Assembly (NCBI GenBank): GCA_965655095.1
Contig: OZ296657.1
Span: forward strand, 7,688,001 to 7,752,000
DNA: 64,000 nt
Source of the DNA: Haplodiscus bocki
Lineage: Eukaryota
Direction of reading: 5' to 3'
The position numbers were made by a program, and so were the translations under genes. Below the pieces are notes generated by a model. The model was not told the origin of the DNA and made no database searches. It saw only the letters and a program-made list of their open reading frames with translations. This document shows positions 1 to 64,000 of this stretch, piece by piece; within the stretch, counting starts at the first letter, position 1, and the number at the start of each line of letters is the position of its first letter.

Positions 1-1480
1 AATGAAAGATGAAAAAACTGGTGGTAGCCGCACGAAAATTACATCTCATAGTGGGAGACTGTTCGTTGGTTGATTATTTGATGTTTTGCAATCGGTAGTC
101 ATGACGAAAGGTCAGTTTTAGCAACGTGGAATAGCATTAATTATAGCACAGTTTGACCTTTCCTGATTCACAAAATTTCGATTGAAAACTCAAATGGTTG
201 ATGGTTTAAATAAAAGTGCTTCCATAGGCGAAAAATGATATTTGTCAACTTGATGGATCCAAAAACTGCCTGTAGTTGAGCCGATAGTCGAGATCGAATT
301 CCAAAGAAACTCAATATTAAAGACATTTTTTGGGATGGGTGACTTTTCAAGTTTTAGAGGCAGGAATAAAATTGATGATGGCCCAACCGTACAGCCACAG
401 TAAGTTCAGCATCGGGCTTTTGGTGCATGTATTCAAGTCGACGCTCTAGGAAATGGTGAGTTTGATCAACGCAGAAAATCAACTCTAAAAGCAATTTTTG
501 GCAACTTCTCTCTCTATCGGTATCCCAATGGAAGACGCAAACACTGTAACGAGGTCAGCAAAAAATCGACTGCAGGTTGAAATCTGTTAGTGAGGACCGT
601 GATCGATGAATCGAACCAGGGCTTAGACAGAAATTCAAATTGTGGAAAACGGAAAATCAAGACTCATGGCGGAGTTAGGCACTTTGAGTCCATCAGGATT
701 TCGATGTAATACGGGACATTCGTGACGTTTATCTCCGAAAAGTTTCAACAGGGAGGAAACTGTGAATTGGGTCATTGGTGGTTGTTTTGCAACCGGTAGT
801 AGTGGCTGAAAATGAGTTTGAAATCTAAAAAAATCAGCTTTAGGATCAAATTGTGGTATTTTTACTTCATCAATTTTCCGATGCACGCAATGTTATTGGT
901 GATCGGTATTTTCACAACGGCTTCCTAAAAACTTCAAATGATTGGGACCATAATGAATCCGAAAGAGTCAGTGGTTAACACGTAAACTCTCATTGTATCT
1001 CGCCAAAAAACATTATTAAAGTCAGGTTTGGCAGATTCAGCATATAAAGGGCCTTCATGGATGTAATGTAGCGATAGCTATGGCAGAATTTGAGTTCGAA
1101 CGTCGGGGAAAACTTTAACTAATAGCACTTTTTGGCGTTTCGGGCCAATGAAGTTTCCATTGCAAGACCAAAACTCGGTAGTAAGCACTTACCGAAACCT
1201 CTTCTTCAGCTAGAACACTGTAACACTGAGGGTGGAGACAATGATGTATGTAATCGAGCCGAGAAAAAGGAAACCATTAGTCTCGGTAAAATGAGAGTTT
1301 GAAAATCGAGTAAAGTCAACATATGTGACACTATTTTTGGTCGGCATTTCAGACTCCGACTTCATAAGGATCAATATCAATCTCTTGAATTTGCGTGGAA
1401 TGGTCTTCCAGGAGTAGAAGTTTTTCAACTGAGACTTTGGTAGAAGAAACCCGGCAGACAGTTTTGTAGATAAAGATATG
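1..1480 (-). pseudogene. Heavily decayed coding-like remnant, possibly an env-like ORF of an LTR retroelement
   Basis: Broken minus-strand frames give protein-like segments (YSVLAEEEVS-SAYYRV, GLAMETS, PQFDPKADFFRFQTHFQPLLP). No decisive motif; the env resemblance is from memory only. Confidence 0.2.
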
Positions 1481-2017
1481 ATTCAAATTCAATATTCAGT
1501 AGAATTTTGTTTGAGTATTTTGAAGTCAAAAAATTTCATAGAGCCCGGATGTTTCAAATTTGAAGAAAAAACACAAGATACCAAAAATGAAACAAAAACA
1601 TAAAACTAAGATTTCGATGTTTTCTGGGTAAATTTTTTGAAGTTAAACTTGGTGAAATAGCAAAATAGGTCGAGTAAAATTATGTCATTGTGGGGATCGA
1701 AAACGGGCTTTCTTATTCACCGTACGCCGGTGATTGACTGTCACTGTCGTTCACCAATAAACTATGGAGTATGGAGTCCAGCAATCGAGGCGATGAAAGT
1801 AAGCGAGAAGTTACTTGGCAAGATAACTTCGATCTAGCCAACGCGGGGAGAAAAAGTCTAAAAACTGAGGGAGCGATTTTCATTTCGAAATAAAGTAGGA
1901 CGGAAAAGAACAAGAGGTGCAATGGCACTGCCGTGTTTTTTTGTTGTCAGTGGCTAAAATATAACCTCGCAGAAAAAATCAAGAAAAACACAGGCACATT
2001 CCAAGAGGTTCATTGTA

Positions 2018-3480
2018 CAATGTAAAACTGGTGACTTTAAAATTACTTGCAAGCGCAAGTAACTTTACCTGCATTTCGCAGGTAAAAAAACCCCACACCC
2101 ATTTTGGCGGCGTTACATGCATTTTACATGTAAAAACAGGTATTTACACCTGCTTTTACGCAACAAGCACCTCATGCAGAGTACGCGCGAACTGCCTGCA
2201 GCTGCATGTTAGTTTAACTGACTACAACAAGTTTTTTACAGTTATTTTTACATGCGGAACTCATGAAAATTCGCCCGCGACTAGCATGCAAAATTCCCTG
2301 CACTTACAGGCAAAAATACATGCATTTTGAAGGCAAAAACACTAGAATTGCAGGTAGAAATGCCCGCCAAACTCAATAAAAAAACAGCAAACGCAAGCAA
2401 AAACACCCGCACAATCGCAGACAAAACGCTTGCAATTGCACACAACTTTACCTGCAATTACAGGCAATTTGCTAGCACACCACGGGTGAATTCACATGCG
2501 AGTTGCAGGTAAGTTAGCCTGCATCCTGCAAGTGAATTTACTCCCAAATTGCGTGCTTTATTACGTGCTATCACGTGTATTCTGCGTGGGGTGCTTGCCG
2601 CATAGAATCAGGTATAATTACCTATTTTACCCGGTAAACTGCGTATAATTCAGGTAAACTGCGTGTGGAGCCTTTTTACACGCGCTTTTCCGCATGTAAA
2701 AATTCCCGCTTTTCAGGTAATGCAATCGTGTCAAAAATATATGAAGACTTGCGGGAAAGCTAGAATGGAAGATGCGCAAAAAGAAGAAATAAAGTTGCAA
2801 TGTATTGGTTAAGCTCAGAAATCGATATTAGAAAATTTTATTGCTAAAAAGACAGGCAGAATTTGAAGAACACACCGGAGTACCCATCAAACTAGCTATC
2901 GAAAAGATTTGATGTTATCAAAAGACAGCAATTCATGCCAATTTCAGTCCATTCAGATATGAAGCTGACAAAATGGGGCATTATACAACCAAAAAACTGC
3001 AAAATCATTCCATTCGTTGTCGATTAACTTTTGGAATCCATTTGCAAACGTTTCCATTACACCGCAATACGAGAAAACTTCAACCTACAAGCTGATCGAC
3101 AAATGAAAAAAAAACTCGTTCCAATAAAATATGCAGCTACAATCACCAATACAGGGAAGTAAAAAAGCTGTCTCCAATTTGGTTCGTTTGTGTCTGAACA
3201 TCATGTGAGCACCAGGTCCAACACGTTTATACATCTCAAAAATTTCAAGTTGTTCATCGTCTGCGCAGGCCAGAAAAACCAACGAGTCAGTTCAATAACA
3301 GGCTGCATTCTATTAATTCAAAACACACATGTTACAGTACACAAAGTAGAACATCAAAAGAATGTTTTTTTGAAACTTGGAAAACGGACAATTAGTTTGT
3401 CAGGAAACATCAAAGAGTTTTTACCGCATTCGTTGCCGGAGTGCTGGACTGGAAAAAACCAAACAAAGGAAATAAAATTT
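2018..3480 (+). mobile_element. Diverged, truncated copy of the CACTGTAAAA-terminated non-autonomous DNA transposon family
   Basis: Starts CAATGTAAAACTGG. A ~700-bp GCAGGTAA/TTACCTGC-rich fold-back arm is followed by the internal segment also seen at 18905-19830 and, inverted, at 7130-7975. Confidence 0.8.
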
Positions 3481-4239
3481 CTTGGGACTGGTAAGACTGT
3501 TCATTTTGCACAGGATATAACACCTGACTTTCTCATTGTTCCCTTCTTTCAACTTTTTTTTGGATCAGAATCTTATGTGTTTTTTATTATACCTCAATAA
3601 GATCCCTTTTTTACGTCGTTTTGGCTCAGATTTTGTTTCCACGAGCTTGAGCCTTGACTTTTTAACATCAAAACGAAATTTCATCGCCCTTTTGCTGCTT
3701 CAGTTCTGGAAAACGTAACAAAGGTCCCGCCAAAACTTTGTTGTCAGCTTTTACTACTGATAGGTCACTACTTGTTTGGGCATTTGGATGGTCGAACTGG
3801 TAATGAAAATTTTCCGGATAAAAAACAACCCATTCTTCCCTTTAGCAGTAATCTAAATTCACAAATTCAGCACTGTTAATTTTCATGTAAAATGCATGCT
3901 TTTATGTAATTTAAGCGACACTCAAGACCAAATCCTATTTTTGCTTGACAGAGTTCCTTCACTTGATAAATGTGAAAAAGGTGAAAAAGTGACACCAGCT
4001 AGTTTCCGATCCTGCTGGCGATAGCAAAGTTTTCAGCAAGAAGCTGTTTTTTGGATAATAAGTTGAACAACCAACAATAATTAGTCCACCTTTTTCGGAA
4101 CAGAATCAGTTTATATGGTTTTACCATTAACTACAAAGGCAGCAAGTGGTTACTTTGGTCAAATTGTTTGCTACTGGATAATAGGAAACATCCTTAGGTT
4201 TAATAACATCAGCGCTGACATGTACAAAAAGGCTTCACA

Positions 4240-4560
4240 TTGAAGTTTACTGCTGTGAACAGTGTTTTTAGGCTGTTTCTTTGGTTAAAAATACTTCTAA
4301 GCCTACACTGTAAAACTGGTGCGTGAAAATTTACATGCGATGGCCGCGGGTGCAGGTATGTTTCCGCCAGCTACCTGCGGAAACCACAGGCAATCGTTAC
4401 CTGCGGAGACTTCTGCATCCGCAGGTAATTTTACCTGCGGAACAGTTTACCGGCGGCCATCGCATGTAAATTTTCACGCACCAGTTTTACAGTGTAGGCT
4501 TAGAAGTATTTTTAACCAAAGAAACAGCCTAAAAACACTGTTCACAGCAGTAAACTTCAA
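4240..4560. repeat. Perfect inverted repeat with 108-bp arms (4240-4347 / 4453-4560)
   Basis: Arms checked base by base as exact reverse complements; 105-bp spacer. Confidence 0.95.
4306..4494. mobile_element. 189-bp MITE with CACTGTAAAACTGG termini and flanking TA
   Basis: ta|CACTGTAAAACTGGTGCGTG...CACGCACCAGTTTTACAGTG|ta, with perfect 42-bp terminal inverted repeats. CAC termini with a 2-bp duplication fit animal CMC/EnSpm-like elements (superfamily inferred). Confidence 0.85.
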
Positions 4561-5411
4561 ATATGGTGCAGGTAAAAGTGCCTTTGGCGGCCCCAGGTTA
4601 ATGCTTCCTCAGGTAAAGTTACCTGCGCCTACAGGTAGAATATCCCTCATGATATATTTACCTGCGGTTTCCGCAGGTCAGCTGCGAATGTTTACGTGTA
4701 GCCTCTTAGGCAAATATTCCACGCATCTCTCTAAGAAATTACTGAAACGTAGTCAAGGGCATTTAGGGACTATAAATACAGATTTTAAATGTCAAATCAA
4801 AAACTCAATTCCTTGTACCTGTTTCTAATTTCCAGAATGCTTACCTAATCTAATTTATTTCTTTGATAGTTTTCGCAGAAACCTCATGTTTATATCACAC
4901 AGGACTGTTTCTACTTGAAAACTTAACCTGCAAAAGCTATTTTGTAGAGTCAAACTTCAGAATTTTTTCAAGTTCTTCTACCCTCACGTAGTTTCTAGGA
5001 GAAAGGTTTTCTCGAAGTTCCCTTCCTAAAGCGCAAGGTTGTACGAGCTACTTTGACTGTTGTCACGAACCATTTGCAAATCGCGGACTAGTCACAAGTC
5101 TTGGAAAACTGATTAAAGTCTAGTTTTTTTAAAAATTTGCGAAAAGCCTGCGGTTCACCTGATTTTCTGGCGAATTTACTTTCTACAGGCATATCTCAGA
5201 TAGAATTACCTGCACCGCAGGCAAGCTCATGTAACCCACAGGTAAACTACATGTAAGCCTCCGGACGTCCTACATGCCTGCAGTGGGGGATAAAAATACC
5301 TGCAAGTGCAGGCACCGCAGACAAGTCGCATATGGGGCCAAAATACTTGCGGTCCGCAGATAAATTTTGCTGCTTTTTTGATACAAATTTACCTGCGCCG
5401 TTTTTACAGCG
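4561..5411. mobile_element. Related GCAGGTAA-motif element with an intact right end and a lost left end
   Basis: Ends TTACCTGCGCCGTTTTTACAGCG|ta. The left side begins ATATGGTGCAGGTAAA directly after the palindrome arm. Confidence 0.55.
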
Positions 5412-6790
5412 TAGCACGGGTATCGTAAATTGTGAAAATGCTAGTGAAAGGATTATTTGGAGAGCAAAACAACGAATTACCGCTAACTTTAATTGATTCT
5501 TGGCTGACTTAAAGTGCTGGAGGTACCATTTGGGACGCAACTAATTAGGCTCACAGAAAGTTTGGAAGGCAAAACAGCAAAAAAAATTCGGAACCATCAA
5601 TAACTTTTTTCTCGGTCCATTTTTTAAACAAAATACATCAATGAAGACTACTTTTAAATCTAAGAAACTCTCATTTATGATTTTTTTCAAATTAAAAAAA
5701 TTGTTAGCAAAATTTGGACATGAGTGTTGACTGTTACTGAAAAAAACTGACAGTTACTTTAGTCAGCTAGTGTAACACTTTTTGCGGCAATGTTCAGTTG
5801 GCAAGTGGTTCAGAAGAAAATTTATTTATTTTGAACGTCTCTATGTACACTCTTTGGTGTAACTGATCTGACTTAATGTTATCTCGTTCACGTCTGAATG
5901 AGGCATTTCCCCCAAACGTATTAAAATTGCAGAACTGTAGGAATCAAATTTTGTTCCTTTTCATGAATGTATCCATGCTTTCTAGGAAGGACTGCATGTG
6001 CTAGGTATTCCAATGATTGCATAAGCTATCTGAACAATACATTCATAGGTCATGTTTGTATTTTCACAACTGTTTACAAACCATGGATGAACTCTTACAA
6101 CCGGGGCTTACCACCATACAAAAAACATGGAAATCATAGAAAGTCATATATGGTGATCTATAAGAAAAATGAAAGTCATAAAAAGACCATAGAAGTTTAT
6201 AGTAACATGCAAATCATATAAAGACCATACTAATGTATGATTCCATGCAAGTCATACACTGTACCATATTATGCTCATAGTATGGAAGAGCATGCAAAAA
6301 TTTTATCAGATTATGATAACGTATTCTAGTGAACAAAACTTTGACTTCAAATACTCATGGAAAACTTTACATTAAAGTGTAAAGTTCAAAACTTCTGGCA
6401 ATAATATGACTGAAGAACATAATAAATGCCATTTACGTTCATTTTAGGTCGTCTAAAATTTAAAATGAGATTTAGTAAAATCCCATTCTTGAAAAGTATA
6501 GTCTACACTGATGTACTGTTGGACAAACTATGACAAAGGTTTAAGTCATTCTTTTCTAGCACATACGCGGAAGTTAAACTCTGAAAGTTGCTGGCGGGCT
6601 CTCCCCATAGCTCTTGAATTTGCCCGGACCTTTGAATTACTCGGAAATATGAAAATAAGAAATTGGGAAATTGGAAGTTGTTTGTCGAGAAAAAGTTCAT
6701 GAAAAACATGAAAATCTTTGGATGACGATACAAATTAACATGAAAGTCACTAACTGGCCATGCAAATTTCTGGCTAACAAGCTTTCCATA

Positions 6791-8681
6791 CACTGTAAAA
6801 CTGGCGCGTGCAAAAATACCTGCGAAGGCCGCAGGTAAACTGATCCGCAGGTAAAAATACCTGCAGATGCAGGCAAAAATCTCCGCAGATACTGATTGCC
6901 TGCGGTTTCTGCGCGTAACTGGCGGAAATTTACCTGCGCCCGCAGGTATTTCACATGAAGTTTTTATTGTTCGCGTCCGTGCGGATTTTTTCAAACCTCG
7001 GGACGTTTCCTTTTATCCAGTTGGAAACACCTTGACCAAAGTAACCATTTGTTGCCTTTGAAGTCAACGGTGAACCCTTCAAGTTTGATTTTGTTCCAAA
7101 ATTGCTGAATTGTTCCTTGCTGGCTCTTCAAACCGTTATCCAAAAACCGTTGTCTTTTGATGTACTAATTCGTATGCTGCATTCTTTGTGGTTTGAAAGA
7201 TGTTAATGGAGCCTGTTAATGCACCTGCTCGTTGGTGGCCCTGTGCGTGCCTGAAATGTGTTTCTAGCCGGCGAAGACTAGAAAAAACCTTGAACTTTTT
7301 GAGATGCATACATGTCATTGACCTGGTGCTCAAATATGGTTCAGACATAAATGAAGGAAACTGGTTACAGCTTCTCTTTTACTTCATTGTATTGATTGGT
7401 ATAGTTGCCCCCGTTATTGGAATGAGTTTTTTCTCAGCTGTGTTTCAGGTTTTAGATTGAAGTTTTCTCGTATTGCATTTTGATGGAAACGTTTGCATTT
7501 GGATTCCAGAAATGATTTGGCCACGAATGGATTCATTTTGGGGTTTTTTGTTGGGAAATGGCTTCTTTCGTCGACTTCATATCTGTATGGACTGAAATCT
7601 GCAAGAATTGCTCAACTTTTTTCTTTTCTGACGACATCAAATTTTTTCAATTTTTAATTTGATGGGTATTCTGGTCTGTTCTTTAAAAAAGCTAGTTCTT
7701 TTTAGCCATAGGAATCTGTAATATCGATTGATAAACTTTAGGATTGAAATGCAACCTTATTTTCTATCTTTTTGTGTCTTCCAGCCTTTTTTCTTGGAAG
7801 TAGTGGTGAAACTCTTTGATTACTTCTGAGAACCAAATGGTCTGTTTTCCAAGTTTTGTGTTAGCTGTCTTTTGATGTTCTACTTCATATACTGTAATAA
7901 TTGTGCTTTGCTTCCTATGTTTGTGCGTCTTCCCTTCGAGCTTTCCCGCAAATAATGATAGGTTTTCGACAAGATTGCATTACCTGCGACGCAGGTAACT
8001 TTACATGCAGTTCGCAGGTAAAAAGAGCCCTCGCGCAGTTTACCTGCGTTACATGCAGTTTACCGTAAATACAGGTAAGTTTACCTGCTTCGAGGCGGCA
8101 AGCACCTCACGCAGAATACACGCGATAGCAGTTAATAAAGCACGCAAGTTGCAGGTAACTTCACCTGCATGATGCAGGCTAACTTACTTGCAATTTTCAG
8201 GTGAACTTACCCGCGGTATGATGGCAGATTGCCTGCAATTGCAGGTAATTCTGCGTGGAATTGCAGGTTTTTTTGCCTGCGATTGTGCGGGTATTTTTTC
8301 CTGCGTTTGCAGTTATTTTTGCCTGCGTTTGGCAGGTATTTTTACTTGCGATTCCAGTGTTTTTGCCTGTAAGTTGCATGTATTTTTGCCTGCAGAAGCA
8401 GGCAATTTTGCATGCTAGTCGCGGGCAAATTTGCATGAGTTCCGCATGTAAAACTACCTGTAAAATACCTGTGGTATTCAGATAAATTTATATGCGCCCG
8501 CAGGCAATGCGCGTGTGTTCTGTGCGAGGTGCTTGCCGCCTCGAAGCAGGTAAATTTACCTGTTTTTACAGGTAAACTGCATTTAACGCAGGTAAACTGC
8601 GCGAGGGACCTTTTTACCTGCGAACTGCATGTAAAGTTACCTGCGTTTGCAGGCAATTTTGCACGCGCCAGTTTTACAGTG
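6791..8681 (-). mobile_element. Complete 1.9-kb non-autonomous DNA transposon with CACTGTAAAACTGGCGCGTGCAAAA TIRs and TA duplication
   Basis: ta|CACTGTAAAACTGGCGCGTGCAAAA at 6791 and TTTTGCACGCGCCAGTTTTACAGTG|ta ending at 8681. 7975-8681 is a fold-back arm closely matching the reverse complement of 18199-18905. Confidence 0.9.
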
Positions 8682-9004
8682 TACTATGGCCATAGAAAAA
8701 AAACAGGAAACTCATGATATTAGATATTACCATAAGTTTTTTTGTATGGAAGTTTACGGTGCATAGTATGATTTGCATGTCAGGTCAACCCGGGAAGTCA
8801 TATTAAAGCTGCTGCATCTGTGGACCCGTTGTAGTTTATGCATTTCTGAATATCACGCACTCCCATTTATATCCTAAAAAGAAAGCCTTTTTAATCTGTG
8901 TGAAGTATTCAAGCGTCTCAGAAAAGAACAATGTACTACAATTTCTAAATCTCAAATTTATCATTTCATATATTTGGGATCCACAACAAATTCCTATTTT
9001 CTTC

Positions 9005-9742
9005 TCAGGCAAGGGGCTCCGGGAGGCAAGATAAATCCAACATTCGGGGCGAATTGAAATCCCCACTCGAAAGAAGCGCCGGAATAACTTCCCCGTTTTC
9101 AATGCATATTCCCGGCTGAATAGTTTTCAACCCTAAATTGTTCTTCAGGCTCTGCCTTCTTTGTGATTCTTCTATCTGATTGGCCACAAAATTGGCGGGA
9201 ATTCTCTGGATAAACGCCCGGGTTTCTAAACTATGTGAACTAAGCTCTAAATCTTCTTCCGACAACTGACCGCCTTTCATGATTCTCTCGTGGGAGTCTC
9301 GCAGCCAATCAGAATTGTTAGATTGGTTCAGCGACGTCTGCGAGCATGCTAGCCAATCAGAAGGTACTACAGATTCAGAATCCAAATTTTCTAAAGCTGG
9401 GAAACTGTTTGCCTCCAAAGGGACCAAATTTCTAGGTGACGGACTCCAGTTTAAAGGTGGCTCGATTTTGGAACCTCTAACCGACAAAACCTTATAAGAA
9501 TCGTCTAGAGAAGCAGCTGTAACATTGTTTGCTATGACATAATTTTGTTCCGTTACTTGATTGGGCCACGAATTGTCAGCTGCCGGCAGCCAGTCAGTTT
9601 GTTCTAAGGACTCCACCAAACCCGAGTTACTTTGCGGTGGCGAAATATCAAAAAACAGATCGTCGATTTGAGACAAAATATCTTCGTCGGTTGGCGGTAT
9701 CATTAGACAATCTTCCTCTGTGACCAGCGTTTCTTCTCTTTC
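9005..9742 (-). CDS. foxJ1: FoxJ1-like transcription factor, exon 5 (last coding exon, acidic/Ser-rich)
   Basis: Acceptor ttttttttcag|GAA AGA GAA (phase 0) is in frame with the 232-aa ORF to TGA at 9005 and matches the phase-0 donor of exon 4. Confidence 0.75.
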   Translation of the reverse strand, partial: EREETLVTEEDCLMIPPTDEDILSQIDDLFFDISPPQSNSGLVESLEQTDWLPAADNSWPNQVTEQNYVIANNVTAASLDDSYKVLSVRGSKIEPPLNWSPSPRNLVPLEANSFPALENLDSESVVPSDWLACSQTSLNQSNNSDWLRDSHERIMKGGQLSEEDLELSSHSLETRAFIQRIPANFVANQIEESQRRQSLKNNLGLKTIQPGICIENGEVIPALLSSGDFNSPRMLDLSCLPEPLA

Positions 9743-10043
9743 CTGAAAAAAAACAATTATTACCTAATGTTACTAACAGTTGAGTTATATCTAAAACATG
9801 ATAGGATACTCAAATTTTAAAGGCGATTAGGCAAAAATTATCACTTGAAATGTTACGATACTTGTAATCTAACCAGCTAATCAATCATTAAGTGGCAAAA
9901 AATTTGACATTTCAATAACTTACGAGGAAAAATAACAGTCAGAAATCTACATATCCAAGCTTTACACTTGTTATAATTGAATCATTAAATCAAATAATTT
10001 AAAAAAACAGATAGCCTAGTTAAAAAATTACAAAAATATTAAC

Positions 10044-10761
10044 CTCGTATAAGTCTCTAGACAAAAAGGGCACCATGGAAACGGCACAAGAAGACAACAG
10101 ACTATCGGCTGCTTTCATAGACTTCGAAGAACTTCCTCGTCCACCCATGTTGACAGCTAAGGGGGGCAGACTGCAATTAACTGTCTGTGACGCAATCAAT
10201 GATGTGTCATGCAAAGGCGCCGAGAAGGCCCCTTGCTCTGATGATCTAACTGGATCTGCCCTCGAAGTTGTAATAACTTGCGTGCTAGTCGGGGTCACTT
10301 TAAGGTCATTGGCTCCTGAGTTTGACCCAACAGATGTCAACAAAGTTGTTGACTTAGCGACGGGTTTGTACTGATTCAAAAGTTTCATTTCAGACCCAGC
10401 TTCCTGTTTGATGAACTCTTGACCTTGCGGGTCAACAGGAGAGGTTATAGAATTGTTAGCATTCCCGAGAGTTCTATTTGTGTTGTTCATATTGGCTTTT
10501 CTGGGGTTTTGAACCACGTGATATATTTGGTGACCTTGAGTTTGAACTTGACCTTGAAGTTGATTTTGGATTTGACCTGTGATGTAAGGCCCTGAGGAGT
10601 TTGACCTTCTGGCTAAGGTTACACCTGAAGACGCGTTTCCGGCGTCGGGCACGCACTGTTTCCTCTTACTTCTTGCCGGTGGGGCGCTCTGGCTCACAAT
10701 CGCGGCTCCAGATTGTTGGTGCAAAACTGTATTCGGGTCCAGCATTGTCGACGGGGTGAAC
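10044..10761 (-). CDS. foxJ1: FoxJ1-like transcription factor, exon 4 (Ser/Gln/Asn-rich)
   Basis: Acceptor tttcttttgtgcag|G TTC is phase 2, matching the exon 3 donor. Donor GAG|gttaat. Lies in a 256-aa ORF. The link to exon 3 across 22.7 kb is inferred from phase and strand. Confidence 0.7.
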
Positions 10762-11157
10762 CTGCACAAAAGAAAATGAAATTTTGTCAATCAAACATTA
10801 ATAAAACTCATACCAGCGACAAACTTCGACAGAGCTATCAATCATTTTTGTGTCGAGCCCAAAAAAGTATAATTGAAGCGGTAGATATTTACAGATATTT
10901 ACATGTTGATATTTACAATGTGATGTGAGAATCGAACAAACAAATCTGTGCATTTTTTGGGGCTTCAACTTCATTTCTGATGCAAGCCACTTGATTTTGA
11001 AATTGAAAGTAAGTTGCTTAGTCTTCTATTCTTGCTAAGTAAATAAGAAAAGCAATTGTGTTTATAATTTATAATTGTAACATATAAGATTTCTTCGGTC
11101 GTAATGATTTATCAATTTACGGTATTCCGAATATAGCGCAGTCTGTTGTTTACAAAC

Positions 11158-12050
11158 ATGTATATAAACAAGTTTCTGAGTTTAGATTTTGTTTCTTCTA
11201 GTTCAGTACGGTTGCATAACCGGATTAACGGAGTTCACTGTATGACACTTAGTATCAGTTTTAACTTTCACAGGACTGATTTGTTGTCAAACTCTACCTA
11301 ACATCATCTTTTTTGACACCAGTGCATGGTTTCATTTTTGTAGTAAGTGGAGGCGAACCTGCGAATAACTATCCTTTTTTCGTTCTCATAATGCGGATTC
11401 ACGAAAGCGGTGGAGGAACGATTATCGCAAAAATGCAATTTTAACTGCTGCTAACTGTTTGCATGATCAAAAAGACAAGCGGTTAGCAAAGAATGGTACC
11501 TATAATAAGGAACTTTTCCTTCTTCATCCTCCAAAATAACTGGTTTTTAACATCCTATTTCTGTGACCATTTTATAGCTCATTAATTTTAAGCTCCTGAC
11601 CTGTATGGTAAGGTTCGTTCTTACGATGTAGCGATTTCAAACCTAACCGATGTTCCGAAATCCATGTTGACACAAGGGCTCATGTACGGATGTTTCTTTG
11701 GCTTGGGACTAAACAATCAAAATCCAGAGACGAAATCGGAAAAGTTGATGGAAAGTGCTTGCTGGCAACTTGTGGTTTATACAAGTTGTGTATCAAAACT
11801 TGTGGTTTACACAACAGGGGACATGGCGTCATTGTTGAAGGACTCCAAGTCTGCTATAGTTTTCGTGGATCAGCAGCATGCATTGGTTATACAGGTGTGC
11901 CGATTGTGGGCACAAAATGTCGCCAAACACGATGTTTGATTGGTTTACGGTTATAATTATGAACAGTGTGATCATCTGAACTACCCTAACGTGATCACTT
12001 ACGTTGGGGGGTTTGAAACGAGGAAACAGAAACACCTTATCCACCTGTAA
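11158..12050 (+). pseudogene. Frameshifted trypsin-like serine protease homolog, paralog of 17156-17873
   Basis: Near-identical start GGCGAACCTGCGAATAACTATCC. Has LTAANC and ACIGYTGVP, frameshifts, deletions and a ~30-bp internal duplication. Possible leader exon 11158-11239 (phase 1) joins acceptor tttttgtag|TA AGT GGA GGC at 11344. Confidence 0.8.
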
Positions 12051-12719
12051 TTTCTGTCGAGTTCCATCTTTTTTGGATGGAGAAAAGTTCGAAAGAAGTT
12101 CATTTTGTTTCTTTTGCAATTTAAATAAATTCATAGGTCGAATGGAGACTTTGACAGCCAAAAAGGCGACGGAAACATAAGGACGTATATTGGAGCAAGT
12201 ACTTCGCCAGCAAAAGATCTGAGTTGGAGCTTCAATTTTTCCAAAAAACTTGCATTTTCTGCATTTTCCACCAAAAAAACCGTTACAATGGTCATGGGTA
12301 ACAAAACTTTTTTTAACCACCGTCTAGGAACTTTTGATTATTCCTGGAAATTTAACTGCAAAATTTCATCCGCAGACCAGATAAGGTAATGATTTTCGAC
12401 CAGATCCAAAATGTTACACTATGTTTAATTGTATACGATTGATTCATTGATCCGGCTATCAACCGTTACGGATCTGACTGAAGAAAACGTATTTACAGAT
12501 TATTTTTGAAAAACATTGATAAACTGTGATTTGAGTTTTATGCTTAAACCGATCTTGGCCATAAGTTGATTTAACTCAGTAAAAGAAGACACAACAGAAC
12601 ATACAAAAAATTGTTTTCACTTTGTAAATTAGAATAGCAAGGTTCTAACACCAACTATTCTCTAAAATTTTCTTCATAATTGCACCGAACAACTACGGAA
12701 GTAAATGACTGAAGTCCAA

Positions 12720-14690
12720 GTTATTATAATGCGCCCCGAAAAAAAAGGCGCAGTCGGGAAAGGAATCTACAACAGACGTTGACTGGAAAGATTCAAGCAG
12801 TACACAAAAACAAAATAAACTTCAGACAACGTACCGTCAATCGAAGAGGGGCAATAATTGATACTGATGGTAACACAAAAGAAGACAAGATACAACAAAT
12901 CTTTCTTTAGTTTTGGGAACCGAAGTAGCACACTCAAAAATGAAAGCCAAATACTGAACAGAAGCGGACAAAATCAAAACTGGCAAATTACAAAGTCTCT
13001 ACACCTGACAATTGTCATCGAAGAGAACAAAATACATCTACTCAAGAGATTTTTCTGGGCGAAACATTATGACACGGAAACACCGAAGACAAATGAGAGA
13101 AAACTGGGCGTAGATTGCGATTTTCCAGATTCCAGCACCTATAATTACTTCCAACTTTCATCACATCAATTACCGGTAAAAAACTTCGGGGAAAACCCAG
13201 GAAAGAAAAAAAACATGCACCGAAAGCGCTTTCAAAAATTCAACAGAGGCGTACGTCAGAAAGAAAACATACCACAATATGAACTGAAAGAAAGAACCTG
13301 TAGATATTGCACCGTACCGAATTTCAACAAACCCTTTAGTTGCCGAGCCCGAGAATAAATGTTTCAGGAACAGTAAAAAAGAAGGACTCTTCGCAATAAA
13401 ACATGCAAATTTGAACAACGAAATTGAATATTTAAAAAACAAACCTCAGGAAATCAAAGACAGTGACTAGGAGAAATCAATCAACATAATGACCAATATC
13501 AAAGACCTAATGCTTTATGACCACGGAAGTTACATGACAAATGTGGAGACAATTGACGGAGCCGAGACAATTTTTTGTTGACACTGGATAACCTGATGCA
13601 ACAATGCTACTGGACAACGCAGCAACAAAGAACAAAACAAATTCTGTCAGTAAACGACAAATACCAGTACCTCACCAAGAGCGCTATAAAATTCATCGGT
13701 AAAATCGAGGTACGAGCAGAAAGTTAAAAAATCAGAAACACTATCAAAACTCCTATACTGGTAAGAAAAAGAAAACAGGGCGATACACTGAATGGACTGG
13801 CCACGTGAATTTGTTTTGACCATGTAAATTATCCACAAAGTGACGAGCGGACCTGACCAATCAGAAAAGAGCAAAGTAAAATCCGAAGATTGAGGACTAT
13901 TCAAAAGCAACTCAACACTAAAAGGAACCAACATTGAAATATATTCAAATTTCCAATACCCTCAGTTTCAAAAAGTGGACCGATACCATACATTTCGCAA
14001 AAACATGTGCAATATGAAATGAACAGGTTAAACAAGATCGGGCAAATGGAAAAAAATTGAAACATGGAAAGAGATTGTTTCATATCTCCGGTTGTACCCC
14101 TTACAGAAAAACAAATCAGTGGAAGGCTTTTCAGATTGAAAAGTACGGAAAGCTGGCTTTATCAAAATGAGACCCCATTTACTGAACAAATAAGCAGTAA
14201 TGAACCAATTATTCTCAATGAAGTTACAAGTTTAATCGATTTGGATATCACAAATATATTTTGAAGACGCATAGGGTTAACCGAAGCTATCCGAAATACA
14301 ACCGGATCAGCAACCTTGCTATAAAAAGGGAAGGCATGAACGGATATTTAAAAGTGAACAGCGAGCGAACTATAAGTTTTATCTGATATCCCGTCAAAAT
14401 TCCAAGAAGAAGTGGACCGAACTTTCCAATACTGAAAACAAAGACCAGTTTGGCCAGAAAAGGTATTAGTGCTAAAAAAGGGAGAGAAAAAGAAACACAA
14501 AACAATTTTATTCATCCAACTGAAAGAAAGAAAGGGGCTTGGTGTGAGGCAAGTTAGAAAGAATACAATTCCTCCCTCATAAAGACAACCGTGTTGAGAA
14601 ACGAGAAAAACGAATGAACCCTCGAACAAAGAAAAACAAACAAAATTGCAGTTAAACCCACAAATAAAAAGAACTAAAATCAAATCTGGG
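12720..14690 (+). mobile_element. Decayed Ty3/Gypsy gag-pol remnant
   Basis: Degenerate gag knuckle (RTCRYCTVPNFNKPFSCRARE). RT N-terminal segments across frameshifts: EMNRLNKIGQMEKIE, DCFISPVV, KMRPHL, IWISQI, LSDIPSKFQEEVDRT, PVW. Confidence 0.7.
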
Positions 14691-14714
14691 AGCTATTTAT
14701 TAAGGATAATCAAA

Positions 14715-15060
14715 TTTTAATGTGGTGTTCTCTGAAACATTGATGTTTAATTGATATTCCATTGATGATTCCTTGATAATCCTCTCAGGAAACCTTGATG
14801 ATTGCGATGGAAGCTTTTGAAATCAATGATGTTTTCATTGTGTTCATCACTGAAACATCAATATTTCAGTGACTCTCAGATGATTCTTAGAGGTAACATT
14901 GATTTCGATGAAAACATTGAAGATCATTAAGCATTAAAAGCACTTCATTTGAGAACATCGAAGCTTTCCTATTGTTTCATGCATCAATGACTGTTAATTC
15001 TTAATTTATGGTAACAACAGCAGCTAAAAGGAAAGAATAATAAATGATAGCACTGTGACG
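14715..15060. repeat. TGATG/CATCA-rich subterminal-type repeat, related to 16500-16779
   Basis: Recurrent GAAACATTGATG/CATCAATG motifs in both blocks. The second block ends TCTGGGGTA. No matching left terminus found. Confidence 0.4.
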
Positions 15061-15739
15061 TGAAAATTTGAAGCAAACGAAAATATTGGACGCATTAAGG
15101 TTAGAACTTTGCAAAAACAAAAACTTGGACTGAGAAGTCAACTTTTTGCATGTTCAAATTACGATCAATACCAAGTGGCCACAACCGGGTCATTGAAACA
15201 CGCAAGGCTACCACATGCAGGTGCAACTTCAAAGACCCATCCTTACAAAAAAAAACAAATTATAAAGTACCGTACAGAAACATGTCTTTTTTCTAAAAAA
15301 AAACTAAAGTTCTCAGATCAGAGAAAAAAGAGAAGAGCAATTACTCCTGGCATTGGAATAAAACTCAGACAAATACACAACCCCAGAAAACAGCAAACAG
15401 ACAAGGATCTGCAAAACAGATTCAGAAAAAAAGAACTAAAGAAATGTTTAAGAGCAAATCAGTTCAAGACTGTCGGAACTTTTGCAAAACTCGAACTAAA
15501 AGTCAAGTCCTTGCATGCTCACCTACTGTGCAGTCTTGGTTGATCATGAAATGGTCATTGACGCTCGCAGGGCTACCACGTCCCAGCGCAACTTCAAAGC
15601 CCCATCCTTACAAAAGCTACAAAAAAGAAGGATCATCCATTTTCTCTGCACAAGTGAAGTCAATATTGAGAAAACCAGCTATGATTTTTTTTGCTGAAAG
15701 TCCAAAATTGATGAAAGTTTTGGAAAACAACTTTTTTGC

Positions 15740-16360
15740 CTAAATTGTACCTCTGGAAATGTAGAAATCAGTTTTGACAACAACAGTAAGAACTATTGTT
15801 CCAAGTTCGAAAATTTTATAAACTTATGGACTTCTTCGAAAGCAAAATCAACCAAAGTGTGCATCTGACTATGTAGAAAACTCTTTTGAAAACTACAGGC
15901 ATAAATTTTCTGGCATATTCCGAAAATAAATATAAAGTTATCACACTTTCAGAGTAAAAATTTCGCCCAAAACATTCGCTGGACAGAATGAAAACATTAT
16001 TTTCAAGACACGAGCCGAGATTTTTCGCCAAAAGTTCAAAAAAATCAAAAAATCGCAATTTTTCTAAGGATAAAAATTCACTCCAAATGTTCCTCGGAAC
16101 ACCTACAAAACAGTTTCGAGAACAACAGCCAAAAAATTTCTGCTCAAAAATCGAAAAAATTCATTAATTGATATATATTCTCTCGAAAACCCTGACTCCC
16201 TAAATGTTCCTCTGGACTCGTAGAAATCAGTTTTGAGAGCACCAGCCGAAATTTCTTGCTGAAAGTGCGAACACAAAATCTACATTATAAAGTTTTTTCG
16301 CCCAAAATGTTCCTATGTACTCACAGAAATCAGTTTTCAGAACATCAGTCGAAATTTTTT
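15740..16360 (+). repeat. Degenerate tandem repeat, ~115-bp period, about 6 units
   Basis: Core AAATGTTCCTCTGGA-CGTAGAAATCAGTTTTGA recurs near 15742, 15855, 15970, 16085, 16202 and 16305. Reverse-complement units occur at ~32160 and ~32820. Confidence 0.75.
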
Positions 16361-17155
16361 CCTTCAAATTTTCGAATTATTGCTCTTTTGCCTTTCAATA
16401 AACTCTTTGACAAATATTTTTGCCCAATTTGATTGATAATGATGAGATTTGAAAAAAAATGTAATTTATTCCTTTGAATTCAGCCATAGAACACGTAAAC
16501 CTAGCTCTTTTCTCATCGGTCATTCATCATTGTTTCATTGATGATACATGTCTCATCGATAAATCTTTGTTGTTTCACTGATGAATCGTTGATGTTCAAT
16601 AGAAGGAACACCGCTAGCTTCAATGTGAAAAAATATTGAAAGCATGGCTGAAACATTGATGTAACATCAAAAAGTCATAAATATTTACGATGTTCTATGT
16701 CCAATTGATACATCTTTGATGTTATTGATGACATCATTAACCTAATCATCAATATTATCAATGTGTTCTCGTCTGGGGTATAAATTTACATGAGTTTCCG
16801 AGCTCAGAGATTCAGTTGCGTCGACGAAAAATTTAAGTCAACGGAAGCATCTGTATTCCAGTTGGCAATGTGTTCACATTCATATTAATGAGAACTTTGA
16901 GTTTTTTCGTAACTCAAATAAGAATACAATCAATATTGAAAGGGAATTATGATGTTTGATAAAAAAAACCAAGCACATATTTTAGAATTTGACGCCAAAA
17001 CTTAAAATAAACAAAACGTGGGTCAAGCTGGGTTTTCAAATTGTCGTTTCATTTAGGATCCATTTTGATTTTGAAAATGAATGGATTGGTTTGCGGTCAA
17101 AGTCTTTTTATCATTATTATGTTGATGACCTTTCCTGGTTTCATTTTTGCAATAG

Positions 17156-17873
17156 AGGCGAACCTGCGAATAACTATCCTTTTTTCGTTCTCATAATGAG
17201 GAATCACGAACGCTGTGGAGGAACGATTATCGCGAAAAATGCTATTTTAACTGCTGCTAACTGTTTGTATGATCAAAAAGAAAAGCGATGGGCCTATGCA
17301 AAGGAAGTTTTTGTTCTTCATAGTGATTTTTCTTCTCAAAACAACTGGCCTTCAACATGCTGCTCATGTGACCATTTTGTAGCACATGAAGCCGATGCAC
17401 CTGAAAAGTACGGTTGGATTAAGCCGTACGATATAGCGATAATTAAACTGCACACGAAGTTAAACTTAACCAGTGCTCGCAAATCAAAATTGAAGCCCTG
17501 CTACAACGATTTGCGTAATTTCGAAAAGGGATATTTCATTGGCTTAGGATTGATTATTCAGGATCCCGACACACAACCGGAGCAACTGATGCAAGTTGTT
17601 TTACAAGCTGTCACAACTTGCGGATTGTACAACAGGGGACATGGAATCATTGTTGAAGGACTCCAAGTTTGTTATAGTTTTCGACGGCGAGCAGCGTGCA
17701 CTGGTGATACAGGAGGGCCTATTGTTCACAAAAAACAATACCGAACACGTTGTTTGATTAGCATTTCCAGCTATAATTATGAACAGTGTGATCATCCGAA
17801 CTATCCTAACGTCTTCACAATTGTTCGCCGTTTGAAGCGTGGATTCAGAAACAACTTTCAAAATTGTAATTAA
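17156..17873 (+). CDS. Trypsin-fold (peptidase S1) serine protease homolog, predicted catalytically inactive; intact frame, first exon not found
   Basis: YPFFV..RCGGTII...ILTAANC (His to Asn), YDIAIIKL (Asp kept), ACTGDTGGP (Ser to Thr), YPNVFT. Lies within the 294-aa ORF 16989-17873; candidate acceptor tttttgcaatag at 17155. Confidence 0.8.
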
Positions 17874-18198
17874 TTGCAACATCCCACTAACTTGAAAGAA
17901 GATGGCATCAAAAGCATTGATTTGTTGAATTTGTCGTCCAATCATTTTTCCTGACTCTAATACGAATCAAGAAAATCAGTAGACTGATTAAAATAAAAAA
18001 CAATAGTCTTATATTTGTTCATTCAGCACCAGGGAGTATTACTTATTTCATTAAATTTTTACGCATTGAAACTTCATTGAATCCTTTCGAGAACGAAGGT
18101 TGAGAAATGTGAAGTAAAGTCCAGATTGATAATCAAAACCTGAGATAAGGCATGCAATGAAATGAAAAAATCAAACTTCCCTACTTCACTCTAAACCA

Positions 18199-19831
18199 CA
18201 CTGTAAAACTGGCGCGTGCAAAATTGCCTGCAAATGCAGGTAACTTTACATGCAGTTCGCAGGTAAAAAGGTCCCTCGCGCAGTTTACCTCGGTTACAAG
18301 CAGTTTACCTGTAAATACAAGTAAACTTACCTGCTTCGAGGCGGCAAGCACCTCGCGCAGAACACACGCGAATTGCCTGCGAGGGCATGTAACTTTACCT
18401 GAATACCACAGGCATTTTACAGGTAGTTTTACATTCGGAACTCATGCAAACTTGCCCGCGACTAGCATGCAAAATTGCCTGCTTCTGCAGGCAAAATTGC
18501 AAGCAACTTACAGGCAAAAGAACTAGAATCGCAGGTAAAAATACCCGCCAAACGCAGGCAAAGATAACTGCAAACGCAGGAAAAAATACCCGCACAATCG
18601 CAGGCAAAAAAAAACTTGCAATGCCACGCAGAATTACCTGCAATTGGAGGAAATCTCCTATCACACCGCGGGTAAATTCTCCTGCAAATTGCAGGTAAGT
18701 TAGCCTGCATCATGCAGGTGAAGTTACCTGCAACTTACTTGCCTTATTAACTGCTATCGCGTGTATTCTGCGTGAAGTGCTTGCCGCGTAGAAGCAGGTA
18801 TAATTACCTGTTTTTACAGGTAAACTACATGTAACGCAGGTAAATTGCATGTGGGGCCTTTTTAACTGCGAATTGCAGGTAAAATTACCTGCGTTCGCAG
18901 GCAATGCAACCTTGTCGAAAACCTATCATTATTTGCGGGAAAGCAGGAAGGGAAGACGCACAAACATAGGAAGCAAAGTTGCAATGCATTGCTAAAGCTC
19001 ATCAATCGATATTACAAAAACCTATGGCTAAAAAGTACAAGCATTTTCAAAGAGCAGACCAGAATACCTCTTAAATTAAACATCGAAAAAATTTGATGTC
19101 GTCAAAAAAGAATAACAATTGAACATATCTTGCAGATTTCAGTCCATACAGATAAAAAGTCAACGAAAGAATCCATTTTCCAACAAAAAAACCACAAAAT
19201 CAATCCATTCGTGGTCAAATCACTTTTGGAATCCAATTGCAAACGTTTCCGTCAAAGTGCAATAGGAGAAAACGTCAATCTAAAACATGAAACAGAGCAG
19301 AAAAAAACGCATTCCAATAACAGAGGTAACTACACCCATCATTACAATGAAGTAAAAGAGAAGCTGTAACCGGTTTCCTTCATTTATGTCTGAACCATAT
19401 TTGAACACCAGGTCAATGACATGTATGCATCTCAAAATGTTCAATAATTTTTTCTAGTCTTCGCAGGCCAGAAACACATTTCAGGCACGCGCAGGGCCAC
19501 CAACGAGCAGGTGCATTAACAGGCTCCATTAACATCTTTCAAAGCACAATTATTACAGTATACGAAACAGAACATCAAAAGACAGTCAGCAGAAAACTTG
19601 GAAAGCAGACCGTTTGGTTTTGAGAAGTAATCAAAAAGTTTTACATCTATTTCCAAGAAAAATAGGCTGCAAGACGAAAAAGACAAAACGTAAAGTTGCC
19701 TTGATTTCCTAAAGCTTATCAATCGATAGTACAAAATCATATGGCTAAAAAGTACAAGCAATTTTAAAGAACAGACCAAAATACCCCTCAAACTAAACAT
19801 CGAAAAATTTTGACGTCGTCAAAAAAGAATA
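18199..19831 (+). mobile_element. Truncated copy of the CACTGTAAAA family inside intron 3
   Basis: CACTGTAAAACTGGCGCGTGCAAAA at 18199 and fold-back arm to 18905. The internal ~720-bp unit starts to repeat (19000-19110 recurs at 19718-19831). No right TIR. Confidence 0.85.
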
Positions 19832-22800
19832 ATTGCAAAAATTACGTTTTGTGCTGAGAAGTGTCAAATATTGAATCATGGATTCTGAATGGGCCTTGTA
19901 CAGTTTCTTTCTGTACTTTCCTAACTTTCACTGCATAACCTTTTTTTATACTGAATTTATTTATCGAACAACAACTGTCATTACGGTTTAGAATTTTTTG
20001 AATCAATCTGCAAAATTTATCTACAAAAATTAGTCCGAATAAATGACAAAGAGAGAATACGCCTCATTATGTATGTTTTTTTGTTACATTATGTTATTTT
20101 GCTACAAAGATACAGGACTATCCTTAAACTACGATTACCTGTCATGCCCTAGAAGGATGGAAATATGAAGTACATAACATGATTGAGCGAATAACCTATG
20201 ATCTATTTATGAAGCCCATGACTTATTTGGTATCACAAAATACAAAACGACTGATTCAATTTTACTTCCACAACACGATAAAAACTCCACTATGTAAAAC
20301 TTTTTTCTTCCCGTCAGTTTTGAAAGCGACTAAGTATTATATATATATATATAATAGTTTCTAGGGAACTACATTGGCATTACTGCGCACAGATATACAC
20401 TAGAGTCACGCTACTTGACTTAACAGTTATGTAACGTTGCAGCCACTGCATTAAACTTTCATTCAGTGCAATACACATTAGTAAAGAAATGAGTTCTCTT
20501 TTTCGGGTTGGGGTTTAAATATTTCATACCCAATCTAAGCACAGAGCTATCCAGCGAGATATATGGCTCAAGCTGTACAGCCATTGTTTTCAGATCGATC
20601 TCAGAGCGCAACATTGAGCAGCCAGATTTATCTTGAAAGATATTCTTGAATATTCACCGCCATAATCAGTAATTACTGTTGTCACGAACAAAAGGCAACT
20701 GTGTGATTCTAATGAGAAAAAAAAGACATGTAATTGAGGCCATTGAGATCGAACAAAACTGAATCTGATTTTACGACAACTGCGCGATATCAATGACAGA
20801 CTTCGCTAGCTAGTCAATAATGCTTTATGAATTTTATAATTTGATATTAAATCCTTCATCATCTTAAATCAAGGTAAAACTTCAGAGTAACTTTTGCATG
20901 TGAGTGACCCCTAGATTGAAGAAGTTTACACACTCTAGAGTAGCAATGCAACGCATAGTTTGAATGATCAAGGACTAGTCAACGTCAAAAATGCTAAATG
21001 CCTTCGTAACGTCAGAGGAAGTAGTCGGCAGATTGGAGCGATGACTGATCCGTTATACACACAGTTAGTGCTATTGTGCGATAAGACGAAAGACTTCAAA
21101 CAAAGCCACCTGAGTGGCTGGAAAGACACTTGTCGGTTGCTCCAACGCTCGTTAAGAGCCCCCCATAGTATGTTTGATATAAGGGTCCGGGAGAAAAGAT
21201 ACATATCATAACAAATAAGTGAAGGTGTAAAATGACTGAAAAGTTTTGAAGATTTTATTTTGGGGTTTTCAAGTATCTCTCCCAGCCTCATGCGAAAAAC
21301 TTATATTCTCCCACAATCTGATACAATTGCATTGACAAACTTTGATTTCCATACCGTTCCTCACTGACATTTCGTGCTATAGGCATTTTGCTTTTCACAA
21401 AATACTTGAAAAAATGATATTGCTCCAGGAGTTTGTCAACTCAAAAACTGTTTTTGAGAAAGCCATGATTGTTTTCATTGCAAATGACTGAGGGTCCATT
21501 TGGTTGTTACAAATTTTGAGATCAAAACTCTAGTATGGACTTCTATGCAGCCCCAAAACTTTCCTTCAAGCTTGTCAATTAAAAAAAGTTGTGACTTCTG
21601 CTTGTCACTGATAACATTGAGCAATTAACACTCGTCAACGCTACTGTATAGGAAAAATAGCTATATCCCACGGTTTCTGATGACGTAGAGACGATTATGA
21701 GGTAGAAAATAAACAGAAGAGATGAAAGCGTTTTCAGGTTTTCGAACCTGATTTAAAACAAGTCTAGCTGAGAAACAAAAATTTGTCGACTCCAAAGTGA
21801 GCTGAAAACGGTCGTCGCTTAGCAAGGGAATCTCAACAGGAGCTGAGAACGCAAAGTTGATTATGAAGGCATTGGTTGAAAAAAAATTAATCTGGAAACA
21901 AAACAATCTGTACAAACAACCGAGCTTTTTTGATAAATTCACTCAGAAAAACTGATCAAAAGCTTTTTCGTACTACCAGGCCATCGCATGAGAACTGAGA
22001 GGAGGCTGAAAAAAATGAAAGTTTACAACCGAGGCATTCATAGCTGAATGATGGGAATCGTAGTTCAATACAGCAAAAGGCAAAATCATGGGAAAAAAAA
22101 TGCTCAATACAACCAAACATACCCCCAAAAGATCTCCCTTTCCTCTGCGAGCAATCCAGTTGGAATCACGAAGCTCGGTTAAGTTTTATTGTTTGCGCAA
22201 AAGCATAACACGTCTTCACAAAACTCTTGAAGAAATCTATTGTCTGACATTTTTTGGCGAAGAATTGAGAGAATTTTCCTCGGAGTCAAAAACTGTACCG
22301 AAACGTTGCAGCGCTGTACACATTACAAAACGCACTCCTCAATTTATGTGATGTCAATCATACTGAGCCATGCTCAAACCATTGGCTTTTAGACAATGCA
22401 GAACAACGTTTGAAAAATCTTTTTTATTGTAGAAATTTCTGGCAAAATCTGGGGGGGATTCAGAAAATTTTCGGCTGAACTACCATTGGAAAAAAACTTT
22501 GATATTTTCTTGTTTAGGTAGAATCGGTATGTCAAACAAGGCATACTAGGCCAAAAAGGTGCGATAAAGTAGCACTGGCCTTCTCAAAAATGCATGGGTT
22601 TCCAGTTGTTATCGCCAATACATCAACGTCGAAATAAAATTAGGCTGCGAAAAACAGTAGCCCAGTCAAATACGACATTGCTAATGCAACCAAGCAAAAA
22701 GCAAAACACAGATCTCCTTAAAACGAGTAGAGAGAGTTATCGCAAAGAAATCAAACGCACTGGGCAATGAGACGCCTATTAACTTTGTGTATAAAACTTC

Positions 22801-25800
22801 CTAAATTTACCAACTTTTGACAAAAATTAACCGTTAGAAAGAATGACGGAAAATTATCTCACCAACCCGCTCTCTACAATGGTTCTCCGAGATTTAGTGC
22901 AAAAACGAGAGTTAATTAGAGCTTACAGTAAAGACAAGGCTGCAGAACAAAGCTTCTGCCCTCTAAAAGAGCCGAAAGGTGAAGTTTTTATCAACTAACT
23001 GGTCAAAGAAAAACATTGACTGCCATAAAAAAGGCATATAATAGATCAAAAAACCACGTAAGGATTTTCCAGAATTCAAAATATTGCGACTAAAAGATTT
23101 AAACTCAGATATAAACAGATGAAGCGCAGAAGGATAACAGGGACGGGAAAAAAACGGAAACAATCGGTCTGCTCACCTATGTAAAGTGAGGTACGTAAAG
23201 TCTTGCAGGTGACAAAAAATGTTCATTTCTGAAGATAATTGCGTAGCACCCGACAAGTGAATTTTTTTGGAGTCAATGTTCAGATTTGATTCCCTGGGCG
23301 GCTCTTTCCGTGAAACGTTTGTACTTTTTCGAGACTACCCATGTTTCTGTTTGTTCTGCTGCTATCTTCTTAGAATCCGCTCGAGTGCCCCTAACGTAGC
23401 AAGTTTTCGGAAAAAAATGAAGATGAACTGTTTCTTGCCACGAAGAGCGGGTAACATCGCCCGTACTTTAGAAACTTTAAAGAAAGAGAGCTGCTAAAAT
23501 ATGATAACGTAGTTCACATGTCAGTTTTGAAGATATTTTACCGGAGGAAAACAACAGATCTCGCAAAACTTTTCAACTAAAACATCAGTTAACTTATTAA
23601 ATTTCCAAAAATCTGATACCACAATCTTTCGAAAAGAATTAAGGTAACTGCTGCTAATTTTCCACCAAACACCAGTAGCCACCGTTCTTTTTGCGTCAAA
23701 TTACGGGGCTTTTTCCTCTCTCTTTCGTCCGCCTACGAGCCTTTATCATAGGAAAGTTGTTAAAGAATTTGACGCTGGTTGTCTTTCGCAAATAGTGAGT
23801 TGCAAACATAATACTACAAAGAGTTTCAATCCCATGCTTTGCGGTTAGTAACTTTTTTTGCGAAATATTCTTTGCCTTTCGGGCCCACTTTTGGGCAGAC
23901 GGCAGTTGCTAGTAATTACATACGCATAGCACCAAAAGGAGCATAGCAAAAATAATATATAGTGACTCACCATTTGAATGGAATGAGTCAGAATTGAACG
24001 TTTCAAGGTATCAAAAATTCAACCCAATGGTGAAATGCGTGATACGTGCTCACAGCATGGTTGGTATGCAAAGGTTTCTGATTTGCTACCACGCAAAAAC
24101 AGATCTGAGCCTGCCTGGTACCCGAGTGACATTCCCTGACATCTTGCCACCCTACTTGAATACTCTGTCATATGAGCACCATTCTGGCAAAGCATTCACT
24201 CTGAGCTATAATCCATTTGGCTGGGTGAAACTGCAAATGTACAGTCTGCTGGTGTAACGAAAGTTATATGAAAAGTTTCCTTTAAACTTGACGGGAACTA
24301 CTTCTCGCACTTGCTGCCTTCTGACAGTCAGCGTACATCTCTATCCTCTATAAACTTTTCCTTCTTCCTAAAAAATTGAAATTCTTCTTTTTCGGTTTCG
24401 GAAAAAGTCCAAGACAAAATATGCTTCACAAAAGTCTTAGAATTACCGCAATGTTTTTCGTTGAAAAATCTTCCAGGACAAACTTCCCTTCACAAAAGTC
24501 TTGGAAAAATTCGAATTGCTTATTCTTGGAACTATTCCATGACAGAAGTCTCATCGAGAAAGTCTTAGATTTCTTCCAATTTCTTCTCAATGCGACTTCA
24601 AGGAAAAGGACTACTTCCAGAACCTCAGTTTGAAGTATTCAACGAGCTCTAAAAAACCGGGTCACCGGTGGGTATCAATATAACGTACTCCGCTTTCTAG
24701 AGGAAAGCTTATCTCTTTTAATTTCAGGAATTGGGGTATTAATCTTGTCACGGCAGACTGCGATAGTATTAGCGTGATTTCTCAGGGATTACTCTCAGTT
24801 CTCCTTCTTTATATAAGATACTACGACTTACCTGAAAGATTTACTAATCCAGTTTTCCATCAGAAGTCAGATACATTGATCAACCAATAGTGAGCTACTG
24901 GAAATTTTAGAGCTCTCGAAATAATGGCTCTTCCTTTGCAACTTACTTAAAATGAGTATTTTTAGGGCAGATTTTGATCGGGAACTAAACTAGGTTTGTG
25001 GAAACCTTCCTCCATAACAATTTTAGGGTTTACCAGTGCAAACTAAAAATCAGAAGTTTTGGATAGATTGATTCATTAGGCGAAATACTTTGTCATAGCT
25101 ACAAAACAGTTAGTTCCTAAAAATAAAAAAAGGTGCTGAAAACTGGAAAAAGTAAAAAATACAACTGTCTGCTTGAGCCAAAATCAAAGAGAATAGGAAG
25201 CAACTCACCCGGATACCCAACTTAGATTATCTCATTTTTTGCCGGGATTAGTTAGTGTCATTTTTGCCGTAGCTGTAAATCAATGCAGCGCTACTATTTC
25301 AAGATTTTGACCCGTGTGCAGCAGTTTTTTTTATAAAACGTAAACGCCCAAGTTGTTCAAAAATTTCCAGAAGATACTCGGGCCAAGAAAAAATTACTTC
25401 AACTGGAATAGAAATGTAACAGAGTGACAGATCGATCGAACCCTTCCACTCCCAAATTCCATTTTTTTGACCCAGCATTTATCGAAAAAAAAGCTTCGTT
25501 CAGACAAACTTTGAATGGTAAACTTTCCACAATTTGAAAACTTTCTTGCATTTCGTAAACTCATCTTTTTCTCAACTCCTCAAAACTTTGCTTGCAAAAA
25601 CACGCAACACTTTGTTCGCGCGGTCCGGCCGGGAATCAAGTTTGAATAGCTTTTGAAACTTTGAGATTTAGACTTATTTGCTCAGTAACGGCTGCCGAAG
25701 ACCCTCAGCTCAAATATGTAGGGTCAGCGACACCACCGAAACAACTTTGACACTTTAGGTCGGGAAGTAGTCAAATAATTCGTACCCCATTCACCGCCCG

Positions 25801-28800
25801 GCATCTCGCATCTTAAGTATCAGCATTCACCGGTGGCAAATAGTGAGAGCATTTCTGGAGTTTTCTTCAGTAATATGAGCCATTTTAGCACTCGAAATGT
25901 TTAAATGATAACACTTCTTTTGGGAAACCCTACCATCACTGAACCATCCGGCTCGGCGTTTTTGGGGAAAACTTCACAATTTTTCCGGTATAGTCTCTCA
26001 AACACCCCTACTACCTTTAACTTTGTGGCAAAACTCCGTAAATTAATTTTTACCGACAAAGACCGCCGTTAACACATTTAGCGTTCAGGTTGAACGCCCT
26101 CAACGTTGTCTTACCAGAAAAAAAACACGCGCCTTCAAAGAGTCTAATTTTTTCATAACAACAAAAAACAAAAACTCTTGGTCAATCAAAAAATTATTCG
26201 ACAAAGGGTTGCGAAGCTTTCAGAGCATTATATCGTAGAAAGTGTTGTGAAACAGATCGGGCTTGGATCCTGGAATTGAACATGGTGGTAAGACAATTCC
26301 AATGTCAGTGATTATGTTATGAACAGTCATGAGTACAAAAACGTTGAAATTTTCAAGAACTTATTTTTTGGTTAAAGTCCTGCAAAACACCCGACAGTTT
26401 CAATCAAAAAACGTCCTTATAGTTTCTGATTGTTTTTTTTTATATTTCCAGTATACAAGTTTTTTTCTGTATTTGTTATGCTGTGAACTCTTATGTTCGT
26501 GTGAATCATTTTCCGATGCCAATAAATCGAAAGTGAAGTTTTTGCGTTTTTTTCGTTGCCTGAAATCTTCTAGTGATTTTCACATAAAAGCTATGTTCAT
26601 GGAAGTTTCTCCAATTTCTGTATTTTTTTCGGCAATGATGGCTCTTTGGTTTTGCACCTCCACGTGGTAACCCTGCCTGTGAAAATCACCAGAATACAAG
26701 GAGCCAACGATACAAATGCGGATCAAACAAAATCCTAAATTCTAAGTTTCAGTTTTGGAAAAATTCCAGAAGTTTTTATCTGAATGCTTTTTCAAAGTCT
26801 TCATCAGTTTAGTTCACCCTGGTAATGAGGTCCTTGTTATATTGTTATCTAATGTGACCTCGTTCTCATATGGTTTCTTTCCTTTAGCCAAATAGCCAAA
26901 TATAAAATTTTCGTTTTTTTTGTTGCCTGAAATATTCAAATGGGTATTAGATGAGATCCTTGTTTTTGTAACCCGTTTCATTTTTCTTTGCGAAAATTGT
27001 GCATGCACGTGGTAGCTATACAAGTGTCAGTGACCACGTCATGACCTATCAAGACTACAGAAAAATTCAACATGTAAAGACTTATTTCTCAGCTCGAGTC
27101 TGGCAAAATTTACGACAATTATATTCTTAACGTTTTCTTATAGATTTTTTTAGATTTGTTTCATTCTTGTTACAAAGTTACAAGGTCTTTGTTTTTTTTA
27201 CTCTTTAGGCCCCTGTGTTTTTGTGGGTTGTTTTCTGAAGCAAAGATTTTAAGTCTTCATTTTTTCGGTCTGGAATCTTCAAATGGTTTTTTAAAGAAGC
27301 CCATGTATATAGAAGGTGATTCACTATCGAAGGTGAAAAACCAGTAATAATGCAAAATAGGTGTTTGTTGGAGATACAACAAATTTGATGCATCAAGTCT
27401 GAAGTTTAAAGTTCGTAGCTGCACATATTCACGCGTTGCCAACGGATTACATATACACTTTAATGTTTTGACTTTTCAAAATTTGGGGGGAGAATGTCTC
27501 TGAATGTACAGATTTTGAAAAACAATAAATAGACCTATAGGAAACAGTTTTTAGGAACGGAAACTCTGTCCAGTTTTTGAACGGAGTGGCTAGTTATTTC
27601 TATGTGGTATTTTTCAAATTGATCGAGTTTTTTTTACTTTTTCATGGCCTTACACTATCTCCAGTGAATTTTTCTATACTCATTAGGAAAAGCGCTCCAT
27701 AGATTACTCATACGTTCATACGTTTCAACAAACCATTTCTTATTGGGGCCATTTTTCAGGTCCAGTAGCATACAAAGACACACATTGCAGCCCCTGGGTT
27801 CTTAATTTTTTTTCTGGCGCTGTAAATTATCCCACAAAGTCCGCCCTACAAACTTCTTTAGCCAACGATTTTCGTTCATTGGAATTTTAACGGAATAAAG
27901 TAAAGCAAGGTCACAAAGCATCCCCCTCACAGAAAGGTCGAGCTAAAGCCCAGGTTGACTTCTCAGGAATATTCAACGCAGAAAAACTCTGTTCGGAACG
28001 TTTCAATGATAATGAAGGCTATTTCAGTTAATGTAAATAACCTGGAAAACTCTGAAAAAGTGTTGATTTAGCGTTGATTTTTTATGAATTCAGAATCACA
28101 TTTTTTGTTACTTTTTCATAATAAAAATTCGGCTGTTCAATCTTCCTACGGATGCTACAAATTTCTTCTTTCAGCTGAAGTTACCGATATCAAAGCTTAA
28201 ATAATCTAACTTTATGTGCTTTATATTTTTTTGCAGCCATTTTTTTTGTAAATCGCAAGTAGTGAACTTATTTAGGTGAACTCCTGCGGAAAATTAGCGT
28301 TTTTGAAGCCCAAATTCTCGAAAATTTTAATGTTTAGAAAAAAAGGTGGAGGAGCAATTTTTTCTAGTTTTAGTGGTAAGATTACATAATTTTCTATTTG
28401 ATGAAAGTCAGACAGAGGTTCAAAAAGTTTGATACCCATTTTTGAATCATTTTCCACCTTTGAATTCAGTTTTCTACTTTTTTGGTGCCTGAATCACAAA
28501 GAGGAAAACTTTTTCGTTCCAGCAATACACGATTCTCAGGTACCGAAAATGCCACTCACATGTAGTAACACAGAATATAGCGACTCCCTATCGCTTCATA
28601 GGCGTAAAATTTTTACGTATATTTTACCTAAAAACCTAAAACTTTGCCGAAAATGAGCAGTGACAAGATGGTCATAACTTTTCACCGATTGGTCCATTTT
28701 TTTTAAAAAAAACAAGAGCGCAGTCGGATTGCGATAATTTCCGTCAAAAGGTTGTTGAAATGAAAGATCGAGCATAAAGGAAGTGGTTTCCGATTGAGAC

Positions 28801-30819
28801 CTTGTCGGAAGAATTCAAGCCTGGTTTTCTTGTTTGATTTTTTACTTGTATACTCTTATAACACTCAGTGCGCGATAAAAGTTTAATGCACTTGCGCAGG
28901 CAGTGTTATATCCCAGATGAGCTTTAGAAAAAGTTGAGTTTGAGTAAAGACAAAATAACAAAACCAGTAGAATTTTTTGGAACTTTAGGCTTATCGTGAT
29001 ATTTCTGTTGTACGTGCCAGAACGACAAAATTTCTATCGGAAAAAAAGTTTTAGACATAACTTGTTATCCATGATTACCTTGATGGAATTGTAAGGAGTG
29101 AAGTTAAGAGTTATAGAGAATGAGGATTTCAATGAAGGCATCTCTGATAATTATCAATTTTTAGCATTTTTGGACTGTCATCAGGATTCCGACGCAATGA
29201 TCAATATTCATTACTTTCTTACCGAGTAGTCCCCCTTAAGTGAAGAGGTACTGCTTGAGCTTTTGTTGGAAGATTCCAACTTTGCCATTAAGGAGAAAAA
29301 TTATTTTTAAAACTTAGATGTAACTTTTGATAACTTTTTTAGCATTTTGCGCCGGTCACAAATTCGAAGCAAAGATGAAACATGCTCAATGAAAAGTCGG
29401 TGCTAAGCTTACGGTAGGAGCTTCCAAAAACCAGAAAAAAATGCTATCACTTTTTGAAGGAAAATTTGGTTTCTCACGGAATTGACATGAATGTACACTT
29501 TTGAAAACTAAATTTGATTCCTTTTTAATCATTCTGGTTGAAAGCCAACCATCAAAATACCTGATTGCAATTGAAAACAAATGTATGATTCACTGGAACA
29601 TAACGAGCATATGTCTTATTGCAATGCCAAATCGGCTTTGTTTTCGCCAATTCCTTTCAGGAAAAAAGACTAAACATTCACAAAACATTAAAACGGCCAA
29701 TTATTTCAGGATCTGGAAGTTTGCTTCCATAAGTTCGTATTGGAAAAAACTTGAACCCAGAAAGGAACGCAAACAGTGGAGCCTCCTTATTACAACAGAT
29801 GAAAACATTGGTAGTTTTCAGACGTAAACGCCCCAAAATAAAGGGTTCTGACGAAATATTCAAAACATCAAAAAAGATTGATTATCTTGTTCTGTCGCCA
29901 AAAAACATAACCAAAGAAACCTGACAAAAACCAGACGCTAATAGTTACAAAATTACGCCAGGAGGAAGTCTGGGTCAATTTCAGACCTTTCTTTTTTGAG
30001 GTTTGTCGAAAATGCTCAAAACAGCTGACAGCTCAGTTTTAAAACTTCTCTGGCAAAGAAAACTATTTGGGGGGCTCTGTTTTCTTTGATTGCAGTCAAA
30101 CCGTACAATGGAAAAAAATAGCGTCTTCAATTGGCTTTTATAAGCAAATTCTTTGTTTGTGAGTTTTTTCTAAAATAAATAGGACTTCAAAATGACAAAA
30201 ATGATACAAAAATGTTCGTTTTTCATTTTTTTCACAAAAAGACAAATTTTGACACCGAAAAAAAACTTACTACCTCATAAATGGGAGTCACTCACTGGAG
30301 CTATGAAAAATCGAAAGTTTAAGTGCCAAGAAAAAAATTTTTGATTTGACAAACTGTTTTGGAAGACACAAATGAGCTCTTTTTTCATTACCTTACACAG
30401 AAAAGTCCAACAATACTTTCCTCCCAGCAGCCAAAATGAGAATGATATATGTGGCTCTTTCTCACGCCATGGCAAAGGAAGAGTTTTTCATGGTTTTGTT
30501 TATTTACAGGGCAATGAAAAATGACGGGAAGTATTGAAACAAAACTCGATTCACAAGATCAAATCGCAGAAAAACTACGGGAAAAGCCTATCTGATGAAG
30601 TTGAGGTTCTATATCTTGTTTTTTCAATGACAATTTGAAATGGAGAGATAATTCCCAAAAACGAATTGACAAACCCAAAAATCTTCGAAAAACCCTTTAA
30701 AAACTGCATTATTAATGATTTTTTTCCCAAAAAACGGATCGAAGAAACGTCGCACCGCAACTACAATACACTTTTGTGAATCAAAAAAATCATGTCCCAA
30801 ATCCTGCGTGAAAATTGAC

Positions 30820-32600
30820 GTACTTTAGAGCCCTACATGTGGAAACAAAGGACTTAATAAATGTCAATGAGTATCAACGGATTCGAGATCGGTTCGATTT
30901 TCGAAAACATTTTTGGAAAAAAAAACAATCAAAAATTAAATGGAAGGCATCCAACACAAGTTGTGTGGTAACGGAAGCTATCCACAGTAAGCCTGTAAAG
31001 TTCAACGCCGGTTGGAGTCCTACATGTGGAAACAAATGTTAATTTATAGGTCAGATTGCAATTTCGAGTTGAAAAATTTACCTCGATTTTCTAGAGCCTT
31101 TGGAGGAAAGACATTAAAAAAATGTTAGACCACCTCTAAAAATTAGTGTGTGATGGAACAAAGTCGCCTTGTTAGGCCTGTGTAAAGTTTATTTAGCTGG
31201 GCTATAAACGACCATACTGTGAAAAGTTTACTCAATTTGGTCAAAAATTAGCTTGGCTTTTAGTTTTATCGCGAACAAAACCATCAAAAAAGTGTTGGAC
31301 CCCAACGAAAATTTAGTGTATGGTGAAACTCAATTAGCTTGCATAAAATTAAAGCAAATTCCTGCCCTGCATGCACAAATAAACGTTCTATGACATGACA
31401 ACTTTGGTCAAATTGGCCAAAAAAAACTTGGTCTCCAAGATGCTGTCGCGAACAAAACTGTCGAAAAAATGTTGACCTCAACCAAAACTTAGTAAATTAA
31501 AAAACGAAGTCTGGGCAACATTTAGGCTTTTTGGAGCCCAACATGAGGGAACAAACGACTTATATTATGACAATAAACGTAACGAACTTGACACCTGAAT
31601 TTTGATTCGCGGTATACAAGATTGTGTTATTACAGCTTGTGCCAATTTTGGGCATATGGAGCCCTAAATCCGGAAAAAACGACCGATAATATGGCAACCT
31701 TGAAAAAGCCAAAATTCACTCAGTTCTTCAGTTTATATCGCAAACAAAACAATCAAAAAAAAATATTGGAATGCAACTGAAAGTCACTGTATGATAGAAC
31801 GGAGTCACTTCGGACCCATACATGCGGAACTAAACGATCTATATTTCCACAAATTTGGTAAAAATGAATAAAATTGACTTTTTATTCAAGTTTCTTTTTC
31901 AGGAAAAAAATCGAAAGTAACATCAGACCATAATCAGGAATCAGTCTGCGATTGAACAGAATCTCCTCGTTGAACCTGTGCAAAATCGAAGCTATTTGGA
32001 CCCTATATGTTGAAGTAAATTACCTATAATAAGACATCATAGACCAAATTTGCCAAGTTCTGCCAGTTTCTCCGGTTTTTCTCGCAAAAAAACTGTCAAA
32101 AACTACCGGACTGCATCCAAAAAAAAACTGAGACACAAATTTTCGACAGGGTTTTCAAAACTGCATTCTACGTCTGCGCAGGAACGATTTGAGGGGAAAA
32201 AATTTTTCCGGAAAAAAAACTTTTGAATTGATCAATTTCCTAAGACATTTAGCAATAAAGCTTGAAACTTCATTGGAAAATTTTTCGATAGTTTTCATTT
32301 TTTTCATTATTGTGTTTTGGTAGGTTCTTTCAGCTTTTACAAAGTGCATGCAATTTGAAGCCCCACATGAGGAAACAATTGACCTATATTTTGACAAAAT
32401 TCGTTAGAAAGTTAGTTGACTTTTCAAGTTTCTTTAAGAATGTCGGGAAAATGTCGCACCAGAACCGGAATTTATTGTGCAATAGAAAAAAATTCTTTTT
32501 CAGCTCGTGCAAAATTCAGTGGTTTGGAGCCCCACTTGCGAAATTTAAAAATAAAAATTTGACATCTTTGGTCCATTCTGCCGAAATTTGTTCGGTTTTC
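30820..32600 (+). repeat. Degenerate satellite-like array, ~130-185-bp period
   Basis: Core GGAGCCCTACATGTGGAAACAAACGAC-ATA recurs near 30828, 31015, 31362, 31533, 31658, 31811, 31998, 32358 and 32526. Confidence 0.7.
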
Positions 32601-33430
32601 AAAACTCTATTGCAAAAAAAGAAATTTTTATTGAACCTCAATCAAAATTATTGCACTTTTGTAGAGAAAATGTCGGTAGTGTTTTCAAAGCTGCATTTGA
32701 CCTGTCTTTTGAAACATTTTGGTAATAACAATTTTTTGAACGGGAATTAATTTTTTGTGAAATTAAGCAAAAGGATTGTCAGATATTGAGCAAAAAATTT
32801 TCGGCAGGCTTATCAAAAGTGCATTCTACGTGTCCAGAGGAACATTTTGAGGGAAAGTATATTTTATTGAAAAACCTATACATTTATATTTTATTTTGAA
32901 CGTTGAGTTAAAAATTTTTGGAGTTTAAGCTAAGTTTTTTTGGTTGGGCCGTCAAAACTGCATTTTAAGAATCCATTGTAATATTTTGGGCCTTCTAAAA
33001 GACGTGAACATGTTCACTCCGATTTTTCAAAAACCGGAGAAAAAAATCAACTTAACTGACGGAATGATTTTCCTTCCGTAATACGTTACGAGGGAAAATA
33101 AAAGAGATTAATATTTTTTCCTGAAAAATCTTTCTTGCTGTTTTCTCACAGAACTGTTGTGCCTTAAGAAATTAGCCTAATTTTTTTATTCAGAAGCTCA
33201 TTTAGTTAAACTCCGTACTTCAGTTTGCTTACTAAAACAAAAACTGTTTTTATTTTTAGGCCTATAGCCGAAAAAATGGACATAATTGGCAAAGGTCTGA
33301 GTTTTAATTTTTTTAATTTCCCCATGATGTATTGTTTCTACTCGCGTAGTTGAAAGGTTAATAAACAAGATCCGAATTTTTAAACTATCCAGGTGGCTTG
33401 AGTGATTTTAAAGAGTCCTTTTTTTCTCAC

Positions 33431-33666
33431 CTGGCTTTTTTGGAAGCATTGCAAATGTTTTGGTTAGCATTTAAATTGAAGCTAGAAGGTTGTCTTCGTT
33501 TTTTGAACATGATGTCAACTTCCGTCTGGTGAGCTGGAGATATTCGCCAGGCAGAATTACCACTTGCTATCTCCTCATGCACATTGGAAGCCAGAGTATG
33601 GATATGGTTGATTGGAGACAATTTTTGGAAGCATTTGTTGGTTGTCAGCGCATGGTACACGTTGTT
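33431..33666 (-). CDS. foxJ1: FoxJ1-like exon 3: forkhead helix 3, wings and basic tail
   Basis: Acceptor gtttttcag|AAC AAC GTG. Reads NNVYHALTTNKCF...WRISP...MFKKRR (FoxJ1: NSIRHNLSLNKCF...WRIDP...AFKKRR). Donor CAG|gtgaga, phase 2. Confidence 0.9.
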
Positions 33667-34487
33667 CTGAAAAACATGGGGATTTCTGATTACAGGTACA
33701 CCTAATACCCCCTCTTTCCACTGATTACAAAAAAACTGAAGTTTGTTTTCGCAATGTTATTTACTAAAAACATGATTTTGGAGAAGTCATTTTATGCGGG
33801 ACGATAACTTAATGTGTTCTTCATAAAGAGGTGTAACAGAAAAGATACAAAAAGTAAATCAATAAAAAAATGGAATTGCGAACAAGTACTCATTATTTGA
33901 TAGCATGCAAAATCGATTGTCAATAAAATTGGTAAGAAAACTGATTTAACTCAATAAAACTTAGACTTTCGAGAACAACAATTCCTCGAACCAGAGGACA
34001 TTTTTTCAGAAAGTTTTCGAACCTATTAACCCTATTCTTAGGGATTATTTCTAAAATCTCGGCGCCCATTTTTGATTTCTGCAATGAGTTCAGTGACACT
34101 TCTCTGTTTTGGGCACCATAAATAGCATATTTTAAAAAAAATGCATATGCAAAAAAGCACATGCATAAACATTGAATCAAAATTTTATACGTTTTAAGGG
34201 ATCAGAAAGCGAAGGTCATGGCAAGCGCCATTGATTCGCATAAAAATATATCCTATGTGAATTTCACAATGGAGCCGTTACACGATAAATTAATCTTCGC
34301 GATGTTTTACTGCTTAAGCGTAGATTCTCAAAATATAGTGATATTGATAACCAATATTTATTGATTTCTCTGGGGTAATTTGTTTCAATTTGGTTGCGCA
34401 AGAAAAATAGTAATAGAGCTTTTCTTTAGCCTGAAATGTGCACATCGAAAAAAATTTATTAGTAATTACCAAGTTATGGTATCTTAC

Positions 34488-34801
34488 CTGCCAAGCCGGA
34501 TCTGAGTGTTTATAATAGGAGAAGTTATCAGCAATCCAGTTCAAAAGTTGCGTTAAGGCGATTTTCCCATCGATCGCCGATCCTTTCGCCTTCATGGCCA
34601 TGCAAATTAAGGTGGAGTAACTAAATGGGGGTTTTATTAGGTGATTGTACTTGTACTTTGACACGTCGGGGTCATCCAACAGCTGGGCGGCGTCTGACCC
34701 CTTGGCATTTGTGCTCAATTGGGGGGAGAAGCCTTGCATGGAAGACTGAGCCAAAGGATGGGAACCGAATTGGTTCATAGGGAAGGGTACGAAGTCGGCA
34801 C
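34488..34801 (-). CDS. foxJ1: FoxJ1-like exon 2: forkhead helices 1-2
   Basis: KYKYNHLIKPPFSYSTLICMAM...WIADNFSYYKHSDPAWQ matches FoxJ1 KPPYSYATLICMAM...WITDNFCYFRHADPTWQ. Acceptor aatttccag| (phase 1); donor CAG|gtaaga after WQ. Confidence 0.93.
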
Positions 34802-35608
34802 CTGGAAATTGACTAGATATACAAGATGCCCGGCAAACTCCGAGATATTTTTCCCTCACAATTTAGGGAAAAAACGTTGAAAAATTGTAATACAAACCAC
34901 AAATATCAGAAAATGTTAAAAAAATGCCTTCATTTTCGAAAAAAATATTAGTCCATATTAGGCTTTATTAATTGCATTTTACGGCAAATTTGGCGAAAAA
35001 AATTTGTTGCGTGGACTTTTGATTATCGTGCAATTGGCAGATTTCATGCAGAAGATATTTTTGGAGCAAAAACATTTTTCCAAATATTTCATCAAAAAAG
35101 CCAAAAAATGTCCGAGAAGTTTCGAAAAACTTTTTCTTATATTCTTTCATTTGTTGACAATGGTTTTTTAACACTTCAAAACTACGAACAATTGATCGGA
35201 ACACTGATGAAACATTTTCAGATACAGTGAAAACCTCGAGATGGAAGTTTTCGTTCGGAGAAGAAACTTTTAACAAATGGAAGGCCATAACTTTTTTAAT
35301 TGTTCGAAAAACTTTCATCATCTTTGAGATTTCTTGGTTTTGGAAAAAAATGGAAATGCAGTTTAAAAGAGTTAGTTCGCAGAATTTGCAGGGCAATTTT
35401 AGGAAATGGGCTTTTTGGGACAGGGGTCTTCTTGTTTACCCTCGACATTAAAATTAAATATTGCACAAATAAAAAAAATCAAATCCTTGCTTAAATCTCA
35501 ATTTCATCTTGATTGCTCTAGAATATGGATTTTAATTCCTTTCTGTTGGATGTTGCTATTCAATTTTTTTTGCTTTGGGTAGATTAAAAGAAGGGGTCAA
35601 TATCTGAC

Positions 35609-36314
35609 CTTGTTCAGCTGTAGACGCACTCCTAGATAACACAGCTGGAACAAAACTTCCCTGGTTTGATCCGTTTCGCCCAACCAACCCTATTGTCCGG
35701 CCGGCGCCCGCCAAACCAGAAGTCAACCCCAAATTATTCCCATTAACAATCGTGGTTGCATTCGGCTCCCGCTTCACCGCAGGTATAGTTGTGATTGAAA
35801 TCTTTTTCGACAGCTGCTTCCCATTTTTCCCAACTCCTTGTCCCCCATTTTCTTGACCTTTCCCACCCCCAACTTTCACGGTTTTGGCGGAGTTTGTACC
35901 CGCTGGTTGAGGCGTTGCTGAAATTATAATAGTTGAACTTTTGGGCTTATTTGGTAACGCCCTAGTAGCGGATTTTGCGATTGGTTTGTTAATAATTGTT
36001 GTGTTTTTTGACCCGTCAGGGATCTGTTGGTTGACCTTTTGGTTGACCTCTGCTAGCTTCGATTCTTGGTTTTGTCCTTGGTTTGATTCAAACTGGATAC
36101 TGCCTTGCATGTTATGCAACCAATTCAACGAAGTTAGTGAATCGTCTAGCTCATCTTCTGGTTGGTCCTCGAAGGTCTCATTCTGAGCGCTCGCTCTCCA
36201 AGTTGCAGTGGGTGACTTCTCGCCGAACAATTGCGTTTCATTTGGTAGATTCTCTTCTTTGATTTGATTGGCTGCTGAGTCGAAAGTTTTGTTTCCGTGA
36301 ATTAGCATTTTCAT
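35609..36314 (-). CDS. foxJ1: FoxJ1-like exon 1
   Basis: 252-aa ORF containing ELDDSLTSLNWL, the N-terminal motif of FoxJ1 (LDDSLTSLQWL). Phase-1 donor CAAG|gtcaga fits exon 2; the exact donor is less certain. Confidence 0.85.
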
Positions 36315-38951
36315 CCACTATTTTGGTTGATTTATTGGTAAGATAAATCGGTTAATATGTTCGTTGATTATTTTACTAATTAATAAACCAATGTAGTTTA
36401 AAAACTAGTTAAAAAGTGGACCAGAATAAGAAACAGAATAGATAAGATCGAGCTGCGACAACCACCAACCAAAAACAATTGAAGGTTTATGAGCTATTCG
36501 AAGTTCATTGAATGAACCATTCAAAAATCCTTCAAATTCGAAACATTCGATGCATTTCTTCTTTTTGGCAAGCTTGAATTACTTTATTCTCTTTTATCAT
36601 GTCTATGTTATGATATCAATTATTAAACATGGTATAATATAAACCAATTTACTAATGATTTTCAAGCCGATGCGCTTTTACAAAATTAATAGCTGGTAAT
36701 CCAAAATGCGAAACTCTGGTTAACTCTGATTATTATTATGAGTCGAATGAGCGCATTCGTAACTATGTAAATGTTCAAAAGGTAAAGCAAATTAAAACAT
36801 GGTAAAACATTAAAATTTTTTCGCTTGCCTTAGAATTGAAATTAAAAGTAAACTGTTTATTCAATAACAAAAAAAAACAATTTGATTTTTCAACCTACCA
36901 AATCTAAACGAAATCTAAACTCTAAATTAACTTTGCAGAAAGAAATATCGAACGAGTAAATCAAAAGTTTTGAATAATTAGATTAAGTGAGGAAATATAA
37001 ATTTACAATAAATGTTTGGAAAAAAGGAAAAATATATAAATTAAAGGCATTTCTCAACAGACGCAAAATAATAAATCAGCGAGTTTATTAATAGAAATGG
37101 TTTAATGATGGTAAAGCTTCAGTAAAAAATCAGCGCTCCAAAAAAGAACGAGAGCTCAATAAAAAAATGAACGCTTCTAGGAAGGTATGAACATTTGTGC
37201 AGGTGTAGAGTTATCCACATTTATCCACTTTTATCCACATTTGTCGTTTTCCATTGCAGTGAAACCAGATTCAAGGTGGATTCCAGTAAAGCGTGTCACG
37301 CAGCTAAGCAAGCTTGAGAAAGAATACGAAAAAAAAATGAACGAATGCTGGCGCATTGGTGCGCGTTTCTAATTCTTACCGTACCTGTTTTAAAATGGCC
37401 TTAAGCGTCGAAAAAAAACAATTGTCGATCAAAAAAGCAAAGAAAAAAACGAGAAATGCTTCTTCTATTCTGATAAATGAAGCTGTTCATAATTGATGGT
37501 TGGATTAATATTTGACCAATTTGTTCGTGCTCTTTGACGGCAAAAGTCTGAAAAATTTGGAAGAGACTTCACACGGAAACAAATTGAATCTATTCCAGTA
37601 GAAATCAGTTCAAAGCTTGACAAACAGGAACAAAATTTATGATACGATTGAGCCCGTGGAGTCCTTTCGATCTCTATTTTGAACAACTAATCCATTCGTT
37701 CATTTTTCGATTCCCAAAAATCAAATGTTTTTCTTCTTACTGCAGTCCGCTTTCAGTTTTGAAAACTGAATTGTAGCCGTTTGCAAAGATACAATGAGTA
37801 AAAAGGGGGTTGATTTTGTGGAACTCAAGAAAATTCGTCAAAAGGTACATGTTTAGTTTGCTTGGGAATTGCCTTCAAGTTTCCTTCGAATTAAATTTCA
37901 AGTTCCTTTTAAAATGAATTTCTACTTGCAATAAAACAGACGAAGAAATGGATCGAAGATGATGTTTCGTATATGAAAATAGTCAAAATTTGTATCATTT
38001 TCAATGTGAAAGTGTCATTCTTGTTGAATTTTTGGCTCAAACCTCAAACTTTACCGGAAGATCGTGGAAGAAAAGTGTGACACCTTTTTCCTAAGATGAT
38101 CAAGCAAAGTGTGAAGTTTGAGCCAAAAATATATTTGTATATAAACAATTTATGCACGTTGGAGTCGGTGAGAAATTTGGAGATTATCAGCTGTGAATTT
38201 GAAATAATCAGAAGTGATTCAGCGCAGTAAACTGCCCGAAAACATCTGCTGTGCGCAGATTCAGCTTTACCATCTCTGAAAAACAATCTTTGAAGGAGAA
38301 ATCAATCTTTAACGTACCGCGTTGTGATTTCCATAGGATATGAGTTTTTTCCACAGCTGTAACCTGGAATAAGAAAAAGACCAGTTCCCGTACTGAGACT
38401 TCAGTGCAGTTCACCGATGGTCCACCGAAGGTTATGAAAATATTTCGGGAAAATGTTCAAGTTGAAATTTGGCATGTTCAGGCAAAGCATATCTCAAATG
38501 AATATATATTTTTTTGCTGAAAACGGCGATTATGCTGTCAAAATGACAAAAAAAATCTTTCCGTTGCTGATTGTTTTAGATCCTTCATGTCCAATCAAGC
38601 TTTAGATAACCTCATTTTAGTTAGAAAGTTTCAAAAATGAGGAGAATTTTCCTTTCCCGCACATTGTCAATAATCTATTCAATTGGCTCAAATATTCAGT
38701 GGATAAAAAAGCATTTTTGGCATTATTCTCAATATTTCCAATGTTTTTCCCTAAAATTGGAAGATATTGAGAATAATGCCAAAAATATACCATTATGAAA
38801 AGTAACGCGTTGGGAAAAGAAAAACGAGCCCAAAACACTGTGAAATTACGCTATTTGGAGGGTTGAAATTGATAATTTATAGGTATTGAAAGTTCGACAA
38901 AAATTTATTATACAAAAGTAGATAACTTTCTGCAATAGTTTTTGAGCGATA

Positions 38952-39170
38952 CATTGTAAAACTGACGCGTGCAAAATTGCTTGTCACTGTAGGTAACTTT
39001 ACCTGCGGACCGCATGTAAAAAGGTCTTACACGCAATTTACATGCGTTACCTGCAATTTACGTGTAAAAACTGGTAAGCTTAACCGCGTCTACGCGGCAA
39101 GCACCTGACGCAGAATACACGCGAATTTTTCTCAGCTACATGCATTTTTACTTGAAGATAGCGGGTATTC
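38952..39170 (+). mobile_element. Left-end fragment of the CACTGTAAAA family
   Basis: CATTGTAAAACTGACGCGTGCAAAATTGC followed by the family arm sequence, then truncated. Confidence 0.8.
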
Positions 39171-40478
39171 TACATGTTTTTTCAAGAGATTTCCACAATT
39201 TCGCGGGGTTTTTGATTGTTTTTTTTGCAAAATTTTAATTAGTTTTGTCTGCGAAACTTTCCAAGTTTCCGGGGCTACTATTTATATTTATTGCTCAGTT
39301 GTTAATCTTCGATACATTGCAAAATCCGAAACAAATTCGTCAAACTGAGAAAATTTTTGAATGCAGAAAATTTTTCGGCAACAACAATAGCTCAGGCACC
39401 AATTGAAAAAAAATTATGATCGAAAATTTTTGTTGCATCATTTGGTTTTCCAGAACAAATAACGCAGATGATTGTTCTTTTGGGACCACTTTTTTTAGCG
39501 GAATGTGCCAAATGGAATCTAATGATTGGCTGATTTTTAAGATGAAAATTTTCCCACTAAAAACTCAATAATTGGGAATTTTTTGTTAATCGATTATATT
39601 AATAGAATATGATGGATCATATTACTGGCTTGTATGTACATGGTTTTAATTGTGATAATGTTCATACGCTTGAAAAGCCCCGATTTGAGTTCTTGTTGTT
39701 ATACTCCCTCGTGCTGAAATGTACAATGAGGGCTTCTGTGAGCTAAAATGGTTCCGCAATCAAAAACAATGACCAAGTCATATATGTGACAAAAAATGCA
39801 AAATTGGGAAAATGTGCACTATGGTGCTTTGTACAAAGTTTGCCAACGCAAAAACTACCGGCGCGAGTCACTCTGCTGTAGTATGGGCTCAACGGACGCG
39901 AGACTGGGACAAAACAGCCGATTTTGAAAACGGGACAAAATCGCCGATTTTGATTATGAGACGATTTATAATAACAGAGATCGCTAGTCTCTGCAAAGAT
40001 GAAAGTTGTTCCAGATAAAAGCGTATTGGCCTAATTACGGATAATTAGCAATTGAATTAACATTATACGAAAGAAATGCTTCAACTCCAGAATACCAAAC
40101 CCAAAATAACCAAGCCAAAAATACACGAAGTCAAAAATTTTTTTGAGCAAAATTTGACTTTTTTTAAAAAACCAAGTTTAAAATTCTGGACAGCTAGGAA
40201 CAGAAAACTATGAAAATTGATAATCTCAATATCTGCAAAACTAAATTTTGTGCCACTTAATGAAATGGCAATAAAACTGAGAAGCTATTACGAAAAACAT
40301 CATAATTTAGGCTTTGCGCTATATAATTCTGTGATTTTTCTTGATACCCAATTGCATGAACCTAAAATATCCGGAAAGACCATCTCTGAATATTTTGGTT
40401 AAGGCGTTTTAGTTTTTCAGGAGAAAGGTCACTAATTCAGAGAAGTTCGGAACACAAAAAATAAGGGGTGGGTACTAC

Positions 40479-40857
40479 TGAAAAGCTGTAATTTCTTCGG
40501 CTTTCTACAGCTCGTTTTGAAGAGACGGTTTTTGAACATTATTTATTTCCGTCAGTTTTTGCACTCGGTTCTGCCCCGAACAACGCTTCATTCAACACAA
40601 CGAAATCAGCCAACTGCCAAAAGTACAATGATACATTTATCAATAATTGTAAGCAATAAATTCGAATCGATAGCAAGACTTTTTCAAGGTTAAAAGATCG
40701 AATATCTGATGTTATTCGAGATATTAGAAAAAAGACGAGATTTCGTCTTTAGCGGGATTCGAACCTCGGACCTTGGAATCTCAGGCCGAAACGCTACCTC
40801 TACAGCATCCATCCTTGGTAAAATAAATATTTTTCTGATAATTATTGTTTCGCAACA
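40479..40857 (-). repeat. 3' LTR of the BEL/Pao element (379 bp)
   Basis: Direct repeat of 49950-50329, roughly 70-80% identical by eye. Preceded on the minus strand by the PPT-like GGGCCCGGAGGA (40858-40869). Confidence 0.9.
40725..40815 (-). ncRNA. tRNA-like Pol III cassette in the 3' LTR
   Basis: GGATGCTGTAGAGGTAGCG...CTGAGATTCCAAGGTCCGA-GGTTCGAATCC (B box 40755-40765), then a hairpin AAAGACGA-AATC-TCGTCTTT running into TTTTTT. Confidence 0.55.
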
Positions 40858-41049
40858 TCCTCCGGGCCCAAGAAAATAGCGAAAAATCAGAAAATTAACA
40901 AAAGAATTTAGGGTTTTCTGATAGCTTTTCCAATATAAATTACATGAGCAGAAGGGTTAGATAAAGAGTTTTTTAAAATACGGCGGCAAAAGGTCAACGA
41001 AACAATTCCAAGAGCTATCGGGGGATGATAGAAAAGATTGAATTTTACA

Positions 41050-44000
41050 ATCGGACGTATCAGTTTTCCCGTCATTGTCCCAACTTCGGCGAATCTAGCA
41101 ATAGCCTCAGTACCGTAGTTTATTTCAACAACACGTGGAAGTGGGTAGTAGTATCCTTTGGGACTAGTAGCTTCCGCAATCTATTCTAGATCACCAGTTT
41201 TGAGGTCTCGGTCTGCCAAAGAAGACCATTTCGATCGGCGGTTCACAGTTGGAACGTACTTTCTCAACCATCGAGTCCAGATGGCGCCAGGATACGCTTG
41301 CTCACGCGCGTAACGTCTTTTGTCGTCAAAGCTGCTACTCAAAGTTGATGGTAAACCTGAGCCGGCAGCTCCTAGAAGGAAGTGGTTTGGAGTCCAGATA
41401 TCGAAGTCAGTCGCAGCGGCAATTGCTGGAACTAGCGGGAAAGCGCTCAAACTTTGTTCAAATAGACAGAATGTAGTCGTTAGAAATTCATCGGTCAGTC
41501 TTCTATTTCCGATTATGGCGTGGAAAACATGCTTGAAAGTTCTCACCAATCCTTCCCTATCACCTCCGTAGTGTGGCGAACTCGGTTGATTGAATTTCCA
41601 CTTGATACATTTTTTACCAGAGTTTCAGTCAAAACTTGCTGATTCCAATTGAGGATGTTGTTCAACAATTCCCTTTGACTGGCAGTAAAGTTTGTCCCGT
41701 TTTCGGACCAGATAACGAGTGGAACGCCTCGCCTGGATACAAACATTTCAATACCCATCACACAACTATTGATGTCCATTGAGGGCACTACTTCAAAATG
41801 GACTGCGCGAGTAGTTAAGCAACTTCAGTTGAACGTTCCACTGACACATAGAACGGGCCAAAGTAGTCGAGTCCAGGTAACCGGAAGCCAGGCGCTCTTT
41901 CGGGAGATCAACCATCATCGAATGGAGTGTTACAGCTTTGCGCTTGCGGCAAGTGAGGCACTTAGAGTGGATTGACCTCAATGTAGGCCTAAGTTTCACA
42001 ATGGCAAATCTTTTTTGACTTAGGGCTCTCAGATACTCAACACTTTGGTGGCAGTGCTTTATATGTAAGTATTGCAAGTGTAGATGCACTAAAGGATGAC
42101 GACTGTAAAGCAGAATAGGATGCTTCACGTCAAAAGTTGCGAGTTCCAACTGCTGAATACGTCCGGTTGTACGAAGCATTTGATTAGGCCCAATGAAAGG
42201 AAAAAACGTCATCAATACTCTAGCCTTGCTGATGGGGGACAATGTTAGCAAGTTCCTTTTCTCGGCAGGAAAGGATTCGGTTTGTACAAGAAGGAACAAT
42301 CTGCGTTCAGTTTCTAAGATTTCGTCCGGGTTGGTTGTAGACTCACTAGTGGTTCGGTAACCACTGAATTTCGGCAAAATACGTAACATATACGCCACAA
42401 TGCGCAAAAGTTTCTCGTAAGAGCTGTACTTTTCCCACTAGAAAGTTGATGCCTTGATGGTGACATGTGCCGTAAGCGTTCTCATCTCATGGGTCTCGTT
42501 CTTCATCAATTCAGTTCCGGGTGCAAATTTTCTTGATTTCATCTTCGTAATCACGTCAGAAAGAGGGATAAATGGCCAGTTAGGACTTCTCAAAAAGTCA
42601 AGACCTTTCAACCAGCTCCTTTCGAGCAGAGCAGTGGCACACAATCCTCGAGTGCCAACGTCTGCAGGGTTATCATCCGTCGGTACATGATTCAATTTGT
42701 CATCTCTGATCAGTTCCAAAAATGCAGCAACACAGTTTGCAACAAAAACAGGCTGTTTTTCAAGCGAGTGCATCCAATGTAGTACGAACGTTTTGTCAGT
42801 CCACATGAAACATCTTTTGATATTTAGTGAAAATGAACGTTGCACTTCCTGTCGCAATCAAGGTGCTAGGAAAGCAGCTTGTAACTCCAAATTCGGAATT
42901 ATTAGACATTTCATGAGAGCGACGCCCGCTTTGCCGAAGACGAAGGTTAACTTGGTTGCTTCCGTCGCTTTGGTTACAAATTTGCCTCAAAGAAAAACTA
43001 CAGCACTAAAGATGTGTTGCATGTTGTCTCCGAACAATCTTTTTTCCAGTTTTTCCACGATTTTTTCGAAGTAGCTTCTCAGAGTTGCATTTTCTTTCAG
43101 CAGCTGTAGTTCTCTACTTCATTCCAGGAACTGGGTAACAATGGTGTCCAGTAAGTCATCGTGTTATTTTTGTCCGTTTAATCTCCAGAGGTCCTGCAGC
43201 AGGAGACGGCACTTCACGGTGTATGGAGCAACAAGGTCGATGAGGTCGTACACTCACGATACAATACTGAGGACTACTCGCTGGGTAATGGCTGTGTTCA
43301 AGTCTCAACTTGTACCGCCAATTACAACTAAAGTGTAAGCTCGATGATTCAACCTTAGGCCCAAGACATGGAACGAGTCTGCAACGCTCGGTAGAACTTT
43401 AATGTAATTTTGTGATGATTTGCGGCCATGTTGGAATTGAGATGAAACGCTTTAAACATTTGTCACAAAATTTGTTAGTATAAAACCGCCAACAGTGAGC
43501 AGTTTCACGAGAACTTGGGTTATTCGTGTTGCGTGGTCAACAGTCTGACTTGACTCTAAATAGTCATCCATGTAAAAGTTTTTCCGGACACTTTCTGACG
43601 CTTCTCGAAACTCACTCTGGTTGTCTGTGGCAGTTCGTTGAAGAGCGTATTAGCAGAAGTTGGCGAATCTTTGGATCCAAAACTGTGGCGAATGTACTGC
43701 AACAATGCAACCTCGGTGCAACCTGCCACAGAAAAACGGAGAGACGGTCGGTCTTTTAAAATGACTCCCACATGAAGAAACATTCCTTCATTGTCAACAG
43801 AAACTGAATACGGGTGTTGTGGAAACAGAGTAGCACGTGGATGAAAGTTTGTAGCAAGTCAGGCCCAGTTAGAAGTGCATTATTCAGCGAATGGCCATGA
43901 AGCATAGCAGCGCCGTTGAGGACTGGTCGTACCTTGCCGGGTCTGTGCGTGTGAATTACTGGTGGTAAGGTAAGTAGCACTCACGGGGTTGGTCGGCCTT

Positions 44001-44830
44001 AAAAAAAGTACTTTTTGACTTTGATGATGTAACCTTTTGAAAGATCTTCACGGATGGTCGTAGAATACTGCTCCTTCAAAATCGCATCCTTCTCAGGACG
44101 GCGTTCAAGGGATTTGAGTTGAACTAATGCCGAAAAAAAATTGTTCGGTAAACTAATTTGGTCAATAGCCCAGAACATACCAACGTGATGTCGGGAACCA
44201 TCTTGGTATGTGGTTTCTTGAAAGATCTTCTCTGCTCGCGCATCGACTGCAGAGCGTGGGTCGACTTGTTCATAGGCCTTGTGGGACTCGATGTCATACC
44301 AGGAACGAATTTGGTTTTCTCTTTGAGTAACAGCTTTGAAGCATGTTGAGAATAGACCCGAGGTCGAGGGCTGTGGAACAATCAATACCCAAACAAAAAG
44401 TAAACGGACGGCTCTTGGAGTATTCCTTCAATCAGTTTCGAAATACGCAAATGGGCGGATACAGTGGAACATACCCTGACCAAGTATCAACTCTACATCT
44501 CCTTAACTGTACTTCTTCACATCTTTAGAGGAAACGGTTTTAAGTGCGGATAATGGACTTGTAATGATTCGATATCAATTACTTCAGTTCCAACGTTTAG
44601 GCCTTTCGTAACATACCGCTTGAGCACAAAAGCCGGACAAGAGCCACCCGAAAGAATCGGTGTCAACTTCAAATCGACAAATTGCGTGTCAATGTTTTGA
44701 TGTGAGTTGATCCCGTGAACTGTAAGTTTCAAAGATATGCCTTACACGTTCAATTTTCTAGCCAGTTTTCGGTTTTCCTCGGGTTACTGCATGCAGAATC
44801 AAGAGGAAAAGCACTTTCTCAGTGTGAAAA
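41050..44830 (-). pseudogene. BEL/Pao pol (protease, RT, RNase H, integrase, C-terminal domain), with many frameshifts
   Basis: LDSACS protease site ~44790; KVRPVLNGAA, LNNALLTGPDLLQ, FGSKDSP and FYMDDYL (~43570); FVAN..DNPADVGTRG..WLKGLDFL; HCH..CLTCRK; IWSENGTNF; TPNHFLLG..WTRWLRKYVP..RRSKW. Confidence 0.92.
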
Positions 44831-44949
44831 GATGATTGCAAAAAAACTTCAGTTATCTGCATTAAGACCTTAAAAACCGTCACAGACGGCATGCCGGGAC
44901 TCTCGTTTGCTTTTTTTGTAACAACAGTTACCTTGCTTGGCGTAGTTAC

Positions 44950-47900
44950 CTTGTTTTTGTCAGTCTTTTCGAGGCGTTATTGTGGAAAATTTCTTTCGGA
45001 GCCATTGAGAGGAGTATTGTGAGTGCTTGCGCATCCTTGCTTCAAGCACTGTCGCGGTTTTGGGCCCCTGCGGAACGAATGTTGCCGATTCAAGCGTATA
45101 AAAGAAAGTTTGTTGTGTGCAACCAATTTAGTCCGTTGGGTCGGCGTCTTTTCGTGGAACAATGGACAACGCAATGAGGGGTGTTTTTCTTTACAAGCAA
45201 TACAACTAGTGGGTTGATTGTCGGTTTTGTCTCCCAATGACAGTGGTTAACTGGAGCTGGTGGACGCAAAAAATTTGGTTCAGGTCTTCGTTCTAGTGAA
45301 TTTAGAAGGTGGGTTGCTACCTTCGGTTTTCGGGTATGCTGAGGATAAATTCATTCTCTCGTGTGCACTTGCTTAGTCCTACAGCCAGTCATTGACTTCA
45401 AGTAAATGTCGGAAGATCCCAGTTCTTCTTCAACGTATACATAGACCAGGCTCCTTTCAAATTTCATGGCAGCTTCTGTATTCATTGGACTAAGACCAAT
45501 GCACTGGAAACATCTTGATGGCTGTGCAATGACCGAAAAACTCCTACCAAAGCAGAGATTCTCGCGGAACACCTGAGCACACTTCCACTATTACACATTT
45601 TTAGTGACGGTAAATTGCTGAGTTTATCCCAGTAAGCACTCACTACTGCCTGTGGCTGCCGAAACTTCCACTCTAACGTCTTTAAAGCGTCCTTGTACAT
45701 AGTTCCGCAGTAAGCAAACTCTCCATTCGCCGTCTTTGCCTTGCCAGTCATTAGAGTCTTCAAGTACCTCAATTTAAAAACGTCTGTTCTTGGAGCTCTG
45801 TCAATGGTACTCTTAAACTGACCGAATCACTTGTGCCATTGTAAAGGGTCTCCGTTGTTTTGCCCCAGTTTCCACTCAGATAGGTGGTCTTTTCTTGAGG
45901 TCTTTCCAGTAGTTGAGCTAAATCTTGTACCATGAAAGCAGTAGGTTCCATTCGAGGCGTTGCAATAGACCCCGTAGGTACAACTCTGGGTCTTGCAACG
46001 GTTACCGGAGCTGTTGATGAATTTTTAATTGGCATATCGCCTCCTACAAGGTTTTGTCCCGAGAATGGATTCAAGTAGTAAACAGTATCACCATTTGTTA
46101 CGGGAACTAATTGTTGAACAAGAGCGTTTTGGTCATCAGTGCTTGGTACTCTTGTAAGGCCTTGCAGAGCCGACTACGATATGGCAACACCCGGTTGTTG
46201 GAAAAATCCATACTGACAGATTCAGTAAAACATGATTAGCTGGCACAGTTAAAATTGAGTTTGGTTTCGAAGTGGCTACGTTTTGAGCCATCAATGACAC
46301 AGAATCATGATTTGATGGATCTGGTCGCGATTGAGTGACATTCGGTTGAACGCAGTTTTGTGCATGGTTAATTGAGGTCTGATTCAAATGAGTCGCAGTA
46401 GGAACACTAACGAAAGGCTAGGTGGTGTTAGGTCTACCTATTTCAGTCGTAACATCGCAAGGAACCCCCACTAGAGACCCTGAGTGGGTTTCCTTCTCTA
46501 CTCTGGACTCCTGCACCTGAGGTTGAAATGCGACTTCGGTTGAGGCGTTAGAGACCCAGTTAATCAATCTTATTGATTTTACACTTTGACTGTGAGCACT
46601 GCGTTCCGATAATGCATTTTCAGGGGTTGGTTGGCTTCTAAGACATCTTCTTTTAGTTCTAATTCAGTCAATGTTGCTTCCGCCAGCCTCCTTCTATTAT
46701 TTTCCTCCAGTTCAGCAAGCCTCGATGCTTGTTCTCTCTTCAATCGCTCTTCTTCTTGGTTGAGCCACTGGAGGTAAAATTCTTGCTTCTGTTGAGTTCA
46801 ATCTCTCAATTTCTCCGCATCGGTGTTTTGCAATGAAAAGTTTTCGTTGTCGCTGCCTGGATGTCTTGGAAATTCATTAAGTGGACGTATTGGAAGTCTG
46901 AGAAGCAGACTTGGCTTTCGGAGCGGTTCTAGTGGAAAACTCTGAAGTCTTTTCCGTTTCAAGAAGGCCATCAAAATATACACGAGCCTTTTCCAAAATT
47001 TCGTCGTTATCCACAGTCACGTCGCTCAACCAGTTTTGCAAGTCACTTTTCAATGCTTCGGGTTTTGTGGTCTTTTTTTGCGATAGAGTAGAGTTTTTGG
47101 TGTCTATCAAATGTTTTGGTCACTGTTGGTTTTGGTTGCGGTTGAGTGGCATTTGGTTGAACGGAGTATTGGGCAAGGTTTAATCATGGCTGATTCGAAC
47201 TAGTCAGATTAGGAACACTAACGAAGGGCGAAGTAGCATTACGTCCTCCAAATTCAGTCGCAATGTCGAAAGGAACCTCCGTTAGAGACTCTGTGCGAGT
47301 CCCCTTCCTAGTCTGGAGTCCTGCACCTGAAACTGATTTGCAACTTCGATTGAAGCGTCAAAGAACCAGTTAGTCAATTTTACAGATTTAACACTTTCAC
47401 TATGCAAACTAAGTTAAGACAATGTCTCTCGCAGGGATCAGTTGAATTTTGAGACATCTTCAAATAGTTTTATTTCAGTCAGTGTGGCTTATGCCAGTCT
47501 CCTTCTACTATTTTCCTCCAGTTCAGCAAGCATCAGTGCTTGTTCTTTTCGCAGTCGCTCTTCTTCTTGCTTGAGCCGCTGGAGGTCAAGTTCTTACTTC
47601 TGTTGAGTCAGACGCAACATACTTTCGTTCTGTTGTTCAATCTCTTCGCGTCGGTGTTTTGCAAGGAGAAGTTCCCGTTGTCGCTGGCTGGATGTCTTAG
47701 AAATTCAGGGAGTGGACGTATCGAAAGTCCTAGAAGCATACTTGGCTTTAGGAGCGGTTTTCAACGGAAGATTGGGAAGTTTTCTTGTTTCAGGAAAACC
47801 ATCGGTATACTCAAGAGCCCTTTTCAAAACGTCGTTGACTTCCAGAGTCACGTTGCTCAACCAGCTCTCCAAATGACTTTTCAATGCTTCGGGGCTGTAG

Positions 47901-48110
47901 TTTCATCTGCAAAAGAGTACAGTTGTTCGTTTTTCGCAACTGATTTGGTCATTGCTTCTTCACAAAATCTAACCAAACTTTCAACGCGTGCCTTTCTTTC
48001 TGCGATATATACAGCTTCTATTAAGTGCCGGTGGTACATTTTAGCTCTGCCTCCGCTTTAGCACGTTTTCATAATGTTTTTTCACCTATTTTGTGTTGTG
48101 AATCAGCCAT
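44950..48110 (-). pseudogene. BEL/Pao gag with an internal tandem duplication
   Basis: YLKTLMTGKAK..YKDALKTLEWKFRQP (DUF1759-like) and degenerate triple knuckle CIACKEKH..CPLF..H..C..GCASTHNTPL. Segment ~46385-47110 is repeated at ~47195-47930. Confidence 0.85.
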
Positions 48111-49932
48111 TGTCAAACTAAGCGTCAGTTTTTTTGATAGTTTAAGAACTGTTTCAATGTTAATTTAAGGTGCCAAGACAAATAGAGGACGGGAAATTCG
48201 TTCGTTCTTTATTTTTTTTTCAAAATAGTGACGAGCTGTCAGGGGGTTTTTGAAGACGGCGTTAAGTAAACAGAATGTGTTCCAAGGCTTTAAAACTTCA
48301 GTCAGTCAACGAAGTCCGGACACCATCACTAAAGTGAACTGAAAGTGGAGGGGGATGACTTTTCGAGGTATCAACCTGACAACGAAGTCTGGACCCAACC
48401 GTGAAAAGGTGGGTGAAACTGTTGAGAAGAGAAGCAGTCAATTAAACCTGGACGCAAACGCAACAGCGTATAAAAGGCGGGGATTTAGCAAAGCGAAGAA
48501 GTGGCGGTTGTCTTTTTTTGACCGCTTCTATCATGCTTACTATGTCGTTTCTGTCGGCTTTCAGCGGTAATTGGAGAAAGATCACTTTCCTTCAGCAAGA
48601 TAAAATCAATGTTCTTCAATTCAATCTCAGGGCTCTGCTGTAATGCCTTCAACTGGTTCAAAAGACCAGGATTTTTTTTGCTTTCTAACGGAAAGAAAAT
48701 CTTTTACATTGCTGATCACTTGAATTGAATTGTTCTTCTTCCAATTCTTTAAGTCAATCAGAAATATCGGGCGTACGGTCAAGCTTGCAAAACAAAAGAG
48801 CACTGAGCTTGTTTTGAAGAGTTTTTAATACTTTTATCAGTTCCGGTACCAATAGGGGTCTGTAATTCTTACGTTTATGTGTACAAATGCTAGTATTTAA
48901 CACATCCTGTCAGAAAACAATCTCGGTCTTACTTTTCAGGTCTTTCGAAAGTATTTTTTGCAGATCTTTTCTCGGATTTTCCGTGTAAAGATTAGGACTT
49001 TAGAATAAACTTTATCTTGGTACTTTGATTGTTGTTCAGAGCTTAGCACATCTATCGCGTGATGAACAGAACTTGCGGCTAAGATGTACACCATGCAAAC
49101 TTTCCAAATATTTTTCAACGGTTTTAGCGCAAAGCGTCTGTTATATGAAATTTCGGTGCTTTGGAGTAAACAATGGCATACTGAAAAAATATGACGGCGT
49201 GGGAAAACAAAACGCGTTGTTTTCGGAAAGATTTTCAAAAAAGTTTTTGAATGTCTTGCTATCGAAAAATTAAAATTTAGGACGCCAAAAACTTAAAGTT
49301 CAAGTTTCATCAAACCGGTACTGCTCTTGTTTTTTCGCTTCTTCACTTCTTCACTTGCCGGAGTTGTTTTGATAAATCTCTCTTCTGGTATCCGACTCGT
49401 GTTTCCCCGAACCTTGTTCTGGGGTTGCTTCCTTCATCATCACTGGGGTTGCGACACCTCCTGTATCCCAATGTCGACTAGAATTAGTTTCGAATATACT
49501 GGACGATTGATGCATCACTTTCTTCAACAACTTGTCTTTTTCTGATAATTGTTGTATCTTACTTCCAACCGAGAGTGTATGAAATACAATTTAAATAAGG
49601 AACCAAATAATAAACGACAGACAGATTCTCAAATTTAGTCCTCCTTCTTATCAAACAAGTTTCGAGCATCAAATCCGTTCCATCCCATAGAAAAGCCCAT
49701 CTTTAACTGCTGCAGTGACTCAACGAGCACAAAGAACTATAGGTTGAATTATATCTTCGCAATATGAAAAATAACAATTGATAATCACAAGATGATAAAC
49801 GACAAAATTTGTTCAAAACTCAAAAAAACCTTCCCCGTTTGTAATTCGATCATCAAAGTTTAAAGCCCGGAAGACTCGAATTTGCGTTCATATCTGGTCA
49901 CTTGAGATTTTCTTCAGTTCAGTAGCATCGAA

Positions 49933-49949
49933 CTTCTCTATAACCACCA
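49933..49949 (-). promoter_or_regulatory. Primer binding site
   Basis: TGGTGGTTATAGAGAAG directly follows the 5' LTR terminal CA on the minus strand; primer tRNA not identified. Confidence 0.7.
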
Positions 49950-50329
49950 TGAAAAGCTGTAAATTCTTCGGCTTTTTCAGCGCGTTTTGAAGAGATGGTT
50001 TTTGAATCTTTTTTATTTCGGTGTGTATTTCTATTCGGTTCTGCCCCGAATAACGTTTTAGTCGATACATCAAAATCAGCCAATTGGCAAAAGTACAATG
50101 ATTTATTTGTCACTATTTGTGAACATTTTTTTTCGAATCGATACCAAGACTTTTTCAAAGTTATTATCTCGAAAATTTAAGGTTATCTGAGATATCAGGA
50201 AAAAGAAAAAATTATGACTTTTGGCGGCATTCGAACCTCCTACCTTGGAATCTCAGCACGATACTCTACCTCTAGACCATCCCCTCTCGATAAAGAACAT
50301 AGATTGCTGATATTTATTGCTTTGCAACA
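49950..50329 (-). repeat. 5' LTR of the BEL/Pao element (380 bp)
   Basis: TGTTGC...TTTTCA on the minus strand, followed by the PBS and flanked by ACTAC. Confidence 0.9.
50198..50287 (-). ncRNA. tRNA-like Pol III cassette in the 5' LTR
   Basis: A box TGGTCTAGAGG, core CTGAGATTCCAAGGT, B box GGTTCGAATGC starting 42 nt after the A-box start, then TTTTTT and TTTTT runs. Confidence 0.55.
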
Positions 50330-52372
50330 ACTACAAAGTTAGGTTAATGGAAGCGAGGGTTCTGATAAAATCTTTGGTGCTGGCATTTCGAAAATTTTTA
50401 GTTTCTAATAGTACTTGGTGATATAATTGCTAATTATCTATAATTACGCCAGGTCGCTTTTATCTGAGAAACAATTTTGAAGGCAGTTTGTTCTCTTATA
50501 CAAAATCGGAAGTTTTGACCTATTTTAAAATCGGCGCTTATGTCTCATTTTCAAAATCGGCTCTTTTATCTCATTTTCAAAATCGGCGGTTTTGTCCCGT
50601 TTCCAAAATCGGCCGTTTTGTCTCATTTAAAATCGGCTGTTTTGTCCTGCCCCGGGCTCAACTACAAGCTTGGTGAAGCACAGGCAGCTAACTAGCTTCT
50701 GAATCATTCAGCTATTTATCCGGATGAAACTAATGGCCACGTGCAGTTCGACAGCAACCACTGTTAATTTTTCTCACGCAATAGGAAAAACGAATTTCTG
50801 AAAACCACTTAAACTGCTCGAACTTCAGGATAGAATTTGTTTTTTGAACATTTGCGAGATTAGTTAGTTAGCCCAATACGTCTTTTAGCCTCCAAGAATA
50901 CTCCTCTAAGTTCAAGTGATAATCCAGTGGCACCCCAGAGCAAAATGCGGACCATATTGTCGCTGCCAGTAGGTTTACAAGGTTTGGAATGCTCAGAAAA
51001 AACCGAAAATAAAAAAAATCGATTATTCCAACATTTTTGTTTTTCGCATGTATTCAATCAAGCGGACAGTTCGGTAGGAAACTGTATTGAAATTTATTAT
51101 GTATTGAATGGTATTGAAATAAATTGAAGTCTTGCTTCATTTCTCCACGGAGTAATTACGATTGCCTACCGAAACAAACAAATCAAGCATTCTGGTAGCT
51201 TTGACCTAGAAAAGAAAGCCGCAACACAATATTTTTGACTTTTTCGCTAATGTGTTTGCCTAGATGCCCGCGAAAGAAAACGAGCAGAACCTTTCTGGAA
51301 ACACGCCATTGAGTGTTCATTACCTGAGAGTCAATCAACCCAAGAGTCAAATCATCCAAGGAATTTATACGCATTAACTGTAATACAATTGACAAAATTC
51401 TTGATTTTTTTGGCAAAGTCCGGGCATTTTTTCAACAACTGGGGCAGCAACAAGCAATGATTAAAGTTCAATTCTACTTTTTTTCCATACATAATTTGGG
51501 ACATGGTCGCGTGCGACCTTGCAGTACATGTTTTTTCTCCAAACTAGAGCGCTCCTACCAAATCGTTCTGAGATATAACGCTCGAAAGTTACGAAACACT
51601 GAGGGCTGTCAGAAATCTGGGGCAACAACAGCAAGAAAAATTTAAAAGACATTTGCTTGTTCCAAATTTCCATGTTAAAATAGGCATCGCTTTGCTTGCC
51701 TAAACATAAGCGCAGAGAACTTCGCTAAAAGCTTCGAGTGACGTCTTCAATATCGCGAGCCGTCAGAAAACCACACTCTGTCAGTGATTGAGCAGACTGC
51801 GTTACACCAAAGGAGTAATGACGAGAACAAAAATCAGAAATAAAGTCAAATTTACCTGGTTGACCACTCCGAAATCGCCAACCCTTAGCCATCGGTGATA
51901 TTCTATAAAAAAGAGGTACCTTATTCTTATTAAGTAGGCCAAGTATTATTCAAAAGTGAGAAAAATAACCAAAGGGATGAGTACCAATTTTAGGATATTT
52001 GGAAATATATTTATTTGTTGAGGCAACCGTGATGTTTTCGTTGTTTTGATTAGTAACTCCAGACTTTCATTTGGACAGCTGCAAAGGTATTGACTTCAGA
52101 ATTGAAAGATGAGAAGACTAGAATTCATCGCCAGCAGATGGATCTCGAAGAATTCAGATGAAAAATCCCAAGTCATTGACGTGAAATGACTAACAAAAAC
52201 TAGTTCCCCAACAAATTTTTGTGTTCTTTTCTACATAAATCAGTCAGTATTTTTTCTTAAATTCAGATTTCAAAAAACTGCACACATTTAACAACATGTA
52301 TCGATGATGTTCTTTTTTTGCAAAAAATGCCTGTTTTTTTATCGGCAATTTCAGCTCCTGCCAATACATGTT

Positions 52373-52938
52373 AGTAGTGTACAAAAAAGCATAAGAGGCC
52401 AGCTGCGGCGGCCGCACATATCAACCAAAAAAAACTAAAAATAAAAAAATTCATAGCAGAGTCCCTACACAGGGGCATAATTATAAAATAAAATAAAAAA
52501 CCACACATGAAATAGGATAAAAAAATTATGCTATATCAAGGGGGGTATAGGACTAAAAACCTAATTTCATAAACTAGTGAAATCACATGAAACTATAACT
52601 TATCGATGTTGTAAAATTAAAATTTAAATAAAATTTGTAAGAATAAAATAAAAAAAAATATTTATCAATGTGGTAGGAAATTATAAATAAAATTACACTA
52701 TATCAAGGGGGTATCATAGGACTTTATAATTTATCAAGGATGTAAAATTATAATTTAAACAAAATTGAAAAAAATTAAAATTTCAACGATGTATATAAAT
52801 ATTTAAAAAAATAATATAAAATATACAAATCCTTGTGTAGGATAAAACTGCTACGTATTTTCTTCTTTTTAATTTTTTGTTAAAATGTGTGATCCTTGCA
52901 ACTAGCCTCTACTAGCCTGTACTTTTTTGTACACTACT
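52373..52938. mobile_element. 566-bp segment bounded by Polinton-type AGTAGT...ACTACT inverted termini
   Basis: AGTAGTGTACAAAAAAG at 52373 and its exact reverse complement at 52922-52938; imperfect match continues to ~70 bp. No 6-bp target duplication. Confidence 0.75.
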
Positions 52939-53742
52939 TGAAAATTATGTTGAATTTTAAAACTTTGTAAAACTAAAAAAATCAAAGAAATATACAATAA
53001 TAATTATGTTCATTTATTCGATCACATGAAATTATGTTAAATTATACTATGCGGGTACACAGGAAAGAAGAATAATTTTCGTAAAAAAATTTTTGCAATG
53101 ATATTACGCAGGAAATTATATTGAAAACTAAAAAATTATGTGAAATTATAAGAATACAACAACTTATAAATTATACTATCGCTCCCATGGTTTACTTTTA
53201 ACTTTGAATTATAATTAAAATAGATATATATTGAAAATAAACAATGTATATTATAAAAAAAACGTTTATTTGAAAAAATAATCAATCATTTGTGAAATTT
53301 GAAAATCGATAAAGATGAAGATCGACTTGTTAGTGAAAATTTATTGAAAATCAGTCGTAGTTTAAGATATGATGTTTATAAGAATAATATTAAAAAATTT
53401 ATTCTTAATATTAAAATAATAAAAAAATAATATTAAAGAGTTTTTTTTGAACAAATTGAAGTCATTAAACAGTACAGACAATCTGTAATGAATAGTTAAA
53501 ATATAAGTTTTTCCGTTCTATAAACAAAAATTTTTAAAATTAAAGGTACGATTCTTGGTTACAGTATATGAGAAAAATAATGAGTATTGGTGTGATATGT
53601 TACAGGAATAATAAAATACAACTATTGTGTATGCACAACTAAACCCACACAGACTCTGTTCGAAAATTAAGTGTACAAGGAAGAAATTTTCATCGTATTG
53701 AGAAAAAAAACAAAGAATTTCACTGTAAATTATTTCGATTAA

Positions 53743-54280
53743 ATGACTTATTATTGTAAATTATGTGAAAAATCAGTGATAAACAAATCAAAAAATATTC
53801 ATTCAAAGTCAATAAATCATAAAACACTCGATTATTCTAATATAAGAACGTATATTTTTCTCACACCCAATTTTGATGATGTTGATGAAATAATGAGGAA
53901 ATATAATAACATCTATAATGAAAATATGATCTATATGGGATTCATTGTGTATTAAAACTATTACACAACAAATCATGTTAGATATATTATGATTAATACA
54001 AAACTTAATTTAGATTATCTTTTTAACTTTTCTAAAAATTCGATTTTGTCTAGAAGCAATCAAGATCGATATTTTTTTCTCATCTATATGAGATTCAAAT
54101 TACTTTTAAAAGTTCTATTAGATTTTATATGACAAAAGATTACTAACTTAAACAACCAAAACATATGTGTGAAATTAAATTAAAGCAAGTATTAGCTAAA
54201 AACTCACGAATTATAAAACGTTTAATTAGACAGTCAAACCTTCCATTAATTAGAAAACATACTCATCGAGGAAAAATTTA
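53743..54280 (+). pseudogene. C2H2-like zinc-finger viral protein, frameshifted
   Basis: MTYYCKLCEKSVINKSKNIHSKSINH (CxxC...HxxSxxH). Confidence 0.55.
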
Positions 54281-54343
54281 GAGTTGTCATTGATATACAA
54301 ATAAACAGTTTTAAATTAATATAATATTGTTTTTTGCTTTTAA

Positions 54344-54660
54344 ATGAATAACACTTATTTTGTGGAACAGAAAGCAAAAACTGGTGATCTCAATGCTTAA
54401 TTGATAAAGAGACATTATATGTTTGATAAAATGACTTAATTTAAGGAAATCAAGTCTACCAATCCAAAACTAAAACAATCTGAATAAGCTAGAGAACTGA
54501 AAATATGATCATCTACACTACAACGATATAGAAGAGAAGTAAATATGCTTTCACCCTATAGAACACCATCGTCACCAAACACTCACACAAGAAAACACAA
54601 GACTTCACACCATATAGAAAACGACCTCAAAACGCTGTTGAATGACCTCATAATGACCTC
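54344..54660 (+). pseudogene. Helix-turn-helix protein with internal stops
   Basis: NPKLKQSEIARELKI*SSTLQRYRR. Confidence 0.6.
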
Positions 54661-55199
54661 AAATTTTCTTGGCTGACTTTAAAGAAATCATAAAAAAAGA
54701 TTCTAAGGTTCAAAACGAAATAACACAAACCATAGAAAAATACAACAAACAAACATATTCGACACAATCAAAAATAGGTCAACATGTTTTAATTCAAAGA
54801 AAAGTCCCTGAACAAGCAATAAAAAAAATGGGAGAGACTGTTGAAGATATGGATATTGAGACAGAGCAGAAACATAATAAAATAGAATTCTTAGAAAATG
54901 AAATACGATTACCGGATTTTAAAGTTATTTAGGAAACGAATAGATTAGGATTTAATAACATGTCATCCAAAAGAATAGGCCATACGAATATGGAGAAAAT
55001 AAAGAACTCGCTTAATAATCATAAATACATTAAAAACAAAAACAATTAAATCTAAAATCTTTAAACAAAAGTTTTCTGTTGATGATGACTTACTTATAGA
55101 AACAATTTCATAAGAAATATCTATCTGTTTATCAATTTTTGTATACAACCCCTTTTATCTTTGTTAAATATTGCCATATTTCAGCTAGAATAAATTTTG

Positions 55200-55590
55200 G
55201 GAAAGCGAATTTGATAACATCGTTTCTTCAAAAGTTGGAGTTTATGATAGCATTATTAATCAATTAAAACTCAAAGTAAACGATACTTTTGAAAAGGATG
55301 AAAAATTAACGACAAATTTTGAAAATGTTTGATGACTCAGATGTAATAAATAAAATTTTTTAAGATGAAAAATTATCAAAAACACAAGGTCAGACCTCTA
55401 ATATTGAAAAAGTTTACAAAGAACTCAAATTGCTTTGCGACAAACAATCTAAAGAAGATGTTTTAATTCAAAAAGCTGTGAAACCCACTATAAAAATACT
55501 TTATAACCAGGGTTTATTCGGCAATTACAACACTTCTGTTGCAACAATTCAAGACTTCTCGTTAACTCGAAGATGACCCGATTTAGAGGA
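55200..55590 (+). pseudogene. Possible fiber-like structural protein remnant
   Basis: DSDVINKIF*DEKL resembles the DxxNKxYVD fiber repeat; otherwise unassigned. Confidence 0.3.
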
Positions 55591-55609
55591 AGTAATAACT
55601 AATTAAATT

Positions 55610-56021
55610 CAACGATTTTGTTATAAATAAACTTTAGAAAATAAAGCAACATCGGTTATAAAAATTCAACAAAGCCATTCTTCTTTAAATTTGAGGACAT
55701 AAAGATCTGTTTGACAGATGGTACTTTTTCAAGTGATATAGGAATAGAAATTTACACTCATCTGAAGGAACTCATTGGGTTTGTTATATAAGCGAAAATT
55801 GTTTTGATTCATATGGATATATATGCCCTAAAATTTTATCCAAAGTTATTTTAAAACGAAATGGACATTGTTTATATTCTGAAAACAAAACACAGGGTCT
55901 AACGTGCAGAAGAGAATCTTATTGTTCAAGTTACTGTTTACATAAAATTTATATGACAAAAGTTGTAGGAATACATTTTGAATCTGCTGTTTTAAATTTG
56001 TCCAATCAAACAATTTCTTGA
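55610..56021 (+). pseudogene. Adenain-type (adenovirus/Polinton) cysteine maturation protease
   Basis: Open from 55749: NLHSSEGTHWVCYISENCFDSYG...KTQG...SYCSSYCL, giving His, Asp, Gln and Cys in adenain order. The 5' part is frameshifted. Confidence 0.85.
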
Positions 56022-56212
56022 TTAAAAATGACATTGAGAAAAATAACTAATGATAAAAGTGTAAAATAGATTCCACAAAAGGAACAAACTCAAGATAGTA
56101 AACATAACACGAGAAAGAATGATCCACTTTCTCGTAAACAAAACAAAACCATTTTAGAAAACAATGAAAAATTCATTAAAAATAAAACAGGAGGAGTATT
56201 TAAAATATTTAA

Positions 56213-57270
56213 ATGATGAACAACGAATTGTTACTCCTAATTAAAAAACATACAGATACGTTAACTGAACAATCAAAGACAAAACATCAAGAAACGCATG
56301 ATTTTAAACTAAATAGGAAAATTGAAACTTTTTCTCTAAATCCATCAATAAAATTAGTTGAAGAAGGAGAATGGCTATTGGGAGTCACGAATTTTGAAGG
56401 ACCGATCTTTGTTCTTAATATGACTGACGAAAACAATAGTTTTCCAAGAGGCAAACCAGGTCGTTGGAGAAGTCCTAACTATTTAGAGGATGGAATTATT
56501 TAAAAACTAAGGAAATTACTAAAACATAAATCTCAAAATGGTATTGAAATACATGTCGAAGAGTTTGAAAAGAGAGTAAATAAACAAAAATTGAAATCAA
56601 TATATTGTCCTTATCAGAGATTGATACCTTAAAAAATACTTGAAGAATTAGAAAGCGATAATTATCAAACTCTCTTGAAGATTTAGTTTATACAGTGCAA
56701 CTAACATATAATGAAATTATGGATGTATTAGATATAAAATATTTTCTATCAAAAAGAACATGTTATACCTTACCACCTGGAATAAATGAAATAAGCGATT
56801 TTAACAAAACTCAGTATTTTATCAACCAATTTTGTGAAAGTAAGTAATACTATTGATGATATTAGATTAAGATCTATTTTAAATATTATTCAAACTTTAG
56901 TTTTCCTTGAAAAAAATTTTTCCATACATTTTTAAGATTTACTTAATCGCATTCGGGAGCCCTAGTTGATATCGATGTATATATTCAAATAAAACCAGGA
57001 ACTTACAAAAATGAAAAACCTATTAATATTATAGGCGTTGACAAAATTCGTCTAAAATGTGATTCTATTAATAGTAGTATTGTTAACGATATGCGAGAAC
57101 CTACTTTTTAGGGTCATAAAGTATATAAAGAACCTCTAATTAAACTTTTTAAAAGAACAAATAAAATTGATCTGTCTCAGATAACCTTTTAATTGGAAGA
57201 TTATGATCACAAAGCTGTTGATTTTAATAAAGAAACGGTAAGTTTCACTTGTCAACCAATTAAAAAACAA
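56213..57270 (+). pseudogene. Minor capsid (penton-like) protein 1
   Basis: N-terminal FSLNPSIKL..EWLLGVTNF; C-terminal VDKIRLKCDSINSSIVN..EP..LSQITF*LEDYDHKAVDFNKETVSFTCQ. Confidence 0.7.
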
Positions 57271-57289
57271 GAAAAAAGTGAACCTTAAT

Positions 57290-58381
57290 ATGATTATTCT
57301 CAAAAATGAGAAAAAAAATTTTTACTTTCAATAAGTAAAAATTGTGAAACGCTCTTTATAAAAATCATAGGAAAGCAAAAGAAACATTGGAATTTAAACT
57401 CACCAAACAAGAGAAACTTTTTCTTTCAAACCACCAATATCGATTGTTGAATGTTGCATGATGAGGTTAATAGGTCTAGAAGTATATAATTCTACTTCCA
57501 ACATTAACATTATAGCACAAAACAACAAATTCGAACATTATACAGGTACTTTTGATGAGTTTTCGTTTGAAGAAACAGAAGAGGATCTTGGGGAAATCCT
57601 TAATACTTCAGATATTACATCATCTCAACTTCAACATGAAATAACAAAACCGCGTAATATTCAAGCGCATATTAAATTGCGATTAGAAGAGTCAAACGCT
57701 GGCGGTCATGTTATAATTTTAATAAGTTTGCTAGATCTCCATTTCGAGATTTTGAATGTTATCTCAGAATTGTAGTTGGTTCGGATGAAGATGATGTTCA
57801 ATTAACTTTAGAACAATATAATTCATTTTTTATCGCCCATGAATTGACTATAATGTTTTACACAATTAAAGATATTTCAGAGGTTGTTTACACCATGGGT
57901 CATCACGAAGGAACCCCACAAATTGAATATGATGTTGGAAGCATGAAATTAAAAATTATTTTGACTCGTTTTTGATCAACATTTGGAACGTTGAGATTTG
58001 ATAATAAATCCTTTTTTATTACTTTATTAGGTTTCACACCATATTCGGATTATAAACCCAATAATGCTACTCATGCTGATTCTTCATGTGAATACACTAG
58101 TGGAAAAATTTTAAATTTAAGTTTAATAAATATAAATCTTTTGAAATGTGATGTTATTGATTGTACTCTTCAAAATGGTTTAAAACAACCAATAATTTTT
58201 AGTTTCGTTTCAGATAAACCACCGTGGTATAAAGTAAATTGTGAACTTGAAACAATTCATTAAAAAAACAAATAAATCTGTTTTGAATACTATATCATTT
58301 TTTTTAGAAGATGATAAAATTGAAGAAGTTACTTTTGATGGAGAAACGTTGACATTTACTTTACAATTTTTTAAAATTTGA
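57290..58381 (+). pseudogene. Minor capsid (penton-like) protein 2
   Basis: FSFKPPISI..LIGLEVYNS; LLGF; INLLKCDVIDCTLQNGLKQPIIFSF..KPPWYKV..LNTISFFLEDD..VTFDGETLTFTLQF. Confidence 0.75.
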
Positions 58382-58384
58382 ACT

Positions 58385-58789
58385 AATAAAAGAGTTTTCA
58401 GAAATTTAAAAGTTTTTCTTATTGTGCTGGAGGTAGACATAGATCTGCTACAAAAAGTATTTATGGTGATATAACCTCTAAAGTTAATAAAGTACTAATT
58501 CGTTTTTAATCCATTTGTAATACAAAAAAGTTGATGACTGTTGGTGATAACACGATACAAGCAGAGGGACCAGGTAGCTTTTTCAAAAAAGTTGGGAAGA
58601 ATTTCTGCTAAAGTTGGTAATTTGTTAGCAACTAATGTATTGAAAAATCCAACCAGAGCTTTGGAAATTACTTCAAATATTGCTACCGCAGCGGCATCTT
58701 GAAGCCCTAAAGCAGCTTCATCATTACTACCTAAAGTTTTCATTTTTTATCACACAAGAAAAAACTTGTATTTGCCAAGATGTATTTGA
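58385..58789 (+). pseudogene. Small virion protein with Cys/His knuckle and amphipathic helix (protein VI-like by analogy)
   Basis: SYCAGGRH...*SICNTKK..IQAEGPGSFFKKLGRISAKVG..VLKNPTRALEITSNIATAAAS*SPKAA; two in-frame stops. Confidence 0.55.
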
Positions 58790-58799
58790 TTTTATACCA

Positions 58800-59340
58800 C
58801 TTAGGTGGAAAAAAAACAAAAAAATTATATCCTTCTGCTCCTATATTGGTTGACGAGGATTTTAAGAAGAGCTTAGAAAAAACACAGAGTAATGTAAATA
58901 GTTTTGATAATTCAATTATTATTATTAGAGAAAAGATTAGATACTTCAAAGATGAAAACAAAAAATCTAAAAAGAATCATAAATTCAAAAGATTCTAAAC
59001 ACAATATCAGAATCAGTAGACACAATTGTTATTATTGGAGCAAGCTCAACTTCTATAACTTTATCGATTCTTGGTATCGGTTTAATTATTTTACCAGTAT
59101 CAGCTGAAATTGCGTGTGCTCTATCATTAGGTAACAAAGTATTACATAAGATGATCATAAATAAATGTATTAAAAACAAAAAACAATTTTATAAAGACAA
59201 AAAAAAACAATTAATTGTTTTGATAAAGTATACAGAAAGAGCTTGCAAGTAAACGTGATTGAAAAAAAAGATTATGAACCTCTCTGTAATAGTTCTACTA
59301 AGATTTTGCATGAAACGAAAAATGAATCCTTTTTTAAATA
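58800..59340 (+). pseudogene. LYPSAP coiled-coil plus hydrophobic-hairpin membrane protein
   Basis: KKLYPSAPIL, a coiled coil, then after a frameshift VDTIVIIGASSTSITLSILGIGLIILPVSAEIACALSLG and a basic tail. Confidence 0.6.
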
Positions 59341-59477
59341 TGAACATTAAAAAAATTAAACTTCTTCAGTAATAAAAAAATGAAATTCAACCTGGAACAT
59401 AGAACTTAGAACCGATCTGTTTCAATAACTTGTGAACAGTTCTTTGTTAATAACATGTGAACTGTTCCATATTTTAA

Positions 59478-60194
59478 ATGGATAAGAATAAAAATTATAC
59501 AGTATGTAACATAAAATCAGATATAGACAATTACAAGAAATACAGAACTGTTTGTAAGGATTGTTACCATAAAAAGAAAAGAAAAAGCAATAATAGAACC
59601 TTAATCCAAAATACACATCACACCTCTTCTGGAAATGATATTAGTACCTCACACCAACAATCAAAAACCGATACTGTTAACAATTACAATCGAACCCTCA
59701 TCATAGGATTTTCAAATTGTGGTAAAACCTACCTAATGATTGGTATTCTGCTTCAAAAACAAGAACCAGTTTTTATAATTACAAAATCACTAAATCAGTA
59801 TCCTAATATCGAATCTCAACCATCAGATGAAACACAATTTTTAGAAGTTTTAAGAAACAGTACCCTTGTTTTTGACGATATGTTGCAATCGGAACAAGCA
59901 AGCAACACCAATTTGTTTTTTACAAGAAGGGGTCATAATAATAGTGACATATACTATATATCTCAATGCTATGTTTTTCTCCCAAAAAACAAAATTCGTA
60001 AAGATTCTAATATAATTATTTTATTTTTACAAACTCGAGGGGATATCATACTAATATTTCATGATTTAGCAGGATTAAATATGAATCGAGAAAAATGGAA
60101 ACAGCTTTGTCATAATGCTCTGGGAAATATGTACATATATCTCAAATTTTACAGAAACAGCATCGTTTGCACGTTGTCCACCCTTTGGTTCTAG
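59478..60194 (+). CDS. A32/FtsK-like DNA packaging ATPase of Polinton type; 3' end probably disrupted
   Basis: Walker A RTLIIGFSNCGKT, Walker B LVFDD, FTRRGH arginine motif, ISQCY..LPK..IR..SN, N-terminal Cys cluster (VC..VCKDC). Confidence 0.9.
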   Translation: MDKNKNYTVCNIKSDIDNYKKYRTVCKDCYHKKKRKSNNRTLIQNTHHTSSGNDISTSHQQSKTDTVNNYNRTLIIGFSNCGKTYLMIGILLQKQEPVFIITKSLNQYPNIESQPSDETQFLEVLRNSTLVFDDMLQSEQASNTNLFFTRRGHNNSDIYYISQCYVFLPKNKIRKDSNIIILFLQTRGDIILIFHDLAGLNMNREKWKQLCHNALGNMYIYLKFYRNSIVCTLSTLWF

Positions 60195-61329
60195 ACATCG
60201 TAATGTTTTTAAACTTTGAACACTCCTCTCATTATGAGTATAGCATTGTTTACCCTTATCCGGATCCTCTGGAGACAAAAAGTGAACTGACTTCTGTTAT
60301 AGATAAAAAAGAGCAATGTCTACTTTATACAATGTCCTTTGGACGTAGACATAGGTATGTTTACTCCTATTTCACCCTTTTGGCGATAGATGTATTGAAA
60401 ATTTACTCTATACTTTTTTCCCTCACACATAAACTAAAAAAATTAAGAAGGTCTGCTTTTTTCACAATTAATGAAGTTAACGAATGACAAACACGCATCA
60501 AAAAACAAAGAAAAAATCTGTCTAAAACTGATAGGAGTAACAATTAGATACGAAAAGTGTTTATTTTAAAAAAAACACTTAAGCAGTAGATTTTTTGCAA
60601 TCAATTTTTAAAGCTTTTAATAGATATTTGAGGACACACGTCAAAATGAGAAGATAAAAAGTTGTATTGATAAACATATTTTCTCAATTCTACAGCCATG
60701 AGCTGCGTCCAGGAGCTCACGAAATCTTAAATAAAACAATACATCACGTTGTGGTCTACCATTTTTGCTAAAGGTTGATAATACTGTTGAAAATATTGGA
60801 ATTGAGTGAAAATGACGCATACACAGTGTGAGTGAGAAACACTCAATGTGATCATGAGTTTTTTTTCAATAGTGTCCTAAATTTTTCAGCCATCTGTCAA
60901 TGTAGGAAATCCGATTATTTCAAACCACCATCGATAATATTCAAATCTCCTGTGTTTTTGCTCATATATCTGTAGTAAGATGTATCCGAGAACGATTATT
61001 ACTTAGTTTTGATTTAAATGCACATTTTGCAATCCAAATGTTCTGTGAGCCGGTGACAAAACCTTTCAAAAAATTCAGAAATTTCTTTCCAGACTTTAAA
61101 CTTTCATTTATAATAAAAAGATCATAAACCAATTGAGTTTTATGGAGGAACAACAACGTTTACATTAGGATTTTTGGGAAGATAGAAAGTGGAATACAGG
61201 ACATTGTTTACTAAAAATTTATATTTAAAAGTTTCAAAGTTCAATCTAGATTGGTATTCATTGTTCTTCTTGTATAGACAGACGATAATGATACAGATTC
61301 GAAAACTAAAAAGAACTTGATTAGTATTC

Positions 61330-63560
61330 AACTAAACTTTAGCTGTTTGACGGAATTCAACAAAAAATGTCAATGATCGTGCCTCTTGACACTTTAGAAG
61401 CAGACCGATCAACTTGTTTCTCGAATAGAGTTCATCGCCCGGAAAACTTCAGCTTAGGCCAGCAAGATTGTTGTTGAAATAGTAAGCAAACCAAGAAAAG
61501 CTCTCGATATGAGAGCAATTTTTGATAGAGCAGCAGTTCATAGAATACCTAAGGCAGCTCCAGCAACCACTCAAATTATGGTGAAATTTTCGCAATTAAG
61601 GAAATTTCCTTTTTTCGGAAAATTGATTTGATACATATTTGGAAAATAGTTCCTGATAGTACAATGTTTTTAGTAGAAGATTGTAAATGATCTTTTACAA
61701 AAAGTGTTCATGTTGAGTGGTTACTTTTCATAAAAATTAATTTACAAAGTACTACATAGTCATATATTGCTGAGCAAGGTTTTTTGTCTTTGAAAAGATC
61801 CTCCACTGTGTGGAATGAATGAACTTGCGTAGCGGCTACTTTTTAGTGCGAGAATAATTTTTGCGATTTTGTACAATCTCTAAAAAAAACTAGACAAACG
61901 TTGATAAGCTTTTATCTAATTTAAAAATTTTTGAACTTTTTTCTGAGAGAGCAACGAAAAGGAATGATAGTTCGTTTACAAAAATCACCTTACTGAGAAA
62001 CTCGAAAATTGGTTCGGGAAACAGTTTTATACCATTTGTTTCTTTAATTCTAAACAACAAGCTGTTTCTGATGCCTTAGGTGTAACTGTTAATGCAAGAC
62101 CTATAGAAGTGATTGCTACAGATTTTAATGTTGACGTACTTTAACGATGACATCTACTGCTGTCAGCGTTTTGAACAATTTTTAATTTTTCTCTATCTCT
62201 TTGCTTTGGGTTTCTAACCTCGGAAAATGAAGTCTCATCTTGAATTTTCTACGTTCAATTGTTGAAACTGTTTATAAAGTTTGTTGTTTTTCTGCAATCT
62301 TTGTTCTTTATAAAATTTGGAACTGAAACTTCGCCATTCATTTTTAAAAAAGTGTTTTCGAAGAGATAGATAAACGGAGAAGTGAATATACAAATATGCC
62401 CACAATTTGTGTACGCCTAAAGGTGTAGAGATAGAAATGTCTGCTCTCTCTCTCTCTCTCAACTTCTTTGGTTTGAGCAATATTTACTCTTTGTCAACTC
62501 CTTTGGTTAAAAACATTGCACTTCTTTTCTTTCAACATTCCTCTGAATATAGGTACAGCATTGTTTTGTCCGTTCAAAATCCTCTGGAGGCAAAAATTAA
62601 ATCGATTTCTCTGATAGATATAGATAGAGGAAGGTCTACATTATTCAGCATGCCCTACACAAGGACATAGCTAGGGCCTACGTTTCGTCCACTCTTTTAG
62701 ATATAGATGTAATAAAATTTAGCTCTCTATTCTGTCCCTGACATAATAAAGATTAAGTTATCTCTATTTCAAGTCAACTCTTAAAGAAAAAAAATTTTTA
62801 GACTACTTTTTTACTCATCGAAGTAAAAGAAGTACAAGAGGAATTGCCATCAAAATAATTTTTATCAGAGAACAAAAGTAAGATCTGGAGTAAGAATTAA
62901 AAAAAGAACGGGGCAAACGATGAAAAATTTAATCTGAAAGATTATGAGGAGGCAGATATGAACTAATTCATTTTCATATCCAGAGTGCTTAAGAGAAGAA
63001 AAAAAAGCGTTTTTAAACCATTTTCTATGTTCTCTGGGAAAAAATATTTGATTTTAAAAATGACAAAAAATATAGAAGAAACAGTTATGTTATTCAAAAA
63101 CGCAAATCAACATTTTGAGTTGTCTTCGTCTCCACAAGTATCTCGGTAACAGGAGACCTCCGTCCAATTGAAAGTTGTCTTTCATTAAACACGAACCTTT
63201 TCTTCTGTTGGTGTCGAAATTTCCTCTATTCAAATGAACTGTAAACGTCCATACTTCACTAGAAAAATAGGTGAAGGTTCATGTTTTTTGTAGCTCAATC
63301 CAATTTTCGTCTCCCAAAAATAACGATATAAAAAATTGGAGTAATAAAATTTATTTATCAAACAGATTATCAAAGGTGATGAAAGTTTAAACAAAGTTAT
63401 ACTTGCTTGTGATATGAGTTGTGATGAAATCAAGCAAATCTGTAGAGAAGCATGGGAAAAATTGTTGTCTATCAACAAAATCAGAGGAAAAAGTGGAGTC
63501 ATAAATTGAAGTTATAAATTTATTAATCCAATTTTTACAGAATTGCTGATCTATCCAGTA
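61330..63560. mobile_element. Second, more decayed Polinton-like remnant
   Basis: VI-like paralog (+, ~61340-61630: VSKPRKALDMRAIFDRAAVHRIPKAA). Membrane-protein paralog (-, ~61900-62340: SVAITSIGLALTVTPKASETACCL). 62520-62750 resembles 60220-60440. ATPase C-terminus (+, ~63290-63460: AQSNFRLPKITI, DMSCDEIKQICREAW). Confidence 0.65.
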
Positions 63561-64000
63561 AAAATCAAGTATGATTTTGTTGCACAACTTTAAAAATAGT
63601 TAAAGGAAATTCTCAAATAAGAGAAGTTCTTCTACAACAGAAACTGTATCTACAGAATATCAATTACGAAGCTTTGAAGCTTTTCGAACCAGTAACGATA
63701 GCTCTTGAAGGTAATAAATAATGTTAGTTAACTGTTACAGTCTTGGAAAAAGAAACAAGCAAAGAGCCTTTTTTTCTGGTGCAAATCAAAATGAAAAGCA
63801 ATGCAGTTTTTGAAAAATGAATGTACTATACCTAATTTTCCTTTTATATATCCAGACAAAAAACTGACTGAATAAATTGTCACTTTTTATCATCTTTCAA
63901 CCGTTTGAACGAAAAACTTCATGAATCCATATTGAATGATAAAAGTCCTTAATAAAACTGTTGAAGTCCTCTCGTTTATTGACAACCAGGAAAGTTTATA

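What the first reader, a model, noticed from the sequence alone, without database searches (positions are those of the whole stretch)
40725..50287. Both BEL/Pao LTRs carry a complete tRNA-derived Pol III unit in U3
Seen: about 50 nt inside each LTR, sense to the element, lie an A box (TGGTCTAGAGG / TGCTGTAGAGG) and a B box (GGTTCGAATGC / GGTTCGAATCC) at tRNA spacing. They share a CTGAGATTCCAAGGT core and are followed by an oligo-T run, predicting a ~85-95-nt RNA. The T-stem does not pair, so it is not a functional tRNA. Presence at the same position in both LTRs means it was part of the replicating element rather than a later SINE insertion. Established parallels: 5S sequence in Cassandra LTRs and Pol III miRNA cassettes in foamy virus LTRs. 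I know of no BEL/Pao example but cannot check. Inference: an element-encoded small RNA, alternative promoter or TFIIIC insulator.
Basis: partly seen in the sequence, partly recalled or inferred. Interest (0 to 1): 0.75.

Follow-up and report, generated by a model that had tools for sequence, protein, structure and literature searches.

The report
tRNA-like promoter block inside BEL/Pao LTRs
Both end-repeats of an old, dead BEL/Pao retrotransposon carry a decayed tRNA-like block with RNA polymerase III promoter boxes; related elements in other assemblies carry it at the same place, which extends a feature so far described only in miniature elements (Helenus) to full-length ones.

Summary
The element lies on the minus strand at 40479-50329. 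It has 379-380 bp LTRs, a 5-bp target duplication (GTAGT), a PBS, a PPT and BEL/Pao protein remnants. At LTR positions 51-61 and 93-103 each LTR has an A box and a B box at tRNA spacing, followed by a T run at about 119-130.

The block belongs to the LTR family. It is in all 25 aligned full-length copies, and every hit whose surroundings were read lies inside an LTR. It is not a SINE insertion.

Homologous blocks sit at the same LTR place in related BEL/Pao lineages from other assemblies (integrase 62-74% identical). One of those elements has 99% identical LTRs. Three lineages at 52-57% identity lack it. Across five lineages the B box is the best-conserved 11-mer of the whole LTR.

Within this genome the copies decay evenly, so they are neutral relics. 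No tRNA model, ARAGORN run or folding supports a functional tRNA or a structured RNA. No RNA data exist, so Pol III transcription is untested.

The closest known kind is Helenus/TRIMp3 (Kojima 2024), which is restricted to miniature elements. I rate this a new variant of a known kind, of moderate interest. The scan noted the same block earlier on two other pieces of this genome.

The parts
40479..50329 (-). Whole BEL/Pao LTR retrotransposon (9851 bp), old and broken
   Evidence: Direct repeats, LTR alignment with TG..CA ends. Pfam DUF1759, Integrase_H2C2 and DUF5641 all on the minus strand in gag-to-IN order. Family copies carry Peptidase_A17 (Pao peptidase), H2C2 and DUF5641.
49950..50329 (-). 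5' LTR (380 bp)
   Evidence: 79% identical to the 3' LTR.
40479..40857 (-). 3' LTR (379 bp)
50330..50334 (-). Target-site duplication GTAGT (upstream copy)
   Evidence: Read.
40474..40478 (-). Target-site duplication GTAGT (downstream copy)
   Evidence: Read.
49900..49949 (-). Primer-binding region starting TGGTGG directly after the 5' LTR; decayed form of a long tRNA-complementary stretch
   Evidence: The young relative L094 has the intact form, seen by the tRNA model on the opposite strand.
40858..40870 (-). Polypurine tract (ends GGAGGA) before the 3' LTR
   Evidence: The same tract precedes the LTR in L094, L097 and L098.
50200..50286 (-). tRNA-like block of the 5' LTR: predicted start about 50286, A box 50279-50269, B box 50237-50227, T runs 50211-50200
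40728..40814 (-). tRNA-like block of the 3' LTR: A box 40807-40797 (one key base changed), B box 40765-40755, T run 40733-40728
45482..45772 (-). gag-type DUF1759 remnant
   Evidence: Pfam E=1.6e-7.
41181..42407 (-). Integrase zinc finger and DUF5641 remnants
   Evidence: Pfam. An intact-frame relative, L085:102-1106, has H2C2 and DUF5641.

Best explanation
This is an ancient, inactive BEL/Pao LTR retrotransposon. Its LTR family carries, at LTR positions about 44-130 and in sense orientation, a degenerate tRNA-derived segment with an A box, a B box and a T run.

The segment entered the LTR of an ancestor once, most likely by capture of a tRNA gene fragment or a tRNA-type SINE head. It has since been copied with the LTR through a whole subclade of BEL/Pao elements in several host species.

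In replicating lineages the B-box core (GGTTC-R-A) is the best-kept part of the LTR. It therefore most likely serves the element in cis, as a TFIIIC / Pol III entry site upstream of the LTR's presumed Pol II core promoter. That could give a short Pol III transcript of about 80-90 nt, and/or keep the LTR promoter in open, insulated chromatin.

In this window both copies are neutrally decaying relics.

Shown: the structure, that the block belongs to the LTR, conservation between lineages, and that it is not a tRNA. Inferred: tRNA origin, TFIIIC/Pol III binding, and any benefit to the element.
For: - Structure of the element and boxes.
- More than chance: 1 hit against 0.02 in shuffles, and no hit outside the LTR block in 285 kb.
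- Family membership: the block is in 25 of 25 aligned LTRs. The 30 best block hits and the first 30 of 60 hits to the 31-mer (reversed control 0) all lie in LTR context. Only one exact A+B match exists in the genome, so there is no young SINE with this head.
- Other assemblies: homologous blocks about 45-50 nt inside the LTR in L094 (integrase 74% identical; LTRs 99% identical; TSD CCTAT), L098 (68%), L099 (both LTRs, 67%), L097 (62%) and L101 (62%). They are absent in L100 (57%), L096 (56%) and L092 (52%).
- L094 comes from another host genome: its flanks and its LTR have no counterpart in G000.
- Five-lineage LTR alignment: mean pairwise identity 0.43. The B-box 11-mer scores 0.736, rank 1 of 370 windows. 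GGTTC is invariant.
- A run of four or more T follows the B box within about 15-50 nt in every lineage read.
Against: - The tRNA covariance model gives no hit at E<=10 in any copy or lineage, even in a 116-nt search space. ARAGORN at default settings gives none. tRNA origin therefore rests on box motifs, spacing and similarity to the model consensus judged by eye.
- The A box is not specially conserved between lineages (rank 113 of 370) and is poor in the young L094 LTR.
- Other LTR blocks are nearly as conserved as the B box. The alignment has only five lineages, it is AT-rich, and conserved words can anchor it.
- Within G000, the A box (0.90), the B box (0.88) and the rest of the LTR (0.876, sd 0.036) decay alike.
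- The predicted RNA has no stable fold: z between -0.66 and +0.87.
- No RNA run holds the locus, so no transcript, Pol III or TFIIIC evidence exists.
Confidence: 0.55

Rival explanations
1. Neutral passenger. A tRNA or SINE fragment was captured once in the LTR of an ancestor and has hitch-hiked since without any role. The apparent B-box conservation comes from few lineages, shared ancestry and alignment anchoring.
For: - Even decay of the block and the rest of the LTR within the genome.
- The A box is not conserved between lineages.
- L097 carries a change at the A58 position of the B box, and L102/L103 have a degenerate B box.
- No RNA evidence exists.
Against: - The B box is the top-ranked of 370 windows. 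GGTTC is invariant across lineages whose integrases are only 62-74% identical and whose LTRs are otherwise 43% identical.
- An element with 99% identical LTRs retains the block.
Confidence: 0.3
2. Not tRNA-derived at all. An ordinary Pol II enhancer or transcription-factor site in U3 happens to resemble A and B boxes.
For: The tRNA model and ARAGORN are negative in all lineages. No acceptor stem is present, and the T and anticodon stems pair poorly (and reading).
Against: - The two boxes occur in the right order and at tRNA spacing, with an expected chance rate of about 1e-4 per LTR.
- The stretch between the boxes also follows the tRNA model consensus (CU-NNN-A, then UCCAAGG, then GGUUCGAAUCC) when set beside the consensus printed.
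- Published Helenus LTRs have the same layout (PMC10886601).
Confidence: 0.1
3. A working small-RNA gene: a functional tRNA, or a miRNA-type hairpin cassette like those in BLV or foamy virus LTRs.
For: A box, B box and T run are all present.
Against: No cloverleaf is found. There is no stable hairpin, and six copies fold no better than shuffles.
Confidence: 0.03
4. Two independent SINE insertions into the two LTRs after integration.
For: None beyond the presence of a tRNA-like head.
Against: - The block sits at the same position in both LTRs, in 25 of 25 family copies and in other lineages.
- No free-standing copy turned up among the genome hits whose surroundings were read.
Confidence: 0.01

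Closest known systems
Helenus / TRIMp3 (Kojima 2024, PMC10886601)
   Same: Both are LTR retrotransposons with a PBS, a PPT and a target duplication, whose LTRs hold a tRNA-like sequence with boxes A and B. In both, tRNAscan-type tools mostly reject it as a real tRNA. The fungal Helenus LTRs quoted also carry the block a few tens of nt from the LTR start and end in a T-rich stretch.
   Different: - Helenus was defined as miniature non-coding elements (311-1263 bp; the screen kept only those under 1000 bp). Animal Helenus make 4-bp duplications.
- Here the LTR belongs to 6-10 kb BEL/Pao elements with gag, protease and integrase. The duplication is 5 bp. The shortest derivative seen is about 2 kb.
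- No shared 10-12-mers with the published Helenus sequences apart from the generic B box.
- Kojima argued that autonomous partners should not share such LTRs. This family does.
Cassandra (5S rRNA sequence in TRIM LTRs of plants) and Ajax
   Same: A small-RNA-gene-derived Pol III promoter carried inside both LTRs.
   Different: Those carry a 5S-derived type-1 promoter in non-autonomous plant or nemertean elements. Here the block is a tRNA-type A/B-box promoter in an animal BEL/Pao element. Rfam finds no 5S.
tRNA-derived SINEs (SINE2)
   Same: A degenerate tRNA-like head with A and B boxes that no longer folds as a cloverleaf.
   Different: The block is never seen outside the LTR. It has no own tail or target duplication, and it exists in low copy number, a few hundred at most.
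Pol III miRNA cassettes in BLV and foamy virus
   Same: Pol III-type signals inside a retroelement.
   Different: Those encode stable pre-miRNA hairpins. Here there is no stable hairpin.

Membership tests
BEL/Pao LTR retrotransposon | Pao-type polyprotein domains (DUF1759 gag, Peptidase_A17, integrase, DUF5641) | tested here: met
   Window: DUF1759, H2C2 (weak) and DUF5641. Family copies: Peptidase_A17, H2C2, DUF5641 and a weak rve match. Relatives L092 and L093 carry the full set.
BEL/Pao LTR retrotransposon | LTRs with TG..CA ends, PBS, PPT and a 4-6 bp target duplication | tested here: met
   GTAGT duplication on both sides.
Functional tRNA gene | Cloverleaf recognised by the tRNA covariance model or ARAGORN | tested here: not met
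   No hit in the window, in 41 family loci, in a 116-nt search of the best copy, or in the four other block-bearing lineages tested.
Pol III type-2 promoter unit | A box and B box in order at 30-60 nt spacing, with a T run downstream | tested here: met
   Met at motif level only. Only 3 of 25 family copies keep all three parts.
Pol III type-2 promoter unit | Transcription by Pol III and binding of TFIIIC | not testable with these tools
   No RNA run holds the locus. No ChIP data are available.
tRNA-derived SINE | Free-standing dispersed copies with their own tail and target duplication | tested here: not met
   Every hit whose surroundings were read is inside the LTR. There is one exact A+B match genome-wide.
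Helenus / TRIMp3 | tRNA-derived sequence with boxes A and B in the LTR of an element with PBS and PPT | tested here: met
Helenus / TRIMp3 | Miniature non-coding element (TRIM, about 0.3-1.3 kb) | tested here: not met
   The element is 9851 bp with coding remnants. LTR pairs elsewhere lie 1.6-10.8 kb apart. The deletion derivative is about 3.4 kb, and one copy is about 2 kb.
Helenus / TRIMp3 | Sequence kinship with published Helenus families | tested here: inconclusive
   Only the generic B-box word is shared with the supplement's sequences. Word search across line breaks is imperfect.
Cassandra / Ajax | 5S rRNA-derived sequence in the LTR | tested here: not met
   No 5S match in Rfam scans.

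The most novel reading that the evidence does not exclude
A whole subclade of autonomous BEL/Pao retrotransposons has kept a working internal Pol III promoter (TFIIIC site) in U3 across host species. It makes a short LTR RNA and/or shields the LTR promoter. Such autonomous elements are the direct parents of Helenus-like tRNA-bearing miniature elements, through internal deletion and not through a SINE landing in a miniature element. That runs against the published expectation that autonomous partners do not share these LTRs.
Probability: 0.3. Interest if true: 0.7.

Novelty: new variant of a known kind. Interest (0 to 1): 0.5.

Why it matters
LTR retrotransposons are thought to rely on Pol II. 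Pol III-type promoters in LTRs are so far known only from miniature non-autonomous elements: Cassandra, Helenus and Ajax.

This family shows the same kind of block in full-length BEL/Pao elements and in their deletion derivatives. The B box is the best-conserved LTR word between lineages. This has three consequences:

1. It offers a simple route by which tRNA-bearing miniature elements can arise.
2. It gives a concrete sequence for testing whether TFIIIC or Pol III helps an LTR element, for example as an insulator or through a small RNA.
3. It warns annotators that tRNA-like hits and SINE calls in such genomes can be LTR parts.

Tried and rejected
- tRNA detection (ARAGORN at default settings, Rfam at E<=10) on the window, 41 family loci, a 116-nt cut of the best copy and the relatives found nothing at the block.
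- ARAGORN at very lax thresholds calls 'tRNAs' all over the LTR, so it is uninformative.
- Folding six copies of the predicted 92-nt RNA gave z between -0.66 and +0.87, so there is no structured RNA or hairpin.
- I looked for a free SINE with this head. Block and 31-mer searches return only LTR contexts, and an exact A+B pattern occurs once.
- LTR copies that seemed to start at the block (query position about 50) turned out to have a more diverged first 50 nt. They are not Pol III-type retrocopies.
- The test within the family for extra conservation of the boxes was negative. It is also uninformative, because the copies form a star-like, neutrally decayed burst.
- Public sequencing runs gave only four unlabelled runs of one study, none on record as RNA.
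- Taking tRNA genes from G000 to name the donor tRNA was not possible.
- Literature searches for a BEL/Pao case found none.
- Comparisons used real copies and per-column counts only. The consensus lines are automatic output of the alignment tool and were not used.
Full report
**What is there.** A repeat search found two direct repeats about 9.47 kb apart. Reading and aligning them on the minus strand gives:

- a 5' LTR at 49950-50329 and a 3' LTR at 40479-40857, starting TGTTGC and ending TTTTCA;
- a 5-bp target duplication, GTAGT, at 50330-50334 and 40474-40478;
- a primer-binding site starting TGGTGG directly after the 5' LTR;
- a purine tract ending GGAGGA directly before the 3' LTR.

Minus-strand ORF pieces match DUF1759, Integrase_H2C2 and DUF5641 in gag-to-integrase order. 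Better-kept family copies add Peptidase_A17, the Pao peptidase. The element is therefore a BEL/Pao retrotransposon of 9851 bp. The LTRs are 79% identical (K2P 0.25) and the ORFs are shattered. It is an old, dead copy.

**The block.** In both LTRs, in sense orientation, an A box starts at LTR position 51 and a B box at 93. T runs follow at about 119-130. Coordinates are in the parts list. The box spacing is 42 nt, against 44 in a tRNA.

A relaxed A+B pattern hits the window once, against 0.02 in shuffles. It hits nothing outside this block in 285 kb of fetched loci.

In this window neither copy is fully canonical. The 3' LTR A box has C for G at its third base, and the 5' LTR B box ends GC instead of CC.

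**It is part of the LTR family.**
- The genome (1.5 Gb) holds at least 186 candidate LTR copies.
- 25 full-length copies align with a mean pairwise identity of 79%. Identity within an element is no higher than between elements, so this was an old burst followed by neutral decay.
- All 25 copies carry the block.
- Searching the genome with the 74-nt block, or with a 31-mer at up to 3 mismatches (60 hits, reversed control 0), returns LTR contexts only wherever the surroundings were read.
- An exact A+B pattern occurs once in the genome, so there is no young SINE with this head.
- Copies that seemed to begin at the block simply have a more diverged first 50 nt.
- Within the family the A box (0.90), the B box (0.88) and the rest of the LTR (0.876, sd 0.036) are equally conserved. 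Only 3 of 25 copies keep A box, B box and T4 together.

The host has therefore not preserved these copies.

**The family also has non-autonomous members.** At least five loci share one internal deletion junction, element position about 2071 joined to about 5620. Many copies join position about 6550-6640 to the DUF5641 region or to the 3' LTR. These are derivatives of about 3.4 kb, and one is about 2 kb. They carry the same LTR and were evidently copied after the deletion.

**Relatives elsewhere.** An open 335-aa integrase frame from a family copy (L085) was searched against 1.84 billion representatives. I fetched the contigs behind ten of the closer hits. Results by integrase identity to L085:

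| Locus | Integrase identity | Block in the LTR? |
|---|---|---|
| L094 | 74% | Yes. 343-bp LTRs, 99% identical, TSD CCTAT. Same purine tract and LTR start; homologous block about 45 nt inside both LTRs |
| L098 | 68% | Yes, at the same place |
| L099 | 67% | Yes, in both LTRs |
| L097 | 62% | Yes |
| L101 | 62% | Yes. Its LTR is 72% identical to the window's family |
| L102/L103 | 58% | Partly. The A-box word TGGTCTAGA is kept, the B box is degenerate |
| L100 | 57% | No |
| L096 | 56% | No |
| L092 | 52% | No |

For the tenth contig, L095 (64%), no LTR start could be found.

L094's flanks and LTR have no counterpart in this genome, so it comes from another host.

In an alignment of one LTR per lineage, mean pairwise identity is 0.43. 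The B-box 11-mer scores 0.736. That is rank 1 of 370 windows, above even the LTR terminus, and GGTTC is invariant. The A box ranks 113, although the adjoining D-arm-like word ranks fifth.

A T run follows the B box in every lineage read. In such AT-rich DNA this is weak evidence.

Caveats: there are only five lineages, two come from one assembly, and the alignment is AT-rich and can be anchored by conserved words.

**What it is not.**
- The tRNA covariance model and ARAGORN reject it in every copy and lineage, including the young L094 LTR.
- There is no acceptor stem, and the T and anticodon stems pair at only 2-4 of 5 positions.
- The predicted 92-nt RNA folds no better than shuffles.

It is therefore neither a tRNA gene nor a hairpin cassette. 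tRNA descent rests on three things: the two boxes, their spacing, and similarity of the 3' half to the tRNA model consensus printed, judged by eye. From memory, and unverified, the A-box region resembles the D arm of insect tRNA-Glu.

**How it most likely works.** What is shown: an inherited U3-side LTR block, kept across a BEL/Pao subclade, with the B box under the strongest constraint.

What is inferred:
- The B box binds TFIIIC.
- With the A box and T run it may drive a Pol III RNA of about 80-90 nt.
- Alternatively, or in addition, TFIIIC binding may keep the LTR promoter open or insulated.
- The block's placement in U3 is also an inference. Downstream of the block the family LTR has a TATA-like word (ATATAATAAC), a TATCGA word and an AATAAA.

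Pol III cannot make the full-length 6-10 kb RNA, because the element is full of T runs. The genomic RNA must therefore be a Pol II product.

I put about 0.55-0.6 on this package as a whole, and about 0.35-0.4 on real Pol III or TFIIIC use. The main rival is a neutral passenger (0.3).

**Comparison with what is known.** Kojima 2024 (PMC10886601) described Helenus, miniature LTR elements with tRNA-like LTR sequences, and grouped them with Cassandra and Ajax as TRIMp3. The paper notes in passing that 'not a few' Repbase LTRs contain tRNA-like parts, but it kept only elements under 1 kb. It argues that autonomous partners must use Pol II and are unlikely to share such LTRs.

The present family works like Helenus at the LTR level but fails its size and non-coding criterion. 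It shares no specific sequence with the published families.

My searches found no description in BEL/Pao. The searchable library is limited, and Repbase and Dfam were not available.

Two earlier notes of this scan on other pieces of the same genome reached the same reading. I saw them only after my own analysis.

**Verdict.** This is a new variant of a known kind. Expression is untested because no RNA data exist.

Noticed in passing
L094:4094-4157 (and the decayed counterpart in window 49949 downwards): Directly after the 5' LTR, the sense strand is complementary to about 61 nt of a tRNA-like sequence: acceptor, anticodon region, T arm and CCA, without a D arm. The tRNA model scores 17-19.5 bits on the opposite strand. 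This is far longer than a usual 18-nt primer-binding site. It may reflect read-through of the primer tRNA during plus-strand synthesis.
   Followed up: partly
L066, L067, L070, L076, L089 (and L007, L026, L030, L077, L078): A non-autonomous deletion derivative of the family, with the same LTRs and about 3.4 kb long (one copy about 2 kb). At least five loci share an identical internal junction, so it was copied after the deletion.
   Followed up: partly
window 46313-47062 and 47124-47893: An 811-bp tandem duplication inside the element's 5' internal region, 75-85% identical. No Pfam match in its ORFs.
   Followed up: partly
window about 50505-50650: About five tandem copies of a roughly 27-nt unit (AAAATCGGC...TTTTGTC...) just outside the 5' LTR.
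   Followed up: no
window 52001-60000: A very AT-rich stretch (GC 25-28%) against 33-44% elsewhere in the window.
   Followed up: no
G000 C7:23.68-23.78 Mb, C4:107.93-108.14 Mb, C11:32.11-32.18 Mb: Long tandem arrays of high-scoring tRNA genes, often 1.4-1.7 kb apart. The first-look count of tRNA-like candidates in the genome is very large (about 138,000, a rough figure).
   Followed up: no
L061:2233-2982 and L075:1820-2653: Open frames next to two family LTR copies match host-type domains (Band_7/SPFH and LDL-receptor class A). These LTRs probably sit in or beside host genes.
   Followed up: no
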